A DNA stretch of 64,000 nucleotides, from contig JAUSEN010000007.1 of the NCBI GenBank assembly GCA_030650025.1, positions 9,472-73,471 on the forward strand, read 5' to 3'. Below the pieces are notes generated by a model, which had not been told where the DNA came from, did not search any database, and saw nothing but the letters and a program-made list of their open reading frames with translations. Made by a program: the position numbers and the translations under genes. Source of the stretch: Candidatus Magasanikiibacteriota bacterium (lineage in GTDB: Bacteria > Patescibacteriota > Patescibacteriia > Magasanikbacterales > GWA2-37-8). This document shows, piece after piece, positions 1-64,000 of the stretch (position 1 is the stretch's first letter; each line of letters starts with the position of its first letter).

Positions 1-120
1 GGCCTGCCCGCAATGCTTCGCATAGCGATGCAGGCGGGACAATTTGGATAGAAGTAGTGCCGCTCGAGCTCGTGGTGAAGGCAGTGGAATAATTTTAGTA
101 TTTTGTAGGCGATAAAAACA

Positions 121-152
121 AAAACCCTGTACCAGAACGGTACAGGGTTTTT
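121..152. terminator. Rho-independent-type hairpin AAAACCCTGTACC-agaac-GGTACAGGGTTTT; it sits just downstream of the stop of the minus-strand oxygenase gene and could act in both directions
   Basis: Perfect 13-bp inverted repeat with a 5-nt loop, flanked by A-run and T-run. Confidence 0.6.
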
Positions 153-249
153 GGAATGTGCGGACGTTTAAGTGTAGTCCGCCGCACACCCCTCCTTCAT
201 TACTAAACTAAGCTATTTTGTTCCTCCTTTTTTTGCAAGCCGCTCGGAG

Positions 250-1302
250 CTAGTCCTTGAAGCCGATCGCCTCGAGCTCCAGGTTGGACATCTCCCCGGC
301 CAGGATCCGGGGGTAGAGCCGAAGGATCTGGCGGCGCACGGCCGGCGGGTGAGCCCGCAGGAAGTGGCCATGGACCTGGAGGAAGCGGTCGCTGGCCACG
401 TGCACGAACACCGTGGAGCTGGAGCGCACCTTCACCTGGGAGCGGTCGTAGCCGCGCTGCGCGCGCACCTCCTTGAGCGCCGCGAGCATCTCGGGCAGGG
501 CCACCACCTCGTGGAAGCCGGCCCGCAGGTACCCGCCACTCTGCCACTCGAGCTGCTTGCCCACCTGGAACAGGAGGCAGCCCGGCGGCACCCGCACTAC
601 CAGCGGCTGCCAGTCGCGCAGCCAGATGCGCAGGCCCGGGTAGCTCGCCGCCCCGTGGATCGTACCCCAGTTGAAGTCGTAGTGGAAGGCGTTGAAGATC
701 TGGCCGAGCGTGACGTTGTCGAGCACCACTCCGTTCGGAGCCAGCAGGTGCGGGGCGTACCGGAAGTGCTTGGTGAAGGTGTTCGGCGGCAGGTTGTAGG
801 CCAAGGCCAGCATCTCGGCGATGGTCTCCACGCTCGCGAGCATCTGCGCGCCCCACCGGTCCATGTTCCTCTCCCAGCGGCCTTCGAACCCGGCGGGCAC
901 CACGTCCGGGGCATTGAGCGCCGGGAACTTGGTGTGCGCGGGGCGCGGTCCGACGCGCCGCATGAAGTGATAGCGGTCGTCCTCGTGGCCGAGCGGCGGG
1001 ATGTGGGGCCACAACTCCAGCGGCAGGTTGGCGATCAGGGCCCGGTGGTCGCGCGGCTGTTCCCGGGTCGAGATGCCCACCTGCCAGTGGTGCTCCGGGC
1101 GTCCATCCCGCTGCAACACTTCCCGCGGCTGGCGGAAGTACTCATCGAGCATGCGGCGATATTCCAGCTGGAAGTTCGATTCGACGCGGGGGTCGCGTAC
1201 GATGACCACCGACGTCGCGGCCAGCGAGTATGCCAGGCGGCGGCAATCATCCAGCGACTTGCCTCTTTCGATGTACCTTGCCAGATCGATGGTTTCGATC
1301 AT
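250..1302 (-). CDS. 2-oxoglutarate/Fe(II)-dependent oxygenase, isopenicillin-N-synthase-like / ACC-oxidase-like family
   Basis: ATG at 1302 (MIETIDLARYIE...) is preceded by GGAGA. The N-terminus looks like a DIOX_N domain. The C-terminus carries H-x-D ... H and an R-x-S-like motif (HYDFNWGTIH ... VPPGCLLFQVGKQLEWQSGGYLRAGFHEVV). GC content is far above the rest of the window. The ORF-track start at 1401 runs into AT-rich sequence and is unlikely to be the true start. Confidence 0.55.
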   Translation of the reverse strand: MIETIDLARYIERGKSLDDCRRLAYSLAATSVVIVRDPRVESNFQLEYRRMLDEYFRQPREVLQRDGRPEHHWQVGISTREQPRDHRALIANLPLELWPHIPPLGHEDDRYHFMRRVGPRPAHTKFPALNAPDVVPAGFEGRWERNMDRWGAQMLASVETIAEMLALAYNLPPNTFTKHFRYAPHLLAPNGVVLDNVTLGQIFNAFHYDFNWGTIHGAASYPGLRIWLRDWQPLVVRVPPGCLLFQVGKQLEWQSGGYLRAGFHEVVALPEMLAALKEVRAQRGYDRSQVKVRSSSTVFVHVASDRFLQVHGHFLRAHPPAVRRQILRLYPRILAGEMSNLELEAIGFKD

Positions 1303-1440
1303 GACGTGTCTCCTTTCGGTCGGCGCAGTTTTTGCGCCTTTGATAACCACCCTAACAAAGAGATGGAGAGATGTAAAGGACAGGTTGTAAATAAAAAACA
1401 CCCTGACAAAAATGTCGAGGTGTTTCCGTTTCGGAAGCGC

Positions 1441-2280
1441 TTATAGCTGAATGACTACCACCCGATCTCGCCCCGCGAGGTCGGTTTTTATTTCGGTTTG
1501 CGCGGTAGGCAGATATTTTTTTATGAGCGCGGTCAGGGCGGAGGATTGTGAGGGGTCGATTTCGAGAAAAATAAAAATTTTTGGTTTTAAATCGATTATT
1601 ATATTTTGTATTTGTTTGAGTAGCTGTTCGTAGAGTTCTAGGCCAGTCGCTCCACTTACGAGCGCTAGCCGTGGTTCGTGTTGAATCGATTTTTCTTCGG
1701 CAAATTGTTTACTGGTGAGATAGGGCAGGTTGGCGGTAATAATAATATTTTTATTTAAAAAAATATTATTATTATGTTTTAAAACCGGTTCCAGTAAATT
1801 ACCTTGTAAAAAATTTATCCCAACATTGTGGGCGCGGGCATTTTTGGCGGCCACGCGCAAGGCGCGGCGCGAGATATCGGTGGCGAAGATTGTTAAGGGG
1901 GTGTGTTTCGCAATCGCAATCGGGATACATCCGGAGCCGGTGCCAACATCCACGAGGAGAGTAGGTTGTAGGGAGTGGGGAGTAGTAGCGAATGATTGAA
2001 GCACCATTTCGACGGTGAGTTCCGTTTCCGGGCGGGGGATTAAGACGTGTTTATTTACAAAAAAATTCAGTCCAAAGAATTCTTTATGGCGAGTAATGTA
2101 AGCGAGGGGGACGCCGCGGTGGCGTTGCCAGGAATAAAAGCGCCAGCGGAAATATTGCCACAGCGAGAGTTTGTACTCGTGGTGAGCATATAAAAACTCA
2201 CGCGGTTTTTGAATGACGTGAGCTAAGAGCAGGTCAGTATCGGCGCCCCGCAGCCAAAATTTAATGGAGCGTCGGAGCAT
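1441..2280 (-). CDS. prmC: Release-factor glutamine N5-methyltransferase PrmC/HemK
   Basis: SAM-binding motif DVGTGSGCIPIAIA and an NPPY-type motif (ANLPY). It lies directly downstream of prfA, the classic prfA-prmC arrangement. Confidence 0.85.
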   Translation of the reverse strand: MLRRSIKFWLRGADTDLLLAHVIQKPREFLYAHHEYKLSLWQYFRWRFYSWQRHRGVPLAYITRHKEFFGLNFFVNKHVLIPRPETELTVEMVLQSFATTPHSLQPTLLVDVGTGSGCIPIAIAKHTPLTIFATDISRRALRVAAKNARAHNVGINFLQGNLLEPVLKHNNNIFLNKNIIITANLPYLTSKQFAEEKSIQHEPRLALVSGATGLELYEQLLKQIQNIIIDLKPKIFIFLEIDPSQSSALTALIKKYLPTAQTEIKTDLAGRDRVVVIQL

Positions 2281-2968
2281 TTTTTTCTAAAATTAAAACC
2301 CAATCTTGGGGGTCAGAGCTCTCTTTTTTACCAGCATTCTTTACGTCTATGCCTAACCAACCACTGCGGAGCCTATGCCTGATAGTATCAAGGTCAGAGA
2401 GCGGTATTTCTTCCCATTCCGGTTGGTAAGCTGTCTCGGAAGAGGTGAGGTCAGTCGTAGCAGGTAAGCGTAAATTTTTATAAATTTTAAATGATCGAGT
2501 GCTACCCTGGCGTAGGCTTGGGGGAAGGCTGGTGACGTTAAAGCCATTTTTTAGCTTAGCGGCCAGCGCTGTAGGATTATCAGTTCGGACATTGGCTTCG
2601 GCGGCGTAGCACCCTTGTTCAGCGGCCCAGCGTAGCCGCTCCGTAGTTATTTTATTGGAATAGGCCTCTCCGCGGAGCTCGGGAATGGTAAAGTTGTCTG
2701 TTAGCAGGGCGATGCGCAGACCACTTCTGTCTTGGATACGCAAGCTACCGCCAGCCACAATAGCTCCGCCATCTTTAAGCGCAAAAAATTTAACTCCGCT
2801 TTTTTCATCGCTATGCAGTCGACGTTTGGCTAAGCGCTGGGCTTGCGAATCGGGGTGATGGCGGTCGGGGTAAAACATACGTTCCGAGAGCATCAGAAAA
2901 TTAAGTTTATCGGCCTCTGATTCCAAGAGCTCTGGTTCTGGTGGCTCGCGGCGTTCAATTTCACGCAT
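2261..2968 (-). CDS. Hypothetical protein, possibly a GNAT-type acetyltransferase; start taken at MREIERR
   Basis: Long ORF overlapping the prmC start by about 20 nt. C-terminal GCYAAEANVRTDNPTALAAKLKNGFNV resembles the GNAT acetyl-CoA motif. The ATG lies in the recurrent TCAAATCATATG leader context, so it is preferred over the upstream TTG of the ORF track. Coordinates here may be off by 1. Confidence 0.4.
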   Translation of the reverse strand: MREIERREPPEPELLESEADKLNFLMLSERMFYPDRHHPDSQAQRLAKRRLHSDEKSGVKFFALKDGGAIVAGGSLRIQDRSGLRIALLTDNFTIPELRGEAYSNKITTERLRWAAEQGCYAAEANVRTDNPTALAAKLKNGFNVTSLPPSLRQGSTRSFKIYKNLRLPATTDLTSSETAYQPEWEEIPLSDLDTIRHRLRSGWLGIDVKNAGKKESSDPQDWVLILEKNAPTLH

Positions 2969-3098
2969 ATGATTTGACAAAATTATGCGATTCAACAGAA
3001 TCGTGTCGGGCAGTGCCTGCCTGCCCTGCCTACCGGACAGGCAGGCGGTAGGCAGGTCCTTTGAAGCCCGACCACGACCTTTGAAGCGCGATTTAAAA
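2969..3098 (-). promoter_or_regulatory. Copy of the recurrent structured 5' element: two GCTTCAAAGG boxes, GC-rich hairpins, then CACGATTCTGTTGAATCG ... GTCAAATCATATG
   Basis: Read on the minus strand: CGCGCTTCAAAGGTCG...GGGCTTCAAAGGACC...hairpin CTGCCTACCG/CGGTAGGCAG...CCCGACACGATTCTGTTGAATCGCATAATTTTGTCAAATCATATG. It is near-identical in layout to the copy upstream of tpiA. Confidence 0.5.
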
Positions 3099-3101
3099 TT
3101 G

Positions 3102-4160
3102 TTAAGCGTCTTGTTGCTCGTGTTCGGCGTTTTTGAGAGCCGTGATAATCGGCTCTAGATCGCCGTCCATAATGGTAGCGATATTATTCCAATTTTGGTG
3201 AATGCGGTGGTCGGTAATGCGATCCTGCGGGAAGTTGTAAGTGCGGATTTTTTCACTGCGGTCGCCCGTGCCGATTTGCGCGCGGCGTTTTTCAGTAATT
3301 TCTTTCATTTTTTTTTCTTGTTCTAAGGCGTAGAGGCGGGCGCGCATTACGGACATGGCTCTTTCGCGGTTGGCAAGCTGAGAACGTTCATCTTGGCACT
3401 GAACAATTAAACCGGTGGGAATAAAAACGATGCGAACAGCGGAGTAGGTAGTGTTAACGCTTTGCCCGCCTTTGCCACCGGCGGTCATAGTATCAATACG
3501 CAAGTCTTTGGGGTCAATTTTAAATTCGGTCTCTTCTATTTCGGGCATCACGGCAACAGTCACGGTCGAGGTGTGCACGCGGCCGGCTTTTTCGGTCTCG
3601 GGCACGCGTTGGACGCGGTGCACGCCCATTTCGTATTTTAAGTTTTTATAAACATCTTTGCCCTTGATAGAAAAAACAACTTCTTTAAACCCGCCGAGGC
3701 CAATTTGGTTAGAGTCAATAAAATTGGTTTTCCATTTTTTGCTTTCCGCGTATTTGGAATACAGGCGGAAGAGTTCGGCGGCGAACAGCGTGGATTCGTC
3801 GCCGCCGACGCCGGCGCGGATTTCCATAATGACATCTTTTTTATCGAGCGGGTCTTCTGGCCGCGTGAGTTCGGCAATCCCCGCGGCTAAATTTTTAATT
3901 TTTTCTTTTAATTCAAAGCTTTCGGCTTCGGCCAGATCGTGAATTTCAGAGTCAGTTTCTTTGGACATCATTAATTCGGTTTCGGCAAGACTGTTCTCGA
4001 AGGCCGCTAGTTCTTTAATTGGTTCCGCCACTGCTTTTAAATCGCTATATTCGCTAGAAACTGTTTTTAATTTTTGAGAATTACCAATAATAGCCGGATT
4101 TTGCAAATCGGTCTCCAGTTTTTGGTATTTAGCAAGAATATCGGAAAATTTTTTAAGCAT
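3102..4160 (-). CDS. prfA: Peptide chain release factor 1
   Basis: GGQ motif region ([35 protein letters not shown]) and the RF1-type tripeptide region (RVPETE, PxT class) are present. A conserved RF1 C-terminal block is present, and the gene sits upstream of prmC. Confidence 0.85.
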
Positions 4161-4292
4161 AAGTTATTAGGTACGAATCCGCCACAGGCGGATTGTTAAC
4201 CGACACGAAATTTCTTCGCCTTCGGCTCGTAAATTTCGGTCGTTAACAAAAAAACAGACTACAAATAGTATAGTCTGTTTTAAATAATTTGG

Positions 4293-4652
4293 CTACGCGC
4301 CAGTTTCGACAACAGCAGTAACAGGCTCGGCTTCGCTAACAGTTTTGGCGGCTTTTTTATCTGCCGCGGCGGCTTTTTTTTCGGCTGCTTTTTTGGCAGT
4401 GACAACCGCTTTTTTTACTTTCTTACCTTTACGCACGGCCGCGACCGCGGTTTTTTTGGCGGCGCGCTCGATAAATTTCTCGACGCGGCGAGCGGTATCG
4501 ACAAATTTTTGTTTGCCAGTATAAAAAGGGTGGCATTGATTGCAGAGTTCAACGCGGATTTCTTTAAGAGTAGAGCCCGTGGTAAAAGTATTGCCGCAGG
4601 CGCACGCAACTTTGGTATCAGTATTATATTCGGGGTGAATGTCTGGTTTCAT
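4293..4652 (-). CDS. rpmE: 50S ribosomal protein L31 with an approximately 50-aa Lys/Ala-rich C-terminal extension
   Basis: [10 protein letters not shown]...CACGNTF...[10 protein letters not shown] is the L31 Zn-ribbon signature. The ATG at 4652 sits in the CAAATCATATG context, and the ORF-track start further upstream is not supported. The tail is [38 protein letters not shown]. Confidence 0.8.
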
Positions 4653-4705
4653 ATGATTTGGCGAAATCACGTCGCGCAACGTCCTTTGAAGCGCGACGCA
4701 CAGGT
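4653..4705 (-). promoter_or_regulatory. Short copy of the recurrent 5' element upstream of rpmE
   Basis: Minus strand reads GCGTCGCGCTTCAAAGGACGTTGCGCGACGTGATTTCGCCAAATCATATG. Confidence 0.5.
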
Positions 4706-4799
4706 AAATTATTGAGTAGAGTTTAGCACGAGCGTTAAAAAATGTCAACGCCGCTATTGACAGCTTGGTGTTTTTGCTTTATACTAAGCCTACTTAATT

Positions 4800-4964
4800 A
4801 ATCTCTCACCCGCCTTCGTCCCAATAAAATTGGGACTAAGGCGGGCAAGTCCGCTCTATAAAGCTGGTTTGCCCGCCCTATATTTCCTCCCTCATGATCA
4901 TTCAAGAGGGCTGGGCGGGGAGGCTACCCACGCCATAGCGGGGTTATAAAAGGAAAAATAATGT
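4800..4964 (+). promoter_or_regulatory. Structured 5' leader upstream of rpsB, a candidate S2 autoregulatory leader
   Basis: Perfect hairpin CCCGCCTTCGTCCCA-ataaaat-TGGGACTAAGGCGGG. A second GC-rich pairing is GCCCGCCC...GGGCGGGG. The region lies directly upstream of the rpsB ATG at 4965 and sits between divergent rpmE and rpsB. Confidence 0.35.
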
Positions 4965-5798
4965 ATGACAAAAATTCCAAGCATTCTGGAAATGCTTAAG
5001 GCCGGGGCGCACTTTGGGCACCAACGCAGCCGCTGGCACCCCAAAATGGCTCAATTTATTTTTGGCATCAGAAACGGGGTTCATATTATTGACCTCGAAA
5101 AAACTGCCGTGGAGTTAACTAAAGCGCTCGAGTACATCAAAACCTTAGCCAGCCAGGGCAAGGTTATTTTATTTGTGGGCACCAAGCGCCAAGCGCGCCA
5201 AGCCGTGCAAAAAACAGCCGAAGCGTGCGGCATGCCCTATGTTACGGAACGCTGGATTGGCGGCCTCTTAACTAATTTTGACGAATTTAAGCGCCGTTTG
5301 AAAAAGTTCCGCCAAATTGAGGACATGATCGCGACCGGCGAGATTGAAAAATACACCAAGAAAGAGCAAACCGTAATGAAGAAGCAATTTGAGAAGATGA
5401 AAAAATATTTGAGCGGTTTAAAAAATCTCAATGAGTTGCCGGACGCGATGTATGTGACGGATATTCGCGTGGAGAAAACCGCGGTGACCGAAGCGAACAA
5501 AGTGAACGTGCCGATGGTCGCGACTTGCGACACTAACGTCAACCCGGAAAAAGTCTTATACCCCATTCCTTGCAATGATGACGCGGTACACGCCATTGAA
5601 ATGATGACAGCTTTGATCGGGCAAGCGATAACCGAAGGCAAAGAAGAATATGCTATGCGCGCGCCTCTCCCTCCGGCGACGCCGAAGGCAGTTGCTATGC
5701 CGACAGATGGCGGAGCGCGACCAACCCTGAAGTCAGCTCCGGCCAGTACTGCTCCCAAGAAAGAACGCCGAGTGATTAAAACTCAAGAGGTGGTGTAG
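4965..5798 (+). CDS. rpsB: 30S ribosomal protein S2
   Basis: HFGHQRSRWHPKMAQFIFG.RNGVHIIDLEKT and later blocks are typical S2. It is immediately upstream of tsf. Confidence 0.9.
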   Translation: MTKIPSILEMLKAGAHFGHQRSRWHPKMAQFIFGIRNGVHIIDLEKTAVELTKALEYIKTLASQGKVILFVGTKRQARQAVQKTAEACGMPYVTERWIGGLLTNFDEFKRRLKKFRQIEDMIATGEIEKYTKKEQTVMKKQFEKMKKYLSGLKNLNELPDAMYVTDIRVEKTAVTEANKVNVPMVATCDTNVNPEKVLYPIPCNDDAVHAIEMMTALIGQAITEGKEEYAMRAPLPPATPKAVAMPTDGGARPTLKSAPASTAPKKERRVIKTQEVV

Positions 5799-5805
5799 GA
5801 TTTTT

Positions 5806-5925
5806 AGCTGTCATTTCGAACCCCGCAGAGCGGGGTGAGAAATCTCTGTCCAAATCGCGAAACGGACAGAGATCCCTCGGTCGCCTCAGGCGACCTCGGG
5901 ATGACAACAAAAACAATCAGATATC
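5806..5925 (+). promoter_or_regulatory. Multi-hairpin structured element in the rpsB-tsf intergenic region, possibly an attenuator or processing site
   Basis: Nested palindromes: CCCCGCAGAGCGGGG, CTCTGTCC-aaatcgcgaaac-GGACAGAG and GGTCGCCTCAGGCGACC, enclosed by GTCAT...ATGAC. There is no U-tract. Confidence 0.35.
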
Positions 5926-5965
5926 TCAACAACAATTTTAAGTTCGATTTTAACTCTTCAAATAT

Positions 5966-6841
5966 ATGCCAATAAGTTCGGGGGACATCATGAAATTGCG
6001 CGCCCAGACTGGCGCGGGCATGATGGATTGCAAAAACGCTTTAGAAGAAGCCGGCGGCGACATGGACAAGGCGGGCGAGATCCTGCGCAAGAAGGGGATT
6101 GTGAAAGCCGCCAAGCGCGCGGATAAAATCGCGGCCGAAGGGTTGATTGTAATTGCAAAATCACCAGATTTAAAAGCCGCGGTGCTTGTCGAAGTAAATT
6201 CGGAAACAGATTTTGTGGGCGCTAGCCCGGATTTTAAAGCTTTGGCCGAAGCCATTGCCGAGGCCGCTTTAGAGAACAAAGCCGAGAGTGTTGAGGCGGC
6301 TCTAGGCGCTAAATTAGCTAGCGGTAAAACTGTGAGCGAAGCCATGAGCGAGATGAGTTTAAAAGTAGGAGAGAAGATTGGCGTGCGCCGAGCGGTGTTG
6401 GTGACCGCTAGCTCCGGAATAGTGGCTTCGTATATTCACGGCACTAAAATCGGCGTTTTAGTAGAGTTAGAAGGCGGCGCGGCTGATTTTGGAGCCGATG
6501 TTGCCATGCACGTCGCGGCGAGCAACCCTAAATATTTAAATCGTGAAGGGGCGGACCAGACTGATATTAACAAAGAAAAAGAAATTTACGCCGAGCAGTT
6601 GCGCGCGCAAAAGAAGCCGGAAAATATTATTGAGAATATCGTGAAAGGCAAGATAGATAAATATTTTGGCGAAGTCTGTTTGCTGGAACAGCCGTTTATT
6701 AAAGATGAAGAGACCACGGTCGGCAAACTCGCGGAAAAAAACAGCGCCAAAATTATACGTTTTATACGGATGGAACTGGGTGAGGGCATTGAGAAGAAGC
6801 AGACGGATTTTGCCGCCGAAGTTAAGGCGCAGTTGAAATAA
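5966..6841 (+). CDS. tsf: Elongation factor Ts
   Basis: N-terminal ...LRAQTGAGMMDCKNALEEAGGDMDKAGEILRKKG is the EF-Ts UBA-like signature. Gene order is rpsB-tsf. Confidence 0.9.
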   Translation: MPISSGDIMKLRAQTGAGMMDCKNALEEAGGDMDKAGEILRKKGIVKAAKRADKIAAEGLIVIAKSPDLKAAVLVEVNSETDFVGASPDFKALAEAIAEAALENKAESVEAALGAKLASGKTVSEAMSEMSLKVGEKIGVRRAVLVTASSGIVASYIHGTKIGVLVELEGGAADFGADVAMHVAASNPKYLNREGADQTDINKEKEIYAEQLRAQKKPENIIENIVKGKIDKYFGEVCLLEQPFIKDEETTVGKLAEKNSAKIIRFIRMELGEGIEKKQTDFAAEVKAQLK

Positions 6842-6932
6842 AGCTCAAGATAAGGCTTAGTTGACAGGTTTAGTAGCTGTGGTAAGGTAATATTTAGAGT
6901 GATTTATTAAATTAATTTAATAATTCAAATAT

Positions 6933-7244
6933 ATGGGAGAATTTGATAAATTTGGCAATAGAATATTACAAGAGCCAGGCGCAGAGCCGGGGCATGTTTA
7001 TAGCGTTGATTTAGGGAGGCCAAAGGAGCCAAAATTGCGATTTGATCCGGCTAATGTTAGTATTTATTTATACACTTTTTCTGATATGGTTCTCCGCGGC
7101 CGGCGTCTGCTTGATAAAGCGGATATAGAACGATTTATTACAGAAATGAAAGCGAAATACGATGGCGTTGATGAGGAGGCTTTGCGAGCCGAAGTGAAGA
7201 GAATGGCGGAGGCGCATGGTAATGAATTGAGCCAAGCCGCTTAA
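6933..7244 (+). CDS. Hypothetical protein (103 aa)
   Basis: Clean ORF followed by a strong terminator. No recognisable motif. Confidence 0.4.
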   Translation: MGEFDKFGNRILQEPGAEPGHVYSVDLGRPKEPKLRFDPANVSIYLYTFSDMVLRGRRLLDKADIERFITEMKAKYDGVDEEALRAEVKRMAEAHGNELSQAA

Positions 7245-7257
7245 GTAGTAAAACAAA

Positions 7258-7297
7258 CCCCCGCCCCGAGCGAAGTCGAGGGGCGGGGTTTTTTTAT
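7258..7297 (+). terminator. Rho-independent terminator
   Basis: CCCCGCCCC-gagcgaagtcga-GGGGCGGGG followed by TTTTTTTATTTTT. Confidence 0.8.
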
Positions 7298-7383
7298 TTT
7301 TGATTTCTTGGTATACTAATAATGAGTCGCCAGCGCGGATGAAATAATTTTTTAATGTTAAAATGTTAATAAGTTAATTTGTT

Positions 7384-8418
7384 ATGTCAATTAAGATTGC
7401 GATAAACGGATTTGGTAGGATCGGCCGGCAGGCCTTTAAGGTGGCTTTGGAACATAAAAAAATTCAGGTGCTCGCGATTAACGATTTAGCCGACCCCAAG
7501 ACTCTGGCGCATTTATTAAAATACGACACGGCCTATGGCCAGTACCCGCGCGCGGTTTCTTTTGACGAGAAAAATATTATTGTCGCTGGCCAGAAATTCC
7601 CGGTATTGAATGAAAAAGATCCGGCGCTATTACCATGGAAGAAATTAAAGATTGATGTGGTCCTAGAGAATACGGGTCGCTTTACTAAGAAAGAAGACGC
7701 GGAGAAGCATATTCAAGCGGGCGCGAAAAAAGTTATTATCAGCGCCCCGGCCAAGCCCTCCTCATCGGCGGGCGGGGTGGGCGTCCCGACTTATGTACTC
7801 GGCGTCAATGGTAATAAGATTCAAAAAGAAACGGCCAAGATAGTGAATAACGCTTCTTGCACCACTAACTGCATCGCGCCAGTCATGGCCGTGCTCGAGG
7901 ATGCTTTTGGCATTGAGAAGGCGATGATGACCACGATTCACGCTTATACGGCCGAGCAGAATTTGCAGGACGCGCCGCCGCCCGGCCTTAAGTCCGGTGA
8001 TTTACGGCGCGCGCGAGCGGCTGGTTTTAACATTGTCCCGACCTCGACAGGCGCGGCCAAGGCGGTCGCCGAAGCGATCCCCAGCCTTAAGGGAATTTTT
8101 GACGGCGTGGCTTTTCGGGTGCCAATTTTAACCGGTTCGCTTTCCGATATCACAGTGGTTTTAAAAAAACAAGTTACTAAAGATGAGGTGAACGCGGCGC
8201 TTATTAAAGCCGTAACTTTGCCGCGCTTCAAGGGTATATTAAGGGTAACCAGCGAGCCTTTGGTATCGTCCGATTTTATTGGCGACAGCGCTTCCAGCAT
8301 TGTGGATTTAAGTTTAACCAATGTGGTTGGCGGTAATTTGGTTAAGGTAGTGGCCTGGTATGACAACGAAGCGGGGTACGCGCACCGGCTGGTGGAGCTC
8401 GCGGAAATGTGGGGTTAA
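7384..8418 (+). CDS. gap: Glyceraldehyde-3-phosphate dehydrogenase
   Basis: NGFGRIGR NAD-binding motif and the active-site region ASCTTNCIAP. Confidence 0.9.
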   Translation: MSIKIAINGFGRIGRQAFKVALEHKKIQVLAINDLADPKTLAHLLKYDTAYGQYPRAVSFDEKNIIVAGQKFPVLNEKDPALLPWKKLKIDVVLENTGRFTKKEDAEKHIQAGAKKVIISAPAKPSSSAGGVGVPTYVLGVNGNKIQKETAKIVNNASCTTNCIAPVMAVLEDAFGIEKAMMTTIHAYTAEQNLQDAPPPGLKSGDLRRARAAGFNIVPTSTGAAKAVAEAIPSLKGIFDGVAFRVPILTGSLSDITVVLKKQVTKDEVNAALIKAVTLPRFKGILRVTSEPLVSSDFIGDSASSIVDLSLTNVVGGNLVKVVAWYDNEAGYAHRLVELAEMWG

Positions 8419-8563
8419 AGCTATTTTTACTTATCCACAGGCAGGTTTAGCGTTTTTGGTGTATAATATGAAAGTCAAAAATGTGAGAAAAATTGCCAAT
8501 AAAAAAGAGAATTAATTTTTTGCATATTTATTTTATTAATTATTATTAGTAACTAAAGAAAGT

Positions 8564-8986
8564 ATGAATAATAAGGCAGTAGCAGCGATAGCAGGGGCGC
8601 TGATCTTAGTAGCAGTGGTGTTAGTATGGGGGGCGGGAGAAATAAAATCGTTGCATACATTGGCCACAGTGCCAGAAGGCGAATATAGCATGATTTATTT
8701 AACGAACGGCGAGACTTATGTTGGGAAAGTAAAACCTAAGGCAAGTTATTTGGAGGTAACAGAGGGAAATTTATTAGCAATTAGTAATGTTGTTAAGGGC
8801 GGGAAAGCGTTTCTTGATTATCGCCTGACATCTTTTAACAAAGGAGTGCTCTGGAAAAGCGAACGGTTAGTTATTAATTTTGATAGTGTCGTATTTTACG
8901 CGCCGCTCTTAAAGAGCAGTGAAGTAGTGAAAGCCTTGGAAAGGGCGCAGAAAGCAGGAGTGGTAGAAGAGACAGCGACGGAGTAA
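8564..8986 (+). CDS. Hypothetical membrane-anchored protein
   Basis: N-terminal hydrophobic helix AVAAIAGALILVAVVLVWGA. No other motif. Confidence 0.4.
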   Translation: MNNKAVAAIAGALILVAVVLVWGAGEIKSLHTLATVPEGEYSMIYLTNGETYVGKVKPKASYLEVTEGNLLAISNVVKGGKAFLDYRLTSFNKGVLWKSERLVINFDSVVFYAPLLKSSEVVKALERAQKAGVVEETATE

Positions 8987-9180
8987 GCCAGCTTATTAAT
9001 TTATTAAATATAATAAAATAATTAAAGGGGGTTATAAATCGAAAGTAGTTTTAAAAAATCAAAAACATTATTATCCCTACATGTAAGTGCAATTTTATTA
9101 GGTCGATAAAATTGTATAATAAAGGTAAGGTCAATAATAAATAAATTTAATAATCATTTAATCTTAATTCATAAAAAACT

Positions 9181-10290
9181 ATGAAGACAAACTTCTTCAA
9201 AGTCTACACCAAATCCGCAGGAATACTTGCGACTTTGGGGGCACTAGCTTTGAGCGCCGGCTCGGCTATGGCTGTGTCATCAATTGGTACTGACATTACC
9301 ACTGGCGGCATCATCACTGCCACGGGCGCTGGCCGCTTTGGCACAGGTTCGAATGTAACCGGCACTTTAGCAGTCACGGGCGTCTCCACCTTAACCGGTG
9401 AAGTCAACGCCGGGGCCGCTATCACTGCCACGGGCGCGGGTCGCTTTGGCACCGGTTCGAATGTTACCGGCACTTTAGCAGTTACGGGCGCGGCTACCTT
9501 GGATAGCGCTGTCATTACCAACAATGATACAGTGGGCGGCATCTTGAGCGTCACGGGCGCTGGTCGCTTTGGCACAGCCTCAAATGTAACCGGCACTTTA
9601 GCAGTTACTGGCGCGGCTACTTTGGATAGCGCCATTGTCACCAACAATACGGGAATCGGTGGCATCTTGAGCGTCACAGGCGCTGGTCGCTTTGGCACAG
9701 CCTCAAATGTTACCGGCACTTTAGCAGTTACTGGCGCGGCTACTTTGGATAGCGCTGTCATTACCAACAACGATACAGTTGGCGGCGTTTTGAGCGTCAC
9801 GGGAGCTGGCCGCTTTGGCACAGCCTCAAATGTAACCGGTACCCTAACAGTCACGGGCGTCTCCACCTTAACCGGTGAAGTCAATGCCGGAGCCGCTATC
9901 ACTGCCACGGGCGCGGGCCGCTTTGGCACAGGTACAAATGTAACCGGTACTTTAGCAGTTACGGGCAATACCACCTTGGTAACCACTACCTATAGTGGTG
10001 GCGGGTGGACCGGTGCGGCCATTAGTGCGGTTTTATCTGGCACGGCTTCCCTCTCTTTCACTGAAACGATTACTGATATCTGCCAAACTCTCACCATAGC
10101 TGTTACCGGAGCGCGCGATGGCGATGTGGTGGCGTTAGGTGTGCCGACGGCGGCGGCGGCGACTGTTTCCACCACCTTCTTCGGTTGGGTATCGGCAAAT
10201 GACACTGTGTCCGTCAAACGTTGTAACGTAGCGGCCACCACCGCGCCGGGCGCTGTAACAGTCCGGGCGGTTGTCTGGAAGTTCGATTAA
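9181..10290 (+). CDS. Secreted Thr/Gly-rich protein with about seven tandem 40-aa repeats, possibly beta-helical and surface-exposed
   Basis: Signal peptide MKTNFFKVYTKSAGILATLGALALSAGSAMA. The repeated unit is ITATGAGRFGTGSNVTGTLAVTGxxTLxxxVxxxxxxGG. The antisense ORF 9204..9986 is an artefact of the repeat. Confidence 0.55.
   Translation: MKTNFFKVYTKSAGILATLGALALSAGSAMAVSSIGTDITTGGIITATGAGRFGTGSNVTGTLAVTGVSTLTGEVNAGAAITATGAGRFGTGSNVTGTLAVTGAATLDSAVITNNDTVGGILSVTGAGRFGTASNVTGTLAVTGAATLDSAIVTNNTGIGGILSVTGAGRFGTASNVTGTLAVTGAATLDSAVITNNDTVGGVLSVTGAGRFGTASNVTGTLTVTGVSTLTGEVNAGAAITATGAGRFGTGTNVTGTLAVTGNTTLVTTTYSGGGWTGAAISAVLSGTASLSFTETITDICQTLTIAVTGARDGDVVALGVPTAAAATVSTTFFGWVSANDTVSVKRCNVAATTAPGAVTVRAVVWKFD
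9290..9960 (+). repeat. Intragenic tandem DNA repeats of about 120 bp (about 6 copies)
   Basis: Recurrent ggcgctggccgctttggcacaggttcgaatgtaaccggcactttagcagtcacgggcg with small variations. Confidence 0.7.
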
Positions 10291-10461
10291 TTTAATTTAG
10301 CAATGAGAGTGTGCCTTTCTTGAGTTAACTTGGTTTGGTGGGGAGTTTTAAAAGACTCCCCGCTTCACCAAAGGATTCAAAAAGACAGCCAGTCCTCTAA
10401 AAAGGTCGGGCACGAGGCATGGCGCACCTCACTAACCCTACTTAAAATATAGAGATAAACT

Positions 10462-11904
10462 ATGAATAAGAAATTACTTGGACTTCTTGGAACAATAGGG
10501 GCGTTGGTGTTTCCGGTGCTGGTCTTGGCCGCTTTTAACACGGTCACCTTTATTCAAAATACTGACATACCGCTTAGTGATGGGAACGGCAGTATAATCT
10601 TGATCGTGACGAGCACCTCTAACATAGCCAGCACGACCATTGGCACCGGCTCATTGGATATAGGCCTGGAAAGCGGTTCGGAGATTACTCTGATGACCGC
10701 CAGCAAAAGAGTGCTGTTGGTTAGTCCCGCGATCGCGACTTTTACTTGTGGAGCAACGACCTCTACTGTAACTCTTACATCGGCTTCAACTCAAAATGTT
10801 ACCATAACATTGGGAGACTACTGTATACGCAGTTTTTCCGCCACTTCATTTTTTCAAGCGGCGGTTCCAACGATACCACTCTCTTGGAGCGGATCGTCGA
10901 GTGTATACTATGTCACCACTACTTTAGCTAGCACCGGCGCGACTGTAAGTTCGGCGACAACTTCGGCGCAAACTTATAATGTGACCGCGGGCTTAAATTG
11001 TGGCTTTACGTATGTCGTGTATGTACATGGTCAAACTGGTGCTTTAAGTTCCAATTTAGTTTCGGCGAGTGTGCAAACTTACCTTTGCCCGGGTCAGTCA
11101 GTGTTGCCCCAGGCGTCTTCTGGCGGTGGCGGCGCGTCACCGGCTTTGGCCACACCGACTCCGGTAACCACCACGACTGTTCCGGTTCCAACTACCACCA
11201 CTACTTTAACTCCCACTTCTCCAATACCACCTGCTCCATTGGCTACTCCAGCGGTAACTACTCCGTTTGGCACGAAGCCCGCGTCTTGCCCGGCAATTTT
11301 GCCTGGCGACATGATAAAGGTGGTAGGGAAAGCGCCAATCTATGTTGTGAACAAGGCCTTCCAGACGCTTTACTTCCCCAGCGGCAATGAGTTTAAGAGC
11401 TGGAATATGGACGACAAGTATGGCGGTTACACCAGTATCTCGCAAACTTGTTTTGATGACCTAAAATTACCAGTGATGTTCCCGCTGGCGGTAAACTTCC
11501 GCCCGGGTAGTTTTGTGGTAAAGAAGGCCACTTCACCGCAGTTGTATGTTGTCTTACCAGGCAATTCCTTGGCGAAGATAACAGCGAGCGCGGCCAGGGC
11601 TTTATATGGAGCGACTTATCGGCCCGTGGTAGTTTCGAGTCTATTCTGGCCTAGCTATGTCAAGAGTGGCGCTGATATTACGGCCAGCAAACCACACGAA
11701 GGCATGTTGGTCAGTAATGGCGGGAAAAAATGGTATGTGGACGCCGGGCTAGTACTGCGCGAGGTCACAACTTCTGGCATGTCAGCTAACCGCTTCAAGC
11801 AAGCCTTTGTGCACCCAGCGACTGACGCGATGATTTCCGGCTTTACTAAGGGTGGCGTGATAACAGCCTTAGAAGCCAAATTTGCTAGTCGTATTTCGGA
11901 TTAG
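10462..11904 (+). CDS. Secreted Ser/Thr-rich protein with a Pro/Thr linker
   Basis: Signal peptide MNKKLLGLLGTIGALVFPVLVLAAF. Central linker PTPVTTTTVPVPTTTTTLTPTSPIPPAPLATPAVTTP. Confidence 0.5.
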   Translation: MNKKLLGLLGTIGALVFPVLVLAAFNTVTFIQNTDIPLSDGNGSIILIVTSTSNIASTTIGTGSLDIGLESGSEITLMTASKRVLLVSPAIATFTCGATTSTVTLTSASTQNVTITLGDYCIRSFSATSFFQAAVPTIPLSWSGSSSVYYVTTTLASTGATVSSATTSAQTYNVTAGLNCGFTYVVYVHGQTGALSSNLVSASVQTYLCPGQSVLPQASSGGGGASPALATPTPVTTTTVPVPTTTTTLTPTSPIPPAPLATPAVTTPFGTKPASCPAILPGDMIKVVGKAPIYVVNKAFQTLYFPSGNEFKSWNMDDKYGGYTSISQTCFDDLKLPVMFPLAVNFRPGSFVVKKATSPQLYVVLPGNSLAKITASAARALYGATYRPVVVSSLFWPSYVKSGADITASKPHEGMLVSNGGKKWYVDAGLVLREVTTSGMSANRFKQAFVHPATDAMISGFTKGGVITALEAKFASRISD

Positions 11905-11944
11905 CATCTTCGGATTAGTATCTTAAGCATCGTAGTTAATAGCA

Positions 11945-11976
11945 AACACCCGCCTCATCGGCGGGTGTTTTGTTTG
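11945..11976 (+). terminator. Rho-independent terminator
   Basis: ACACCCGCC-tcatc-GGCGGGTGT followed by TTTTGTTT. Confidence 0.8.
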
Positions 11977-12029
11977 CGTAATTTATGGTTTTTTGCTAAA
12001 ATTAAGGCACTTAAGTGTAAATAATATTT

Positions 12030-13412
12030 ATGCGTGATTTAGTTTTGGAAACGACAAAAAAAGTGGGGCAAGAGGTGGTTTTAAAGGGTTGGGTGAACGC
12101 ACGGCGCAATATGGGAAAAATTGTGTTTTTGGATTTGCGCGATCGCTCTGGCATTGTGCAAGTCGTTGGCGTGCCGGCGGAATTGAGCGCCGAGAGCCAA
12201 GAGAGATTAAAAGAAATTCGGCCCGAGTGGGTAGTTGAAATCAGAGGAGTAGTAAATGAGCGCGGGGAGAAGCAAAAAAATCCGGCCATGCCCACGGGTT
12301 TGGTGGAAGTTTTGGCTAAAGAGTTAATTGTGTTAAATACGGCCGAAACGCCGCCGTTTGAGATTGATAAAGACACGAGTGGCATTTCCGAGGAACTGCG
12401 CTTGAAATATCGCTATTTGGATTTGAGAAGTGACAGAATGATTAAAAATTTGGACAGGCGGCATTTGGTAGTGAAATTTATCCGGGATTATTTGTCGGCG
12501 CGCGGTTTTATTGAGGTGGAAACGCCCTTGTTAACCAAAGGCACTCCCGAAGGCGCGCGAGAATTTATCGTGCCCTCGCGCTTGCACGCTGGCAAATTTT
12601 ATGTTTTGCCCCAGTCGCCCCAGCAGTTTAAGCAGTTGTTGATGGTAGCGGGAGTAGAAAAATATTTTCAAATCGCGCGAGCGCTCCGCGATGAGGACCA
12701 GCGAGGCGACCGCCAACCCGAACACACTCAACTAGACATTGAAATGAGTTTTGTGACGCAAGATGATGTTTTAAATTTGGTAGAAGATTTATTCACGGCT
12801 TTAGTGAAAGAAAAATTTCCCAATAAAATTCTGTCGTTAGCTTCGTTCCCGCGCATTTCTTACGATGAGTGCCTTAAAAAATATGGCACCGATAAGCCCG
12901 ATCTCCGCGCCGACAAAAATAACCCACACGAGCTAGCCTTCGCCTGGATCGTTGATTTCCCCATGTTTGAAAAAGATGAGAACGGGAATATTCAGGCTAT
13001 GCACCACCCGTTTTGCGCTCCCCAAGAGCCCGAATTATTGGATTCTGACCCGCTTAAAATGCACGCGGCGCAATATGATTTGGTATTGAATGGTTATGAG
13101 CTGGCTTCGGGCAGTATCCGCATTCATAATAGCGAATTGCAATCCAAAATATTCAAAATTATGGGGCTATCCGCAGAGGAAGCGCAAAATAAATTTGGCC
13201 ATATGCTGGAAGCGTTTACATACGGCGCTCCGCCGCACGGCGGTATTGCTCCCGGCATTGACCGTTTGGTAATGCTTTTAGCCGGAGAGCCAAATATTCG
13301 CGAAGTGATTGCCTTTCCTAAAACCGGGGATGCCAGAGATTTGATGATGAGCGCGCCCTCGGATTTGCCCGAACAGGCGCTTAAAGACGCGCATATTAAG
13401 ATTGTGAAATAA
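12030..13412 (+). CDS. aspS: Aspartate--tRNA ligase, short archaeal/AsnRS-like class IIb type, possibly non-discriminating
   Basis: N-terminal OB fold (GWVNARRNMGKIVFLDLRDRSGIVQVV). Class II motifs FRAE-like and GAPPHGGIAPGIDRLVMLL. At 460 aa it is short compared with bacterial-type AspRS. Confidence 0.75.
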   Translation: MRDLVLETTKKVGQEVVLKGWVNARRNMGKIVFLDLRDRSGIVQVVGVPAELSAESQERLKEIRPEWVVEIRGVVNERGEKQKNPAMPTGLVEVLAKELIVLNTAETPPFEIDKDTSGISEELRLKYRYLDLRSDRMIKNLDRRHLVVKFIRDYLSARGFIEVETPLLTKGTPEGAREFIVPSRLHAGKFYVLPQSPQQFKQLLMVAGVEKYFQIARALRDEDQRGDRQPEHTQLDIEMSFVTQDDVLNLVEDLFTALVKEKFPNKILSLASFPRISYDECLKKYGTDKPDLRADKNNPHELAFAWIVDFPMFEKDENGNIQAMHHPFCAPQEPELLDSDPLKMHAAQYDLVLNGYELASGSIRIHNSELQSKIFKIMGLSAEEAQNKFGHMLEAFTYGAPPHGGIAPGIDRLVMLLAGEPNIREVIAFPKTGDARDLMMSAPSDLPEQALKDAHIKIVK

Positions 13413-13483
13413 ATTTAGTAATGGCGTTGAGTAGGGACAGGGCAATGCCCTGTCCCTACCAGAGATGTTAATAAAATAACAAA

Positions 13484-14176
13484 ATGCCGATAGATTTAAA
13501 ACTGGAAAAATTTGCCGGGCCGCTGGATTTGCTCCTGCAGTTGATTGGCGAGGACAAATTGAATATAACGGACGTGGCGCTAGCGAAAGTAACCGAGCAA
13601 TATCTGGCTTATTTAAATACGCTTGAGCACGAGCGCCCGGACGAACTGGCGGATTTTTTGGTGGTGGCCACGCGCCTGGTGTTTATGAAGTCGCGGGAAT
13701 TATTGCCCGTGTTAACGCCGGATGAAGATGAGGGGATTTCTTTGGCCGAACAGCTGAAAATGTACCAAAAATTTGTAGTGGCGAGCAAAGTAGTCTTGGC
13801 GCTGTGGGAGCGAAAGCTCTTGGCCTATGGCCGGGCAGAGCCGCTATTAAGACCAGCCGCTTTTGTGCTCCCGGCTAACGCGCGAGCGCAAAATTTACGC
13901 GTTGCCATAGGCGAACTGCTTAAGCGGCTGAAGCCAGTGGCGCCCTTGCCCGAGGTGTCGATTGACAAAAGCATAACTTTGCGCGAGCGGATTCAGAAGA
14001 TATTTGATTTTTTACGGCAATGGAAGAAAATTAGTTTCCGCGAATTATTTAAAGGGGCGAAAAATAAAACTGAAATAATCGTGGGTTTTTTGGCATTACT
14101 CGAGTTAATGAAACAAGATAAAATTGCCATTTCGCAACCGCAGGCATTTAGTGATATGGAAATTAAACACGTGTAA
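13484..14176 (+). CDS. scpA: Segregation and condensation protein A
   Basis: N-terminus KLEKFAGPLDLLLQLIGEDKLNITDVALAKVTEQYLAYL is typical ScpA. It is adjacent to scpB. Confidence 0.8.
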   Translation: MPIDLKLEKFAGPLDLLLQLIGEDKLNITDVALAKVTEQYLAYLNTLEHERPDELADFLVVATRLVFMKSRELLPVLTPDEDEGISLAEQLKMYQKFVVASKVVLALWERKLLAYGRAEPLLRPAAFVLPANARAQNLRVAIGELLKRLKPVAPLPEVSIDKSITLRERIQKIFDFLRQWKKISFRELFKGAKNKTEIIVGFLALLELMKQDKIAISQPQAFSDMEIKHV

Positions 14177-14224
14177 ATAGGAAACTAGATTCCCGCTGGC
14201 GCGGGAATGACAGAATAATATTTT

Positions 14225-14797
14225 TTGGTTAATAAAAATATGAATGAATTGGTTAGAAAAATTGAAACGATATTATTTGTGGCGGGGAAGCCGGTGAGTG
14301 TTAAAAAATTGGCCAAAGTTTTAGTGGTCACGGAAGCGGCGATTAGCGCGGCGCTCTTGGAGTTAACAAATAAATATCCCGCCGGGGCGGGGGTGGTGCT
14401 ATTCAACAGCGGCGATGAGTGGCAGTTAGTTTCTAACCCTGAAGAACGGGAATTAGCGGAACAATTTATTAAAGCCGAGGCGAGCGGCGACTTAACCAGG
14501 CCGCAGCTCGAAGCTTTAACCGTAGTGGCGTACTCGGGACCTATTACCAAGCCAGAGTTAGAAGCGATTCGCGGAGTAAACTGCAGCCTGATTTTGCATA
14601 ATTTACTGATACGAGGCTTGGTAGAGGAGCGCGAAGACAGCCTGGAGCTTTTGCCCACTTATGAAGTCACCATGGAATATTTGCGGCATTTGGGGGTAGA
14701 GAGAGTTACGGAATTGCCGGATTACGCTACTCTGCACGCGCATGATTACATAACTAAAGCTTTGGCAGCGGAGCCATCTGCCAGCGTAGTAACATAA
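14225..14797 (+). CDS. scpB: Segregation and condensation protein B
   Basis: ELVRKIETILFVAGKPVSVKKLAKVL is the ScpB winged-helix signature. Confidence 0.8.
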   Translation: MVNKNMNELVRKIETILFVAGKPVSVKKLAKVLVVTEAAISAALLELTNKYPAGAGVVLFNSGDEWQLVSNPEERELAEQFIKAEASGDLTRPQLEALTVVAYSGPITKPELEAIRGVNCSLILHNLLIRGLVEEREDSLELLPTYEVTMEYLRHLGVERVTELPDYATLHAHDYITKALAAEPSASVVT

Positions 14798-14805
14798 TAA
14801 GTAAT

Positions 14806-15834
14806 GTGAAAAAATCTTGGTTTGATTTTTTATCTTCGTTTGGTGTGATGATGCTTGGCATCGGGCTTTTGTTTGGAGCGTCGGTTTACTTTGGGCCAGC
14901 GGCGGCGGGCCACCCCCGCCAACTGCCTGTTTCCGCGCCGCGCGCGCTTAATATAAGCCGGGTAGAGGGAGGGGACAGCGTGGGGTTAGAACTGCCGGCT
15001 TCAAAACCGCGCGTGCCAATTAAAAAAGATAGCAGTATTTTTTTGGGTTCATTAACAGCCGCCTCGGCTTTGGTGGTGGACGATGAAACTAACACGGTAC
15101 TGTTTGAAAAAAATAGCAATCGCCCGCGCGCTTTGGCCAGCCTCACCAAGCTGATGACCGCTCTAATATTAAATTCTTTGCCAATCAATTGGCAAGCCAC
15201 CACCACCGTAACTTCGGATGATGTTGACTCGAGCAGTCATCATTTAACAGCAGGCGATGTTTTAACGCTCGATGACCTGTGGCACGCGGCGTTAATCGGG
15301 TCTTCGAATAGCGCCGTCGAAGCCTTGGTCCGAGAGAGCGGAGTTTCGAACGCCAATTTTGTGGATCGCATGAATGCCCGCGCCCGCGAGTTGCGCCTGC
15401 CGAGCCTAGCGTTTACCGAGCCGACGGGGTTAAGCGGGGGCGATGTGGGGTCCGCGTGGGACGCGGCTCGTCTTCTTAAAGAAGCTTTAAAAATTCCGCG
15501 GATTGAACGCGCGCTCATGATCAGCGAGTATTATATCAGGCCGGCGGGCGCCGTTAAAGCGCGCCGCATTTGGAGCACGGATTGGCTGTTAAACAATTGG
15601 ATAGAGAGCGAATTTGGGCCAGACCAAATTGCCGGTAAAACCGGATTTATCGCGGAATCCGGGTATAATTTTGCCGCGCGCTTTACGGGCCGAGCGGGCA
15701 AAAGTGTGCGCGTGGTAATACTGGGGGCGGATACCAATGAAGCGCGCTTTAGCGCCGCGCGCGATTTGGCGAGTTGGGCGTTAAAGGAATATGTTTGGCC
15801 AAGCGACCCAAGTTATTCCGCGATTGTAGAATAA
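14806..15834 (+). CDS. Serine-type D-Ala-D-Ala carboxypeptidase (PBP5-like)
   Basis: SxxK (ASLTKLM), SxN (SSNSA) and KTG (KTGF) motifs in the correct order, with an N-terminal membrane anchor. Confidence 0.75.
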   Translation: MKKSWFDFLSSFGVMMLGIGLLFGASVYFGPAAAGHPRQLPVSAPRALNISRVEGGDSVGLELPASKPRVPIKKDSSIFLGSLTAASALVVDDETNTVLFEKNSNRPRALASLTKLMTALILNSLPINWQATTTVTSDDVDSSSHHLTAGDVLTLDDLWHAALIGSSNSAVEALVRESGVSNANFVDRMNARARELRLPSLAFTEPTGLSGGDVGSAWDAARLLKEALKIPRIERALMISEYYIRPAGAVKARRIWSTDWLLNNWIESEFGPDQIAGKTGFIAESGYNFAARFTGRAGKSVRVVILGADTNEARFSAARDLASWALKEYVWPSDPSYSAIVE

Positions 15835-15849
15835 TTTAGCACTAATCGT

Positions 15850-17037
15850 ATGAAAATAAATTCAATTCGTGACGTCAAAAATTTAGCGGGCAAACGCGTG
15901 TTAGTCCGCGTGGATTTTAACGTGCCGATCAAAAATGGCCAGGTACTCGACGACTATAAAATGCGAAAAAATCTGCCCACGATTAAGTATTTGATAGACA
16001 AGAAGGCAAAACTTATTCTCATGAGCCATTTAGGCATGTTGAGCCCGACTGATCCGCCGCAAAGCTTGCGGCCGGTTGCCAAGCATCTGGAGAAATTGTT
16101 AAAACAGCCGGTAAAATTTGTTCCCTTCAAATTAGGGACAAATCCGGAATTAAAATTGATTGATTTAAAAAATGGGGAGGTGGCGGTTTTAGAGAATGTA
16201 CGCTACGCACCGGACGAAAAAACAAACACGGGAATTTTTGCCAAAGAACTGGCTAAACAGGCGGATTATTATGTCTTGGACGGGTTTGCCTCGGCACACC
16301 GCAATTCTACTTCAGTGGCAGGCGTTGCCAAATATTTGCCAGCCTTCGGAGGTTTGCTTATCACAGAAGAAATTGCCGGTCTTTCTAAAGTCATGGAAAA
16401 ACCTAACCAACCACTCGTAGTACTCATCGGCGGGGCTAAAGCCGAAACCAAGATTTCGGTGGTAAAAAATTTACTTCCGAAAGCCGACTATATTTTAGTG
16501 AGCGGCGGATTTTTCAATACATATTTGTGGGCTAAGGGTTTTAAAGTTGGCGGGTCGCTTATTCAAAAAGAGTTCAAAACCGAAATTTTAAAATATGCCC
16601 AATCAAAAAAATTGATTTTGCCGGTTGACCTGGTCGTGGGCCGGGCGGACGGTAGCGCGGCTCGAGTCGTCCCAATTAACGCGGATTTCAAAATTACTGA
16701 TTCCAAGCTCGCTATTTACGACATTGGCCCGGCCACGGTGCAACTATTCGCGGAATACATTAAACAGGCCGCCACCCTTATTTGGAATGGCGCGATGGGG
16801 CGGTTTGAGGTGCACCCTTACGAGTACGGCACGTTTAGCCTGGCGCGTTTGTTTGCCGCCCGATCCAAGGGCAAGGCGTTTGGCGTTTGCGGCGGCGGGG
16901 AAACAGTGCAAGTGGTGGAAAAATTGAAAGTGGCTGACCAAATTGACCTGGTTTCGACCGGCGGCGGGGCGATGCTAGAGTTTTTGGGCGGTAAAAAACT
17001 TCCCGGTTTCTTGGCCTTGAGTAAAAAAGCGAAATAG
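15850..17037 (+). CDS. pgk: Phosphoglycerate kinase
   Basis: RVDFNVP N-terminal signature and conserved PGK blocks throughout. The start sits in the AATCGTATG context. Confidence 0.9.
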   Translation: MKINSIRDVKNLAGKRVLVRVDFNVPIKNGQVLDDYKMRKNLPTIKYLIDKKAKLILMSHLGMLSPTDPPQSLRPVAKHLEKLLKQPVKFVPFKLGTNPELKLIDLKNGEVAVLENVRYAPDEKTNTGIFAKELAKQADYYVLDGFASAHRNSTSVAGVAKYLPAFGGLLITEEIAGLSKVMEKPNQPLVVLIGGAKAETKISVVKNLLPKADYILVSGGFFNTYLWAKGFKVGGSLIQKEFKTEILKYAQSKKLILPVDLVVGRADGSAARVVPINADFKITDSKLAIYDIGPATVQLFAEYIKQAATLIWNGAMGRFEVHPYEYGTFSLARLFAARSKGKAFGVCGGGETVQVVEKLKVADQIDLVSTGGGAMLEFLGGKKLPGFLALSKKAK

Positions 17038-17096
17038 TGGTATAATATAGTTGTTATTTATTAATGAACGCCGGTAGCGTTTAATAGGAGGGAAAT

Positions 17097-17975
17097 ATGG
17101 CCACTAAAAAAAATATGGACAATAATTTTGCTATGCCGGAAAAAGGCGGCGACACGGAAAGCTCCCACTCGCCCGAGTGTTGTGGGGAAAAAAATGTCTG
17201 GCATTTAGAGTTTGGCAGGCAAATTTTGTGGACGCTGTTTGGCATTCTTTTGGTTTACGTTGTTTTTTATGTGGGAGTCTTGACGCGCAATACTATAAAA
17301 AAATACGATTATATCGGCCTCTCCGACCAAATGGAGCGGACCATTGTGGTTAGTGGTTACGGCAAAGTAAACAGCAGTAATGACATCGCTGTTACTAACC
17401 TTGGCTATTCTAACATTGATAGCGACGTGGCCAAAGCGCAATTGGCTAATAAGAAAGTAATGGATCAAGTGCTGGCGGCTCTCAAAAAATTAGGGATTGA
17501 AGAAAAGGATTTGCAAAGCAGTTACTCAATTTATCCGGAATACAACTACACCCCAGAGAAGGGGCAGGAGTTGCGCAGTTACCGAGTTAACAACGAAGTG
17601 TTAGTAAAAATTCGCAATTTGGCCAATATTCCCGCGGTGCTTAATTTGGCCGGCAAGTATGGCGCTAATCAAGTCGGCGGTTTGTCTTTTACCATCGATG
17701 ACCCCAATAATTTGAAAGCGCTGGCGCGAGCCAAAGCGGTTAAAGACGCGCAAGAAAAAGCGGTGGCGCTAGCCAATCAACTGGGTGTCCGGCTCGTGGC
17801 CGTAGTTTCTTACAATGAATATGACGCCGGGCCGATTTACCCGATGCCTTATGCCGCTATGATGAAAAGCGATATGGGCGGGGGCGGGCCCGAAGTCGCT
17901 CCGGCCCAAGTGGCGGCTGGCAGCCAAGATGTGGCCATGAACGTGAATATTGTTTATAGAATTATTTCTCGGTAA
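17097..17975 (+). CDS. SIMPL/DUF541 family protein (YggE-like)
   Basis: Central and C-terminal blocks (YSIYPEYNY...RSYRVNNEVLVKIRNL...GANQVGGLSFTIDDP...AKAVKDAQEKA) match the SIMPL domain pattern. There is an AGGAGG SD 8 nt upstream of the ATG. Confidence 0.55.
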   Translation: MATKKNMDNNFAMPEKGGDTESSHSPECCGEKNVWHLEFGRQILWTLFGILLVYVVFYVGVLTRNTIKKYDYIGLSDQMERTIVVSGYGKVNSSNDIAVTNLGYSNIDSDVAKAQLANKKVMDQVLAALKKLGIEEKDLQSSYSIYPEYNYTPEKGQELRSYRVNNEVLVKIRNLANIPAVLNLAGKYGANQVGGLSFTIDDPNNLKALARAKAVKDAQEKAVALANQLGVRLVAVVSYNEYDAGPIYPMPYAAMMKSDMGGGGPEVAPAQVAAGSQDVAMNVNIVYRIISR

Positions 17976-17986
17976 AAATAATGTTA

Positions 17987-18016
17987 AAAGACCCCAGAAT
18001 CTGGGGTCTTTTTTGT
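17987..18016 (+). terminator. Rho-independent terminator
   Basis: AGACCCCAG-aat-CTGGGGTCT followed by TTTTTGTTT. Confidence 0.8.
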
Positions 18017-18084
18017 TTAAATAAATTGTGGTATAATTTAATAAAGTTAGATGGGTATAGGATTCATTTTTGACGCGTAATATT

Positions 18085-19332
18085 ATGAAAATTCAGTCTA
18101 TAGAAGCCCGGGAGATTTTGGATTCGCGCGGCAACCCTACCGTGGAAGCCAAGGTGGTTTTGAACGGTGGTAGCGAAGGGAAGGCGGCCGTGCCTTCGGG
18201 GGCCTCGACCGGCGAGCACGAGGACTTAGAATTGCGCGATGGCGGCAAGCGCTATGGCGGTAAAGGCGTTTTAAAGGCTGTAAAAAATGTTAATACCACG
18301 ATTGCTAAGTATTTTAGCAACCGCACAGTTTTAAGCATCCAGGAGCTCGACAAACTGCTCGATAAATTAGATGGCACGGATAATAAGTCTAACTTAGGCG
18401 CGAACGCGACTTTGGCAGTGTCTTTGGCCGCGACTCGGGCGTTCGCGAGCGAAGCTAAATTGCCGCTTTATCGTTATATTAGGCAGGCTTTTCAGATTCC
18501 GTTTAAGGATTATCGTTTGCCAGTGCCAATGATTAATATTCTTAATGGCGGCCGGCACGCGGACAATGGGCTCACGGTGCAGGAGTTTTTAATAATGCCG
18601 CGCCATAAGGAAATGCGCGAACGCGTCAGAATGGGTTCGCAAATTTTTCATTCGCTGGCCAATATTTTGAGCCAAAAAGGTTTTTCTACGGCGGTCGGCG
18701 ATGAGGGCGGCTTTGCCCCCGAACTCGCTAATAATGAACGCGGGCTGCAACTGATTATGGAAGCGATTCGGGCGGCGGGCTTTGAACCGGGCAAGCATGT
18801 GTGGTTGGGGCTAGACGTGGCGGCTTCGGAATTTTATCGCCACGGTAATTATTATTTTTTGGGTAAAAAACAAGGCTGGCGGCCAGAAAAAATGATCCAA
18901 CTGTTAACGGCTTGGGTTAAGAAATATCCTTTGCTTTCGATAGAAGATGGTTTAGCCGAGGATGACTGGAAAAATTGGCAAACGCTCACGCGCGAACTCG
19001 GTAAGAAAGTTTTGCTGGTGGGAGATGATTTGTTTGTTACTAACGTCGATCGTTTAAATCGCGGCATTAAAGAGCGCGTGGCCAACGCGATTTTAATTAA
19101 AGTCAATCAAATCGGGACCCTCACCGACACAGTCGAAGCAGTTAGGCTGGCGCAAACGAGCGGGTATCAAATAGCAGTTTCGCACCGGAGCGGTGAAACC
19201 GCGGATACGTTTATCGCGGATTTAGCGGTGGCCGTGAACGCGGAATTTATTAAAACCGGTTCCATGTCGCGTTCGGAGCGGGTGGAGAAATATAATCGTT
19301 TGATGGAAATAGAAGCGGAGTTGAATGGGTAA
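18085..19332 (+). CDS. eno: Enolase
   Basis: MKIQSIEAREILDSRGNPTVEA is the enolase N-terminus. The ATG at 18085 is preferred over the upstream TTG. Confidence 0.9.
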   Translation: MKIQSIEAREILDSRGNPTVEAKVVLNGGSEGKAAVPSGASTGEHEDLELRDGGKRYGGKGVLKAVKNVNTTIAKYFSNRTVLSIQELDKLLDKLDGTDNKSNLGANATLAVSLAATRAFASEAKLPLYRYIRQAFQIPFKDYRLPVPMINILNGGRHADNGLTVQEFLIMPRHKEMRERVRMGSQIFHSLANILSQKGFSTAVGDEGGFAPELANNERGLQLIMEAIRAAGFEPGKHVWLGLDVAASEFYRHGNYYFLGKKQGWRPEKMIQLLTAWVKKYPLLSIEDGLAEDDWKNWQTLTRELGKKVLLVGDDLFVTNVDRLNRGIKERVANAILIKVNQIGTLTDTVEAVRLAQTSGYQIAVSHRSGETADTFIADLAVAVNAEFIKTGSMSRSERVEKYNRLMEIEAELNG

Positions 19333-19369
19333 GTAGCCAGATTCGAGCGGGGGGAAGTTTGTTGTATTT

Positions 19370-20965
19370 ATGAACAAAAATAGGAAAAATATTAAACCAG
19401 CGGCGGTGGTGCTGATAATTTTAGACGGTTGGGGCGCGCGTGATTCGAAGGCCAAAGGCAACCCAATAACGCCGAAAAACGCTCCTAATTATTTTAGTTG
19501 GCTAAAAAAATATCCCCATACTACGCTCCAGGCGAGCGGGGAGGAGGTGGGTTTGTTTAAAGGCCAAGAGGGCAACTCGGAAGCCGGGCATTTGAATTTG
19601 GGCGCGGGGAGAGTGGTTAAGCAGGACGCGCGTTATGTAACGGACGCGATTACCGACGGAACGTTTTTTAAAAACAACGCTTTTCATGAGGCGTTTCATC
19701 ATGTCAAAAAATACAGAACCGCCGTGCATGTAATGGGGTTACTCTCTAACCACAACAGCGCGCACTCATGCCCCGAGCATTTGTACGCGCTTTTGGATTT
19801 GTTTAAGCGCGAGGGGCTAAAGAAAATTTACCTGCATTTATTTACGGACGGCCGCGACTCGGGCCAGCATGATGCCCCTACGCATTTAAAAAAATTACGG
19901 GAACATTTTCGCGGAAATGAGAGCATCGCGAGCTTAATGGGCCGGCTTTACGGCATGGATCGCAATAAAAATTGGGATCGCACCAAAGCCGCCTATGAAG
20001 CTTTGGTTTTAGGGAAGGGACTAAAGGCCAAGTCAACGGAAGAAGCGATTTCGCTCGCCTATAACTCGGGGGACAGTGACGAGTTTATTAGGCCGACTAT
20101 TATGGTTGATAAAAATAACAAACCGGTCGCGACGATTAAAGATAACGACGCGATTTTCTTTTTTAATTTGCGCAGTGACCGGGCGCGGCAATTTACTAAA
20201 GCCTTTGTGCAGCCAACGTTTGAACACGAAAATGGCGGCACGTTTAAGCGTCAGAAATTTCCTAAAAATACTCGTTTTGTGGCGATGACGGATTTTGGGC
20301 CGGATTTGCCAAGAGTGTTAACAGCCTTCCCCAGCCGCGATGTCGTGAATAGCCTGCCCTTTATGCTGGATGGACGAGAACAGCTTTATGTGGCGGAGTC
20401 GGAAAAATTCGCGCATATCACTTATTTTTTCAACGGCGGCTACGCGGATCATGGCCGGACAATTCGCTGGGTTAAAGTGGCCTCGAACCGAGTAAAAGAT
20501 TTTAACGTGGATCCGGCGATGAAGTCAGCGGAATTGGCGCATTATATGGTTAAAGCCATCGCGAGCGGCCAGTATGAGTTTATGGCTGTAAATTTTGCTA
20601 ACGCGGATATGCTGGGGCACACGGGTAACATCTCGGCCGCCGCTCTTGGTATTAACGCTCTCGATAAGGCAATCGGCGAGGTGGTTACAGCCGCGCTTAA
20701 GAAAAATAATGTCGTCTGCATTACCGCGGATCACGGCAATGCCGAAGAAATGATTAATCTTAAAACTGGCGAGTTTGATTCGGAGCACTCCGTAGCGGCG
20801 GCGCCATTTTTGCTGATTGCTAACAGGCATCAATATGATTTGATAGGTATGAATAAAAGGGAACGGCTCCGGAGCGGCGGCCGTTTGGCTGATGTGGCGC
20901 CGACGATTCTTAAAATTTTTGGCATTAAACCGCCCAAAGAAATGACCGGGAAATCTTTATTCTAA
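19370..20965 (+). CDS. gpmI: 2,3-bisphosphoglycerate-independent phosphoglycerate mutase (iPGM), copy 1
   Basis: LIILDGWG ... GNSEAGHLNLGAGRVV metal-site motifs. About 530 aa. Confidence 0.85.
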   Translation: MNKNRKNIKPAAVVLIILDGWGARDSKAKGNPITPKNAPNYFSWLKKYPHTTLQASGEEVGLFKGQEGNSEAGHLNLGAGRVVKQDARYVTDAITDGTFFKNNAFHEAFHHVKKYRTAVHVMGLLSNHNSAHSCPEHLYALLDLFKREGLKKIYLHLFTDGRDSGQHDAPTHLKKLREHFRGNESIASLMGRLYGMDRNKNWDRTKAAYEALVLGKGLKAKSTEEAISLAYNSGDSDEFIRPTIMVDKNNKPVATIKDNDAIFFFNLRSDRARQFTKAFVQPTFEHENGGTFKRQKFPKNTRFVAMTDFGPDLPRVLTAFPSRDVVNSLPFMLDGREQLYVAESEKFAHITYFFNGGYADHGRTIRWVKVASNRVKDFNVDPAMKSAELAHYMVKAIASGQYEFMAVNFANADMLGHTGNISAAALGINALDKAIGEVVTAALKKNNVVCITADHGNAEEMINLKTGEFDSEHSVAAAPFLLIANRHQYDLIGMNKRERLRSGGRLADVAPTILKIFGIKPPKEMTGKSLF

Positions 20966-20967
20966 AT

Positions 20968-22551
20968 ATGGCTTATCAGTATAAACCAGTGACATTAATT
21001 ATTTCAGATGGGTGGGGAGTGGCGCCGGACAGCGAGGGTAACGCCATCACTCGGGCCAAACTGCCTAACTTTAATTATTATAAAAATAATTATCCGGCCA
21101 TGACCATCCACGCCTCGGGGAACGAGGTCGGCCTTTTATTTGGCGAGATTGGGAACTCGGAGGTGGGGCACCTTAATATTGGCGCCGGGAGAGTTTACTA
21201 CCAATCTTGCCCGCGCCTTAATCAGGCTATTCAGGACAATTCTTTTTTTGAGAATAAAGCATTTTTAAACGCTATCGAGCACGTGAAAAAAAATGACAGC
21301 CAGCTTCATCTTATTGGGATGCTATCAAACGGCAATGTCCACTCCAGTAATGAGCATATTTTTGCTTTACTCGATTTATGCCGGCGGCAGGGCCTGGGGA
21401 AGCAGGTGTTTGTGCATGTGATTTTGGACGGCCGTGATGGTAGCTATAACGCCGGCCAAGGCTTTGTGGCCGCGCTAGAAGCCAAGATGGCAGAATTTAA
21501 AGTGGGGAGCATAGCGAGCATATCGGGTCGTTTTTACGCGCTGGATCGCGATAATCGTTGGGAGAGGGTGGAGGCGGCCTTCCGAGCCATGGCCGAAGGA
21601 AAGGCCGCGACCACCGCTACCGAGCCGAGCGCCGCGATCGCGGCCGCTTATGCCCTTAAAAATTATGATGAGGAATTTGTGCCGACCGTGATTATTAAAA
21701 ACGGGCAGCCTGTAGCCACGGTGGCAGAGGGGGACAGCGCGATTTTTTTTAACTTTCGTCCGGACCGAGCGCGAGAATTGACCAAAGCTTTTGTCTTGCC
21801 CGGTTTTAACAAATTTCCTCGCGCTTATATTAAAGATTTATATTTTGTTACCATGATGGAATACGAAAAGGATTTGCCGGCGCTGGTGGCCTTTGAATCT
21901 ATCGTAGTGAAAAATTCACTCGCCGAGGTGGTGAGCGCCGCGGGGCTTAAGCAATTTCATGCGGCGGAAACCGAGAAATACGCGCACGTTACGTTTTTTC
22001 TCAATGGCACGGTGGAGTCGGCTTGGCCGGGCGAAGATAGAGTTTTAATCCCTTCGCCGCACGTGGCGAGTTACGCGGAAGCGCCCGAGATGTCCGCGCG
22101 CGAAGTCGCCAAAGCGGCGACCAAGGCCATTGATAGCGGCGTCTATAATTTAGTGGTCATTAATTTCGCGAACGCTGATATGGTGAGCCACACCGGGGAT
22201 TTGGCCGCCACTATTAAAGCCTGCGAGGCAGTTGACCAGTGCTTGCGCGATGTCATTGACCACACGCTAGCCCAAGGGGGCGCGGCTGTGATTACCGCTG
22301 ATCATGGCAACGCGGAAGAGATTATAAATTTACAAACCGGGGAAATAGATAAAGAGCATTCTACCAACGCGGTGCCCTTTATTATTGTTAGTAAAGAATT
22401 CCAGGGTATGGCGGGCCCGAACGGCGACGCCCCAGAAGGTGATTTGAGTCTACTCCCGCCCGCTGGTGTTTTGGCCGATGTGGCGCCAACAGTTTTAGCT
22501 TTGATGGGTTGTAATAAGCCTTCAGAAATGACCGGCACGCCATTAATTTAA
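20968..22551 (+). CDS. gpmI: iPGM copy 2, a diverged tandem paralog
   Basis: LIISDGWG ... GNSEVGHLNIGAGRV. It starts 3 nt after copy 1 ends. Identity to copy 1 looks moderate by eye (my estimate is about 40%). Confidence 0.85.
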   Translation: MAYQYKPVTLIISDGWGVAPDSEGNAITRAKLPNFNYYKNNYPAMTIHASGNEVGLLFGEIGNSEVGHLNIGAGRVYYQSCPRLNQAIQDNSFFENKAFLNAIEHVKKNDSQLHLIGMLSNGNVHSSNEHIFALLDLCRRQGLGKQVFVHVILDGRDGSYNAGQGFVAALEAKMAEFKVGSIASISGRFYALDRDNRWERVEAAFRAMAEGKAATTATEPSAAIAAAYALKNYDEEFVPTVIIKNGQPVATVAEGDSAIFFNFRPDRARELTKAFVLPGFNKFPRAYIKDLYFVTMMEYEKDLPALVAFESIVVKNSLAEVVSAAGLKQFHAAETEKYAHVTFFLNGTVESAWPGEDRVLIPSPHVASYAEAPEMSAREVAKAATKAIDSGVYNLVVINFANADMVSHTGDLAATIKACEAVDQCLRDVIDHTLAQGGAAVITADHGNAEEIINLQTGEIDKEHSTNAVPFIIVSKEFQGMAGPNGDAPEGDLSLLPPAGVLADVAPTVLALMGCNKPSEMTGTPLI

Positions 22552-22672
22552 AAGTTAAGTAACAAGTGTTTGTTCTCTAAAAATAAATTTAGGGGGTATT
22601 TTTTTTACTTATCCACAGGCTTGATTTGACAGGTATACTTTTAAAGTGTACTTTTTATGTATACATTAATCT

Positions 22673-23002
22673 ATGTTGCGTATCTACAAAACCAAGGGGT
22701 GTATGGAAAGGTCGCTTGGTTTAATCGGGCGCAAACAGCTAAAGCCAGGCGAGGCGCTTTATTTCGCGCGCGTTAAGCGAATTCATACTTGGTTTATGAA
22801 GTACTCGATTGACGCGGTATTTACCGGTCTTGATGAGCGCGTTTTAAGCGTGCAAACTCTGTTCCCTTGGAAAATTTCGAGTCGCGTGCCGCGCGCCTTT
22901 CACTGCTATGAATTGTTAGCAGGAGAAGCCGTGCGATTAGGAATTGTATCAGGGCAACGGCTTTGGTTAGACAGCGAGTTATATGTTGCAAACTTGGCTT
23001 AA
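22673..23002 (+). CDS. DUF192 family protein
   Basis: Pattern ...RSLGLIGRKQL.PGEALYF...IHTWFMKYSIDAVFTGLDERVLSV...ELLAGEAVRLGIVSGQRL matches the DUF192 (COG1430) layout. Confidence 0.5.
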   Translation: MLRIYKTKGCMERSLGLIGRKQLKPGEALYFARVKRIHTWFMKYSIDAVFTGLDERVLSVQTLFPWKISSRVPRAFHCYELLAGEAVRLGIVSGQRLWLDSELYVANLA

Positions 23003-23141
23003 AGACGAATCAGGGCAGACTTTGTCCGAGTATGGCCTACTAGTCGCGGTTATTGCCGTGGCTATTGTCGGCGCGGTGGTAGTGTTTCGAGACAAAATTC
23101 AGGGTGTGTTTACCACCGCCGGAGACGCTTTAAGCAAATAG
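22983..23141 (+). CDS. flp: Flp family type IVb pilin (52 aa)
   Basis: Translates to MLQTWLKDESGQTLSEYGLLVAVIAVAIVGAVVVFRDKIQGVFTTAGDALSK. This shows the Flp motif: a leader, then G/x-x-x-x-EY before a hydrophobic stretch. It is not in the ORF track because it is under 60 aa, and it overlaps the end of the DUF192 gene by about 20 nt. Confidence 0.6.
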   Translation: MLQTWLKDESGQTLSEYGLLVAVIAVAIVGAVVVFRDKIQGVFTTAGDALSK

Positions 23142-23191
23142 TAACTACCCCCCAATTTATTTTTGGGGGGAGACTATTATTTGTTTACAAC

Positions 23192-23257
23192 GCCGCGCTT
23201 CAATGGTCGTTCGCGACATCGCGAGAGACGTTGCACGGCACGATTTCGTTAAATCGT
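23192..23257 (+). promoter_or_regulatory. Copy of the recurrent 5' element upstream of tadE
   Basis: GCCGCGCTTCAATGGTCG-hairpin(TCGCGA..TCGCGA)-GTTGCACGGCACGATTTCGTTAAATCGTATG. Confidence 0.5.
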
Positions 23258-23698
23258 ATGCACATGAATAAGTGGCTAAAAAATAATTCTGGGCAAGCGC
23301 TGGCGGAAACAGCGCTTATTTTGCCGATTCTAATTTTTATATTGATGGGAATTTTTGTGGTCGGTTATTGGTTATACGCGCGCCAAGTAGTGATCGCGGC
23401 GGCGCGAGAGGGGGCGAGGATCGGTTCGCAAAGCGGAGACTGGGCCACGCTCGATGAGGCGGCGCGCATGGTTTTAAAAACTCTTGATGGGCGCCCGGAA
23501 AGTGAACGCATTAATATTACAGCTGTCACGGAACCGGACAATATTAGAGGCAGTACCCTGATTGTTGAGGTGAGTTATAAAATTCCGTTTAGCTTTAATT
23601 TTTTTAAAAATGCTTATGCGGAAAAAAATGAACCTTACTTGTTTGGAGAAGTTAGGGAGCAAGCGGTGGCGCGGTTGGAAACAGATTTTGCGGATTGA
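23258..23698 (+). CDS. tadE: TadE-like pilus assembly protein
   Basis: N-terminal TadE motif NNSGQALAETALILPILIFILMGIFVVGYWLYA. Confidence 0.65.
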   Translation: MHMNKWLKNNSGQALAETALILPILIFILMGIFVVGYWLYARQVVIAAAREGARIGSQSGDWATLDEAARMVLKTLDGRPESERINITAVTEPDNIRGSTLIVEVSYKIPFSFNFFKNAYAEKNEPYLFGEVREQAVARLETDFAD

Positions 23699-24263
23699 TA
23701 ATGAGGCCGGAGCGAGCCTGGTATTCGTGGTAATGTTCATGCCTATTTTGCTTTTGTTTATGGCGATGATTATAGATTTAGGAGGACTTTTGGTGCAACA
23801 AGAACAGGTTACTAATCTGGCGGATTTAGCGGCCGCGGCCGGCGGCCGGGTAGCCGCCGAGGCAATTGCTTACGCGGCTGGTTTGCGGCACCCGAACCCG
23901 ACCGAAGCAGAAAAGGCCGAGGCCGTTAAGTTTATTTCGCCTCAAGATAGAGAGGAGATTCAAAACGGCACTTACCAGCTGGCGGGAGTGGCTATAAAAG
24001 AGGTGGTGAGTTCAGAAATTACTAAGTACGCGCTCTTGAACGCGCCCTTGCCGATAAATTTTTCTAGTGATAATGATTTGATAATTAATTATATGCCAGA
24101 TTTTAATGATTGTTTAAACGAATTTGATAAAACAGCGGAAATAGAGGCGGGGGCCAAGGCAAAATTTACTTTTTTATTTGGCGGTTTATTAAAAATTTTT
24201 GGGCTGGAACAAGAAAAGATGGTGGCCGCCACGGGGACGTATCAATTACAAATTTGTCCATAG
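23610..24263 (+). CDS. TadG/TadF-like pseudopilin or pilus assembly protein; start uncertain
   Basis: RIDNEAGASLVFVVMFMPILLLFMAMIIDLGGLLVQQEQVTNLADLAAAAGG matches the TadG N-terminal pattern. The track start overlaps tadE by about 90 nt, and an in-frame TTG near 23688 is a plausible alternative. Confidence 0.5.
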   Translation: MLMRKKMNLTCLEKLGSKRWRGWKQILRIDNEAGASLVFVVMFMPILLLFMAMIIDLGGLLVQQEQVTNLADLAAAAGGRVAAEAIAYAAGLRHPNPTEAEKAEAVKFISPQDREEIQNGTYQLAGVAIKEVVSSEITKYALLNAPLPINFSSDNDLIINYMPDFNDCLNEFDKTAEIEAGAKAKFTFLFGGLLKIFGLEQEKMVAATGTYQLQICP

Positions 24264-24274
24264 AGTTGCGCTTT

Positions 24275-24943
24275 ATGAAAAAAAATACTCAATTAATAGT
24301 AGCTGGGGTTTTGGCAGTGGTGGCTGGCGCTCTGGCGTATGGGTGGCTGACAGCGCTTGCCAGGGGGCAAGAGTTAGTCTTGGTGGTAGCGTTGGCTCAC
24401 GATGTGGAGAAGCCGGCGATGCTTGGGGAGAGTGATTTTATTTTTATAAAAGTGCCCCGAGCCAGTTTGCCAAACGGCGTTTTATTTAATAAAAACCAGG
24501 CGATCGGCAAAACCTTAAGCCACTCGGCGCCAGAGAAGTATATTTTAAACAGCCGAGATTTTGCTAATCGCCGAGATAGTAGTTCGGAATCCATGCTCGT
24601 GCCGCCAGGATTTGTCGGCATGGTTATTCCGGCCAATTGGCTCGCCGCGCCTTTGCCTAAAATTAAACCGCACGATTTAGTGTCGGTTTTCGCGGCGGTT
24701 CCAATTACTAAACAAGGCGGCGGGGTGTCTCTCCAAGTAGTGTCCGCGGCCGAAGTTTTAGCGGTGCGTAGCGATAAGGATTTAGGGCCGCAAGGAGTGT
24801 ATTTAGCCTTGCCGAGCCCGGTCGCGGAGCGGTTGCTCCAGCTAAAGGCGGCGCAACTACTTCTCCTCATAGTAGCGGAATCCGGTTTAACTAATGTTAC
24901 CGCCAGCCAGATGGCATCAACTTCAGTTGGGTATGGAACATAA
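24275..24943 (+). CDS. cpaB: Flp pilus assembly protein CpaB/RcpC
   Basis: N-terminal TM helix (LIVAGVLAVVAGALAYGWL) followed by a SAF-like domain. Its position in the locus fits. Confidence 0.65.
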   Translation: MKKNTQLIVAGVLAVVAGALAYGWLTALARGQELVLVVALAHDVEKPAMLGESDFIFIKVPRASLPNGVLFNKNQAIGKTLSHSAPEKYILNSRDFANRRDSSSESMLVPPGFVGMVIPANWLAAPLPKIKPHDLVSVFAAVPITKQGGGVSLQVVSAAEVLAVRSDKDLGPQGVYLALPSPVAERLLQLKAAQLLLLIVAESGLTNVTASQMASTSVGYGT

Positions 24944-26072
24944 TAGAGAACAATTACACCAGGCGCTGGTGGCCAGTTTTGAGAAGAGTGGTTTGAATTT
25001 GTCAGCGCTAAGCCCTAGCGAATTGGCAGAGAAAATTAACAGCTTTCTCGAATCAATAGACGAAAGCGCCGCGGATAAACACGCCGCGCCGCTTTTTTGG
25101 CTGGTTACCGGCTTTGGGCCGCTCGAGCCTTTGCTTCAAGACGATACGATTACCGAGATTTTAGTAAATGGGCCCGAGCAAATTTATATTGAAAGAAATG
25201 GCCGGTTAGAAAAATCGGACCGGGTTTTTTCTTCACTCTCGGAGTTAAAAAATATTATCGGGCGCATGGCTAGCTTGGCCGGAAGGCGGATTGATACGGC
25301 CCAGCCCTATGTGGACGCGCGCCTCGCGGATGGCTCGCGCATCAACGCCATTATTCCGCCGCTGTCTCGACCGTGGCCAATTTTGACGATCCGAAAATTC
25401 GCGCGGCAAATGTTTACGCTTTTAGATTTAGTAAAAATGCAAACGATGAGCAACCAGATGGCCGAATTTTTAAAGAGCGCCGTATTAGCGCGGCAAAATA
25501 TTTTGATTTCCGGCAGTACCGGCGCGGGCAAAACCAGTTTACTGAACGCGCTCGCTGCCGCGGTACCCGCCAGCGAGCGCTTAATTGTGATAGAAGATAC
25601 CGCCGAGATTAAGCTTAATCATCCGCATCTCGTAACTCTAGAAGCGCGCCAGAGTAATATGGAGGGCAAGGGCGAAGTTAGCATTCGGGCGCTCTTGCGC
25701 AATGCTTTGCGTATGCGGCCGGACCGCGTAATTATTGGCGAAGTTCGAGGCGGGGAGGCTCTCGATATGCTCCAGGCTATGAATACGGGCCATCAGGGCG
25801 CGGTTACCACCATTCACGCTAACGCTCCACACGAGGCGCTCTTGCGCCTTGAGACCATGGCCATGATGACTGATATTGAGATGCCGCTCCTCGCTATTCG
25901 AGAGCAAATTAATATGGCGATCCGCTATATTCTGCAGATCGAGCGCCTGCCAAGCGGAGAGCGCAAAATGGTGGCGCTAAGCGAGCTGATCAAGCGCCCG
26001 CGCGAGGCGGAATATTTGGTTAAGCCGCTATTTATTTATGATAAAACGCGTCAAGAATTTAAAACCGCCTAA
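24933..26072 (+). CDS. cpaF: Tad pilus secretion ATPase CpaF/TadA
   Basis: Walker A ILISGSTGAGKTSLLNAL, with Asp box and His box (VIIGEVRGGEALDMLQAMNTGHQGAVTTIHANAPHEALLRLE) typical of CpaF. Confidence 0.85.
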   Translation: MEHNREQLHQALVASFEKSGLNLSALSPSELAEKINSFLESIDESAADKHAAPLFWLVTGFGPLEPLLQDDTITEILVNGPEQIYIERNGRLEKSDRVFSSLSELKNIIGRMASLAGRRIDTAQPYVDARLADGSRINAIIPPLSRPWPILTIRKFARQMFTLLDLVKMQTMSNQMAEFLKSAVLARQNILISGSTGAGKTSLLNALAAAVPASERLIVIEDTAEIKLNHPHLVTLEARQSNMEGKGEVSIRALLRNALRMRPDRVIIGEVRGGEALDMLQAMNTGHQGAVTTIHANAPHEALLRLETMAMMTDIEMPLLAIREQINMAIRYILQIERLPSGERKMVALSELIKRPREAEYLVKPLFIYDKTRQEFKTA

Positions 26073-26101
26073 ATAATACTTTAGTTAGTTACCAGGGATT
26101 T

Positions 26102-26968
26102 ATGAAATGGCTTGTGACGTTGGCGTTTATGGGGTTAAGTTTTATTTTTGTTTATAATTTATTTTATATATTCAGGAAAATATCGAATTTAAATATATTT
26201 GTTTATCACCAGTTTTGGCCGTCCTTAAGCGGGCGCCGCCTTTCATGGTGGGAGCGGACGTTGCTTGTCGCCGGCATGAAAAAAATAATGCGTTTTGAAG
26301 CGGCTGTGATTTTTGGTTTTGTGATTGTGGGAATATTGTTGTTGACAAAGCAATTTGTCTTGGTCGCGGCCGCGCTGGCAGGCGCGATTATACTAATGGG
26401 ATTTATAATTAACCGCGGGCGCGCCAGGAAAAAGCTCTTGATAAAAGAAATTCCCGAGGCGCTCGGCACGCTTTCCGATACCATGAAATCCGGTCTGACT
26501 TTTATTCAGGCTGTTGAGCTTTTAAGCGCGGAATTGCCGGAACCGATGAGAAGCTTGTTTAAGGCGCTGCAACGCGGCAATGAATACCAACTGCCTCTTG
26601 GTACTGCCCTGCTCTCCACGGCGGGGCAGGTTGGTGTGGCGGAGTGGACTTTGGCGGCGCGCGTTTTGGCTCGCCATAGCGAAGCGGGCGGCAATATTTT
26701 ACCAACTCTAGAGGCGCTGGCCGAAGCTTTACGCGACCGCGCCGCGGCGGCCCAAGAGATTAAGTCTTTAACAGCGGCGGGTCGTTTAACTGGCCTTTTA
26801 ATTACCGCTTTAATGCCGATTACCCTGATTTTGTTTAGCGTGCTTAGTCCATCGTATGTGGCCGCGCTATTTACCACCACGGCGGGCAAAATTTCTTTGC
26901 TAGTAGCGGGTAGTTTAGAAGTAATTGGAATTATATGGATATATTTCATACTAAAATTGAGACGATGA
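26102..26968 (+). CDS. tadB: Tad pilus inner-membrane platform protein TadB (GspF-like)
   Basis: Polytopic membrane protein with a T2SSF-type domain, in locus order. Confidence 0.65.
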   Translation: MKWLVTLAFMGLSFIFVYNLFYIFRKISNLNIFVYHQFWPSLSGRRLSWWERTLLVAGMKKIMRFEAAVIFGFVIVGILLLTKQFVLVAAALAGAIILMGFIINRGRARKKLLIKEIPEALGTLSDTMKSGLTFIQAVELLSAELPEPMRSLFKALQRGNEYQLPLGTALLSTAGQVGVAEWTLAARVLARHSEAGGNILPTLEALAEALRDRAAAAQEIKSLTAAGRLTGLLITALMPITLILFSVLSPSYVAALFTTTAGKISLLVAGSLEVIGIIWIYFILKLRR

Positions 26969-27576
26969 TCGTGTCGTTTGGATTGGCCGCAGCCTTTGGC
27001 AGTGTAGTTTTTTGGTTGGTAGTAACTTGGTTACGAAGTAGTAAAATAAATTTTTATTTATTTATTTTCAAGAAATTTGATTTAGGGAGCTGGCTAGAGC
27101 GCAATTTTCGTCGCTGGTCAGCTGGCCAGCGCCGGGCGATAGAGCGAGATCTGCCGCAAGTTATCCATTTGTTTTGTCTAGAAATTTCCGCGGGCAATAA
27201 TTTAGCTATGGCTATGGCCGGAGTAGCCAGCGTTATAGACGGTTCGTGGTCTCAAGAATTAACCAAAATTTTGGTTCGTCATAATATGGGCATTAGTTTG
27301 AACGAGTCATTATTAATTTCGGCCGAAGCGCTCCGGAGCCCTGATTTTAGCCATTTTGTGTTGGCGCTCCGCCAGGCCGAGGCGCTTGGTGTTTCGCTTA
27401 CCGAGATGTTAACAATGGAAGCGAAATTGCTCACGTCCAAACGGCGCCGGGAAGCAGAAGAATTGGCCAGAAAGGCGTCGGTAAAAATTTCCGCGCCGCT
27501 GGTTTTGTGTATTTTTCCGGCTTTGTTGATTGTGTATTTAATGCCGGTAATTATTAATTTGCTCGAAACTTTATAG
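26935..27576 (+). CDS. tadC: Tad pilus inner-membrane platform protein TadC (GspF-like)
   Basis: Second GspF-like polytopic protein. It overlaps tadB by about 30 nt. Confidence 0.6.
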   Translation: MDIFHTKIETMIVSFGLAAAFGSVVFWLVVTWLRSSKINFYLFIFKKFDLGSWLERNFRRWSAGQRRAIERDLPQVIHLFCLEISAGNNLAMAMAGVASVIDGSWSQELTKILVRHNMGISLNESLLISAEALRSPDFSHFVLALRQAEALGVSLTEMLTMEAKLLTSKRRREAEELARKASVKISAPLVLCIFPALLIVYLMPVIINLLETL

Positions 27577-27578
27577 GT

Positions 27579-28037
27579 ATGAATGAATTGATTTTTGTTT
27601 GGGCGATAATAGTGGCCGGGGCAGGGGTATTTTATGATATCAAATATCGGATTATTCCCAATTGGCTGGCGTTAGGCGGATTAATCGGGGCTTTGATTTT
27701 AGCGTTTTTTGCGGGCGGGTGGTTGGAATTAGCTAGCCACGCGGCCGGGCTAGCGCTCGCCGGTGGCGCGTGGCTGGTTTTATGGCGAGCGAAAATAATG
27801 GGCGGCGGAGACCAAAAATTAATGAGCGCGCTTGGCGCTTGTTTTTCTTGGCCAACGGTTCAGTATTTTATTTTGTTTGTAGCTTTATGGGGCGGAGCGC
27901 AAGGAGGCCTGGCGATTTTAAGAAATCGATGGGCTAAGCGGAAGTCGGAAGGCGTTAGACCAGCGCCCAAAATTTTTATACCATATTCAGTGGCTATTTT
28001 TTTAGGTTTAATTACCAATATTGTGTTAATTTTTTAA
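27579..28037 (+). CDS. tadV: Prepilin peptidase CpaA/TadV (A24 family)
   Basis: Two catalytic Asp regions: FYDIKYRIIPNWL and GGGDQKLMSALGAC. Confidence 0.7.
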   Translation: MNELIFVWAIIVAGAGVFYDIKYRIIPNWLALGGLIGALILAFFAGGWLELASHAAGLALAGGAWLVLWRAKIMGGGDQKLMSALGACFSWPTVQYFILFVALWGGAQGGLAILRNRWAKRKSEGVRPAPKIFIPYSVAIFLGLITNIVLIF

Positions 28038-28089
28038 AAAGGGTATAATATTGTCAGTAATATTTTTTGACATAATTTCGTTAAATCAT

Positions 28090-28572
28090 ATGATTTTTCA
28101 AAAGCCAGCGGTTAAACAAAGTGATTTTTCTATTTCGGCCCATCCCGAAGAACCGGGAGCGATCCGCGATGAAGTGGAAACGGTCGTGGGGCCCTCGGTA
28201 AATGTGGAGGGTGATTTTGGTTCGGAAGGCAATATTGTGGTAAAAGGGACGGTATCGGGGAGCGTGCGCACCAGTAAGCATTTGTTTGTTGAAATGGGAG
28301 CAAAAATAATGGCCAATGTCAAGGCGGGCACATCAAAGGTATCGGGCGAGGTCAAAGGAAATATTAAGGTTAAAGACACGCTAGAGCTGACGGCTACGGC
28401 GCGCGTTCTTGGAGATATTGACGCCAAAATTTTAATTATTGAAGCCGGAGCCATAGTATCGGGGCGCGTTAGCATGCCAGGGCTCGAAGGGGTAGACGCC
28501 AAAGCCGCGCCGAGGCTCGCGCGCCTCGGAGCCAGACGCCTTTCTGAAGAAGCTCCGGCCGTGACGCTTTAA
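28090..28572 (+). CDS. Bactofilin
   Basis: Repetitive beta-helix pattern (VKGTVSGSVRTSKHLFVEMGAKIMANVKAGTSKVSGEVKGNIKVKDTLELTATARVLGDIDAKILIIEAGAIVSGRV). The ATG at 28090 is in the TTTCGTTAAATCATATG context. Confidence 0.75.
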   Translation: MIFQKPAVKQSDFSISAHPEEPGAIRDEVETVVGPSVNVEGDFGSEGNIVVKGTVSGSVRTSKHLFVEMGAKIMANVKAGTSKVSGEVKGNIKVKDTLELTATARVLGDIDAKILIIEAGAIVSGRVSMPGLEGVDAKAAPRLARLGARRLSEEAPAVTL

Positions 28573-28576
28573 ATTT

Positions 28577-29383
28577 TTGGCGAGGCTTTTCAGGAAAGCG
28601 CCAGAGAAAACGCCCGGTATGTATGTATACATTTACGACAATTGGCTCCGCGCAAAAAAATTTGCGTCCACGGTTAAAGCGATGGAAATTCGTTTAACCG
28701 ATTTTGGCATTGCCGGCAAAATAGTGCGTCTCCAAAATTACACGGACGCGAAAGCGCTGATTGATGACGAGGTGCGCCGCGGCGCCAAAACTATCGTGGT
28801 GGTGGGGAATGATAAAACTTTTGGCCAAATTTTGTCTGGGGCCGCGACGGCGGGCTGTATTTTTGGCTTTTTGCCGGTGGGCGGAGATAACACGATTGCC
28901 GAAGTTTTAGGCATACCCATTGGGGCGGATGCCTGCACCGTGCTGTCGCGGCGGCGCATAGAAAAGCTCGATATTGGCTGGGTCAATAACCGCTATTTTG
29001 TTTCGCAATTAAAGGCCGGCCCGGGGCAGTTGGAAGTTTTTTATGATGAGCGTTTTCGAGTCACCGGCCAAAATTTATTAGAGGTGGTAGTGTGCAATTT
29101 ACAGCCCTGGTTTTGGAAGCGGAATAGCCAAGATCGGAATTTTGAGGTCGTGCATCCGCAAGACGGAAAATTGGAAGCCTGGCTCCGGCCCTTGACAAGG
29201 AAGCGTTTCTGGGGCTATTCTTACGAAGATCCGAGTATTTTTCCATTTTCGGAAATGGAGATTAAAAGCCAGGAGCCGTTTACCGTCGAGGCGGACGGGA
29301 AAATTACTAAAGAGATTCGCATTAAAATAAAGCTAGCGCCCGAGAGAGTCAACATGATAGTAGGAAGGGATCGGAAGTTTTAA
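28577..29383 (+). CDS. Diacylglycerol/lipid kinase catalytic-domain protein (YegS/BmrU-like); start uncertain
   Basis: DAGK_cat signature TIVVVGNDKTFGQ...LPVGGDNT. Confidence 0.55.
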   Translation: MARLFRKAPEKTPGMYVYIYDNWLRAKKFASTVKAMEIRLTDFGIAGKIVRLQNYTDAKALIDDEVRRGAKTIVVVGNDKTFGQILSGAATAGCIFGFLPVGGDNTIAEVLGIPIGADACTVLSRRRIEKLDIGWVNNRYFVSQLKAGPGQLEVFYDERFRVTGQNLLEVVVCNLQPWFWKRNSQDRNFEVVHPQDGKLEAWLRPLTRKRFWGYSYEDPSIFPFSEMEIKSQEPFTVEADGKITKEIRIKIKLAPERVNMIVGRDRKF

Positions 29384-29387
29384 AAAT

Positions 29388-29471
29388 GCCCAGGTGGCGA
29401 AATTGGTAGACGCACTACCTTGAGGTGGTAGCTCCCGCAAGGGAATGGAAGTTCGAATCTTCTCCTGGGCA
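29388..29471 (+). tRNA. tRNA-Leu (anticodon GAG)
   Basis: Cloverleaf traced: acceptor GCCCAGG/CCTGGGC, anticodon stem CTACC/GGTAG with loop TTGAGGT, long variable arm and T-loop TTCGAAT. No CCA is encoded. Confidence 0.85.
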
Positions 29472-29612
29472 CGAAAAAGAAACGAAATCTTTTTCTGGTT
29501 TTTTTGGTTGGTAGTACAGGAAGCCGCGGTATACGCCGAGCTCCCTGGTTCGGACAGCTTTTGACGTCATACTTTTCCGCGCTACGTCCGTAATATTGCT
29601 AGAGAAAAGTGA

Positions 29613-29642
29613 TTGACAGTGCGCGCTAATTTGTGAGATACT
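29613..29642 (+). promoter_or_regulatory. Sigma70-like promoter TTGACA-N18-GATACT
   Basis: TTGACAgtgcgcgctaatttgtgaGATACT. There is no CDS downstream before the terminator at 29736. Confidence 0.4.
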
Positions 29643-29735
29643 AACTTTGCGCCGTTATCTCAAAATATATCTTCTCACTTATTGTTGGCTATGTCGCTTT
29701 TATTACCACATTACAACAGCGTTGTCTTAATGCCC

Positions 29736-29768
29736 AACTCCTCATCAAATGAGGAGTTTTTTATTTCA
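29736..29768 (+). terminator. Rho-independent terminator
   Basis: AACTCCTCAT-caaa-TGAGGAGTT followed by TTTTTATTT. Confidence 0.75.
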
Positions 29769-29887
29769 CCAGAGTTATCAACATGGCCGTGTTGACACGT
29801 TTTGTTTCCCCGTGCTATGTTTACTGTTAAGTAACATTTTAAAGGTATATTATTTAGTTTATATTTTCAATCAATTTATCAAATCAT

Positions 29888-32800
29888 ATGTTTTATCGCC
29901 GGTTCCAAAAAATACTTATTTCTATAGTAGCCCTGCAAATGATTATTATGCCGGTCGTTCCGGCGTTAGCAGATGAGATCACGTCAACCGGCACTTCCAC
30001 TCCGCCCGCTTTAGCCCCAGCAGAACCACCCAAAAAAGATGATTCGCCCTTTTCGGCCCGCCAACTTATGCGCGAGTACCAGTCGTTTATTAGCGCTGAA
30101 AAAAATAAAAATAATTCCGCCGCCAAAGTTGCCTTAGCCGGCAAATTAGACGCTTTGATGGAGAGTGAGAGTAAAAGTTTAAGCGCGCTCGGCGTCGATG
30201 CCGAACGCCAGGCGCGATATTTTGGCCAACTCCAAACCATGGCGGAAATTTTAGACCCGGCGCGCCAGAGTTTTGTAGACAAAAAAGTTGGCGATCTTAA
30301 GGCCTGGCTGGGCCTCAAAAAACCCGACCAGTCAACGGACGAAGCAAACCGTCCGGATATTGTCATACCCGCAAAACCAGCCAGTTTTAGATTCAACAAC
30401 GCGCCCATTGAACTGAACAAAATTAAACTGGGGGAGTATCCATCTATGGCCAAACGGTTATCGCTCCGCGCGCGGGTTCGCGATATATTTTCCATTGACC
30501 AAGCGCTGGCCGGCCCGCTCACTCTGCCCGTGCTGGCAGATGTAGAGCCGGATGGAGCGCAGGTGGTTAGCGCGGCGCAATTTACCGATCTGGCCCAATC
30601 GCTCCACAACAACCCGCTGGAAATATACAACTACGTCCGCCAGACCATTTCCTACGAAGCCTATTACGGCGCTAAAAAAGGCGCGCTCGGCTGTTTTAGA
30701 GAAAAATTTTGCAATGATGCGGACGCCAGTTCACTCCTAATCGCCCTTTTGCGCGCGGCCGGTATTCCGGCCCGCTATGTAAAAGGCGTGGCCGTACTGC
30801 CGGTAGAAACCGCCCGCCAGCTCGTGGGCGTGGACGAAACCAAAACCGCCTACGCCGCCCTGTACGCCAACCGCGTGCCGGTGTTTTTAGTGTCCGGCAA
30901 CAATGTGGGGCCCAATTACGATCAGGCTGATTTTTCTCAAGAAAAATACTTTGGCGTGGAGTGGGTGAGCGTGGAAGCCTTTTATGATTACGATGAACGA
31001 GGCGGCAATATCAACAACACGTTAAACCTCTCTACGGCCACCACCACTGAATCGCTCCAGGCCATTCTCCAACAGGCCAGCCCCGAAAAGCAGTGGATTC
31101 CACTTGACCCAATGGTTCAACCGTCCGTTCGCACGGTAAACGAAATCGTGGCCGATACCGCCCAATTTAATTCGCAAACATTTTGGAATGATTACCTTAA
31201 ATATCAAGGTCCGCTTTCGCCTCTCAACAAATACGCGGCGGATTTAAAAAACCAAACCAACAAAGATATTTTCTCCGACCAGTTCCAGTCCAGCGCCGCG
31301 CCCCAGTTTAGCGCCGCGCGCCTGCTACCTGCCACCTTGCCCTATAATTTTACCAGCGGCCTTAAAGATGGCGATTTGCCGATTGCCAAAGAATACTGGT
31401 CAATTCTGCCAAACGACCGCCAAGAAAAAGTTATTATTACGCTTAAGCGCGCCGGGAATAATGAAGCAGTGATAACGCATACCTTTTTAGCCAGCGAGGC
31501 CAACAACCAGCCGATTGATTTGTCTTACGCCGGTGCTACTCCGGATGACCAGGCGGTGATTGATGGCTACGGCGGCCTGGCCTACACTCCGGCCGCGTTG
31601 GTAGATATTTTGCCATCTTTCACCCTCGCCAACACTACGGTGCCGGGCAACATCAAGATGGCGATCGGGGATTCGCTCATTATGCAGTTTGAATATCAGA
31701 GCAACGGCCAAACGATTGAAACCAACCAAAAATTTTCCGTGGCCGGCAATGCCGAAGGTATTTATATGGCCTTTTCGCAAATCGTGCCCGACCCCTCGCT
31801 CGTAAACAATAGCCAAATTTTATTCGCCGGCAACGCGGCCATCGCCCGGGCCTATCTCAATCGTCTGGCGGCCGACAACGCGGTTCTGGCCAAATCGCTG
31901 GATTATCAGCTCAACACCGAGTTTGCGCGCGCCGTGGTTACGCAAAATCGCGTGCTCTCTAAAGTTAATGACATTCCCACCACCTTTGATTTTAAAGGCC
32001 TAACGATTGACGCGGGCGCGGTTATTAATGACTATTCGCGCCGCGGCAATTACAAAAATCATCGCCTAGATTTCCGCTTGCTTTCCGGCCAAAACGCCTC
32101 GTACTACGAAGGCCAGCTTTTCACCGATCTCGCGGGCTTAAACGGTATTTCTACCATCAAAGGCTTGCAATACGCCTACGCCAACCCCAACGACTATACC
32201 GTGCACACCATCACCAAGGCCAACGAGGCCGACATTGACGCGTTACAGCTCTCGGACAACACTAAACAAAACCTGCACAGCGAAGTGGCCAAAGGCAACA
32301 CTATCACCACGCCCAACAAACCCATTGCCAAGGGCGCGTTTACCGGTATTGTCTACACCAGCATCGCGCCAAACGGCACCGGCCTCTATGCCATTGGCGA
32401 GCAGGTGGCGAATGGGGGGTGGACCGTGAACCCGGTTGTGCTGGCGCAACTGCAGAGCGATGTTGATAACAGCGTACTAGAGAGTTTTCAGGTGGATGAT
32501 GGCAACAATACTTTTGTGTACCGGGATAAATTATCAGGCAGTATTGATTGTCGTATCAACAGCAATACTTTCGGACGCATTTTGGCCAATAAGGATAAGG
32601 CTGGCCAGCCGATTCCGGCTGGCGAGGCAGAATGGAAAACCCGCTATGGCTGGCCGTGCGTTGATGATAATGAGAACGGGCCATATAAGTTTGGAGATTA
32701 TGAGCATGATTTTTTGGTAGCTACTGATGGGGCCAAGTTCACCAGTCCGGGGAGGTATGAATACTGGGTTAATGATACTGCGGTTGAAAATCTTTTTAAG

Positions 32801-34336
32801 ACAAAATTTGACTTTAATAACGGTAATTATTCATTGCGAAATGTTCGTACATATTGGGGTACGTATATTTATAAAGAGAATTGGGAAACTCACAACTTGC
32901 GTGAGTTAGGCGTATATAATCCAGAGCACCGCAAGGTATATGAAATGCCGATTTTTAGGAATGGAGAAAAATACTTATCGGCGGATAAAATTGAAGGTAA
33001 ATTCGTGCCGGAATTGATTGGTTATCCAATGAGCGAAAATAAGACGGCGGCTCTTTCCCCAAACGGTACCGACGGCTACTATCAGCAATTTACCAACGGC
33101 ACTATGTATACCAGGCCATCTCTTTCAACGTTTTGGAAGTCACTGGTGGTCTATGGTAAATGGAACGATATCCATAACCAGCAGGGCGGTACGGGCGGTA
33201 TAGGTTTCCCGGATAGTGATACTTTTTTTGATCAGCCATATAATGCGATTATTCAGAAATTCGAGAAAAAGATTTGTTATGACAAGAATGGAATTATTTG
33301 CGAAAATAGAATTTGGAAAGCAGATTTTCAGAGAGGATTGGATTCGTTTTATGACTCTTTCCAATTAATGAGTGTTGCCTATACCATATATAAAAATAAT
33401 GTCATGCAAGAAAGTTACGCGCAATTTTTGGTCGCAGTAGATTTAGCCAATGATACTCGGGAGGAAAGAAAGAACCTGTGTTATCTTTACAATGCTGAAT
33501 ATTCTCAACCCCTCTTTCTCTACCCCGCTCTCTATGCGGACGCGCAATGCGTTTTTCCCAAAAGCTTGGCTTATTACCAATCTAAGAAAGCGGATGCGCA
33601 GAATAAAATTAACGACCTCGGTCAAAAAACTACCGCCAGTGTTCAACAAGCTGAACAACTACACCTTTCGTTGGTGAGCCAGGTAGAAAATGGCGTTCAG
33701 ACTCCGTTTGAGTGGCTCGGTTTTATGGTGGTGGACTTGGGGACAGTGGTAGTTGGTCCCGCCTCCAAACTGGGTGTCAACGCCGCGAAACAGGTCGCTT
33801 TGAAAATGACCGCACGCTATGGCGCGGAAATTATGTCGGCGCGGATTAATCGTGCGCTTCTAATGAAGGCCACGAAGAAAGCGGCTGAAAGAGAGCTGGC
33901 ACAGCAGGGCGCCGCCGCCACCGAGTCGGCGCTGGAGGTACGATTGGAAAGAGCGGTATTAGGAGAGTTAAAGGGGGCGGGATTGGCTTATGTTGAACGG
34001 CGAGGTATAAAAGTGCCGATGGATTTGGCAAAACAGTTGCCTGGGAAGTGGTATAAATCAACTTCTTCTGATGTCGTGGATAGTTTTGCGAAACATTGGC
34101 AGAAACACGGAGTATTAGAGATGGAAAAGAAAAAATTGCCTCTTAAGACAATCCAAGAGTATTTTGATGATTCGAAGAATTTTTATAATCAGTATAAAGG
34201 ATTAAAAACTTCTGTAACACTTGACGATTTGACCGAAGGTATATTAATTAGACAGCCAGGGCAACCGGGCGGCTATTTTACCGGTCCCGGTCATCCGATG
34301 GGTGAAGGGCTAGCGGTTACTTTTTGGTATTTCTAG
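29888..34336 (+). CDS. Giant secreted protein (1482 aa) with a transglutaminase-like cysteine protease core
   Basis: N-terminal signal/anchor MFYRRFQKILISIVALQMIIMPVVPALA. Transglutaminase-like core GALGCFREKFCNDADASSLLIALLRAAGIPARYVKG. The start is in the AAATCATATG context. Confidence 0.6.
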   Translation: MFYRRFQKILISIVALQMIIMPVVPALADEITSTGTSTPPALAPAEPPKKDDSPFSARQLMREYQSFISAEKNKNNSAAKVALAGKLDALMESESKSLSALGVDAERQARYFGQLQTMAEILDPARQSFVDKKVGDLKAWLGLKKPDQSTDEANRPDIVIPAKPASFRFNNAPIELNKIKLGEYPSMAKRLSLRARVRDIFSIDQALAGPLTLPVLADVEPDGAQVVSAAQFTDLAQSLHNNPLEIYNYVRQTISYEAYYGAKKGALGCFREKFCNDADASSLLIALLRAAGIPARYVKGVAVLPVETARQLVGVDETKTAYAALYANRVPVFLVSGNNVGPNYDQADFSQEKYFGVEWVSVEAFYDYDERGGNINNTLNLSTATTTESLQAILQQASPEKQWIPLDPMVQPSVRTVNEIVADTAQFNSQTFWNDYLKYQGPLSPLNKYAADLKNQTNKDIFSDQFQSSAAPQFSAARLLPATLPYNFTSGLKDGDLPIAKEYWSILPNDRQEKVIITLKRAGNNEAVITHTFLASEANNQPIDLSYAGATPDDQAVIDGYGGLAYTPAALVDILPSFTLANTTVPGNIKMAIGDSLIMQFEYQSNGQTIETNQKFSVAGNAEGIYMAFSQIVPDPSLVNNSQILFAGNAAIARAYLNRLAADNAVLAKSLDYQLNTEFARAVVTQNRVLSKVNDIPTTFDFKGLTIDAGAVINDYSRRGNYKNHRLDFRLLSGQNASYYEGQLFTDLAGLNGISTIKGLQYAYANPNDYTVHTITKANEADIDALQLSDNTKQNLHSEVAKGNTITTPNKPIAKGAFTGIVYTSIAPNGTGLYAIGEQVANGGWTVNPVVLAQLQSDVDNSVLESFQVDDGNNTFVYRDKLSGSIDCRINSNTFGRILANKDKAGQPIPAGEAEWKTRYGWPCVDDNENGPYKFGDYEHDFLVATDGAKFTSPGRYEYWVNDTAVENLFKTKFDFNNGNYSLRNVRTYWGTYIYKENWETHNLRELGVYNPEHRKVYEMPIFRNGEKYLSADKIEGKFVPELIGYPMSENKTAALSPNGTDGYYQQFTNGTMYTRPSLSTFWKSLVVYGKWNDIHNQQGGTGGIGFPDSDTFFDQPYNAIIQKFEKKICYDKNGIICENRIWKADFQRGLDSFYDSFQLMSVAYTIYKNNVMQESYAQFLVAVDLANDTREERKNLCYLYNAEYSQPLFLYPALYADAQCVFPKSLAYYQSKKADAQNKINDLGQKTTASVQQAEQLHLSLVSQVENGVQTPFEWLGFMVVDLGTVVVGPASKLGVNAAKQVALKMTARYGAEIMSARINRALLMKATKKAAERELAQQGAAATESALEVRLERAVLGELKGAGLAYVERRGIKVPMDLAKQLPGKWYKSTSSDVVDSFAKHWQKHGVLEMEKKKLPLKTIQEYFDDSKNFYNQYKGLKTSVTLDDLTEGILIRQPGQPGGYFTGPGHPMGEGLAVTFWYF

Positions 34337-34416
34337 AAAAATATGTATTTTAAATGGGTTTATAAAATAAAAAATGACGACAGAAATCACAGGACGAATT
34401 AATTTTTTCCATTGTT

Positions 34417-35400
34417 ATGGTTGTATTGGATGAAATCAGTGAACCAATTAGCTTAGGCCACGACTATGATTTAATAGATGGTCATGTTGTATTTGATAGA
34501 GCAGTCGGTGTGCTGGGTGCAGATGTTGAATCATTCCAAGACATAGGTGGCCGTTATGGGAAAGACAAACAAATGGTTTATTACATGGCAGAACCAGTGC
34601 TGATAATTGATGCAAAAACAGTCGTCTATTTGGGCGATGGCTATATAAAAGATAAGAGACAAGTCTATTGGTGTGCCGAATCTATCCCTGGAGCCGATCC
34701 GGGAAGTTTTGTAGTTTTAGATTATGGATACTATGCGAAAGATAAGAATAATATTTATTATGGGCGTGAGATTATTGCTAATGCGGATCGGAAAAGTTTT
34801 GTGGTTTTAAATTTTGATTATGCAAAAGATGTAAATTACGGATATTATCATTCTGAACGTTTTAATGTAGCCGAGGATTTTACTGCATTAAAACATACAA
34901 ATTACGCTAAAGACAAACATTCAGTTTTTTATTGTACTCAACCTATCCCTGGAGCCGATCCGGAAAGCTTTGTTAACATTGATTATGAAAAATACGCCAA
35001 AGATAAACAGTCTGTTTACTATCGCGGTCAACCTATCCCTGGAGCCGATCCGGGAAGTTTTGTTGTTCTTAAACATGATAATTATGCTAAGGATAAAGAT
35101 AAAATTTATTTTGATGGTAAAATTATTGAAAATTGCGATTATAGAAGTTTTATAATTTTGTCACCTTGTTATGCTAAAGATGAAAAGTCGGTCTTTTATG
35201 GTAACAAATCAATCGCCGGTGCTCACGTTAAAAGCTTTAAATTGATTGACGGTAATTATTATTATGCCAGAGATAAGAGGGCAATTTATTATGACGGCGA
35301 TGCGATTGTAGGTGCAGATTATGGAAGTTTTTATGTGAGAGGCGTTACATCTGCATACGATAAATTCGGTAAATTTGATCGGGGAAATAGAATAACTTAA
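34417..35400 (+). CDS. DKNYY-repeat family protein
   Basis: At least 8 repeats of YAKDK(N/Q/D)xxYY.G..I.GADP.SFxxL. The region is AT-rich. Confidence 0.6.
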   Translation: MVVLDEISEPISLGHDYDLIDGHVVFDRAVGVLGADVESFQDIGGRYGKDKQMVYYMAEPVLIIDAKTVVYLGDGYIKDKRQVYWCAESIPGADPGSFVVLDYGYYAKDKNNIYYGREIIANADRKSFVVLNFDYAKDVNYGYYHSERFNVAEDFTALKHTNYAKDKHSVFYCTQPIPGADPESFVNIDYEKYAKDKQSVYYRGQPIPGADPGSFVVLKHDNYAKDKDKIYFDGKIIENCDYRSFIILSPCYAKDEKSVFYGNKSIAGAHVKSFKLIDGNYYYARDKRAIYYDGDAIVGADYGSFYVRGVTSAYDKFGKFDRGNRIT

Positions 35401-35428
35401 AATTATCCAGCATGGTATTAATAAAAAT

Positions 35429-35710
35429 ATGTCTGACCTTGGCCTTATTGGAGTTGAGGAATTGGTGAAACATTATAATAAATATAAGGTAAATCAAATT
35501 GTGTTGGATAAAATTATTAATGAAGAAGCCCTTGGTTTGGTACAAAATGAAGGCAAGCAAGCATTCGTGAAGTCTGGTCTAAATCGTATGGTCGATTATA
35601 TTGTTGAAGCGACAGGTAGAAACGTGCAGCAAATCAATGTGGGGGATATCGTATTAGACCCAAATTACGGCTCTGGTAAATATTTTAATGTTACTTATAT
35701 TTTAAAGTAG
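35429..35710 (+). CDS. Hypothetical small protein that shares a motif with the next gene
   Basis: DLGLIGVEELVKHYNKYK recurs as DFGLIGVEEFIKHYDKYK inside the 254-aa neighbour. Very AT-rich. Confidence 0.4.
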   Translation: MSDLGLIGVEELVKHYNKYKVNQIVLDKIINEEALGLVQNEGKQAFVKSGLNRMVDYIVEATGRNVQQINVGDIVLDPNYGSGKYFNVTYILK

Positions 35711-35712
35711 TT

Positions 35713-36477
35713 ATGTTGCATACGTTATCAGTTGTTGAGCTTTTAAATAGCTTTAATTCAATAAGTAAAAAAAAGATTTACAAAAATCAATATGTCGCCA
35801 TAAAAGGATTCATGCACGGTGAGTATTTATTTAATTCAGAAAAGGATTGGCAAGAAAAGACCGAAAATTATATCAGATTCAGTCATCGCGTTAGAGGTGG
35901 GATATTACGAAAGTTATTTAAGAAGAAGTTATTAGATGATATGAGTGGCGATGTTGTAATAATAGGCAAAATCATTCGATATACATATACAGAAATTGAT
36001 CATGTGGTGGCTGGAAAATTATTAAATAAATCTGGAGAAGAAATTAACTTTGTACAATTAGAAAAAGAAAACATGCCTCTTATGTTGCGAGATAAAAATT
36101 TGTTTGATTTTGGCCTTATTGGAGTTGAGGAATTCATCAAGCACTATGATAAATATAAGAGATGTTATGTTTATTTAGAAGGATACTATGAAAATTATTT
36201 AATATATCCTACAGAAAAGAAAAAAGAGGTTGGTGGGGTCAGTGTTGATAGGGATATACATTTCCATTCCAGTATAGATTATTTTTTAAAAAAGATGGCA
36301 ACGCAGTCTTATACTGGAAGGATTCGTATTGTGGGTAAAGCGGGGGTTGCAATGACAAACGTTAAAAATATAGGGCAGATTCTTAAAGTTGAATTGGTGG
36401 ATGATAAAGGAAATATAATAAATAGCGCAAAAATCAACGAAAATTCGATACCAAAAGAGTTGAGGCATATTATTTAG
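35713..36477 (+). CDS. Hypothetical protein, paralogous segment to 35429..35710
   Basis: Contains the LIGVEE.IKHY.KYK motif mid-protein. Very AT-rich, with no known domain recognised. Confidence 0.4.
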   Translation: MLHTLSVVELLNSFNSISKKKIYKNQYVAIKGFMHGEYLFNSEKDWQEKTENYIRFSHRVRGGILRKLFKKKLLDDMSGDVVIIGKIIRYTYTEIDHVVAGKLLNKSGEEINFVQLEKENMPLMLRDKNLFDFGLIGVEEFIKHYDKYKRCYVYLEGYYENYLIYPTEKKKEVGGVSVDRDIHFHSSIDYFLKKMATQSYTGRIRIVGKAGVAMTNVKNIGQILKVELVDDKGNIINSAKINENSIPKELRHII

Positions 36478-36554
36478 ATGCCTGATAAATATGATGGAGA
36501 TGGATAATCATTAAAACAGGAAGATTAATTTTACTACTATTTAAACCCAACCAT

Positions 36555-37280
36555 ATGTCCACCAAAAAACTCCTCGTCCTCGCCTTGCCTGCTTTATGTT
36601 CGGCCATATTTTTAATAGGCGGCACAGCGCAAGCCGAAACAGTTAGTTCTTCGGTGGCTGGCTTTAGCCTAAAAGCCGGCACTTCCGACCCGGTGATCAG
36701 GAATATTACCATTACTAACCCGCCAGTTTCTGTTTCTGGGACTATTTCCGGGACTATTATTGTAGGCAATGTTTTTGGATTTCGCAGTCCATCGTATACT
36801 GCTACTGCTCCGGCTATCATCTCGGCGACGGCTACTACTCGCGGCTCTTCGGCTACCACCGCCGATATTTCCATTGGCGTTATCGCGCCTGTCGGTTCGT
36901 CTGTCGCCGGGAGCAATGTCATTATTATTAACCCCGCTACGATTCCGGCTACCTCTGCCACTGCGCCAAACCATCAACCGGCCCCGGTGGTATTACTCGC
37001 GCCAGCCCGCCAAGATACCCTGGCTGAAGTCGCCAAACCACAATCTTCGGCTGTCTCCTCGGCGTTAGTGGTTGAGCCAACCGCGGCCGAGCAAGCCGAA
37101 ATTGCCGCCTGGTTTGAAGATAAAAAACCGGTTGAAAAGAAGATAATAAAAAAGACAATTAAAAAAACCGTCGCCACTAAAAAAATTATCGCCGCTAAAA
37201 AAGTTGTTAAGAAAAAAACCGTAAAAATTATCAAACAGTCGGTTGTTAAAGTCAAGAAAAATTCCGCGCCAGCCAGATAA
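36555..37280 (+). CDS. Secreted Ser/Thr/Ala-rich protein with a Lys-rich (histone-H1-like) C-terminal tail
   Basis: Signal peptide MSTKKLLVLALPALCSAIFLIGGTAQA. C-terminus KKPVEKKIIKKTIKKTVATKKIIAAKKVVKKKTVKIIKQSVVKVKKNSA. Antisense ORFs across it are GC-skew artefacts. Confidence 0.45.
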   Translation: MSTKKLLVLALPALCSAIFLIGGTAQAETVSSSVAGFSLKAGTSDPVIRNITITNPPVSVSGTISGTIIVGNVFGFRSPSYTATAPAIISATATTRGSSATTADISIGVIAPVGSSVAGSNVIIINPATIPATSATAPNHQPAPVVLLAPARQDTLAEVAKPQSSAVSSALVVEPTAAEQAEIAAWFEDKKPVEKKIIKKTIKKTVATKKIIAAKKVVKKKTVKIIKQSVVKVKKNSAPAR

Positions 37281-37317
37281 AAGAATAACAAAATTTTAAT
37301 CCTTGGCAATAAATTGT

Positions 37318-40300
37318 ATGGAAACCATCCCTCAAAAATACGCCAGCCAGTTCCGCCGTTTTGTTTCACTGCAAATTATTGCCGGAATGATAATAAGTCT
37401 GGCCGGGCCGTTTGCTCCGGCGGTTTTGGCCGCTCCGGTTGCCAAAACCAAGCCCGCTCCGAGCGCTCTGCCGCCGTCATCCGCGAGCGCGGAACCGGTT
37501 GACTGGTCCGCCGTGGATTGGGATTCAGCAATCGTAACGATCGCCGATCAGGAAAAATTTGTATCTGCCAGGCAAGCTTTGGCCGAACAGGGAAAGGCGG
37601 CCGAGGCCAAGGCGCTCGAACCAGCGCAAACGCTCCTTAGCGACGACGCGCTGATGAAAAAGAGCGGCGTGCCCGAGGCGGCACAGATTCTGGTGCGAAA
37701 TTATCGCGAGGCAATAAAAGATTTGGGGGCTGATAAGGCGAGCGCGGCGCGCCATTCTGCGGAGCGCGAATATCTTAAGAATGCTTTACGCGTTCTTTTC
37801 CCATCCATTGCCAAACAGGATAAATTGCCGAAGGATCAGGTGATTGATTTCCGCGCGGCTCCGCGCCTCCACCCGCGCTCGGCTCAAGGAGTCAAAATAC
37901 TCAATGTCAAACCAACCGTTAAAGTTATCAATCAAACCACGGCGCCTCAATCCGCCCAAATTTTGCGCGGCGCGACAGTGCGGCAATTGCGCGCGCTTAA
38001 ACAAAAAGATTATTCTCTCCCGGCCGATACCAAACCGGTTTCTGTTCAGAACAGTGGAATTTTGCGCGCCTTCTTTGACAGCCTGTTTAGTATTCCGGCC
38101 GCGAACGCCGCCACGCCCATTATCGCCTACAGCAATGGCATAGAAAAAAAACCGCTTGATTATGCTCTGTACTATCTGGCTAACCAGCAAAATCCCGATG
38201 GCAGTTTTGGCATTGTTGATCCCTATATCAATACTATGGCGGCGCTAGAGCTGTTGGTTGATACCAATCGCACCAACAACGATCAGTACACGAGCGCGTT
38301 AAACTATTTACAGCAAACCGCGCCAGCCAATAATCGTGAAATTGCCACCCAGGCGCGCCTTTTGTTTGGCATTGGCAAAGCGCCGTCTGCCAACATCCTG
38401 CTAGACGGCTTAATGCCCAGCCAAAACAGCGACGGTGGTTTTGGCGTTTTGCCCGGCTATCAAAGCGATCTAGATTCAACTCTGGCCGCCGCCTTAGCGA
38501 TGGCGGCGGGCAATTACAGTATGAATGATAAGTTTCCCAAGACTATGGTATTTGTAGTCAATCACATTCCCGATTCTGGCGAACTGCGCTACACGGCCGA
38601 CAGCAACCCCAATTATTACCTTATCAATCAAACCGCGCAACAACTGGCGCCGTTTGCCGGGCTCACGGTTAGCGATGGACAAAACCAGGTAACCGTCCAG
38701 TCTAAAATTGACGCGCTGTTAAATTATTTGCGCTTCCAATACGACCCGGCCGAACAAAAATTGTTGGGCGCGGACGCAGCCGATAATATTATGACGCTGG
38801 AAACGTGGCGGCTTTACGGCGTAGAAAAACCTTCGGCCGCTGTTTTAGAAAAAATCGTATTAGAAAGCCAATTCGGCGATGGGTCGTTCGCTGATTCTTT
38901 CCCGATGGCCGCGCACGCCATCTACGCCCTGGCCGCGCCGGATATAATTATTACCAACGCCGCGCCCGACAATAATTTAGTTAACTATAGCGCGGCTGGT
39001 TTTTCGCTGACTATTATCAACAATGGCTACGCCACTCTAGCCACTAGCACGCTCTATTTGTTTGTGGACAATGTAGAAACCGGCCAAAATATCAACCTTC
39101 AGGATGATCAAATTACCATTTTGCCTAACCAAACTCTGCAGCTGCGCGTTACTTACCCCGACACCCCCGGCTGGATTGGCGATACTGAATTGCGCTGGTA
39201 TTTGGAAGGCGAGCGGGATTTAAATTATGACGACAATTGGTTGGTTAAAAATTTTGCGGTCGCGAGCGAGGCCAACGGCAAACCGGCTCTCCCTGGCTAT
39301 TTTTCCGTGTTTAAATATGATTATGATGGAATGCCGGCGATTATCGCCGGCATTCCGGCCAGCAAAACCGATCCTAACCGCAAGGGCTATGGACTGCTGT
39401 TTCGCCCTAAAGGATTGCCCGATTGGGAATATATGCCGTATGATCCAAAATACGTCATTATCGCTGGATTCCCCGAAGGCGCCGAGTATGAATTTACGAT
39501 CGGCGTAATAGATTTGGGCGGCGCGATTAGATATTATGACCAGCCGGTTACGGTAAAATTTTCAGCCGACAGCAGTAAATACAATGGCGCTCTGGAGGGG
39601 CGAATAACGCTGGACAATGCCGGCCACTCCGGCCTCTCATTTTTTGTGCAAGGCCAAGACACTTCACGGCCGGACGAAAACGGCGATTGGTTCAGCACCA
39701 CCAGTCCCAATGGGCGCGTGGCGGCGTGGAGTTTGGACAAAATGAATCAGGAATTGCGTTCTACCTTTGATGTCGCGCCCGGCGCCACCACTACTCCGGC
39801 GCGGATATTTACGCATCTAAAAGAAGACGCGGCCGCCCCGGTTATAGCTGGATTTGAAATTCGCTTTAAGCAGAATTTTATCGTCAAAAACCAAAAAGAA
39901 GTGGACCTGTACGCCTGGGGAAGCGATAATGTCGCGCTTAAGGAAGCGGATTTTTATTTGTGGAATCCGGCTGACAGCGCTTGGAGTTTTCTCGGCACCC
40001 AAGCGATCCCCGACAGCACAGCCTTATTTAAATGGTACGTGCCGGCGGATTTATTGGGCGAAAATTATAAAGTGAAGGCGATATTTTGGGATTACCGCGG
40101 CAACCAGTCGCTGGCCAAAGAATGGGGGCCGTTTAAAATTATTGACGGCACCGCGCCAACCTTTACCGTTACCGCGCCCGCCGCCGGCTTGCCCTGGGAG
40201 CTGGGCAAGCCGCAAACCATCGCCTGGACCACTTCTTCCACTAACCCGGTCAATTTTGTGAATATCGTTCTGCGCTACAGCCCGGTGGCGACCGAATTTC

Positions 40301-42186
40301 TTGCCGCCAACACGGCTAACTCTGGCACCATGGTTTGGACTGTGCCGACCAGTTCGTGGTATGCCGGAAAAAATGTTACGCTGGAAATCAGCGGCACTGA
40401 CAGCGGCAACTTTGAAACCGGAACGTCAGTTAGCGCGCCATTTGATATTTTAGATACCTTGGCAAATCCGCCCGCTCCTTGGGGCGCGCCCGAGGTTTGG
40501 CTGAACGACCAGGAAAATCGCAGTGTGTATTTAAGCAAATCCGAAGTGGCCATAAGTTCGGACTCGGCTGGCAGTGATCATTTAGTGTACAAGGTGACGG
40601 CCGATAATAATTTTGCCAGTCCGCGCGTAATTACCGAACAGCTTTGGTATCGTCAAAAAACTGACGGTTTTTGGTCGCAAGCGATAAAAATATATGAAAC
40701 AGTTTTGGCCACCGACAATAATTTGACGGGGTACGCGCCAATTAACAGTTTAGCGATGGCCTTGAATTCGGCCCACGTTCCGAGCTTAGTTTGGAAAAAA
40801 GGCAGTTCCGGCAGTTGTCTTGACTACAATAGCACGGAAATCTTTTTTGCGTCTTTAAATAAACAAACTGGGCAATTGGATGCTCCGCTAAACATATCCA
40901 ATAATGTCAGCGATTCCCAGGCGCCCCAGATTAGCGCCAGCCAAAGTGGATCAGTGCAGACCGCTTGGCTCGACGGCCGCGTTTGGGACGACCAGTGCTC
41001 GGTAACCGGCACGCTAACCGTCCGCTACCGAGAGTTGACTGATAATGTTTGGTCTGGAGTGGAGCAAATCGGCAACAATGTGCCCCTTTATAACCCGCGT
41101 CTGGCCACTTTAGGCTCTGTAGTGTATCTTGGCTATAACAACGATCAAAGCGTTGTCAGCCTGGCGCGCCGCGAGGCCGGCGTTTGGGGGACACCGGTAA
41201 ACCTATTGGCACCTGGCGGCAGTCTGCAGGACTTTAATTTCGCGGCCGGCATCAATAATGATCTGCATCTGGCCATGACCTTGTTTTCGTACGATCCGAA
41301 TCTCAAAAAATACTACAATCAGATTTCCTATCGGACTTTTGCCAACGGCGTCTTTGGTCCGGCTGAAGCTGTCGCTACCACCGTGCCCGGGACAAATGAC
41401 AGCCTTTATCGTCCGCTGATTGCCGTTGATCAAAATGGCGTGCCGCATGTGCTGTATGAACATTATTACAATCCGGGTGGTCGGTTTGAGCCGCGCTATA
41501 CGGCGCGTTGGCCGCTTGGTTCCTGGGCCGCGTCCCAGCCGGCGGCGCGCGCCAGCAATAATGTGAGCGGGCATCATCTGGGCTTTTCTTATCAGCCGGT
41601 TTCGCGCCAGCTGACGGCCGCCTGGCTCGATGGCTATGCCAGAGCCGACGAGGTTTTTGTAAATAATGCCGCTCCGCCATCCGCCACGGCCATAATCTAC
41701 GAAGACGCCGAAGACGGCGATACGGTGGGGTGGAAGCTTTACGCTCCCGGGTTTTCCGGCACTTATTCCATTGCTAACGTAGCCGATGATAAGGCGCACG
41801 GCCGCGCTTTGGAAGTTAAAACCAGCTATATTGAAAATGATTATTGGCTGAAGAATCCGGACGGTTCCAACTGGAATGACACTGTTTCCAAATATCTCCA
41901 ATGGGACGTTAAAACCAGTCGGGAGTTTTATGCTCTGGTTCACGTGGAAACTAATCTCGGCCCGCGGCATTTGCAGTACTCGTCAAAATATCCGAATAAA
42001 GTTTTGGGCTCTTATATTTACCTCAACCTTTCGCCGAGTCTTAAAGACGGAAGTTGGCACACCCTTACCCGCGATTTGCAGGCCGATGCCGCCTTGCTCG
42101 TGCCGGGTATTGTGATTACCAAAATTAATAGTTTCTCGGTGAGCGGTTACAGCGCGCGTTTTGATAATATTATCGGGCTTAAGTAG
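37318..42186 (+). CDS. Giant extracellular protein (about 1622 aa) with prenyltransferase/terpenoid-cyclase-like alpha/alpha-toroid repeats
   Basis: N-terminal anchor/signal (FVSLQIIAGMIISLAGPFAPAVLAA). Repeated Q-x-x-DG-S/G-FG motifs (QNPDGSFG, QNSDGGFG, QFGDGSFA). The ATG at 37318 is preferred over the TTG at 37303. Confidence 0.55.
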   Translation: METIPQKYASQFRRFVSLQIIAGMIISLAGPFAPAVLAAPVAKTKPAPSALPPSSASAEPVDWSAVDWDSAIVTIADQEKFVSARQALAEQGKAAEAKALEPAQTLLSDDALMKKSGVPEAAQILVRNYREAIKDLGADKASAARHSAEREYLKNALRVLFPSIAKQDKLPKDQVIDFRAAPRLHPRSAQGVKILNVKPTVKVINQTTAPQSAQILRGATVRQLRALKQKDYSLPADTKPVSVQNSGILRAFFDSLFSIPAANAATPIIAYSNGIEKKPLDYALYYLANQQNPDGSFGIVDPYINTMAALELLVDTNRTNNDQYTSALNYLQQTAPANNREIATQARLLFGIGKAPSANILLDGLMPSQNSDGGFGVLPGYQSDLDSTLAAALAMAAGNYSMNDKFPKTMVFVVNHIPDSGELRYTADSNPNYYLINQTAQQLAPFAGLTVSDGQNQVTVQSKIDALLNYLRFQYDPAEQKLLGADAADNIMTLETWRLYGVEKPSAAVLEKIVLESQFGDGSFADSFPMAAHAIYALAAPDIIITNAAPDNNLVNYSAAGFSLTIINNGYATLATSTLYLFVDNVETGQNINLQDDQITILPNQTLQLRVTYPDTPGWIGDTELRWYLEGERDLNYDDNWLVKNFAVASEANGKPALPGYFSVFKYDYDGMPAIIAGIPASKTDPNRKGYGLLFRPKGLPDWEYMPYDPKYVIIAGFPEGAEYEFTIGVIDLGGAIRYYDQPVTVKFSADSSKYNGALEGRITLDNAGHSGLSFFVQGQDTSRPDENGDWFSTTSPNGRVAAWSLDKMNQELRSTFDVAPGATTTPARIFTHLKEDAAAPVIAGFEIRFKQNFIVKNQKEVDLYAWGSDNVALKEADFYLWNPADSAWSFLGTQAIPDSTALFKWYVPADLLGENYKVKAIFWDYRGNQSLAKEWGPFKIIDGTAPTFTVTAPAAGLPWELGKPQTIAWTTSSTNPVNFVNIVLRYSPVATEFLAANTANSGTMVWTVPTSSWYAGKNVTLEISGTDSGNFETGTSVSAPFDILDTLANPPAPWGAPEVWLNDQENRSVYLSKSEVAISSDSAGSDHLVYKVTADNNFASPRVITEQLWYRQKTDGFWSQAIKIYETVLATDNNLTGYAPINSLAMALNSAHVPSLVWKKGSSGSCLDYNSTEIFFASLNKQTGQLDAPLNISNNVSDSQAPQISASQSGSVQTAWLDGRVWDDQCSVTGTLTVRYRELTDNVWSGVEQIGNNVPLYNPRLATLGSVVYLGYNNDQSVVSLARREAGVWGTPVNLLAPGGSLQDFNFAAGINNDLHLAMTLFSYDPNLKKYYNQISYRTFANGVFGPAEAVATTVPGTNDSLYRPLIAVDQNGVPHVLYEHYYNPGGRFEPRYTARWPLGSWAASQPAARASNNVSGHHLGFSYQPVSRQLTAAWLDGYARADEVFVNNAAPPSATAIIYEDAEDGDTVGWKLYAPGFSGTYSIANVADDKAHGRALEVKTSYIENDYWLKNPDGSNWNDTVSKYLQWDVKTSREFYALVHVETNLGPRHLQYSSKYPNKVLGSYIYLNLSPSLKDGSWHTLTRDLQADAALLVPGIVITKINSFSVSGYSARFDNIIGLK

Positions 42187-42287
42187 GCGACCGCGCGATC
42201 TTTTTGGCGGCCAACGGTCTGACCGAAATAGTTTTTGTTGCGGATTTTTTTGAATTCCTATATACTTAAGAGCGATTAAGATTAAGT

Positions 42288-42452
42288 ATGTCCGTAATTG
42301 TTGAGTCCATCCAAGCGCTTTTGCATTCCGCCGGAGTAACCGGCGATATTGAATTAGCCGCCCCGCCTAAACCCGAGCTGGGCGATTTTGCGTTTTCCTG
42401 TTTCGCGCTCGCCAAAGAGCAGGGTGAGCCTGGTTGTATAACCGCACAATAA
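42288..42452 (+). pseudogene. Possible remnant of the arginyl-tRNA synthetase N-terminal domain (54-aa ORF)
   Basis: Translates to MSVIVESIQALLHSAGVTGDIELAAPPKPELGDFAFSCFALAKEQGEPGCITAQ. The pattern M.I..+I..+L..AG...+.E+.+P..PE.GDFA.+.+.LAK..G.+P resembles the ArgRS N-terminus. It terminates after 54 aa with no continuation. Confidence 0.3.
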
Positions 42453-42593
42453 AGTAAATGTCATAAATCAAGCTTAATAAATGGCTTGGTTTTTTGTTTT
42501 AGAGTGCCTTGCGGCACAGGTTTTGTTGTGGTAAAATAGCTTAAAGATAACTCAAGATAAATAATTAGATGGTTTTAAACGTATAACTAGCTT

Positions 42594-42836
42594 ATGCGAT
42601 ATTTTATCGGTATTATTAGCGCGCTTTTGGGTGTTGGCATGATCTTAAAAACCGAGTGGATTATTCAAAATTTTGGCACGAGCTCTTGGGCCGAGGCGAA
42701 AATGGGCACCAGTGGCGGAAGCCGCATGCTTTACAAATTAATCGGTTTGGCCATTATTTTTATTGGTTTTCTTCTTGTTACCAATATGTTTCAGGGTTTT
42801 TTGATGGGAACATTGGGGCGAGTTTTAATAAGGTAA
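42594..42836 (+). CDS. Small hypothetical membrane protein with two TM helices
   Basis: Two hydrophobic helices, ORF only. Confidence 0.35.
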   Translation: MRYFIGIISALLGVGMILKTEWIIQNFGTSSWAEAKMGTSGGSRMLYKLIGLAIIFIGFLLVTNMFQGFLMGTLGRVLIR

Positions 42837-42858
42837 TTTTTTTAAGCATCTTTCTGCT

Positions 42859-43407
42859 ATGACGCACGCTGGAAAAGCATTAATTGATCCCCATCCAGTT
42901 TTTGCGGCTGTCGGGTTAGCGCCGGGGATGCGCGTCGCGGATTTAGGTTGCGGGCGCACAGGCCATTTTGTGTTTCCCGCTTCCAGAGTGGTGGGGGAGA
43001 GCGGCCTCGTGTACGCGGTTGATATTATTAAAGATATTGTGGAGAGTATCGCTGGCCGGGTCCGCACGGAAGGTTACACCAACGTCCAAACTGCCTGGGG
43101 CGACATTGAGCGCGTGGGGGTCCTCCCCATACCGACCGGCACCATTGACGTCTGCTTCATGGTTAATGTAGTATTCATGCTTAAGGATAAATTAGGAGCC
43201 TGCCAAGAAGCGAAGCGGATTCTTAAAAGTAATGGGTTTTTGGTGGTAGTGGATTGGGTAAGGCGGCTCGGGCCGCTGGGGCCCACACCAGAGCAAATGC
43301 TAAACCCGGATATTCTAGAAAAAATGTTGATCACTGAAGGTTTTAGCAAGGTTTCGCAAATAGCAGTAGGCGACTACCATCTGGCTTATATTTATAAGAA
43401 AAATTAA
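42859..43407 (+). CDS. Class I SAM-dependent methyltransferase
   Basis: Motif I VADLGCGRTGHF and motif II-like LVYAVDI. Confidence 0.65.
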   Translation: MTHAGKALIDPHPVFAAVGLAPGMRVADLGCGRTGHFVFPASRVVGESGLVYAVDIIKDIVESIAGRVRTEGYTNVQTAWGDIERVGVLPIPTGTIDVCFMVNVVFMLKDKLGACQEAKRILKSNGFLVVVDWVRRLGPLGPTPEQMLNPDILEKMLITEGFSKVSQIAVGDYHLAYIYKKN

Positions 43408-43498
43408 GCGTCGCGCTTCAATGGACGTTGCGCGGGTCGAGTTTTAAAGGACGCAACTCGACACAATTTCGTTAAATTGCATTATCTCGTCAAATCAT
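43408..43498 (+). promoter_or_regulatory. Copy of the recurrent 5' element
   Basis: GCGTCGCGCTTCAATGGACGTTGCGCGG-hairpin(GTCGAGTT-ttaaaggacgca-ACTCGAC)-ACAATTTCGTTAAATTGCATTATCTCGTCAAATCATATG. Confidence 0.5.
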
Positions 43499-43891
43499 AT
43501 GAGTTTTAAAAATTTATTGCATTGGTCATACTGGATTAATCAGCCCTGGCCAGCCGAAGGCTTGGTCTTTAAAGTGTTGGTGGTTATTTTTTTGGCTTTG
43601 GTGCTGGGCGGTTTTTTGGCTTTAATTTTTAGCCAGCGCCAGCTCCCCGCTCCGCAAAAAAAATTACTGCAACGCCTAACCAGCTATGGTGTTTATATGG
43701 GTTTGGCTGGTTTAATTTGGCTCGGGTTTAGGCAGGAGCAAGTGGCTTTGTTAGGTTCGCGTTTTTGGATGCTGATTTGGGCGGTAGTATTTGTGAGGTG
43801 GTCACAGCAGATTTTAAAATATATTATTTGGCGCTTGCCAGAGGTAAAAAAAGAGCAAGCGGCCAAAGCGGCTAAAGAGAGATATTTATAA
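43499..43891 (+). CDS. Hypothetical membrane protein
   Basis: Two or three TM helices. It is preceded by the conserved leader element. Confidence 0.45.
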   Translation: MSFKNLLHWSYWINQPWPAEGLVFKVLVVIFLALVLGGFLALIFSQRQLPAPQKKLLQRLTSYGVYMGLAGLIWLGFRQEQVALLGSRFWMLIWAVVFVRWSQQILKYIIWRLPEVKKEQAAKAAKERYL

Positions 43892-43907
43892 TTGGTTAAG
43901 TGGCCTT

Positions 43908-44276
43908 ATGGCGGCAATGTCCAAAAAAACCGCGGGCCAGTGGGGCGAGGATCAAGCTGTAGAGTTTTTGAAGCGCCACGGTTTTGTGGTGATTGATAGG
44001 AACTTTCAGACAACGCGAGGAGAAATAGACATCGTGGCCAAGAGAGGCGGCGATTTTTATTTTGTGGAGGTTAAAACGCGCGAGGCGGGGCCAATGGCCA
44101 CGGATTTGGCAGTGACGCCCGTAAAGCAAAGACGGTTTAAAAAGACAGTGGGGTCTTGGTGCGTAAAAAATAATATTAGCGACAGTTTCGGTTTGGTTTG
44201 CGCCACGTTAATGGTGGTGGTGAATAAATTAACAAAAAAGGTCAGTTTTAGGTTAGTGGCTTGGAAGAGCGTTTGA
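43908..44276 (+). CDS. YraN/UPF0102 family putative endonuclease
   Basis: GEDQAVEFLKRHGFVVIDRNFQTTRGEIDIVAKRGGDFYFVEVKTR is the UPF0102 signature. Confidence 0.65.
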   Translation: MAAMSKKTAGQWGEDQAVEFLKRHGFVVIDRNFQTTRGEIDIVAKRGGDFYFVEVKTREAGPMATDLAVTPVKQRRFKKTVGSWCVKNNISDSFGLVCATLMVVVNKLTKKVSFRLVAWKSV

Positions 44277-44388
44277 CAGCGCGGTTTTTTTTTGTTATAC
44301 TGTGACCAGTTTTAAATTTACATTAAGGAAGCGTCGAAACTAACTGTGGTTAGTTTCGACGTGAATTTCCTTGCGAAAGAAAATTCAT

Positions 44389-44967
44389 ATGAATTTTAAG
44401 AAAGAGCGAACGTATGTAATGATTAAGCCCGACGGCGTCCGAAAGGGCTTGACTGGCGAAATTATTCGCCGTTTTGAGCAACGCGATTTAAAGGTGGTGG
44501 CGCTTGAGATGTTCCAACCCACTAAAGATCAAATTGATAACCACTACCCCAAAGACGAAGCGTGGCAACGCCGGCTGGGGCAAAAAACTCTCACAACTTA
44601 TGCCAAGTATGGTATTGACGCGGTTAAGGACTTGGGGACCGACGATGATTTAGCAATCGGCAAAATGGTCCGGGGGTGGCTTTTGGATTTTATGACTTCG
44701 GCGCCACTGGTGCGTATGGTGATAGAAGGCGTGCACGCGATTGATATGGTGCGCAAGATTTGCGGCAATACACTCCCTAATCTGGCCGACATGGGCACAA
44801 TTCGAGGAGACTATAGCGCGGATTCTCCGGCCGTGGCTAATTCCGAGCACCGCGCGGTCATGAACTTAGTGCATGCTTCGGAGACTGTGCAAGAAGCGGA
44901 ACACGAAATTAAGCATTGGTTTGGCGACCGGTCGGTGATTTTTGAGTATAGCCGCTTGACGGATTAA
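44389..44967 (+). CDS. ndk: Nucleoside diphosphate kinase with an approximately 50-aa internal insertion
   Basis: ERTYVMIKPDGV N-terminus and the active-site region NLVHASET. The ATG at 44389 is in the AATTCATATG context. Confidence 0.85.
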   Translation: MNFKKERTYVMIKPDGVRKGLTGEIIRRFEQRDLKVVALEMFQPTKDQIDNHYPKDEAWQRRLGQKTLTTYAKYGIDAVKDLGTDDDLAIGKMVRGWLLDFMTSAPLVRMVIEGVHAIDMVRKICGNTLPNLADMGTIRGDYSADSPAVANSEHRAVMNLVHASETVQEAEHEIKHWFGDRSVIFEYSRLTD

Positions 44968-44977
44968 ATTGTTTTAT

Positions 44978-45005
44978 TTGACAGGTTTTTAGAGGGGAGT
45001 ATACT
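44978..45005 (+). promoter_or_regulatory. Near-consensus sigma70 promoter TTGACA-N16-TATACT
   Basis: TTGACAggtttttagaggggagTATACT lies immediately after the ndk stop. There is no CDS downstream. Confidence 0.5.
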
Positions 45006-45011
45006 ACCTAT

Positions 45012-45206
45012 AGTTTAGTGATCGGCGGCAGATACTATTCTACAAATAAATATTTTGGTTTGCCTATATTTGCTACACCCCTGGGTGTAACGTGCGGCTT
45101 ACCACCTACCCATTTGGGATAGGTTCGCCCCGAGACGCTAAACTAAAAAATCCTCACCATGCGTGGGGAATTTTTATACAAAAAAACCGGCCGCGGCCGG
45201 TTTGGG
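45012..45206 (+). ncRNA. Candidate small RNA of about 190 nt, bounded by a consensus promoter and a strong terminator
   Basis: It lies between the promoter at 44978-45005 and the hairpin AAAAAACCGGCCGCGGCCGGTTT at 45181-45203. The plus-strand TAG/TAA/TGA positions were not enumerated, so a small ORF here is not excluded. It is not recognisable as tRNA or SRP RNA. Confidence 0.25.
45179..45206. terminator. Bidirectional rho-independent-type hairpin, terminator for rpmB on the minus strand
   Basis: AAAAAA-CCGGCCGCGGCCGG-TTT. Confidence 0.7.
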
Positions 45207-45210
45207 TCGA

Positions 45211-45387
45211 TTAGGCCATTTGTTTGGCCATAGTCCGGCGGCAGGTAGAGCAAACTTTGACGCGTTCGCCTTTAATGGTCAAAAGTTGTAAATTAGGCTT
45301 TTGGCGGCGCGGCACTTTGATGTTGGAGTGGCTCACGTGGTTGGCGCGGACCGCGGATTTTCCACAATTGGTGCAGGAGCGGCTCAT
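45211..45387 (-). CDS. rpmB: 50S ribosomal protein L28
   Basis: MSRSCTNCGKSAVRANHVSHSNIKVPRRQKPNLQ...VCSTCRR. The start at 45387 is preferred over the extended ORF-track start. Confidence 0.8.
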   Translation of the reverse strand: MSRSCTNCGKSAVRANHVSHSNIKVPRRQKPNLQLLTIKGERVKVCSTCRRTMAKQMA

Positions 45388-45435
45388 AGGTTGAAATTTA
45401 ACAAATAATAGAGTATAATAAGAGAAAGTGGAAAC

Positions 45436-45464
45436 ATTATACAAGCTAGAGGTTTTTTTGTCAA
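45436..45464 (-). promoter_or_regulatory. Consensus sigma70 promoter for rpmB (TTGACA-N17-TATAAT on the minus strand)
   Basis: Minus strand reads TTGACAaaaaaacctctagcttgTATAAT, about 45 nt upstream of the rpmB ATG. Confidence 0.6.
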
Positions 45465-45490
45465 CTATTAAATATTGATTAGTAAAAAAT

Positions 45491-46093
45491 ATGGATTTTG
45501 TTTCACTGCTATTCTATTTTGTAATAATTATTCCCTCTTCTATTATTCATGAATACGCCCATGGCTGGGTGGCGGATATGCTGGGAGATCCAACCGCGCG
45601 TTATGCCGGCCGCCTCACGATTGACCCTCGCCCGCATATTGATCTGTGGGGAACTCTCCTCATGCCCTTGTTATTATTTATCGCCACGAGCGGGCGGTTT
45701 ATTTTTGCTTATGCCAAGCCCGTGCCATATAACCCTTATAATTTGAAAGATCAAAAATGGGGGCCGGTGTGGGTGGGGTTAGCGGGGCCAATGGCAAATT
45801 TTTTGTTGGCCGCGGCTTTTGCTTTAGTCTTACGCCTTATGCCTTACAACGCTATCAGTGAATTTTTGGCCATCATTGTGTATGCCAACATTATGTTGAT
45901 GGTGTTTAATTTGGTGCCGATTCCGCCGCTCGATGGCTCTAAACTCCTCTACGCGCTACTCCCAGATTCGGCTTACAAAGTGCGCCAGTTTCTTAATCAG
46001 TACGGTTTCATGATTTTGCTGTTTTTTGTTTTTTTCATGTTTGAATTAATCCGGCCCATTATTGAAGGTTTATTTAAATTGCTCGTGGGTTAA
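45491..46093 (+). CDS. Site-2 protease family (M50) membrane metalloprotease
   Basis: HExxH within a TM helix (IIHEYAHGWVADMLG), followed by multiple TM segments. Confidence 0.6.
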   Translation: MDFVSLLFYFVIIIPSSIIHEYAHGWVADMLGDPTARYAGRLTIDPRPHIDLWGTLLMPLLLFIATSGRFIFAYAKPVPYNPYNLKDQKWGPVWVGLAGPMANFLLAAAFALVLRLMPYNAISEFLAIIVYANIMLMVFNLVPIPPLDGSKLLYALLPDSAYKVRQFLNQYGFMILLFFVFFMFELIRPIIEGLFKLLVG

Positions 46094-46124
46094 GTAAATT
46101 TATAAGATTTTTTGTTTTAAATTT

Positions 46125-46466
46125 ATGAAGTTATTCATTCGGTGGCTCTTAAGCGCCGCGGCGCTGGTGCTCCTCGCGTATTATATCCCTGGCATTAGTA
46201 TCGCTAATTTTTACGCGGCGATAGTAGCCGCGCTGGTCCTCGGGTTAATCAATGCCTTGATAAAACCCATTATCGTGGTGTTGACCCTGCCGTTTAATAT
46301 TTTAACGCTGGGGCTGTTCTCGCTCTTAATCAATACGTTTTGTTTTTGGTTTGCCAGTACGGTGGTGAAAGGGTTTGGAGTGGCTGGGTTTTGGCCGGCT
46401 TTTTGGGGCGCGTTCGCGATGTGGGTGTTTAATTGGTTTGTTGGCAGTTTATTAAAAGGGAGATAG
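46125..46466 (+). CDS. DUF360 / holin-4-like small membrane protein (YvlD-like)
   Basis: Four-TM 113-aa protein with the YIPGISI..FYAAIVAALVLGLINALIKPII pattern. Confidence 0.5.
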   Translation: MKLFIRWLLSAAALVLLAYYIPGISIANFYAAIVAALVLGLINALIKPIIVVLTLPFNILTLGLFSLLINTFCFWFASTVVKGFGVAGFWPAFWGAFAMWVFNWFVGSLLKGR

Positions 46467-46674
46467 AGAGGTATGAAAAGTTATTCAAAAGCCGCTAGTC
46501 ACAAAGGCAAAACAGCGTATCGTACTCCCAGCCGTTGGCTTTCTGGAAGGCCCGAGGCGTTTAAACAAACACCGGGCACTAAAATTAATAATGGGAGATA
46601 TTTTCCGCCCAAGGCGGACCAGCCGTGGGCTGGGAAGAAAATTGGCAAAGCGTTTTAGAATTTACAATATAACT

Positions 46675-47397
46675 ATGCCGGTGTTAAGAAATAAAATAAA
46701 AAAGATTAATAACAAAACAGGTTATAAAATTTTATCTGTCGGCGGTTCGATTATTATTCCGCCGACTGGTTTTGATATTGGTTTTTTAAAGAAATTTAGG
46801 GCTTTGATTTTGAGCGAGGTTAAAAAGGGTCAGAAGTTTATTTTGGTCATTGGCGGCGGGGCCACGTGCCGTCAGTATCAAAAAGCAGCGGGGGCGGCAG
46901 TACCGATGACGGATAGGGACTTAGATTGGCTTGGTATTAAGACCACGGTTTTGAACGCGGAATTTGTGAAAGCGTTATTTAAAGATTACGCGTACGAAGA
47001 AGTCGCGGTTAACCCTACTAAAAAAGTTAAAACTACTCGGCCCATTATTATTGCGGCGGGCTGGAAGCCGGGGTGCAGTACGGATAAAGACGCCGTGCTT
47101 TTAGCTAAGACATATGGGGCGACAGAAGTGATAAATTTATCAAATGTTGACTATGTGTACAACAGCGACCCGAAGAAAAATAAGAATGCCAAAAAATTGA
47201 CGCGCCTCACTTGGGGAGAGCTTAAGAAAATTGTGGGTACCAAATGGCAACCGGGCGCGAACGTGCCGTTTGACCCGAGCGCCGCGCGCTTAGCGCAAAA
47301 GCTTGGTTTGGTAGTAAAATTCGCGCGGGGGACGGACGTTAAGACGATCTCAAGAATTTTAAATGGAGATAGCACTCTCGGGACGGTAATTAGCTGA
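46675..47397 (+). CDS. Amino-acid-kinase family protein, a UMP-kinase-like (archaeal-type PyrH-like) candidate
   Basis: ILSVGGSII ... LVIGGGATCRQY resembles the glycine-rich loops of the AAK fold. The ATG at 46675 is preferred over the track start. Confidence 0.45.
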   Translation: MPVLRNKIKKINNKTGYKILSVGGSIIIPPTGFDIGFLKKFRALILSEVKKGQKFILVIGGGATCRQYQKAAGAAVPMTDRDLDWLGIKTTVLNAEFVKALFKDYAYEEVAVNPTKKVKTTRPIIIAAGWKPGCSTDKDAVLLAKTYGATEVINLSNVDYVYNSDPKKNKNAKKLTRLTWGELKKIVGTKWQPGANVPFDPSAARLAQKLGLVVKFARGTDVKTISRILNGDSTLGTVIS

Positions 47398-47401
47398 ACG
47401 C

Positions 47402-47430
47402 TTGACAGAAATCTTACTTTTTTGTATACT
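47402..47430 (+). promoter_or_regulatory. Sigma70 promoter TTGACA-N17-TATACT driving the rplJ leader
   Basis: TTGACAgaaatcttacttttttgTATACT. Confidence 0.55.
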
Positions 47431-47437
47431 GATTTCA

Positions 47438-47764
47438 CCATAGACAGCCCCGACGCGAGTCGGGGTCCCGCTTAGGCGGGACAGGCGTCCGAAAGGACTT
47501 AATTGCCGTAAGGCCCCTGCCGAGGCAAACTACCCGGTTTTGAATGAACGAAGATATTCTTCGCTTCGCTCAGAATGACAGTAGGGCAAAGTCGAAGTTT
47601 TGCTTACAGCTGTGGTTGAAAAACCACTTTTTTGTTAACTATCGAAATTTTGGAGTTGTAAGACGAACAAAATTTCGCTATAGTTAACAATCCCGCCGTA
47701 TGGCGGGATGCTCAGAGTTGTAGCGAATTTTATCGCTACACTCAAAATTAGACAACTCTGGCAT
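47438..47764 (+). promoter_or_regulatory. Long structured 5' leader of rplJ-rplL, a candidate L10(L12)4 autoregulatory leader
   Basis: An approximately 330-nt untranslated region with several hairpins: CCCCGACGCGAGTCGGGG, CCCGCTTAGGCGGG, CCCGCCGTATGGCGGG and TAGCGAATTTTATCGCTA. Confidence 0.45.
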
Positions 47765-48289
47765 ATGCCAAAATCAAAAACAGAGAAAAAAGACACAGTG
47801 GCGGCGCTGGTTAGCGGCATCAAAAGCGCCAAAGGCGTGGTGTTTGCCAACTTCCAAGGCCTAACCGTGGCCCAAACCGAAGCCCTGCGGAAAGAGTGCC
47901 GCCAAGCCAACATTACCGTGCTCGCGGCCAAAAAAACTTTGGTCAAGCGCGCTTTGGAAGAAGTTGGTTTGGGTGACGTCGCTACCAACAATTTTAAGGG
48001 CGGCGTGGCCGCTTTTATGGGCCAGAGCGACGAAATCGCTCCCGCCAAAGTGATCGCAACTTTTGCCAAGAAAGCCGAACTAGTAACATTTTTTGGCGGC
48101 ATTTTGGAAGGCAAATTTATCGACGCCGCCATGGTTAAGAGTTTGTCGGCCTTGCCGAGCAAATTGGAATTGCTTACCAAAATGGTGGGCTCGCTTAATG
48201 CTCCGATATTGGGTTTTGTTAATGTGAACGCGGGTATTGTGCGTTCACTTCTCAACGTGCTCAATAATCTGCAGAAAGCCAAAGCTTAA
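47765..48289 (+). CDS. rplJ: 50S ribosomal protein L10
   Basis: [47 protein letters not shown]. The ATG at 47765 is preferred. Confidence 0.85.
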
Positions 48290-48309
48290 ATCAAATTAAT
48301 AACAATCGT

Positions 48310-48684
48310 ATGTCCGATAAATTACAAACTATTATTACGGAAGTAGAAAAACTTACGGTATTGGAACTTGCCGAATTAGTTAAGGCGATGGAAGAGAAGT
48401 TTGGCGTTTCGGCCGCGGCCCCGGCCATGATGATGGCCGCGCCCGGAGCCGCCGCGCCAGCCGCCGAAGAGAAAACCGAATTCGACGTGGAACTCACTGA
48501 AGTGGGTCCTAACAAGATCAATGTCATCAAAGCAGTTAAAGAAGTAACCGGGCTCGGTTTAGCCGATGCCAAAGCCATCGTGGATGGCGCGCCTAAGGTA
48601 GTTAAAGCCGGTGTTAAAAAAGAAGAAGCCGAAACCATGAAGAAAAAGATTGAAGAAGCCGGCGGTAAAGCGACACTTAAATAA
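48310..48684 (+). CDS. rplL: 50S ribosomal protein L7/L12
   Basis: N-terminal dimerisation helix, an Ala/Pro hinge ([21 protein letters not shown]), and a C-terminal domain ...[35 protein letters not shown]. Confidence 0.9.
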
Positions 48685-48692
48685 TTTTAATA

Positions 48693-48727
48693 AAAAAGGC
48701 ACCCGCTTAGCGAGTGCCTTTTTTATT
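48693..48727. terminator. Rho-independent terminator after rplL
   Basis: AAAAAA-GGCACCCGCTTAGCGAGTGCC-TTTTTTATTT. Confidence 0.75.
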
Positions 48728-48749
48728 TATAAAATTTTTAGATAGTTTT

Positions 48750-51035
48750 CTAAATTGGCAAATTGATTTTGAATAATTTACCGGAATCTAAAATATAAGC
48801 GGTTTTGTTAGGTTCGTCTACAGCGAGGCCAGTCGGATAGGCAAATTCGGTAGCGACCAGCTGGGCTTTAAAGCGCCCGTCTTTTTCGAGAATCACCAAA
48901 CGTTTTAAAGTTGTGTCCAAGACGTATAAGTAAGCAACGTCGTTATAAGAATAAATAGCGCCCGTGCCGGAAATAGCCGGGTCTAAACCGCTGACTGTGA
49001 ACGAGGCGTTGACGCCGCCAGTATGCTTGGCAATTTGTCCGTTATTTAAGAGCGCGAATAAGTCGCCATCAATGGTAAAACCGGAAGCATTTTTTAAGTT
49101 TTCGTCTGGTTTATCGAGCCACTCTTTACCGAGGCCAAATCCGGTTTTAGTGGCGTCATGGCGATAAATCTGGCCCAGGCTTTTGTCCAAAGAGTAAAGC
49201 CGGCGATTATAAACCAAGGCCGAGCCGATATTAGGGTGTTCGCTCTCAAAACCCACCTCGATTGGCTTAGTGCTGTTGTCCGAGGGGCTAAGCGTAATCG
49301 CCTCGCCCCGGTTGTTAAGCAAGACCGCGTAGTCATTTTCTTTAGGCACGGCGCCGGCGACAAACCCGCCATAGATTTGGTTTTGGGGCAAAATTTTGGT
49401 GGCGCGGCTGAACAAATCGAACAAGTAAAGATCAGTAGAGGTGGCGGCAAAAGAAAATAGTTTATTGGAAATTTTTATCAGCTGGCTGGTGTTGTTATTA
49501 CCCCAGTTGGTGAGAAGCTCGGGCTGAACAATGGTAATTTTTCTAGCCTTGAGAAGCAAGACATCGAGAGCGTTTTGCAGTTCGGCGCAAGTGGCCGCTT
49601 TTTCCTTATTGTCGCAAGCCAAATTTTTGAGAAGCTCCCGAGCTTCGGAGACTTCATTTAAGGCGGCGGATTCATTTTTGTACACCAGCGAGCTTTCGGC
49701 CGCTTCTTTTTTGGTAGTGATTTGGCGCAGATTATCTTGGTACACGGCTTCGCGCGCGGCGCTGATTTGTACCGAGCGTAAATAGATTAAACTGCCTACA
49801 AAGGTTAAGGAGATAAGAATAGCGCCGGCAATGATTATTTTTGTAATGATAGGCAGTTCGGCTAGAGAGCGTTTGTAAAAACGCCATTGCCGGAGCCAAT
49901 CTTCCAAAATTATTTGGCGGCGGCCGCGTAAATTCGCAGCCACGACGAACAGAAGAGCCAAGGCGCGCCCGATTTTTCCAATTACTAGCAGAATAATTTG
50001 TAAGCCAATCCAGAGCCCGCGCAGAGCGAGGCGGCCGGCGGCGAGTAAAAACTCTGTCAGCGTATCCCAAGCGCTGGTGAGGCCGGTCGCTTCAGAGCTA
50101 TCAGGGCGGTGTTTTTCCAAACGGTGAACGTGGGCGGCGCGGATTTCGGCAGAATTGAAATCCGATTGTTTAGCGGTAAATTCCGCTTGGCTCGGCACAG
50201 CCGCAAACTGGCTGGCGGTGAGCCGGGCTTTCATTTTGTTAAAAAGGGTGGGAGAGAGCGTGGCCGAAGTATTGGATTCGGTGTTAAACATGGTTTTAAG
50301 AGATTCGGCGGAACCGCCCGCGGCCGTGGGCCGTGATTTTTTTAGCTCTGATTTTTGGGTAGCCTCGGCAAGGTGAATAATTAAACCACCAAAGGAAAAC
50401 TCGCTCCGCAGTTCTTTGAGAACTCTTTCCAGGTGCTCGGCGCTTTGCCGGGCGGAACGAGTGGTGATTATTTTTTCTAGTCGGTCGCCGGTAAAGAAAT
50501 TATTAACATGAGGCGTGGCGGCAAACAGGAAGTCGTTGGGGCTAATTTTGCCCTGGACAATTTGAGAGAACAGCTCCTGGCCTTCGCCGGAGTTTTCCCC
50601 GCCGGGAGCCTCTAACAAATTGAGGGAGCGAAATAGCCCTTGGCGATTTTTATAAAATAAGAGCAGGGTGGGGGAGCCGCAAGTGGAAAAAATAATTTCT
50701 GGCTGGCGAATAGCGCCCACCAAGCAGTTTAGCGCCACTCCTTCGGAAAGAAGAGCGCTCGCGCGCTGGTTGATTTTTTCTAGGGCTAATTCGAGGGAGT
50801 TTTTTTCACTATGATCCGAGAGCGCGTAGTAGTTAGTTTCAATTTCGTCGATGGTAGCTTGGATAGACGCAATGTAGGGAGCCGAGCCGCGATTAATTTC
50901 GCAAATAGCAAAAAAATAGCCTTTGCGTTTTTCTTCCTCGGTAGAGGGTTCGGTAATGTGCAAAAGGACGTGGGAGATATTTTGGTTGCCACCCTCAACA
51001 AAAAATTCGTTAAGAGTTAGGCGTGGTTCGGCCAT
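48750..51035 (-). CDS. Large hypothetical membrane protein (761 aa) with a C-terminal beta-propeller-like region
   Basis: Long ORF with central TM helices (LWIGLQIILLVIGKIG, IIIAGAILISLTFVGSLIYL). No catalytic motif recognised. Confidence 0.45.
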   Translation of the reverse strand: MAEPRLTLNEFFVEGGNQNISHVLLHITEPSTEEEKRKGYFFAICEINRGSAPYIASIQATIDEIETNYYALSDHSEKNSLELALEKINQRASALLSEGVALNCLVGAIRQPEIIFSTCGSPTLLLFYKNRQGLFRSLNLLEAPGGENSGEGQELFSQIVQGKISPNDFLFAATPHVNNFFTGDRLEKIITTRSARQSAEHLERVLKELRSEFSFGGLIIHLAEATQKSELKKSRPTAAGGSAESLKTMFNTESNTSATLSPTLFNKMKARLTASQFAAVPSQAEFTAKQSDFNSAEIRAAHVHRLEKHRPDSSEATGLTSAWDTLTEFLLAAGRLALRGLWIGLQIILLVIGKIGRALALLFVVAANLRGRRQIILEDWLRQWRFYKRSLAELPIITKIIIAGAILISLTFVGSLIYLRSVQISAAREAVYQDNLRQITTKKEAAESSLVYKNESAALNEVSEARELLKNLACDNKEKAATCAELQNALDVLLLKARKITIVQPELLTNWGNNNTSQLIKISNKLFSFAATSTDLYLFDLFSRATKILPQNQIYGGFVAGAVPKENDYAVLLNNRGEAITLSPSDNSTKPIEVGFESEHPNIGSALVYNRRLYSLDKSLGQIYRHDATKTGFGLGKEWLDKPDENLKNASGFTIDGDLFALLNNGQIAKHTGGVNASFTVSGLDPAISGTGAIYSYNDVAYLYVLDTTLKRLVILEKDGRFKAQLVATEFAYPTGLAVDEPNKTAYILDSGKLFKINLPI

Positions 51036-51119
51036 AAAAGCGATATTTTTGACTTTTAACCGTAAAATTATTATACTATAGGGTAATAATAAAGTCTATA
51101 TTAATCGCTGTCAAATCGT

Positions 51120-51716
51120 ATGCTTGAACACCTATTTGGTTCAAAGACTAGAGTAAAATTGCTGCAAATTTTTTTTCGCCACCCCAGCAAGCCATTTTTT
51201 GGCCGTGAGCTAGCGCGCCTCTCCGGGACCCAGCTGAACGCCGTGCGCCGCGAGATTTTAAACCTGTTCACGCTCCATCTAATACAAGCGGTGGATGCTA
51301 AAAATGTACCAGACACAGATTTAGGCACGGAGCGCTCTAAGTATTACCAGCTTAATATTTTAAGCCCGCTTTACCAAGAGCTCAAGGCGCTTTTGGTGCA
51401 GGCGGCGGTAATTGAAGAAGAAGAGTTTGTCGCGACTGTTAAAGCGCGCGCCGGTAAAGTGGTCTTAATGGTGTTGACCGGCGTTTTTACGGAGGCGGAT
51501 GAAGTGGACACGGACTTACTGATTGTGGGCCAGGTGAAACCGCTGGTCTTAACTAAGTTAATTAAAAAATTTGAAAAAGATAACGGGCGGCAAATTCGCT
51601 ACACCATTATGAGCGCTAAAGAATTCCAGGAGCGGCGGGAAATTGGCGATAAATTTTTATATCGTATTTTTGAAGCCAAACACTTGGTAGCCGTGGACGA
51701 AATGCGGGTTTTTTAG
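51120..51716 (+). CDS. Hypothetical protein with an N-terminal winged-helix-like region, a putative transcriptional regulator
   Basis: LFGSKTRVKLLQIFF...FFGRELARLSGTQLNAVRREILNL resembles a wHTH regulator N-terminus. The start is in the TCAAATCGTATG context. Confidence 0.4.
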   Translation: MLEHLFGSKTRVKLLQIFFRHPSKPFFGRELARLSGTQLNAVRREILNLFTLHLIQAVDAKNVPDTDLGTERSKYYQLNILSPLYQELKALLVQAAVIEEEEFVATVKARAGKVVLMVLTGVFTEADEVDTDLLIVGQVKPLVLTKLIKKFEKDNGRQIRYTIMSAKEFQERREIGDKFLYRIFEAKHLVAVDEMRVF

Positions 51717-51718
51717 GT

Positions 51719-52102
51719 ATGCAGGTTATTATTGATAATTCAGAAGAAGCCGAGGCGCGTTTTGGTTTTAAAGCCAATAACGAGTGGGCGGCGGTAACAT
51801 TGCCGCGTGAGAAGAAGAGTCTCCTCGAGATTTTTAGTTTGGCTTTAAAAAATCGCGATCAGAGTTTTAGGGATATTACGCATCTCGCAGTGGTGGTTAG
51901 TCGGGGGCGGTTTACGGCCGAGCGGGTAGCGGTGGTTATGGCTAACGCCCTGGCACTGGCTTTAAAAATACGCTTAGTAAAAGTTAATGATTTTGATTTT
52001 ACAGCGGCAGACCAAGCGCTCGCCGCGGCTCAATTTGGCTATCTTTTGCCAGAGTATAGCACGGGTGTTCATATCAATGGCGCAGTAAAGCATGCTATCT
52101 GA
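51719..52102 (+). CDS. Hypothetical protein (127 aa)
   Basis: ORF only. Confidence 0.35.
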   Translation: MQVIIDNSEEAEARFGFKANNEWAAVTLPREKKSLLEIFSLALKNRDQSFRDITHLAVVVSRGRFTAERVAVVMANALALALKIRLVKVNDFDFTAADQALAAAQFGYLLPEYSTGVHINGAVKHAI

Positions 52103-53579
52103 TTATCAGCGTTATCGATTTTACGAATGGCTGCCAGGCCTAAGCGTCTGGCTGACTTTTTTGGCGGCTTTATTATTGTCACTATTCGCGCCGCTCACCA
52201 TGATGTACGTGGTGATTATTTTTGATGTGTATTGGGTAATCAGAGTGATTTATTTTTCTTTTTACGTGCTTTTATCCTGGCGGCGTTTTCGGGCGGCGGC
52301 CCAGCAGGATTGGTTCCGGCGTTTACAAATAGAAGTTCCGGATTGGGAGAAAAAAATAAACGCGGTGTTTTTGCCGGTTTATAACGAATCGTGGGAGGTG
52401 ATTGACGCGACTCTTCAGGCCTTGGCGTTTTCCTCTTATCCCGCCAAAAAATTGTACGTAGTGATATCCGGGGAAGCGCGCCAGAACGAGCATTGGCAAG
52501 ATTTGCAAGTAAAAATTCGCGCTCGCTATGGCCAAGCTTTCGCTGATATTTTGATGTACACGCATCCGGATAATTTGCCGGACGAGATCCCCGGCAAGGG
52601 TTCTAATATTCATTATGCCGAGTGGCAGTTTAAAAATTACGCGGATAAAAAGGGGTGGGCTTATGAGAAGGTAATTCAATCGGTTTTTGACGTGGATACG
52701 GTGGCGCACCGAGAGTACTTCGCCCATCTTACGTATATGTACTCTAAGCACCCGCACCCGGAGCGGAGTTCCTTTCAGCCCGTCACACTCTACAATAATA
52801 ATTTATGGGAATCACCCGCGGCTCTGCGGATCATGGCTTTTGGCACGACGTTTTGGATGTTGTTTAGTTTGGCGCGGCTGGATAATTTGGTGACGTTCAG
52901 TTCGCATAGCATGAGTTTTAAGGCGGCGCTCGAGGTAGGCGGCCACGCTAAAAATATCATCAGCGAGGATTCGCGGATATTTTTTCAGTGCTGGTTAAAA
53001 TACCGAGGCAATTACGAAGTAACACCGCTTTATATCCCGGTGTCTATGCACACAGTGCGCGACGATAACTGGTTCACCAGCTTAAAAAATTTATATTTTC
53101 AGCAGCGGCGCTGGGCTTACGGCACGGAGCATATTCCTTTTTTGCTGTGGCAGTTTAAAAAACATCCGGAAATTTCTTGGTACAAAAAATTAGTTATTTT
53201 GTTCCATGAGTGGGAGGGCAAGTGGAGCTGGGCGGTGGTGCCAATTTTTATTACGTTTTTTGGCCGGTTGCCCCTCTGGTTTTCGGGAGAAGAGGTGCGC
53301 CGGAGCGCGTTGTTTTTTAACACACCCTATGTGCTCCAGTGGCTTATGACTATTGCCATGCTTGGGCTCGCGGTATCGCTGATCTTAAGCCTGCTGATTT
53401 TACCGGCTCGCCCCGCGGGTCACCGCCCGCATCGCTATATCTATATGCTCTTGCAGTGGGCTTTGGTGCCTGTTTCTCTCGTCTTGTTCTCGGCCGTGCC
53501 TTGCATAGACGCCATCACTCATTTAATGCGCGGCAAGTATTTAGGTTTTAACGTGTCGGCTAAAAGCCGCTCGGGGTAG
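52092..53579 (+). CDS. Processive family-2 glycosyltransferase (cellulose/chitin-synthase-like membrane synthase)
   Basis: VFLPVYNESWEV (D), DxD-like region, and a Q-x-x-RW motif (QQRRWAYGTEH), flanked by multiple TM helices. Confidence 0.65.
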   Translation: MLSDYQRYRFYEWLPGLSVWLTFLAALLLSLFAPLTMMYVVIIFDVYWVIRVIYFSFYVLLSWRRFRAAAQQDWFRRLQIEVPDWEKKINAVFLPVYNESWEVIDATLQALAFSSYPAKKLYVVISGEARQNEHWQDLQVKIRARYGQAFADILMYTHPDNLPDEIPGKGSNIHYAEWQFKNYADKKGWAYEKVIQSVFDVDTVAHREYFAHLTYMYSKHPHPERSSFQPVTLYNNNLWESPAALRIMAFGTTFWMLFSLARLDNLVTFSSHSMSFKAALEVGGHAKNIISEDSRIFFQCWLKYRGNYEVTPLYIPVSMHTVRDDNWFTSLKNLYFQQRRWAYGTEHIPFLLWQFKKHPEISWYKKLVILFHEWEGKWSWAVVPIFITFFGRLPLWFSGEEVRRSALFFNTPYVLQWLMTIAMLGLAVSLILSLLILPARPAGHRPHRYIYMLLQWALVPVSLVLFSAVPCIDAITHLMRGKYLGFNVSAKSRSG

Positions 53580-53619
53580 TACAGACAGTGGCTTTAGGGT
53601 ACAATAGAGGCAAATTAGT

Positions 53620-55068
53620 ATGTACAAAAAAATTAAAATTATTTTGTTGGTTGGGGTGGGGGCGGTTTTGTTATTGGTAGCGGGAGCGGTTGGCTATGGG
53701 TTTTGGTTTTTTAAGCAAGCGGCTTTACCCGAGGGGCTTGTGAGCCGAGCCGTACAAGGCATCACAGACGATAAGGCCAGCGCGGAAGCCTTCGCTCATT
53801 CGTTTTTGGGTTTTGACAGGCCTAAAACTTATTTGATTTTGTTTTTAAATAATACCGAAATCAGACCCGGGGGCGGTTTTATTGGCGCTTACGCGGTCAT
53901 GACCATGAACCGGGGTCGGCCGACTTTAGTTAAACTCGAGGGGACAGAGCTTTTGGATAATAGCGCGAAGCGCGAGCGCCTGCCATTGCCGCCGGCAGTT
54001 TTAGAGCAATATTTAAAAGTGAGCCGGTGGTATTTTCGCGACAGCAATTGGAGCCCGGATTTTGCCTCGTCGAGCGCTTTTGGTCTTGAGGTATACTCTT
54101 TAGAGCAGGGGACATTGGCCAATAAAATAGACAGCGTGATTGGCTTTACGCCTACAGTGATGGAAGAATTTTTGCGCCTTACTGGGCCGGTAAAGTTTGG
54201 CGATTTAGAGTTTAACGCGACCAATTTTACGGAGCGGCTCGAATACGAAGTGGAAAAGGGCTATGCGCGGAAAGGCAAAACTACCAGCGAACGCAAGGAT
54301 ATTATCAGAGAATTGGCCAAAGCCATGATTAGCAAGCTCAAGTTTGATATTTGGTTAAATTATTCCACCTATTTGCGTTTAGCGAAAAGGATGTTGGCGG
54401 AAAAACAAATTGTGTTTTATTCGCCTCACCCGGAAACGCAAGCGGCCATCGAGCAAGCTAATTGGGGCGGGAGAGTAAAGGCGACGAATGGTGACTATTT
54501 ACTTTGGGCAGACGCTAACCTCGGGGCGCTTAAAACCGACCACGCGATTGTCCGGAGCTTAAATTATCAGGTATTCCGAACCACCACTGGGTTTTTAGCG
54601 CAGACGACCATGGTTTTTGAACATACTCAAGAGCGAGACTGGCGCACGTCAATTTACCGAGATTACGCGCGTGTTTTTGTGCCGCGCGGCAGTAGGATTT
54701 TAAGCGTTTCAAGCGACCAATTATTTAGTAACCAACGCGCCACTACCACTTATGACTTTGGGCAAGAGAGCGGTAAAACTTGGTTTGGCGCTTATTTTAC
54801 AGTTGATTATAAATCAAAGCGAGCCATTACTTTTACTTATATTTTGCCAACCAGCACGGTTTGGGGCGGAGCCGAGGGGAAGGAATATGATTTATTGGTG
54901 CAAAAACAAATTGGGACCAAGGCAGTGCCGTTGACAGTAGCGCTTAAGTTTGATAAAGCAGTAGTGGCGTCTCGCCCGCCGGCCAACTTCCCCGGGCAAA
55001 AAATTAATGAGTATAAAGTTGCCACCGACTTATCTCAAGACAGAATGTTTAATTTAAGAGTTGAATAG
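53620..55068 (+). CDS. DUF4012-like membrane-anchored protein
   Basis: N-terminal TM helix, then the block NNTEIRPGGGFIGAYAVMTMNRGRPTLVKLEGTELLDNS typical of DUF4012 proteins found next to cell-envelope glycan loci. Confidence 0.4.
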   Translation: MYKKIKIILLVGVGAVLLLVAGAVGYGFWFFKQAALPEGLVSRAVQGITDDKASAEAFAHSFLGFDRPKTYLILFLNNTEIRPGGGFIGAYAVMTMNRGRPTLVKLEGTELLDNSAKRERLPLPPAVLEQYLKVSRWYFRDSNWSPDFASSSAFGLEVYSLEQGTLANKIDSVIGFTPTVMEEFLRLTGPVKFGDLEFNATNFTERLEYEVEKGYARKGKTTSERKDIIRELAKAMISKLKFDIWLNYSTYLRLAKRMLAEKQIVFYSPHPETQAAIEQANWGGRVKATNGDYLLWADANLGALKTDHAIVRSLNYQVFRTTTGFLAQTTMVFEHTQERDWRTSIYRDYARVFVPRGSRILSVSSDQLFSNQRATTTYDFGQESGKTWFGAYFTVDYKSKRAITFTYILPTSTVWGGAEGKEYDLLVQKQIGTKAVPLTVALKFDKAVVASRPPANFPGQKINEYKVATDLSQDRMFNLRVE

Positions 55069-55080
55069 TGGTCAAATCGT

Positions 55081-56088
55081 ATGTTTATTAGGAAAATTGG
55101 AATAGATCTCGGGACTAAAAATGTTTTGGTGTATGTGCCGAAAAAGGGCATTGTTTTGAATGAGCCGAGCGTGGTGGCGGTTTCCAAGGCTGACGGCAAG
55201 GTTTTGGCGGTAGGGTTAGAAGCGCGAGATATGATTGGCCGCACGCCGGACACGATTGTGGCCGAGCGGCCGCTGAAGGACGGCGTGATTGCCAGCTACA
55301 AAACTACCGAGGCGATGCTCCGGTATTTTATCAACAAAGCTTTGGGTGGGGTGCGTTTGTTTCGACCTGAAGTAATGGTGGCAGTACCGGGGGGGATTAC
55401 TTCTACCGAGCGCCGCGCGGTTATTGAAGCCACTATTTCGGCCGGCGCCAGAGCCGCTTATATTATTAAAGAGGCGATTGTGGCGGCAATCGGCGCGGAT
55501 ATTCCCATTGGCGCGGCGAGCGGATACATGATTATAGATATTGGCGGAGGGACGGCGGAAATCGCCGTAATTTCACTCGGCGGGGTGGTCTCCAGCGGCT
55601 CGGTGCGTATCGGCGGCACGAAGTTCGATCAATCAATTGTTGATTATATCCGCCATAAATATAATCTAGCGATTGGCGAGCGCACCGCCGAAGAGGTCAA
55701 AATCGCGGTCGGCTCGGCGATGTTTATGGACAAGCCCCTCCGGAGCGATGTCAAGGGCCGCGATATGGTGACCGGGCTCCCGCGCGTAGCAAACGTGAGT
55801 TCGGATGACACGACCGAGGCTTTGCAACATGATTTGGAGTTGTTAGTTACGGCTATTAAAGAAGTATTACACAAAACACCGCCCGAGCTCTCGGCCGATG
55901 TTATGGACAAAGGCATTATTCTTTCGGGCGGGTCAGCCTTGCTCCGGAATTTAGATGAACTGATCGCGCAAGCCACGGGCGTGCCGACGTATGTGGCCGA
56001 TGAGCCGCTCCTGTGCGTCGCGAAAGGCACGGGCATCGCGCTCGAGAACCTCGAGAGTTATAAGCGCAGTATTTTAGCGACGCGATAA
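55081..56088 (+). CDS. mreB: Rod-shape-determining protein MreB
   Basis: IGIDLGTKNVLVYV phosphate-1 motif and the actin-fold blocks. The start is in the TCAAATCGTATG context. Confidence 0.9.
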   Translation: MFIRKIGIDLGTKNVLVYVPKKGIVLNEPSVVAVSKADGKVLAVGLEARDMIGRTPDTIVAERPLKDGVIASYKTTEAMLRYFINKALGGVRLFRPEVMVAVPGGITSTERRAVIEATISAGARAAYIIKEAIVAAIGADIPIGAASGYMIIDIGGGTAEIAVISLGGVVSSGSVRIGGTKFDQSIVDYIRHKYNLAIGERTAEEVKIAVGSAMFMDKPLRSDVKGRDMVTGLPRVANVSSDDTTEALQHDLELLVTAIKEVLHKTPPELSADVMDKGIILSGGSALLRNLDELIAQATGVPTYVADEPLLCVAKGTGIALENLESYKRSILATR

Positions 56089-56170
56089 AAGCCGCCCCCT
56101 AGGTTTGTAAAAAATTGGTATTTTTGGTACTATATTGGTAGTAAAAGACTCTTTAACAGGCGTCTATTTT

Positions 56171-57094
56171 ATGGTTATTGGCCACGCGAAAGTCTTAGCC
56201 TATTTTGACAAGGCTATAAAAAACAAGAGTTTGGCACATAGCTATGCTTTAATTGGGCGCGCGTCGCTCGGCAAGATGACGCTCGCGAGAGTTGTGGCTG
56301 GTAAAATTTTGGGAGTCGCGCCGGAAAAGTTAGCCACGCACCCCGATTTTACCGCTGTATTCCGCCTCACGGACGAGAAAACCGGCAAACTTAAGACCGA
56401 GATTTCCGTGGCGCAAGCGCGGGAGTTAAAAAATAGTTTAACGCGGCCAAGCTGGAGCGCTGAATACAGGGTGGTCATAATTAAAGAGGCGGACAAATTG
56501 AGTCTCGAAGCGGGCAACGCTCTTTTAAAATTTTTGGAAGAACCGGTGACCAAAACAGTAGTTTTTTTACTAGCCGAAGACGACGGCGATATTCTCCCCA
56601 CGGTTAAATCTCGCGTTCAAATTTTTAATTTATTTCCGGTAGCGACCGCGGAATTATCAGCGGGGTTAAAGGCCGACGGATATGCGGCGGCGGAAATAGA
56701 AAGTGTCTTGGCGTTATCTTTTGGCCGGCCAGGAGTGGCGCTGGCGCTTTTAAACGATGAGAGCGAGCGCGCGCGGGTAGTGGCCGAACATCAGCGTTTT
56801 GAGGCTTTGCGCGGCCAGCCATTTTACTCTCAAGTAAAGCGTACTGAAGATTTATTTAGTAAAACGAATGAAGAAGAGACCAGGCAAGCGGAAAAAATCG
56901 CGGATTTGTTTAATTGGTGGAGTTTGTGGTGGCAGGAAGAATTGGTAAGCAACCTGAAGCTCCCGGATAATAACGAGCCGCGCGCGGCCCAAAAAATTTT
57001 AGGAGTGTTAGACGCGTTAAGCGAGGGTCGGCGTTTTTTAGCACAGCAAGTTAACCCGCGATTGGTTTTAGAAAATGTTATTATGCAATTTTAA
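56171..57094 (+). CDS. holB: DNA polymerase III delta-prime-like clamp-loader subunit
   Basis: IGHAKVLAYFDKAIKNKSLAHSYALIGRASLGKMTLA is a degenerate Walker A typical of delta-prime. The ATG at 56171 is preferred over the TTG at 56135. Confidence 0.6.
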   Translation: MVIGHAKVLAYFDKAIKNKSLAHSYALIGRASLGKMTLARVVAGKILGVAPEKLATHPDFTAVFRLTDEKTGKLKTEISVAQARELKNSLTRPSWSAEYRVVIIKEADKLSLEAGNALLKFLEEPVTKTVVFLLAEDDGDILPTVKSRVQIFNLFPVATAELSAGLKADGYAAAEIESVLALSFGRPGVALALLNDESERARVVAEHQRFEALRGQPFYSQVKRTEDLFSKTNEEETRQAEKIADLFNWWSLWWQEELVSNLKLPDNNEPRAAQKILGVLDALSEGRRFLAQQVNPRLVLENVIMQF

Positions 57095-57144
57095 TTTTTT
57101 AATTATAAATTACTTAGATTTACAAATTTTTTACTGATAATTTT

Positions 57145-58230
57145 ATGAACAGATTTAGATTATATTTTTTAGGAGCGTCCCTCTTAGTGACGCTCGGCGC
57201 GGGCTGTATCCAGTTTGGCGGCAGTAAAACCGCGCTCGGGCCCTCTGGAATGTATCGCTCCAGCGATAAAGGCGAAACGTGGGCGCCGATCGTTTCCCTC
57301 CCTACGGCCGAGGGCGTTAAAAGCATGGCCGGGGTTAATGTTTTTCGGGTGTTTACGGACCCGGGTGACGCGAACGCCATGTATTTAGCCAGCCGCAATC
57401 AAGGGTTATTTTTTACTTATAACAATGGCAGTTCCTGGAGCCGGTCCGATGTTTTGGCCGGGAAGTATATCTATGCCATGGCCATTGACCCGCAAAATAA
57501 ATGCGTGATATATGTGAGCGACGAGGGCCATATTTACAAAACCAGCGACTGCACCCGGAGCTGGCGCTTAATTTATACCGAAGAGCGGCCAAGCCAGCGA
57601 CCGGTGTCCCTCGCGATTGATTACGCGGATTCCAATTTAATATACGCGGCCTTGGCGGGCGGGGATATTTTAAAAAGCGTGGATGGCGGCACTAGCTGGC
57701 GCGTCACCAAGCGGTTTGGCTTTCCGGTGCAATATTTGACCGCCGATCCTTTCGCGGCCAAACGTATTTATGTGGCCGCGGCGCAAAAAGGGCTGTTTCG
57801 TTCCGATAACGCGGGCGAGGAGTGGTATGATATGTCGGGTAATATCGCGGGGTATAGCGGCGCGCTTAATTTTTATCGCTTAATACTCCATCCTAGTAAG
57901 AAGGCGAATTTGTTTTGGATTTCTAAATACGGCATTTTGCATTCCGAGGATGGCGGCGCCACTTGGAAGGATCTCCAGTTGATTACTCCGCCGGGCGGGG
58001 TTAATATTTACGCTTTCGCGGTTAACCCCCAAAACGACAAAGAAATGTATTACACGGGCACGATTTTAAACGAAAAAGGCGTGCCGGTGCGCTCCACGTT
58101 ATACAAAACTGTGGACGGCGGGAAGACCTGGGTAACGAAGAAATTGCCTACCAATACTATTCCGGTGTACTTGTATGTTCATGTAAAAGATGGTAAGGTG
58201 ATTTTTCTTGGCTTCACCGCTTCGACTTAG
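57145..58230 (+). CDS. Lipoprotein with BNR/Asp-box repeats (beta-propeller, Ycf48-like)
   Basis: Lipobox LGAGC. Seven S-x-D-x-G-x-(T/S)-W repeats (SDKGETW, NNGSSW, DCTRSW, DGGTSW, NAGEEW, DGGATW, DGGKTW). Confidence 0.65.
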   Translation: MNRFRLYFLGASLLVTLGAGCIQFGGSKTALGPSGMYRSSDKGETWAPIVSLPTAEGVKSMAGVNVFRVFTDPGDANAMYLASRNQGLFFTYNNGSSWSRSDVLAGKYIYAMAIDPQNKCVIYVSDEGHIYKTSDCTRSWRLIYTEERPSQRPVSLAIDYADSNLIYAALAGGDILKSVDGGTSWRVTKRFGFPVQYLTADPFAAKRIYVAAAQKGLFRSDNAGEEWYDMSGNIAGYSGALNFYRLILHPSKKANLFWISKYGILHSEDGGATWKDLQLITPPGGVNIYAFAVNPQNDKEMYYTGTILNEKGVPVRSTLYKTVDGGKTWVTKKLPTNTIPVYLYVHVKDGKVIFLGFTAST

Positions 58231-58287
58231 TGGTTTTAATTGTTTGTCGCTTAAGAAATATTTTTTTAAGTAAAGATAGTTGATAAT

Positions 58288-58836
58288 ATGAATTTGAATG
58301 ACTATAAAAATGAATTTGTTAAGGCAATAGATTTTTTTAAGTCTGATATTTCCAGTTTGCGCACGGGGCGGGCGACCACGGCGATTGTTGACGGCGTCCA
58401 AGTAGAAGCCTATGGCACGCGTTCGCCCCTGAAAGCGGTAGCGACAATTTCCGTGGCAGACGCGAAGACATTAAATATTGAACCGTGGGACAAAAGCCAG
58501 TTGCAAGCAATAGAGAAGGGCATTCGCGACGCGGGGTTGAATTTAAACCCGGTTAACGACGGGCGCCTAATTCGTTTGATTTTGCCGGAATTAACTAGCG
58601 AGCGCCGCCAAGAACTTACCAAAGTTTTGCATCAAAAAATGGAACAAGCCAAAATTTCGGTGCGCAAAGTAAGAGAAGAGGCGCGTGAGATGATTATGAT
58701 GGAAGAGAAAGATAAAAGCATTAGCGAAGACGAGAAGTTTAAGTTGCAGGAAGAGTTAGAAAAAATGGTAAAAAGTTATAACGAAGAGATCGAGAAAATC
58801 GGGGAGGGGAAGGAAAAAGAAATAACGACGGTGTAA
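58288..58836 (+). CDS. frr: Ribosome recycling factor
   Basis: N-terminus ...SLRTGRATTAIVDGVQVEAYG and the conserved RRF C-terminus. Confidence 0.9.
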   Translation: MNLNDYKNEFVKAIDFFKSDISSLRTGRATTAIVDGVQVEAYGTRSPLKAVATISVADAKTLNIEPWDKSQLQAIEKGIRDAGLNLNPVNDGRLIRLILPELTSERRQELTKVLHQKMEQAKISVRKVREEAREMIMMEEKDKSISEDEKFKLQEELEKMVKSYNEEIEKIGEGKEKEITTV

Positions 58837-58839
58837 AAT

Positions 58840-60222
58840 ATGTCAGCAGAAAATAAAGCCGAAAATAAAATGGACAAAATAATTTCGCTCTGCAAGCGGC
58901 GGGGGTTTATTTTTCCGGGCAGTGAAATTTATGGCGGCCTGGCTAATACTTGGGATTACGGCCCCTTAGGTATTTTATTAAAAAATAATATCCGGGATTA
59001 TTGGTGGCAGAAAATAGTGCGAGAGAATAATGATATCGTGGGCTTAGACGCGTCCATTTTGATGAATTCTAAAGTCTGGGAGGTGAGTGGCCATGTGGCT
59101 GGTTTTACCGATCCACTCGTGGATTGTAAGGCGTGTAAAAAACGCTGGCGGGCTGACCATTTGCTTGAAGCTAAGGGCCTGAAGCCGGATTTTGAACCCG
59201 ACGTAGAATTAGTTGATATTAAATGCCCCGAGTGCGGCGGGAGCTTAGGGGCCGTGCGCCAGTTTAATTTAATGTTCGAAACTAATATCGGGCCCCTGAA
59301 AGATGAAGGGAGTAAAGTATACCTGCGCCCGGAAACGGCCCAAGGAATTTTTGTAAATTTTAAAAATGTCTTAGAGAGTCAGCGCAAACGCGTGCCGTTT
59401 GGCATCGCGCAAATCGGCAAAGCGTTTCGTAACGAAATTACGCCGGGAAATTTTGTGTTTCGCACCCGCGAATTCGAGCAAATGGAAATGGAATGGTTTG
59501 TGAAGCCCGGCACTGATGAAGATTGGTTTGAAACCTGGAAAAATTTTATGTGGGAGTGGTTTAAAAATTTGGGTGTTAAAGAAAAGGATTTGCGCTTCTA
59601 CGAACATCCTAAAGAAAAATTATCACACTACTCTAAGCGCACGGTGGACTTGGAATATAATTTTCCGTGGGGTTGGGGAGAGCTCTGGGGCCTCGCGAAC
59701 CGCACGGATTTTGATTTAAAACAGCACAGCAAATTTAGCGGCCAGGAATTAAGTTATCGCGACCCGGAAACCAATGAAGTTTTTGTGCCGTTTGTAATTG
59801 AACCGGCGCTGGGTTTAACGCGCGCGCTGCTGGTACTCCTCTTGAATGCTTACGAAGAAGTAGAAACCAGAAGTGGAAACGAAGACGGCAAACACGAAAC
59901 AGAAATTGTGCTTCGCTTGCATAAAGCGATCGCGCCGATTAAAGCCGCTATTCTGCCTCTCTCGAAAAAGGAACCGCTCGCGAAATTAGCGCTGGAAATA
60001 CAGGCGAGTTTGGCGGGAAGTATGATGACACAGTACGATGAGACGGGTAGTATCGGCAAGCGCTATCGCCGCCAGGACGAAATTGGCACGCCGTATTGCG
60101 TGACAGTAGATTTTGAATCTCTCGAGGACAAGCAAGTTACCGTGCGCGACCGCGATACGATGGCGCAAGAACGAGTGGCAATCGCGGATTTAAGAAATTA
60201 CTTAATTAATAAGTTTTTATGA
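58840..60222 (+). CDS. glyQS: Glycine--tRNA ligase, alpha2 dimeric (archaeal/eukaryal-like) type
   Basis: N-terminus KRRGFIFPGSEIYGGLANTWDYGPLG and class II motifs. A single-chain 460-aa enzyme. Confidence 0.85.
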   Translation: MSAENKAENKMDKIISLCKRRGFIFPGSEIYGGLANTWDYGPLGILLKNNIRDYWWQKIVRENNDIVGLDASILMNSKVWEVSGHVAGFTDPLVDCKACKKRWRADHLLEAKGLKPDFEPDVELVDIKCPECGGSLGAVRQFNLMFETNIGPLKDEGSKVYLRPETAQGIFVNFKNVLESQRKRVPFGIAQIGKAFRNEITPGNFVFRTREFEQMEMEWFVKPGTDEDWFETWKNFMWEWFKNLGVKEKDLRFYEHPKEKLSHYSKRTVDLEYNFPWGWGELWGLANRTDFDLKQHSKFSGQELSYRDPETNEVFVPFVIEPALGLTRALLVLLLNAYEEVETRSGNEDGKHETEIVLRLHKAIAPIKAAILPLSKKEPLAKLALEIQASLAGSMMTQYDETGSIGKRYRRQDEIGTPYCVTVDFESLEDKQVTVRDRDTMAQERVAIADLRNYLINKFL

Positions 60223-60536
60223 GTGAAGCCAATATTTCGGATCGCCCCGCGCCCATTGAAGGCCACGCGTTTACGCACGACTTAGAGTCCGGTCCTCATG
60301 CTGGGCTGATGAAAGCTCTCAATCATCTATGGTCAGCGACAAAAGATCATGGCGGTTTTTCTATTTCTCCTGATAAAATAGTAACTTTAGATGATTCAGC
60401 GGCAGTTTCTGGAATAACTATAAGTATTGCCAGAGCCATTGAGAATTTTTTACCCGATCTTTCAGCGGAAGAGTTAGCTGGTTTTATCAAGTATATAGCA
60501 GAATTGCATAAACATCCGTCAAGAGATCACGAATAA
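60219..60536 (+). CDS. Hypothetical protein (105 aa)
   Basis: ORF overlapping the glyQS stop by 4 nt (ATGA). Confidence 0.35.
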   Translation: MSEANISDRPAPIEGHAFTHDLESGPHAGLMKALNHLWSATKDHGGFSISPDKIVTLDDSAAVSGITISIARAIENFLPDLSAEELAGFIKYIAELHKHPSRDHE

Positions 60537-60539
60537 TGT

Positions 60540-61829
60540 ATGCATAAATTTTTTAATTTAAATAATGGCGTTACGCTTATTACGGTGCCAGTTGCCGGAA
60601 CTCGAGCCACGACGGTACTAGCCATGTTTCCGGTGGGGTCGCGTTACGAATCTAAAAAACTTTCCGGCGCTTCGCATTTTTTGGAGCACATGCTTTTTAA
60701 AGGCACGAGCAAGCGCCCGGAGGCGATTGATATTTCGCGCGAACTAGAAGCGGCGGGCGCCGAGTATAATGCTTTTACTAACAAAGACTATACCGGCTAC
60801 TATGTTAAAATCGCCGCGACTAAGCAAGAATTGGCGTTTGATACGATCGCGGACATGATTTATAACTCCAAGATCGAGCCGGCCGAAGTCGAGAAGGAAA
60901 AGGGCGCGATTGTGGAGGAATTGCGCATGTATAAAGACAACCCCACTATGGCGGTCGACATGCTGTTTGATTCGGTAATTTTTGGCGATACGCCGCTCGG
61001 GTGGGATATTGGCGGCACGCCCGATAGCGTCCGGGCCATAACGCGCGCGGAGCTTTGGGGTTATTATCAGGAGCATTACAGCCCCAAAAATATGGTGCTG
61101 TCCGTGGCTGGCAAGATTGACGCTAAATTAAAAAAATACTTAAATAATTTTTTAGCGAAGCCAGCTTTAGCCGGGGCGCATACGACGGAATATTATAAAA
61201 AGAATTTTTCTAAAATGGTTTGGCCGCGGAAAGCGCCCGCGCTGGAAAAGCGCGTGGCCGTGGAAGAGCGCAAGGCGGACCAGGCGCATTTGATTTTGGG
61301 GTTCCCGGGCCTTCCTAATACCAGCCCGGAGCGCTACGCCGTTGCTTTGCTTTTGAATATTCTAGGCGGGGGGATGAGTTCGCGTTTATTTATCGAAGTG
61401 CGCGAGAAGCGCGGACTCGCTTATATGGTGCAGGCTGGTTCTTCAACTTTTCGCGATGTTGGGGTAGCGTATGTGCAGGCGGGGCTTGACCCAGCGCGCC
61501 TTAAGGAAGCGCTCCAGGTAATAAAAGGGGAGCTCCTCCGAATAGCGGCCGAGCCAGTTACCGCCGAAGAGCTCAAAAACGCCAAAAGTTGTATTTCGGG
61601 CGCGATGGCCTTGAGTTTGGAGAATAGCCGGGTGCAGGCCGAGTGGTTTGCCAAGCAGTTTTTATTTAATGCTAAAATAGAAACTCCGGAACAAGTTATT
61701 AAGAAAATGATGGAAGTTACCACTACAGATGTTTTAAGGGTGGCAAAAAAAATATTTGTACCAGAGGCGATGCGTGTGGCTTTAATCGGCCAAATTAATA
61801 AAAATAAAGTTCTGTCTTACCTAACTTAA
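60540..61829 (+). CDS. M16 family (insulinase/pitrilysin-like) zinc peptidase
   Basis: Inverted zinc motif HFLEHMLFKGT (HxxEH). Confidence 0.7.
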   Translation: MHKFFNLNNGVTLITVPVAGTRATTVLAMFPVGSRYESKKLSGASHFLEHMLFKGTSKRPEAIDISRELEAAGAEYNAFTNKDYTGYYVKIAATKQELAFDTIADMIYNSKIEPAEVEKEKGAIVEELRMYKDNPTMAVDMLFDSVIFGDTPLGWDIGGTPDSVRAITRAELWGYYQEHYSPKNMVLSVAGKIDAKLKKYLNNFLAKPALAGAHTTEYYKKNFSKMVWPRKAPALEKRVAVEERKADQAHLILGFPGLPNTSPERYAVALLLNILGGGMSSRLFIEVREKRGLAYMVQAGSSTFRDVGVAYVQAGLDPARLKEALQVIKGELLRIAAEPVTAEELKNAKSCISGAMALSLENSRVQAEWFAKQFLFNAKIETPEQVIKKMMEVTTTDVLRVAKKIFVPEAMRVALIGQINKNKVLSYLT

Positions 61830-61834
61830 GTAAC

Positions 61835-61921
61835 GCCGCGCTTCAAAGGAATGCGAGCCGAGCTTCAAAGGACACTGCTCGGCACGATTCTGTTGAATCG
61901 GGCATGAATTCGTCAATTCAT
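61835..61921 (+). promoter_or_regulatory. Copy of the recurrent 5' element upstream of tpiA
   Basis: GCCGCGCTTCAAAGGAATGC-hairpin(GAGCCGAGC-ttcaaaggacact-GCTCGGC)-ACGATTCTGTTGAATCGGGCATGAATTCGTCAATTCATATG. Confidence 0.5.
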
Positions 61922-62704
61922 ATGAACGAGACCAAGAAATTGTATTTGTTTGCCAATTGGAAGATGTATTTGGGTTTAGAAGCCAGCTATGTTTTGGCAA
62001 AAAATATTAAAGAAGAATTGGCTAATTTAAATAACGGCATTACCATGGCCGTGTTTCCTTCGACTCTGGCTTTGGCATCGGTGGCCGCGGAGTTGAAGAG
62101 CACGACAATTAAAGTCGGCGCGCAAAATGTTTATTGGGTGCCAGAAGGCGGGTATACGGGCGAAGTTTCCGCCGAGATGTTCGCGGCCACGGGGGCAGAG
62201 TACGCGCTTATCGGCCATTCGGAAAGGCGTCATCAGTGCCATGAAACTAACCACGAAGTACGCCAGAAAATTGAGGCGGCGCTAACCGCTGGTCTTACGC
62301 CCGTGATTTGCATTGGCGAAACTGCCAGCGAACGTGAAGCCGGGTCAACAGCAGAAGTAATTGAAACGCAGTTGCGCTCGGCTCTCGGCGCACTGGCCTG
62401 GCGAGATGGCCTGCCTCTTCTCATAGCTTATGAACCAGTGTGGGCGATTAGCCGCGGCGTTAACAAGCCCGGAGGCCATTGCAGCGCGGTGGAAGCCGGG
62501 AAGATGCATGCCGTGGTTGAAAAAATTGCCCGCGAACTCACCGGCATCGCTCCGGCTGTGCTTTACGGCGGGAGTGTGCGCCCGGAAACCATTGCGGAAT
62601 ATTTGGCTACCCCTCATATCGCGGGAGTTTTGGTGGGGGCGGCGGCGACAAAATTTTCTAGTTGGTCCGAAATTACGGCGGCCGCGGTAGAGGCCTGGCG
62701 TTAG
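61922..62704 (+). CDS. tpiA: Triosephosphate isomerase
   Basis: KKLYLFANWKMY and active-site blocks. The ATG at 61922 is preferred on the CATATG leader context, and the ATG at 61904 is an in-frame alternative. Confidence 0.85.
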   Translation: MNETKKLYLFANWKMYLGLEASYVLAKNIKEELANLNNGITMAVFPSTLALASVAAELKSTTIKVGAQNVYWVPEGGYTGEVSAEMFAATGAEYALIGHSERRHQCHETNHEVRQKIEAALTAGLTPVICIGETASEREAGSTAEVIETQLRSALGALAWRDGLPLLIAYEPVWAISRGVNKPGGHCSAVEAGKMHAVVEKIARELTGIAPAVLYGGSVRPETIAEYLATPHIAGVLVGAAATKFSSWSEITAAAVEAWR

Positions 62705-62705
62705 T

Positions 62706-63608
62706 ATGCTCTTAAATATTTTATTAATTATTGTGGCTGTGGGCGTGGCGGTTATACTCGCGGTCTTAGGGCGCCATTTGCGCGAGGCGGCACAGCTTGA
62801 CGTCGATAACTTGCCGTTAGAGCAAGAATACCGCAAGAAGCAAGCCATTTTAGGGAAGCGCCTCGAGGCCGAGGGTAAAATTTTGCGCGAGCGCAGTGAG
62901 AAGTTGCTCCGGCCTCTGAAAAAGTTTTGGGATATTATTCAAACCAAATTTCGCGTTTACGTTTATAAAATAGAAAAGCTGTGGCGATACGAAAAAGTTT
63001 TGCGCAAAACCAAGGCCGCGCCCCGGGTGCCAGAGGAGCGGCAGAACAAAATCGACAGCCACCTGAAGCAAGGAGAGGAGTCTTTAGCACGCGCGACCTA
63101 TGACACGGCCGAAAGCGCGTTTATCGCCGCTATCAAGCTCGATCCTAAATGCGCGGCCGCTTACCACGGGCTCGCCAAGACATACATGGGCAGAGAATCT
63201 TGGGAGGAAGCGCGGCAAACCTTGTTATTTTTGGCTAAATTAGATCCGAGTAATGACAACGTGTTCGCGGCGCTTGGCGAAGTAGCCGAAAAATTAGGAG
63301 ATGTCGGCAAAGCTATTGAATATTACCAGGAAGCGGTAATTTTAAACGACGCGCTTTCGCCGCGTTTCTACCACTTGGCCGAGTTGCTCCTTAAAGAAAA
63401 CCAGCCCGCCGTGGCCAGAGAAGCAGTGGTATCGGCTTTAGCCTTGGAACCCAAAAATCCCAAATATCTTGACTTACTCGTAGAAACTGCTATACTGATG
63501 GGCGACCAAGACGAAGCCGAGCGTGGGTTCCAAGAGATGCGCCTGGTTAATCCGGAGAATCAAAAATTGGCGGAGTGGAAAGAGAGAATCGCGAAAATTG
63601 AGAGATAG
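62706..63608 (+). CDS. Membrane-anchored TPR-repeat protein
   Basis: N-terminal TM helix, then TPR-like repeats (AAYHGLAKTYMGRESWEEARQ..., ALGEVAEKLGDVGKAIEYYQEA...). Confidence 0.6.
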   Translation: MLLNILLIIVAVGVAVILAVLGRHLREAAQLDVDNLPLEQEYRKKQAILGKRLEAEGKILRERSEKLLRPLKKFWDIIQTKFRVYVYKIEKLWRYEKVLRKTKAAPRVPEERQNKIDSHLKQGEESLARATYDTAESAFIAAIKLDPKCAAAYHGLAKTYMGRESWEEARQTLLFLAKLDPSNDNVFAALGEVAEKLGDVGKAIEYYQEAVILNDALSPRFYHLAELLLKENQPAVAREAVVSALALEPKNPKYLDLLVETAILMGDQDEAERGFQEMRLVNPENQKLAEWKERIAKIER

Positions 63609-63619
63609 TTTTTGAACAT

Positions 63620-63703
63620 GGGCAGGTTGCAGAGCGGTCAAATGCTCCAGACTGTAAATCTGGCGGCCTCCGGCCTTCGAAGGTTCGAATCCTTCCCTGC
63701 CCA
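63620..63703 (+). tRNA. tRNA-Tyr (anticodon GTA)
   Basis: Acceptor GGGCAGG/CCTGCCC, anticodon stem CCAGA/TCTGG with loop CTGTAAA, long variable arm and T-loop TTCGAAT. Confidence 0.8.
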
Positions 63704-63721
63704 CTCGTCGTCAAATTTTAC

Positions 63722-63792
63722 GCCGGAGTAGCTCAGCTGGTACCATGAACCACAATGGTTCATGGCCGTGCACCCTTGTGGTGCACGGGAGC
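63722..63792 (+). other. tRNA-like 5' fragment: acceptor 5' strand plus a D-arm whose D-loop carries a 46-nt double-hairpin insertion, with no anticodon or T arm
   Basis: GCCGGAG-TA-GCTC-AGCTGGTA-[CCATGAACC-acaat-GGTTCATGG][CCGTGCACC-cttgt-GGTGCACGG]-GAGC. Only 11 nt separate it from the next tRNA. Confidence 0.4.
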
Positions 63793-63803
63793 AATTTAAC
63801 AGC

Positions 63804-63876
63804 GCCATCTTAGCTCAGCTGGTAGAGCAACAGTTTTGTAAACTGTAGGTCCGGGGTTCGAATCCCCGAGATGGCT
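63804..63876 (+). tRNA. tRNA-Thr (anticodon TGT)
   Basis: Acceptor GCCATCT/AGATGGC, D-arm TAGCTCAGCTGGTAGAGCA, anticodon stem ACAGT/ACTGT with loop TTTGTAA, T-loop TTCGAAT. Confidence 0.85.
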
Positions 63877-63892
63877 CAAAAAATATTAAAGT

Positions 63893-63963
63893 GCCGTTGT
63901 AGCTCAGATGGTACCATGAACCACAAGGGTTCATGGCCGTGCACCCTTGTGGTGCACGGGAGC
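63893..63963 (+). other. Second tRNA-like 5' fragment with the same 46-nt double-hairpin insertion
   Basis: GCCGTTG-TA-GCTC-AGATGGTA-[CCATGAACC-acaag-GGTTCATGG][CCGTGCACC-cttgt-GGTGCACGG]-GAGC. Only 25 nt follow before the next copy begins. Confidence 0.4.
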
Positions 63964-63988
63964 ACTAAGACAAATTGTTCAAACTAAT

Positions 63989-64000
63989 GCCGTTGTAGCT
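63989..64000 (+). other. Start of a third copy of the tRNA-like unit, truncated by the window edge
   Basis: GCCGTTGTAGCT is identical to the first 12 nt of the 63893 unit. Confidence 0.3.

Follow-up and report, generated by a model that had tools for sequence, protein, structure and literature searches.

REP/BIME sequences of Enterobacteria and Pseudomonas, including REPINs with their RAYT transposases, carry a 5′ GTAG-type tetranucleotide, have an associated RAYT gene and occur in either orientation, downstream of genes or in the spacers that separate them. MIRU repeats are summarised in PMC3184786 (from Supply et al. 1997) as elements of 40-100 bp that lie between cistrons in the sense orientation within polycistronic mRNA, and the same article summarises the Rickettsia palindromic elements (RPE; Ogata et al. 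2000) as 105-146 bp long, limited to Rickettsia and inserted in frame in essential genes. The REP2 repeats of Neisseria, contact-regulated elements of ~120-150 bp found in one genus and carrying their own promoter, give the 5′UTR, ribosome-binding site and ATG to ~14 genes, and repeats sitting in frame within proteins are likewise known (Delihas 2011, PMC3184786).

Patescibacteria account for a large share of bacterial diversity and have tiny genomes, with very few known regulators or non-coding RNAs. In the window, the whole 64-kb stretch of DNA analysed here, six elements abut start codons. They probably all belong to a single family of small structured repeats, not described before and dispersed in Patescibacteria (CPR) genomes, which would be a new family of the REP2/RPE-like kind. 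A literature search did not find it described and returned only precedents from other taxa. Screening of the entire window against Rfam 15 at the gathering threshold gave three tRNAs and no match to the element, while a permissive Rfam scan of 61800-61960 gave one spurious miRNA match (E 0.68); ARAGORN detected nothing tRNA-like, and a strict pattern had 0 matches in IMG/VR viral contigs.

An earlier note on this DNA had reported a recurrent structured element next to the start codons of six unrelated genes, and the observation held. Coordinates and strands were verified for all six sites, with the same element at each on the sense strand. A covariance model trained on independent copies from other genomes was applied to the entire window without filters and scored at these six loci only (67.7, 67.2, 57.2, 29.2, 27.9, 27.6 and 21.5 bits), and the next matches had E values of at least 0.05. 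The box GCTTCAAWGGWC was found seven times in the window compared to 0.97 expected and is confined to these sites. All copies share the strand of the gene that they precede, the final hairpin stops at -1 relative to the ATG, and 6/6 are docked. Pfam confirmed the downstream genes as GNAT, L31, TadE, bactofilin and TIM, a set that forms no coherent regulon; for the sixth gene, encoding a membrane protein, the Pfam search gave no match.

The core of the element is ~44 nt long and consists of a 7-bp GC-rich hairpin (hairpin 1) with the conserved 13-nt loop UUCAAWGGACRNU, one A, and a 6-7-bp AU-rich hairpin (hairpin 2) with the loop YGYY. The copy upstream of rpmE is a single complete core, GTCGCGC-TTCAAAGGACGTT-GCGCGAC-G-TGATTT-CGCC-AAATCA (minus strand, 4654-4697, 67.7 bits), followed by a T at 4653 and the ATG at 4652-4650 of a gene whose Ribosomal_L31 domain spans residues 1-63. 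The tpiA copy (plus strand) begins 5 nt past the stop codon (61827-61829) of an upstream M16 peptidase gene with a truncated first unit, CGCCGCGCTTCAAAGGAATGCGA (61834-61856), which has the box and lacks its own 3′ arm (partial covariance match at 61839-61855). A complete 44-nt core follows (61857-61900, 67.2 bits, E 7e-18), in which 61857-61863 pairs with 61877-61883 to form hairpin 1 around the loop TTCAAAGGACACT (61864-61876), and the spacer A at 61884 leads to hairpin 2a, CGATTC-TGTT-GAATCG (61885-61900). A second AU hairpin, 2b (ATGAATT-CGTC-AATTCAT, 61904-61921, plus strand, 13.5 bits), ends its 3′ arm at -1 of the start codon (61922-61924), and the TIM domain begins at residue 9 of the 61922 ORF.

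The remaining copies vary this plan. Downstream of the RF-1 gene, the composite GNAT copy (minus strand, 2969-3090; 27.6, 11.5 and 9.0 bits; fold z -5.0) runs from a truncated unit (3090-3073) into hairpin 1 (arms 3072-3066 and 3011-3005), whose loop holds the box (3065-3056) and an inserted nested GC-rich hairpin (3055-3016); hairpins 2a (3003-2988) and 2b (2986-2969) then lead to the ATG at 2968-2966. The tadE copy (plus strand, 23192-23257, 27.9 bits, ATG at 23258) has one C.A mismatch in hairpin 1 (arms 23192-23198 and 23233-23239), the box TTCAATGGTC at 23199-23208, a small nested hairpin at 23209-23229, and hairpin 2, CGATTT-CGTT-AAATCG, at 23241-23256 before a T at 23257. Directly after the stop codon of a methyltransferase gene (ORF 42859-43407) comes the composite membrane-protein copy (plus strand, 43412-43498; 29.2 + 57.2 bits; ATG at 43499), made up of a unit 1 hairpin (43412-43434), the complete core GTCGAGT-TTTAAAGGACGCA-ACTCGAC-A-CAATTT-CGTT-AAATTG (43436-43479, plus strand) and a degenerate hairpin 2b (43481-43498); the L031 ortholog of this gene likewise has a docked copy. 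The bactofilin copy (plus strand, 28053-28089, 21.5 bits, ATG at 28090) had been called partial: its hairpin 2, ATAATTT-CGTT-AAATCAT (28072-28089), is present, but hairpin 1 is degenerate (GTCA...TGAC) and the box is lost. Three of the window copies (tpiA, GNAT and membrane protein) are intercistronic, and three begin 0-12 nt past the preceding stop codon. The block CACGATTYYGTTRAATCG given in the earlier note is itself a hairpin with covarying arms, and the optional GTCAAWTCAT after it belongs to a repeated hairpin 2, of which it makes up the 3′ half.

Across 47 distinct cores, 94.7% of cells were paired compared to 87.1% in shuffles and 22-46% with partners slid. Changes on both sides were seen in 6/7 pairs of hairpin 1 and 3/6 of hairpin 2 (9 helix pairs; 96% Watson-Crick cells), the arms of hairpin 2 for instance varying together as CGATTC/GAATCG, CGATTT/AAATCG, TGATTT/AAATCA and CAATTT/AAATTG. 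When mutual information was computed over all column pairs, the top eight were helix pairs plus the loop-loop pair 18:35 (GC 43, AU 23, GU 1), and the contact between the two loops is a C17-G36/R18-Y35 mini-helix. Extension of this helix to 16:37 was rejected (A.C in 26/47), as was pairing of the box with hairpin 2, which appears in the minimum-free-energy folds of the tpiA and GNAT copies and is unsupported family-wide, with C10 opposite A39 in half of the copies. The element sequence is near-identical in assemblies labelled as different CPR classes, and this, together with stems that differ between window copies and yet remain paired, points to continuing selection on the fold, unlike pure junk.

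These patterns bear on a reading at the DNA level, in which the element would be either a promoter of leaderless or short-leader transcripts or an operator bound in double-stranded form by a global transcription factor, both of which the earlier note had raised. The binding site of a global regulator is unsupported, the stems altering their sequence while pairing stays, and the 18:35 coupling indicates a folded single strand. The promoter version draws on weak sigma-70-like matches (9/12) inside two composites, where the -35 would be the hairpin 1 3′ arm NCGACA and the -10 would be CATAAT/CATTAT, with which the second AU hairpin begins and whose end lies 13 nt upstream of the ATG; such matches are missing from the tpiA, tadE and rpmE copies, and the element carries no consistent promoter. 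Better promoters lie upstream of it, at rpmE (TTGACA-17-(TG)TAAACT at 4720-4748 on the minus strand, 10/12 matches plus TG) and at bactofilin (TATAAT at 28044-28049, just 5′ of the copy). Since the rpmE promoter is upstream, the whole element falls within the 5′ leader; the promoter positions show that it is transcribed as part of the leader. Leaderless promotion is further opposed by the bases at -12 to -7 before the ATG, which are TCGYTA-like and not -10-like, and by the three copies that begin just past a stop codon. With copies also present within ORFs, we regard a DNA-level signal as very improbable.

The claim that the six genes have no Shine-Dalgarno (SD) sequence was correct, in that no purine-rich GGAGG-like word occurs 5-10 nt before their starts and the GGA of the loop is at least 29 nt from the AUG, but this is not specific to them, SD-like words being found in only 4/50 other window genes. 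An SD displayed in the loop and brought close to the start by the AU hairpin, in the style of T4 gene 38, was rejected: the W of AAWGGA varies (AUGGUC, AUGGAC), the leftover spacing would be ~13 nt and the stem would still be in the way. We also rejected as the true start an in-frame ATG farther upstream, within the 5′ arm of the AU hairpin, the triplet there varying (ACG, ACA, ATA, CTG, GTG) and covarying with the 3′ arm; the ATG is not part of the element, and internal copies are not followed by one. The other window genes share a generic start context, with T at -1 in 44/50 and A/T at -4 to -6, and the 3′ arm of the element reproduces this context as AAAUCAU-AUG. The shorter motif that the earlier note had seen at further genes, AAATCRTATG, is enriched in the window (26 matches compared to 9.9 expected), but four of the five such regions folded were unstructured (z 0.41, 1.21, -0.24 and -0.61; the fifth, at gene 15850, gave z -1.53, with 14/200 shuffles), and the motif mostly reflects the genome-wide start context.

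The geometry at the start codon also relates to a reading in which the element punctuates the RNA: a T-loop-like hairpin, followed by another helix and one 'discriminator' nucleotide, would be cut by a tRNA-processing or other RNase, after which an mRNA starting at or 1 nt before the AUG would be translated leaderless. The loop begins with UUCAA, which we take to resemble a tRNA T-loop; docked copies CPR-wide have exactly one nucleotide between the last helix and the AUG, and the three intercistronic window copies would suit such processing. Nevertheless, ARAGORN and Rfam show nothing tRNA-like, the 'discriminator' T pairs with A28 in this lineage and so extends the helix, and genes free of the element keep the -1 and -4 to -6 context, indicating leadered rather than leaderless initiation in this genome. 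Cutting would, moreover, destroy the essential mRNAs that carry in-frame copies in relatives (below), and we consider RNA-processing punctuation improbable.

We searched for the family beyond the window with a strict pattern, which gave 92 loci, and, as the earlier note had proposed, with the covariance model on related genomes, which gave 97 matches; ~90 full copies were found by the model in at least 34 Patescibacteria-labelled assemblies. Abundance is patchy. Single assemblies carry 11 (SICD01) or 7 (CAZVEC01) loci, the element is present at 1/80 tpiA orthologues, and 355 kb of tpiA-orthologue loci contain 3 elements compared to 6 loci in the 64-kb window; between related genomes, abundance differs more than 10-fold. 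About 20 copies lie in frame and in the sense orientation within proteins of relatives, namely LeuRS, ClpB/C, RuvC (2), UppS, KsgA, FtsK (2), Pgk, ATP synthase gamma, TrmD (2), MgtE and RecA, where they encode RAS(M/K)DGARHD(S/F)A(E/K)S, a hydrophilic peptide of ~15 aa. Aligned to PDB 1php, the insertion in Pgk corresponds to a clean 13-aa gap, and that in TrmD to a gap against 4mcb; the covariance scan found no in-frame copy in the 64-kb window. The single antisense in-frame copy is in Fmt. One of the antisense frames is open, and yet 20 copies are sense to 1 antisense, a bias that suggests an RNA-level constraint on orientation. Among helix mismatches, by which we asked which strand folds, A.C (15) exceeded G.U (6), so that the usual signature of selection on sense RNA is absent; the folded species is presumably RNA rather than single-stranded DNA. 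Copies in other spacers occur in either orientation, and the antisense intergenic ones adjoin real genes.

Copies inside essential proteins of relatives mark the element as a dispersed repeat, not as something that regulates these six genes. The suggestion of a shared control element was right in that an RNA structure sits at the initiation site and is transcribed with the gene, but not in assigning it to the control of these particular genes. The earlier note had itself considered that fragments of one repeated mobile element with terminal repeats would speak against such control, and for the most part this is the picture that emerged: one dispersed family, with in-frame copies, spacer copies in either orientation and a patchy distribution, but no terminal inverted repeats. 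The ends, GCCGCGC... and ...AAATCA, are not mutual inverted repeats; there is no consistent target-site duplication (word shared by 5′ and 3′ flanks 3.53, compared to 3.21 +/- 0.09 in controls); and neither a RAYT nor a transposase was among the 8 neighbouring ORFs scanned. In the absence of all three marks, mobility and the way in which copies spread are what we infer rather than observe. Exchange between copies is visible at orthologous loci with ~88% identical flanks, where one module has been swapped as a block with every pair kept, and identical cores recur nine times across loci.

Several other identities were rejected. Neither terminal inverted repeats nor a consistent target duplication were found, as would be required of a MITE. 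True insertions with covarying stems, at too low a density, exclude a DNA uptake sequence, and the likeness to dif/Xer sites or integron attC (GGTGCGC...GTTAAAT) fails on the wrong spacing, the many copies and the copies in ORFs. A PATE of the IS200/IS605 type would not have two unlike hairpins, and here orientation tracks the gene and not GC skew, the two minus-strand copies sitting in a region of unchanged skew. A MIRU-type coupling ORF is absent: of the three core frames, one is interrupted by a TGA, and two are open throughout but do not overlap the stop and start codons on either side. In one Saccharibacteria-labelled MAG we also noted a flanking inverted repeat, GAGGTCGGACCTC, which is part of a second repeat.

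In total, 38/90 copies are docked to a start codon compared to ~1-2% expected: 19/90 have their end precisely 1 nt ahead of the ATG that opens a long ORF (0.4% expected), and another 19/90 are docked after 1-2 additional hairpin-2 units (1.3% expected), a precision far beyond random insertion. Copies in Magasanikbacteria-type assemblies are nearly all docked. Ribosomal proteins make up 10/41 of the docked genes (L18 twice, L22 twice, L6 twice, L24, L33, S20 and L31), which favours a useful role in translation, and GroEL and aminoacyl-tRNA synthetases are also among them. The same genes (L22, L18, L6, LemA, tpiA and the membrane protein) are docked in different assemblies.

These data bear on a tentative alternative, a dedicated cis-regulatory RNA that would act as a portable, SD-independent translation module whose fold is recognised by a conserved trans-factor (an RNA-binding protein reading the UUCAAWGGAC loop, the ribosome itself or a small ligand), binding of which would open or lock the AU hairpin at the AUG and co-regulate ~10% of genes. 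Structurally, it would be an undescribed functional RNA module in which a T-loop-like hairpin kisses a tetraloop hairpin, recognised by a trans-factor or the CPR ribosome and domesticated rather than selfish. The exact spacing to the AUG, the invariant loops with their covarying tertiary pair, the tolerance of nested hairpins at just one site, in loop 1, the enrichment of ribosomal proteins, GroEL and aminoacyl-tRNA synthetases, the repeated docking at the same genes, and the need for another start signal in a genome without SD sites are all consistent with it. Against this stand read-through of the element in frame in RecA, Pgk, LeuRS, TrmD and others, its antisense copies in spacers, initiation without it in 79/80 tpiA orthologues and 50/56 window genes, the incoherent set of downstream genes, the lack of G.U enrichment and the absence of an Rfam match, and we judge this alternative to be rather unlikely. 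If true, the element would be a portable signal, independent of SD, that starts or gates the translation of highly expressed genes, and in the in-frame copies in RecA, Pgk, LeuRS and others this module would exert its effect on elongating ribosomes or mRNA fate.

Under the preferred reading, that of a dispersed structured repeat, modules duplicate in tandem and swap between copies, as in REP2/RPE-type repeats, and surviving copies are found in three places: fused to starts, in frame and sense in housekeeping proteins, and in other spacers in either orientation. The source genome, which is SD-less and, judging by the assemblies that share its composite architecture, Magasanikbacteria-like, has the start-fused class only. 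The transcribed element there occupies the final 35-125 nt of the leader or of the spacer between cistrons, and the 3′ arm of its last hairpin provides an A/U-rich stretch from -7 to -1, with U at -1, as is usual at almost every gene, so that the gene remains translatable. As the weak AU hairpin extends to -1 or -2, it has to open for the 30S subunit to load, and the most likely effect of the element is thus that of a cis-acting gate or damper on initiation, with a direction and size that we infer. The GC hairpin may additionally be a barrier to upstream ribosomes and RNases, and a domesticated role in translation is possible.

The family, apparently undescribed and with a conserved three-dimensional fold, has practical consequences. 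In some lineages it occupies the start region of ~1/10 genes, ribosomal-protein operons included, and in others RecA, Pgk, LeuRS, TrmD and further essential proteins gain a 15-aa peptide from it. Gene callers are misled by it, with ORFs extended into the element at 23231, 28051 and 61904, and it inflates 'CPR-specific insertions' in protein alignments. It also offers a ready strain-typing marker, a handle on translation start in SD-less CPR genomes and a test case of whether small repeats are domesticated as leaders.

Like dispersed structured repeats in general (REP, RPE, REP2, MIRU and BOX), the element has many copies at unrelated loci, an abundance that varies between lineages, and hairpins held paired by compensatory changes. 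With REP/BIME it shares short, GC-rich imperfect palindromes, tandem mosaic modules and transcription in operons, and the effect of REP/BIME on mRNA stability is a further likeness; however, REPs have no second AU hairpin, loop-loop pair, start docking or in-frame copies, whereas the Patescibacteria element has two unlike hairpins. MIRU and the element both lie between cistrons, sense and transcribed, with ends touching the flanking stop and start codons, but MIRU has a small ORF overlapping the stop and start (translational coupling) and tetranucleotide direct repeats, and the element has neither. RPE also form hairpins and sit in frame in essential genes without disruption, adding an extra peptide (on the surface, in RPE), as well as in non-coding DNA. 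Compared by description, RPE are set apart in not being docked to starts, whereas the Patescibacteria element is, with in-frame copies in relatives only; given the different taxon and length, sequence homology to the RPE consensus is unlikely. The Neisseria REP2 repeats are likewise dispersed stem-loops just 5′ of many unrelated genes, fused to ORFs and supplying the 5′UTR or start region. REP2, however, brings a promoter, a ribosome-binding site and its own ATG within one genus, whereas the Patescibacteria element is 44 nt long, has no SD, promoter or ATG of its own, and is found also in frame in proteins and in several CPR lineages.

At each of the six sites picked out by the earlier note, the same layout can be read directly from the window, with a two-hairpin element of about 44 nt on the coding strand of the downstream gene and its 3′ end at the start codon. 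The box GCTTCAAWGGWC is found 7 times in the window, where chance predicts 0.97, and is confined to these six sites, and R1, a covariance model of the element built from independent copies in other genomes, matched only the same six when run on the window with filters off. Hairpin 1 has a 7-bp GC-rich stem and the loop TTCAAWGGAC-RNT, and is separated by a single A from hairpin 2, with a 6-7-bp AU-rich stem and the loop YGYY; in the window copies, a T and then the ATG follow. The block CACGATTYYGTTRAATCG, previously taken for plain sequence, is itself a hairpin with covarying arms (CGATTC/GAATCG, CGATTT/AAATCG, TGATTT/AAATCA and CAATTT/AAATTG), and the optional GTCAAWTCAT corresponds to the 3′ half of another copy of the same hairpin. 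Composite copies include an additional hairpin-1 unit, which is often truncated, and one additional hairpin-2 unit, or up to two in relatives. In the GNAT and tadE copies, a further GC-rich hairpin is nested in loop 1 at a fixed site between GGAC and RNT (window 3016-3055, minus strand, and 23209-23229, plus strand; also L021, a database locus, at 4658-4717); this may be a variable arm belonging to the fold or, alternatively, the insertion of a second small palindromic repeat. Predicted folds have hairpin 2 paired as far as -1 or -2 and leave the AUG open.

Pfam identifies the downstream genes as encoding a GNAT acetyltransferase, ribosomal protein L31, a TadE-like pilus protein, bactofilin and triosephosphate isomerase, while no Pfam match was obtained for the sixth, a putative membrane protein; the genes preceding three of the copies encode RF-1, a methyltransferase and an M16 peptidase. 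Since the L31 start agrees with the canonical N-terminus (Pfam positions 1-63), the docked ATG, that abutting the copy, is the true start of rpmE. The L31 protein itself (window 4293-4652, minus strand) has 119 aa, with the Pfam domain at residues 1-63 and a C-terminal extension of about 55 aa. ORF finders extend genes into the element, as in the listed starts at 23231, 28051 and 61904, because one of its frames is open, in phase with the gene, and holds an ATG or GTG in the 5′ arm of hairpin 2. Exact-sequence look-up of TpiA from either candidate start returned no record.

The conservation of the fold was assessed in a gapless alignment of 47 distinct 44-nt cores, some columns of which were fixed by the search pattern, although the covarying columns are not among them. 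Paired cells made up 94.7% of the alignment, compared with 87.1% after shuffling and 22-46% with partners slid, and changes on both sides were seen in 6 of the 7 pairs of hairpin 1 and 3 of the 6 pairs of hairpin 2. Among all 946 column pairs, the top eight by mutual information were helix pairs and 18:35, the best non-structural pair reaching 0.31 versus 0.84. Core positions 18 (loop 1) and 35 (loop 2) are coupled in 67 distinct cores (GC 43, AU 23, GU 1, unpaired 0), a rule that the three copies with a nested hairpin also follow; with the invariant pair C17-G36, it makes a loop-loop contact of two base pairs. Extension of the contact to 16:37 is not supported by the alignment. The stems vary among the six window copies with pairing retained, as would suit a domesticated translational module, an explanation that we regard as improbable overall. 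Helix mismatches are A.C in 15 cases and G.U in 6, so that the usual wobble excess is missing; these counts speak against an RNA-level reading.

Part of the docking is accounted for by the start context of the genome. Among 50 window genes lacking the element, T stands at -1 in 44, and positions -4 to -6 are mostly A or T; a U at -1 could add a pair with the initiator tRNA, at its A37. The absence of a Shine-Dalgarno sequence claimed earlier holds, with SD-like words in only 4 of these 50 genes, and the gene starts at 5966, 6933, 15850, 29888, 51120 and 55081 are examples in an essentially Shine-Dalgarno-less genome. Because the hairpin-2 3′ arm (AAATCAT) matches this generic context, a copy flush against an ATG leaves it intact. 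The genes that had been grouped with the element for a shorter context showed no more structure than shuffles in four of five tested cases (z 0.41, 1.21, -0.24 and -0.61), the fifth, 15850, giving z -1.53 (14/200 shuffles); the short context looks like generic start context or decayed remnants rather than the element. Two very large ORFs lie close together in the window (29888-34336 and 37303-42186, plus strand; 1482 and 1627 aa), the first preceded by a AAATCATATG context without the structured element.

Promoter-like sites lie 5′ of the element at rpmE (TTGACA-17-TGnTAAACT), bactofilin (TATAAT) and glyS in locus L129, and three window copies begin 0-12 nt past the preceding stop codon, which places the element in the mRNA leader or intercistronic spacer. 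The two-hairpin fold is kept by compensation, transcribed with its gene, and ends at the start codons of six unrelated genes in a non-SD genome. The divergent spacer between rpmE and the 4965 gene (window 4720-4785) holds back-to-back promoter-like TTGACA-17-TAAACT (minus) and TTGACA-17-TATACT (plus). Before the ORF at 44389, a strong unrelated hairpin, AAGGAAGCGUCGAAACUAAC-UGUG-GUUAGUUUCGACGUGAAUUUCCUU (44324-44388, plus strand; z -5.3), is followed by an AU hairpin abutting the ATG; the box is missing, the R1 score is only 8.7 bits, no Rfam family corresponds, and the structure may be the leader of a ribosomal-protein gene or a highly diverged relative.

The element is not a described family. 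Rfam at gathering thresholds found only three tRNAs in the whole window, a permissive scan of the tpiA copy gave one spurious match, no description was found in the literature by sequence or under CPR repeats or RNA motifs, and the strict pattern had no match in 2.9 million viral contigs. In genomes (one per species), the strict scan, an exact pattern that undercounts divergent copies, gave 92 loci, within which R1 made 97 matches. About 70 of these loci are in assemblies labelled Magasanikbacteria, Nomurabacteria, Paceibacterota, Kaiserbacteria, Saccharibacteria, Minisyncoccia or 'Patescibacteria group', as given in the records, some evidently wrongly, and the remainder are chance matches in other phyla. 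The sequence is almost unchanged between assemblies labelled as different classes, which also favors a domesticated module.

Three classes of copy were found. In the first, exactly one nucleotide lies between the copy and the ATG of a long ORF for 19 of 90 full-length copies (0.4% at random positions in the same loci), and a further 19 are placed likewise once one or two additional hairpin-2 units are counted (1.3% at random). Docked copies are almost the only kind in Magasanikbacteria-type assemblies (the window, SICD01, JAHFHV01 and three metagenome loci), and 10 of 41 docked genes, at loci that are not mutually independent, encode ribosomal proteins (L18 twice, L22 twice, L6 twice, L24, L33, S20 and L31), with others encoding GroEL, IleRS, TrpRS, GlyRS and UvrA. 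This gene set, the near-exclusive docking, and a precision too exact for random insertion are further points for the domesticated module. In ribosomal-protein operons (L014 and L036, both on contig SICD01000017.1; L034; L027), docked copies precede rplV, rplX, rplF and rplR, with at least two cistrons docked per operon and the pattern repeated in three or four assemblies.

The second class had not been anticipated: long ORFs contain about 20 sense-strand copies, all in one constant frame, encoding (G/S)RAS(M/K)DGARHD(S/F)A(E/K)S. The hosts are LeuRS, a ClpB/C-type ATPase, RuvC (two genomes, same site), UppS, KsgA, FtsK (two), Pgk, ATP synthase gamma, TrmD (two, same site), MgtE and RecA. Alignment to solved structures shows 13 residues cleanly inserted at a helix-strand junction in Pgk, and an insertion in a loop in TrmD. 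The bias of 20 sense to 1 antisense, despite one open antisense frame, again suits a domesticated module; the exception is a composite copy in Fmt, antisense yet in frame. The same protein is occupied at the same site in different assemblies for RuvC (L033, L047), TrmD (L044, L090) and FtsK (L001, L004). The RuvC pair shows compensatory stem changes (GCCGCGC/..GCGGC versus GCCGTGC/GCACGGC; GATTC/GAATC versus GATTT/AAATC), and since its amino-acid changes track the nucleotide changes, the constraint looks nucleotide-level rather than peptide-level.

Copies of the third class lie in spacers in either orientation, at least seven being antisense to both neighbours (including glycosyltransferase, RecG, beta-CASP RNase and TrmD genes), and some of these adjoin terminator-like hairpins. 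In CAZVEC01, labelled Saccharibacteria, the core lies within a larger palindrome of a second repeat, GAGGTCGGACCTC, at seven pattern-matched loci (L004, L022, L040, L069, L072, L074 and L077) with eight cores scored by the covariance model (two in L040; a divergent second copy in L077); six cores are identical and that of L004 differs. In the Fmt gene (L077 990-1733), element and second repeat are both translated in frame (...LIQQNHVAQCPLKRDPRSDLEE..., PRSDLEE again).

The element behaves as a repeat, not as a gene-specific control site. Among 80 tpiA orthologues fetched with flanks (proteins 40-57% identical), one, L102, has it before tpiA, with the same composite architecture as in the window and few base differences, including one compensatory pair; in the others inspected, the stop-to-ATG spacer is usually about 5-25 nt and AT-rich. 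The orthologue loci hold three elements in 355 kb, all docked (tpiA, an M16 peptidase gene and glyS), compared with six loci in the 64-kb window, a patchiness that refers to tpiA loci and density rather than whole genomes. At two orthologous LemA loci, whose flanks are about 88% identical, the adjacent module is identical, while one hairpin-2 module differs by eight substitutions and a 3-nt indel that all preserve pairing, and by a matching change at position 18; judged from sequence, this module looks swapped for another copy rather than point-mutated. Identical cores recur between loci nine times, seven within one assembly. Neither terminal inverted repeats nor a consistent target duplication was found at the copies, nor a transposase among eight neighbouring ORFs scanned, so spread is deduced from distribution and not from mechanism.

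We consider it reasonably probable that the element is a dispersed structured repeat, like REP2 or RPE, that is tolerated or mildly useful as a leader. Its possible working is deduced from sequence throughout. The AU hairpin would cover nucleotides needed single-stranded in the 30S exit path and hence would have to open for initiation, so that the element's expected effect is to gate initiation or damp it, not to attract ribosomes. The GC hairpin, in addition, may shield the cistron against upstream ribosomes and exonucleases, an insulation established for REP-type hairpins (PMC3184786).

As to known systems, the defining features of MITEs were tested and are lacking in the element. In comparison with REP/RAYT repeats, the element has a different architecture, with two unlike hairpins, and the eight neighbouring ORFs scanned include no RAYT gene. 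MIRU is the closest precedent for the intercistronic class, although its overlapping small ORF is absent here, and Neisseria REP2 is the closest for start-fused repeats, although the element itself carries no promoter, SD or ATG. The Rickettsia palindromic element is the closest precedent for the in-frame class. Beside these kinds, we file the element as a new member, a small dispersed structured repeat.

Follow-up and report, generated by a model that had tools for sequence, protein, structure and literature searches.

At the end of the stretch of DNA analysed here (the window, 64,000 nt), intact tRNA genes stand next to tRNA gene fragments that break off at a pair of hairpins. We consider it likely that these units are remnants, or non-autonomous copies, of a nuclease cassette that targets tRNA genes; they lack the nuclease gene, and the hairpins would be the end signature of the cassette. 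The cassette family as a whole is best explained as a set of small selfish elements residing at tRNA genes of Candidatus Magasanikbacteria and other CPR bacteria. A complete cassette would be composed, in this order, of a tRNA stub, the hairpin doublet right after GGTR, 2-8 further tRNA bases, a short leader, a gene for a GIY-YIG nuclease of ~84 amino acids and an intact copy of the tRNA, and the versions in the window would be decayed or non-autonomous copies of this arrangement.

Probable tRNA-Thr gene stubs in the window

The array occupies the final 400 nt of the window on the plus strand. Two normal tRNAs, which a first-pass annotation of the sequence had already placed at the 3' edge, were called by both ARAGORN and Rfam: an intact tRNA-Tyr(GTA) at 63620-63704 (RF00005, 58.7 bits) and an intact tRNA-Thr(TGT) at 63804-63877 (73.4 bits; acceptor strands GCCATCT/AGATGGC). 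About 125 nt 5' of the tRNA-Tyr gene, a promoter-like site (TTGACT-16-TATACT with TG; 63469-63496, plus strand) is a possible, putative promoter for the entire tRNA/stub array; it is a weak candidate, a consensus match alone of which one was found and 0.6 were expected.

Two complete units accompany these genes, both on the plus strand. Each begins like a tRNA, with a 7-nt acceptor strand, TA, GCTC and AG(C/A)TGGTA, corresponding to tRNA positions 1-21, continues with a 46-nt hairpin pair and ends with 5-6 more tRNA bases. In unit 1, sequence comparison identified stub 1 (63722-63742; GCCGGAG TA GCTC AGCTGGTA) as positions 1-21 of a tRNA-Thr(UGU)-type gene. It runs into a double hairpin at 63743-63788 (63743-63765 and 63766-63788), recognised by pattern scan, folding and covariation. 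The tRNA resumes after the insert with GAGCAA (63789-63794), six bases identical to the tRNA continuation at positions 22-27, and a short A/T-rich spacer (63795-63803) precedes the intact tRNA-Thr. Unit 2 is built in the same manner, from stub 2 (63893-63913; GCCGTTG TA GCTC AGATGGTA, positions 1-21 of the tRNA-Thr(GGU) type by sequence comparison), a double hairpin at 63914-63959 (63914-63936 and 63937-63959; pattern scan and covariation), GAGCA as the 3' strand of the D-stem extending the stub (63960-63964) and a 24-nt A/T-rich spacer (63965-63988). Over 72 nt, unit 1 (63722-63793) and unit 2 (63893-63964) share 94% identity. In both, the first hairpin reads CCATGAACC-ACAA(T/G)-GGTTCATGG and the second CCGTGCACC-CTTGT-GGTGCACGG, with GAGCA next; none of 100 shuffles of the window contained either sequence.

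The anatomy described in the first-pass annotation, a tRNA-like start, two 23-nt hairpins and closure by GAGC, is therefore seen in two complete units. That annotation had counted at least three; of a third, only the 12 nt GCCGTTGTAGCT are visible at the window end (63989-64000, plus strand). They match stub 2 over its first 12 nt without a difference and could equally be the start of an intact tRNA-Thr(GGU) or a further stub. From GAGCA to the next tRNA-like start there are 10 nt in unit 1 and 24 nt in unit 2, and the gap past the insert amounts to 15-29 nt up to the next tRNA start; as had been recognised before, this leaves no room for the remaining parts of a tRNA.

From which genes do the stubs derive? 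Stub 1 shows 2 mismatches in 26 positions to the GCCGGGA-type Thr(tgt) gene of three related loci (L006, L012 and L020) and 4 in 26 to the adjacent intact Thr gene of the window, so that by sequence it resembles another Thr allele than its neighbour gene. Stub 2 shows a single mismatch in 26 to the tRNA-Thr(ggt) of L035. The best reading of these comparisons is that the window units represent non-functional 5' stubs of tRNA-Thr genes. Canonical tRNA genes they are not: a complete cloverleaf is missing, ARAGORN left both units uncalled, and Rfam returned no match, neither at the gathering score nor at E<=10. The check with these two programs, as previously proposed, thus rejected the units as tRNAs and matched no other RNA family, which speaks against the earlier idea of tRNA-mimic RNAs.

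The doublet follows GGTR inside tRNA fragments

The 46-nt insert had been suggested as a query for related genomes. A context-free pattern scan, in which 28 bases of the two hairpins were fixed, found the doublet at 9 loci in species-representative genomes and on 10 metagenome contigs, i.e. at 19 loci outside the window, a small set that was partly ascertained via the hairpin pattern itself. Together with the two window units, these loci provide 15 distinct doublets, and the genomes concerned are all Candidatus Magasanikbacteria-like. The species-representative matches lie in Candidatus Magasanikbacteria MAGs and in two MAGs labelled Gammaproteobacteria, and there were 0 matches in viral contigs.

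A tRNA fragment surrounds the doublet in 15/15 cases, and the preceding tetranucleotide is GGTA in 14 and GATA in one of the 15. Usually, an intact tRNA lies downstream on the same strand, and the stub repeats its first 21 nt. The two are identical over 21 nt in L003, L006, L007, L011 and L014, and over all visible nucleotides (17/17) in L017; the layout of stub and intact copy was found for Leu-TAA, Thr-TGT, Leu-GAG, Ala-GGC, Ala-TGC and Leu-CAA. Past the doublet, 2-8 tRNA bases resume. At least two tandem units stand ahead of tRNA-Leu(GAG) in L004/L007. In L002, L013 and L043, the doublet is located at tRNA position 9 or 12 and not 21, and since it still follows GGTA, GATA or GGTG at these positions, the comparison suggests an insertion site that is defined by its sequence, GGTR.

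Two separate, covarying hairpins

The doublet comprises 46 nt with two 9-bp hairpins. For a window unit, we calculated a folding energy of -37.6 kcal/mol as RNA (z = -4.2 versus shuffles), and the corresponding DNA fold reached z = -5.5. In the alignment of the 15 distinct doublets, covariation in the stems was directly visible: pairing is 100% under the two-hairpin fold, and 24 changes are double-sided; none of 500 shuffles matched this. Of the 60 base pairs at stem positions that the search pattern left open (4 per doublet), 59 are Watson-Crick and the remaining one is G-U. Pairing of one hairpin with the other into a cruciform, as envisaged in the first reading, is not compatible with this alignment, in which a single long cruciform spanning both hairpins scored below all 500 shuffles, whereas the fold into separate hairpins is fully paired. 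The two stems of the doublet are kept distinct from one another.

Dyad symmetry of the doublet is nearly complete, its first loop being rich in purines and its second in pyrimidines. Relative to the tRNA, both orientations are found: AATAA/CTTGT in L005 and L015 is the reverse of ACAAG/TTATT in L007, L009, L013 and L014. Based on the near dyad symmetry and the use of both orientations, we speculate that recognition as DNA would fit the doublet better than an RNA gene.

Other roles of the motif were considered. Intrinsic terminators can be rejected, as the doublets contain no T-run and a terminator scan found none. An uptake sequence or REP-like dispersed motif can likewise be rejected, since the 9-mer motif occurs at chance level in the 64-kb window outside the five hairpins (4 matches, 4.6 expected). 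A lone, terminator-like hairpin of the family is located at window positions 125-147, outside any tRNA.

A minimal GIY-YIG nuclease gene accompanies the hairpins

In L002/L018, L009, L010 and L011, we observed directly what lies between the doublet and the intact tRNA: a GIY-YIG ORF occupies these 264-278 nt. It encodes about 84-88 amino acids, is recognised as Pfam PF01541 (E about 1e-16) and matches UPF0213 proteins of the PDB (1zg2, E = 9e-10; 1ywl, E = 2e-9). Judged by these matches, the nuclease is assigned to the UPF0213/Slx1-like GIY-YIG family in its minimal, single-domain form. In all 13 members, the catalytic residues Tyr, Tyr, Gly, Arg and Glu are retained without change. The proteins, 83-88 amino acids long, consist of the GIY-YIG domain alone, with no room for a DNA-binding domain, and longer database entries represent read-through into tRNA sequence. 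Bacterial Slx1-like minimal GIY-YIG nucleases without auxiliary domains have been described previously (PMC1564403). None of the PADLOC, PHROGs or NCBIfam models matched the nuclease.

Versions with and without the ORF coexist in one genome: GW2011_GWC2_37_14 contains the ORF-bearing L002 alongside the ORF-less L003 and L006, and NC_groundwater_1735 contains the ORF-bearing L009 alongside the ORF-less L004/L007. An internally deleted copy of the nuclease gene is found in L016/L005, and no GIY-YIG ORF is present in the 64-kb window. The window units may descend from full cassettes by deletion; the similarity of their short A/T-rich spacers to cassette leaders and ORFs is non-significant, with 130 of 300 and 234 of 300 shuffles aligning equally well.

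Is the association also seen when loci are found through the protein alone? A search for nuclease homologues yielded 191, all of them small and mostly on contigs of ~1 kb; those with a source name come from CPR lineages. The contexts of seven homologues found in this way (48-77% identity) were fetched. GC-rich hairpins lie beside the gene in 7/7 of them, a tRNA or tRNA fragment adjoins in 6/7, and hairpin motifs accompany the homologues to about 50% identity. In P0010, hairpins (one of them CGTGCACC-CTTGT-GGTGCACG) sit in a D-loop fragment and are followed by the ORF, another hairpin and tRNA-Leu(TAA), and P0002 shows a 12-nt stub, the doublet, the ORF and tRNA-Leu(CAA). P0088 starts with tRNA-Gln positions 1-36 and two anticodon-loop hairpins and goes on with GGATC, the ORF and an intact tRNA-Gln. 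The arrangement is mirrored in P0034, where an intact tRNA-Ser comes before the ORF and a 3' fragment with two T-loop hairpins. P0085 presents tRNA-Asn, two hairpins and the ORF, and P0013 a tRNA 3' fragment, hairpins and the ORF; P0047 (L030) has hairpins and no evident tRNA stub.

The first-pass annotation had also considered att-like repeats at the edge of an integrated element. This came close in so far as the stubs are direct repeats of the 5' end of the neighbouring tRNA and flank the cassette in relatives. Their partner, however, is a tiny GIY-YIG gene between stub and tRNA and not an integrase island far beyond the window.

Filled and empty sites

Presence and absence of the units could be compared directly at a few loci. 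L036, the locus orthologous to the window (TPR gene 55% identical), shows tRNA-Tyr, 26 nt and tRNA-Thr without a unit, where the window has Tyr, stub and Thr. The Thr gene that follows tRNA-Tyr in L036 is of the GCCGGGA type and stands at the position of stub 1. In L006, the order is stub, Thr, Tyr. An identical P0085 protein with its hairpins was found with two upstream and two downstream flanks. Filled and empty alleles at orthologous sites are thus represented by L036 versus the window and by the P0085 flanks. Several assemblies stop within 30-200 nt of the TPR gene, as expected at repeats.

A more complex rearrangement is apparent in L010. There, a 5' stub (GCGCGAG) finds its complement in a 3' stub on the downstream side (CTCGCGC; ...CTCGCGCA, with T-loop hairpins), and neither stub matches the intact tRNA between them. 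From its sequence, the locus looks as if a resident tRNA-Leu had been split and replaced.

These observations bear on the earlier suggestion of a small mobile palindrome directed at the D-loops of tRNAs. Its mobile character is supported, as the doublet always follows GGTR within a tRNA fragment and is absent from the orthologous locus. Its restriction to D-loops did not survive the comparison: the doublet also stands behind tRNA position 9 or 12, and hairpin pairs of relatives occupy T-loops and, in one case, an anticodon loop.

Proposed mechanism and rival explanations

As to cleavage, its target, the role of the hairpins and the route of duplication, we infer the following course of events. 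The nuclease would cut tRNA-gene DNA at or near conserved loop sequences, and repair off a cassette-bearing copy would install the cassette together with a replacement tRNA piece or a whole tRNA copy. The function of the tRNA would be preserved in this way, and the displaced resident end would stay behind as a stub. Tandem stubs could originate from repeated events or from recombination between stubs. As the nuclease has no DNA-binding domain, we propose that the hairpins form a branched DNA structure that it would recognise in cis. Simple homing-site immunity fails to explain the stability of such an arrangement, since the intact tRNA beside the cassette retains the presumed target. Due to the variation of 2-8 nt past the doublet, two events, one inserting the cassette and one the hairpins, fit as well as a single one. 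In its widest form, the proposal would define a new class of bacterial mobile elements, in which a DNA-structure-directed Slx1-like nuclease, acting on its own doublet and on cloverleaf-prone tRNA-gene DNA, invades at GGTR or loop sites while supplying or duplicating as much of the tRNA as the host needs to survive, and yields stubs, tandem arrays and allele replacement across CPR. We put this wider proposal forward tentatively and would not yet favour it over its negation.

The main rival to the cassette reading regards the doublet as an independent miniature element, MITE- or REPIN-like, with GGTR as its insertion site and dispensable tRNA fragments as the only places where it persists; the GIY-YIG gene would then be a separate resident of these sites or, at most, a helper in trans. 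Such an element would account for the exact left junction after GGTR at three tRNA positions without target duplication, for doublets in both orientations at the same site, for a variable junction on the other side, which fits two events, and for the single family hairpin outside any tRNA at 125-147. We nevertheless judge it unlikely: 7/7 cassettes found through the protein also have hairpins beside the gene, related hairpin motifs track the nuclease homologues to about 50% identity, no transposase of the hairpin-using kinds was seen at any of the loci, and the 64-kb window shows no spread of the motif (4 versus 4.6 expected). Selection on the host could be invoked instead, if stub and hairpins were a functional RNA of the tRNA operon that serves in processing or stability or acts as a small RNA or tRNA-like decoy. 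The very stable fold, the covarying stems and the position of the units in a probably co-transcribed tRNA array would be in line with this. However, the unit is missing from the orthologous L036 and differs in position in L006, no RNA family matches, the doublet is alike on both strands and used in both orientations, and its partners include many different tRNAs as well as a nuclease gene, so that a functional RNA appears quite improbable.

Partial tRNA duplicates are also the usual scars of integrative elements, and large serine recombinase genes adjoin two related cassettes (L032 and L046). As about 11 kb of the source contig lie outside the window, the stubs might be read as attachment-site repeats of a large integrase-type island beyond the window end. 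Against such an island, which would place kilobases between the intact gene and a repeat of, usually, its 3' end, the fragments derive from the 5' end and the next tRNA begins within 15-29 nt, the stub-to-tRNA repeats in relatives bracket only 15-278 nt, no integrase was seen beside the Magasanikbacteria loci and an identical architecture recurs at many tRNAs within one genome; we reject this reading as highly improbable. The earlier idea of split or permuted tRNAs takes the units as 5' halves whose 3' halves are encoded elsewhere and joined as RNA. Their acceptor strand and D-arm are correct, but the stubs stop at position 26-27, before the anticodon arm, and carry no complementary leader for trans-splicing. 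Neither strand of the window shows, for either stub, a T-arm with its complementary acceptor strand: CTCCGGC and CAACGGC were never found behind a T-loop. In addition, an intact tRNA adjoins each stub, and intact genes of the same tRNA type stand alongside, as with Thr(TGT) after window stub 1 and with the intact copies in L003, L006, L007, L011 and L014. The units are thus almost certainly not halves of split tRNA genes.

Implications and relation to known elements

If the cassette reading is true, the widespread uncharacterised stand-alone UPF0213/Slx1-like proteins would gain a role, as the engine of a selfish element, and the cassette would provide an example of a nuclease that possibly finds its target via DNA structure, without a binding domain. 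It would account for assembly breaks at CPR tRNA arrays, where gene-bearing contigs are mostly ~1 kb and several end within 200 nt of the array, as well as for spurious partial tRNAs and for protein annotations with translated tRNA tails. Moreover, it would offer a route for horizontal replacement of tRNA alleles in minimal-genome organisms.

How does the cassette compare with systems already described? By sequence, its nuclease is a member of the UPF0213/YhbQ family and shares the stand-alone minimal domain. That family has been characterised as vertically inherited, with a presumed role in repair (PMC1564403), whereas the cassette nuclease gene is multi-copy, tRNA-linked and apparently mobile. 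With REP/REPIN-RAYT and IS200/IS605 elements, the doublet has in common short palindromes in inverted pairs and a fixed target of 4-5 nt without target duplication. In contrast to these, the doublets are confined to tRNA fragments, associated with a GIY-YIG gene and not dispersed in the window. Membership in either group was rejected on the basis of the chance-level motif count in the window and the lack of such a transposase at the loci; no Y1/HUH transposase was present among the called genes of the loci examined. Among the features of a homing-endonuclease cassette, an intact catalytic GIY-YIG ORF lies inside L002, L009, L010, L011 and the homologues and is absent from the window units, and in place of a nuclease joined to a sequence-specific DNA-binding domain we found the GIY-YIG domain only.

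A related logic is reportedly found in fungal mitochondria, where Paquin et al. in 1994 are said to have described the Allomyces atp6 insertion as a mobile endonuclease ORF with a replacement gene end. Elements of this type reportedly resemble the cassette in combining a GIY-YIG ORF at a gene end with a duplicated terminal segment, the gene remaining functional and the displaced end being left as a fragment. They are said to differ in their protein-coding hosts, the duplication of the 3' end, the organellar setting and the homing type of their endonucleases. Fungal mitochondrial DNA also harbours double-hairpin elements (DHEs), adjacent GC-rich stem-loops that are regarded as mobile from their presence and absence (PMC4618339, citing Paquin et al. 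2000). As portrayed there, DHEs share with our doublet the two adjacent GC-rich stem-loops. They have no sequence relation to it, lie dispersed over introns, rRNA and intergenic regions without a tie to GGTR in tRNA genes, and have no established link to a nuclease.

Full-text literature searches did not turn up any account of hairpin doublets and tRNA stubs alongside a GIY-YIG gene of the UPF0213 type, and no Rfam, PADLOC, PHROG or NCBIfam model covers the cassette. Neither viral contigs nor PHROGs gave a match. Among systems studied by experiment, SegB of the T4/T6 phages comes closest. This GIY-YIG endonuclease of T-even phages cuts inside tRNA genes, to which it is statistically linked and with which it co-localises across phages, and drives tandem segmental amplification via homologous recombination (PMC2330249; PMC13096335). 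As in the cassette, the GIY-YIG gene is embedded among tRNA genes. SegB differs in that it is a two-domain protein of the homing branch with a DNA-binding part, whereas the cassette nuclease is a bare Slx1-like/UPF0213 domain of ~84 amino acids encoded in cellular CPR genomes; the signature of hairpin doublet and tRNA stub, described here for the cassette, has no counterpart described for SegB. The selfish DNA element proposed here is apparently undescribed, and it would join a kind that is already known, the free-standing GIY-YIG selfish cassettes at tRNA genes.

Serine recombinases and a second insert type beside tRNA genes

Two of the compared loci carry a large serine recombinase gene on the minus strand, at 1796-3252 in L032 and 1155-1621 in L046, with the domains Resolvase, Recombinase and Zn_ribbon_recom. 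Both genes directly adjoin cassettes of GIY-YIG nuclease gene and tRNA, and the two cassettes are unrelated to each other. The recombinase side of L046 stands in place of the flank that is present in L045 and L047.

We also observed a GC-rich, tRNA-linked segment of 100-180 nt, which is distinct from the 46-nt hairpin doublet and has the common motifs GGGATGAGRA...GGCGAG...CGAAG. It is located between an intact tRNA and its duplicated 3' fragment in L002 (415-596), L013 (247-407) and L035 (3488-3620), where the duplicated fragment begins in the T-loop, and upstream of a tRNA 3' fragment in L039 (about 590-690). A search of the segment against Rfam returned no match and its consensus fold was uninformative. 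The segment possibly represents a structured mobile element in its own right.

Doublet-type hairpins in other settings

A single hairpin of the doublet family, CCCTGTACC-GTTCT-GGTACAGGG, is found near the window start (125-147, minus strand), with A5 and T5-rich runs on its flanks. It resembles a terminator downstream of the minus-strand ORF at 250-1401. The 4 kb around it have a GC content of 53%, compared to ~47% elsewhere, and one doublet hairpin of L008 matches it exactly. L008 (CAYIJG010000013.1) and L005 (CAYIHE010000021.1) are MAGs labelled 'uncultured Gammaproteobacteria' with the same doublets and tRNA stubs as Magasanikbacteria, and these labels may be wrong.

At L015 1-300, the 3' part of tRNA-Lys(CTT), 'ctagacaaactggta' and a doublet form a tandem repeat, for which an assembly error is possible on this 3-kb metagenome contig. 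Within the T-loop of the tRNA-Lys(CTT) part lies a second pair of hairpins, and the repeat terminates as a chimera with tRNA-Arg(TCG).

Contig ends, gene calls and an intron-like match

The orthologous TPR-tRNA locus was assembled independently in L001, L034 and L036-L038, and there the contig ends 28-175 nt past the TPR gene, consistent with repeat-induced assembly breaks in these tRNA arrays. The database calls of the nucleases P0034 (L024 1501-1875) and P0002 (L043 291-593) extend into the neighbouring tRNA, and their N- or C-terminal extensions are thus false, i.e. translated tRNA sequence. Finally, L035 contains at 4319-4523 a match resembling a group I intron (44.1 bits, E = 1e-8, under the 50-bit gathering score), directly 5' of tRNA-Thr(GGT) at 4583-4656.
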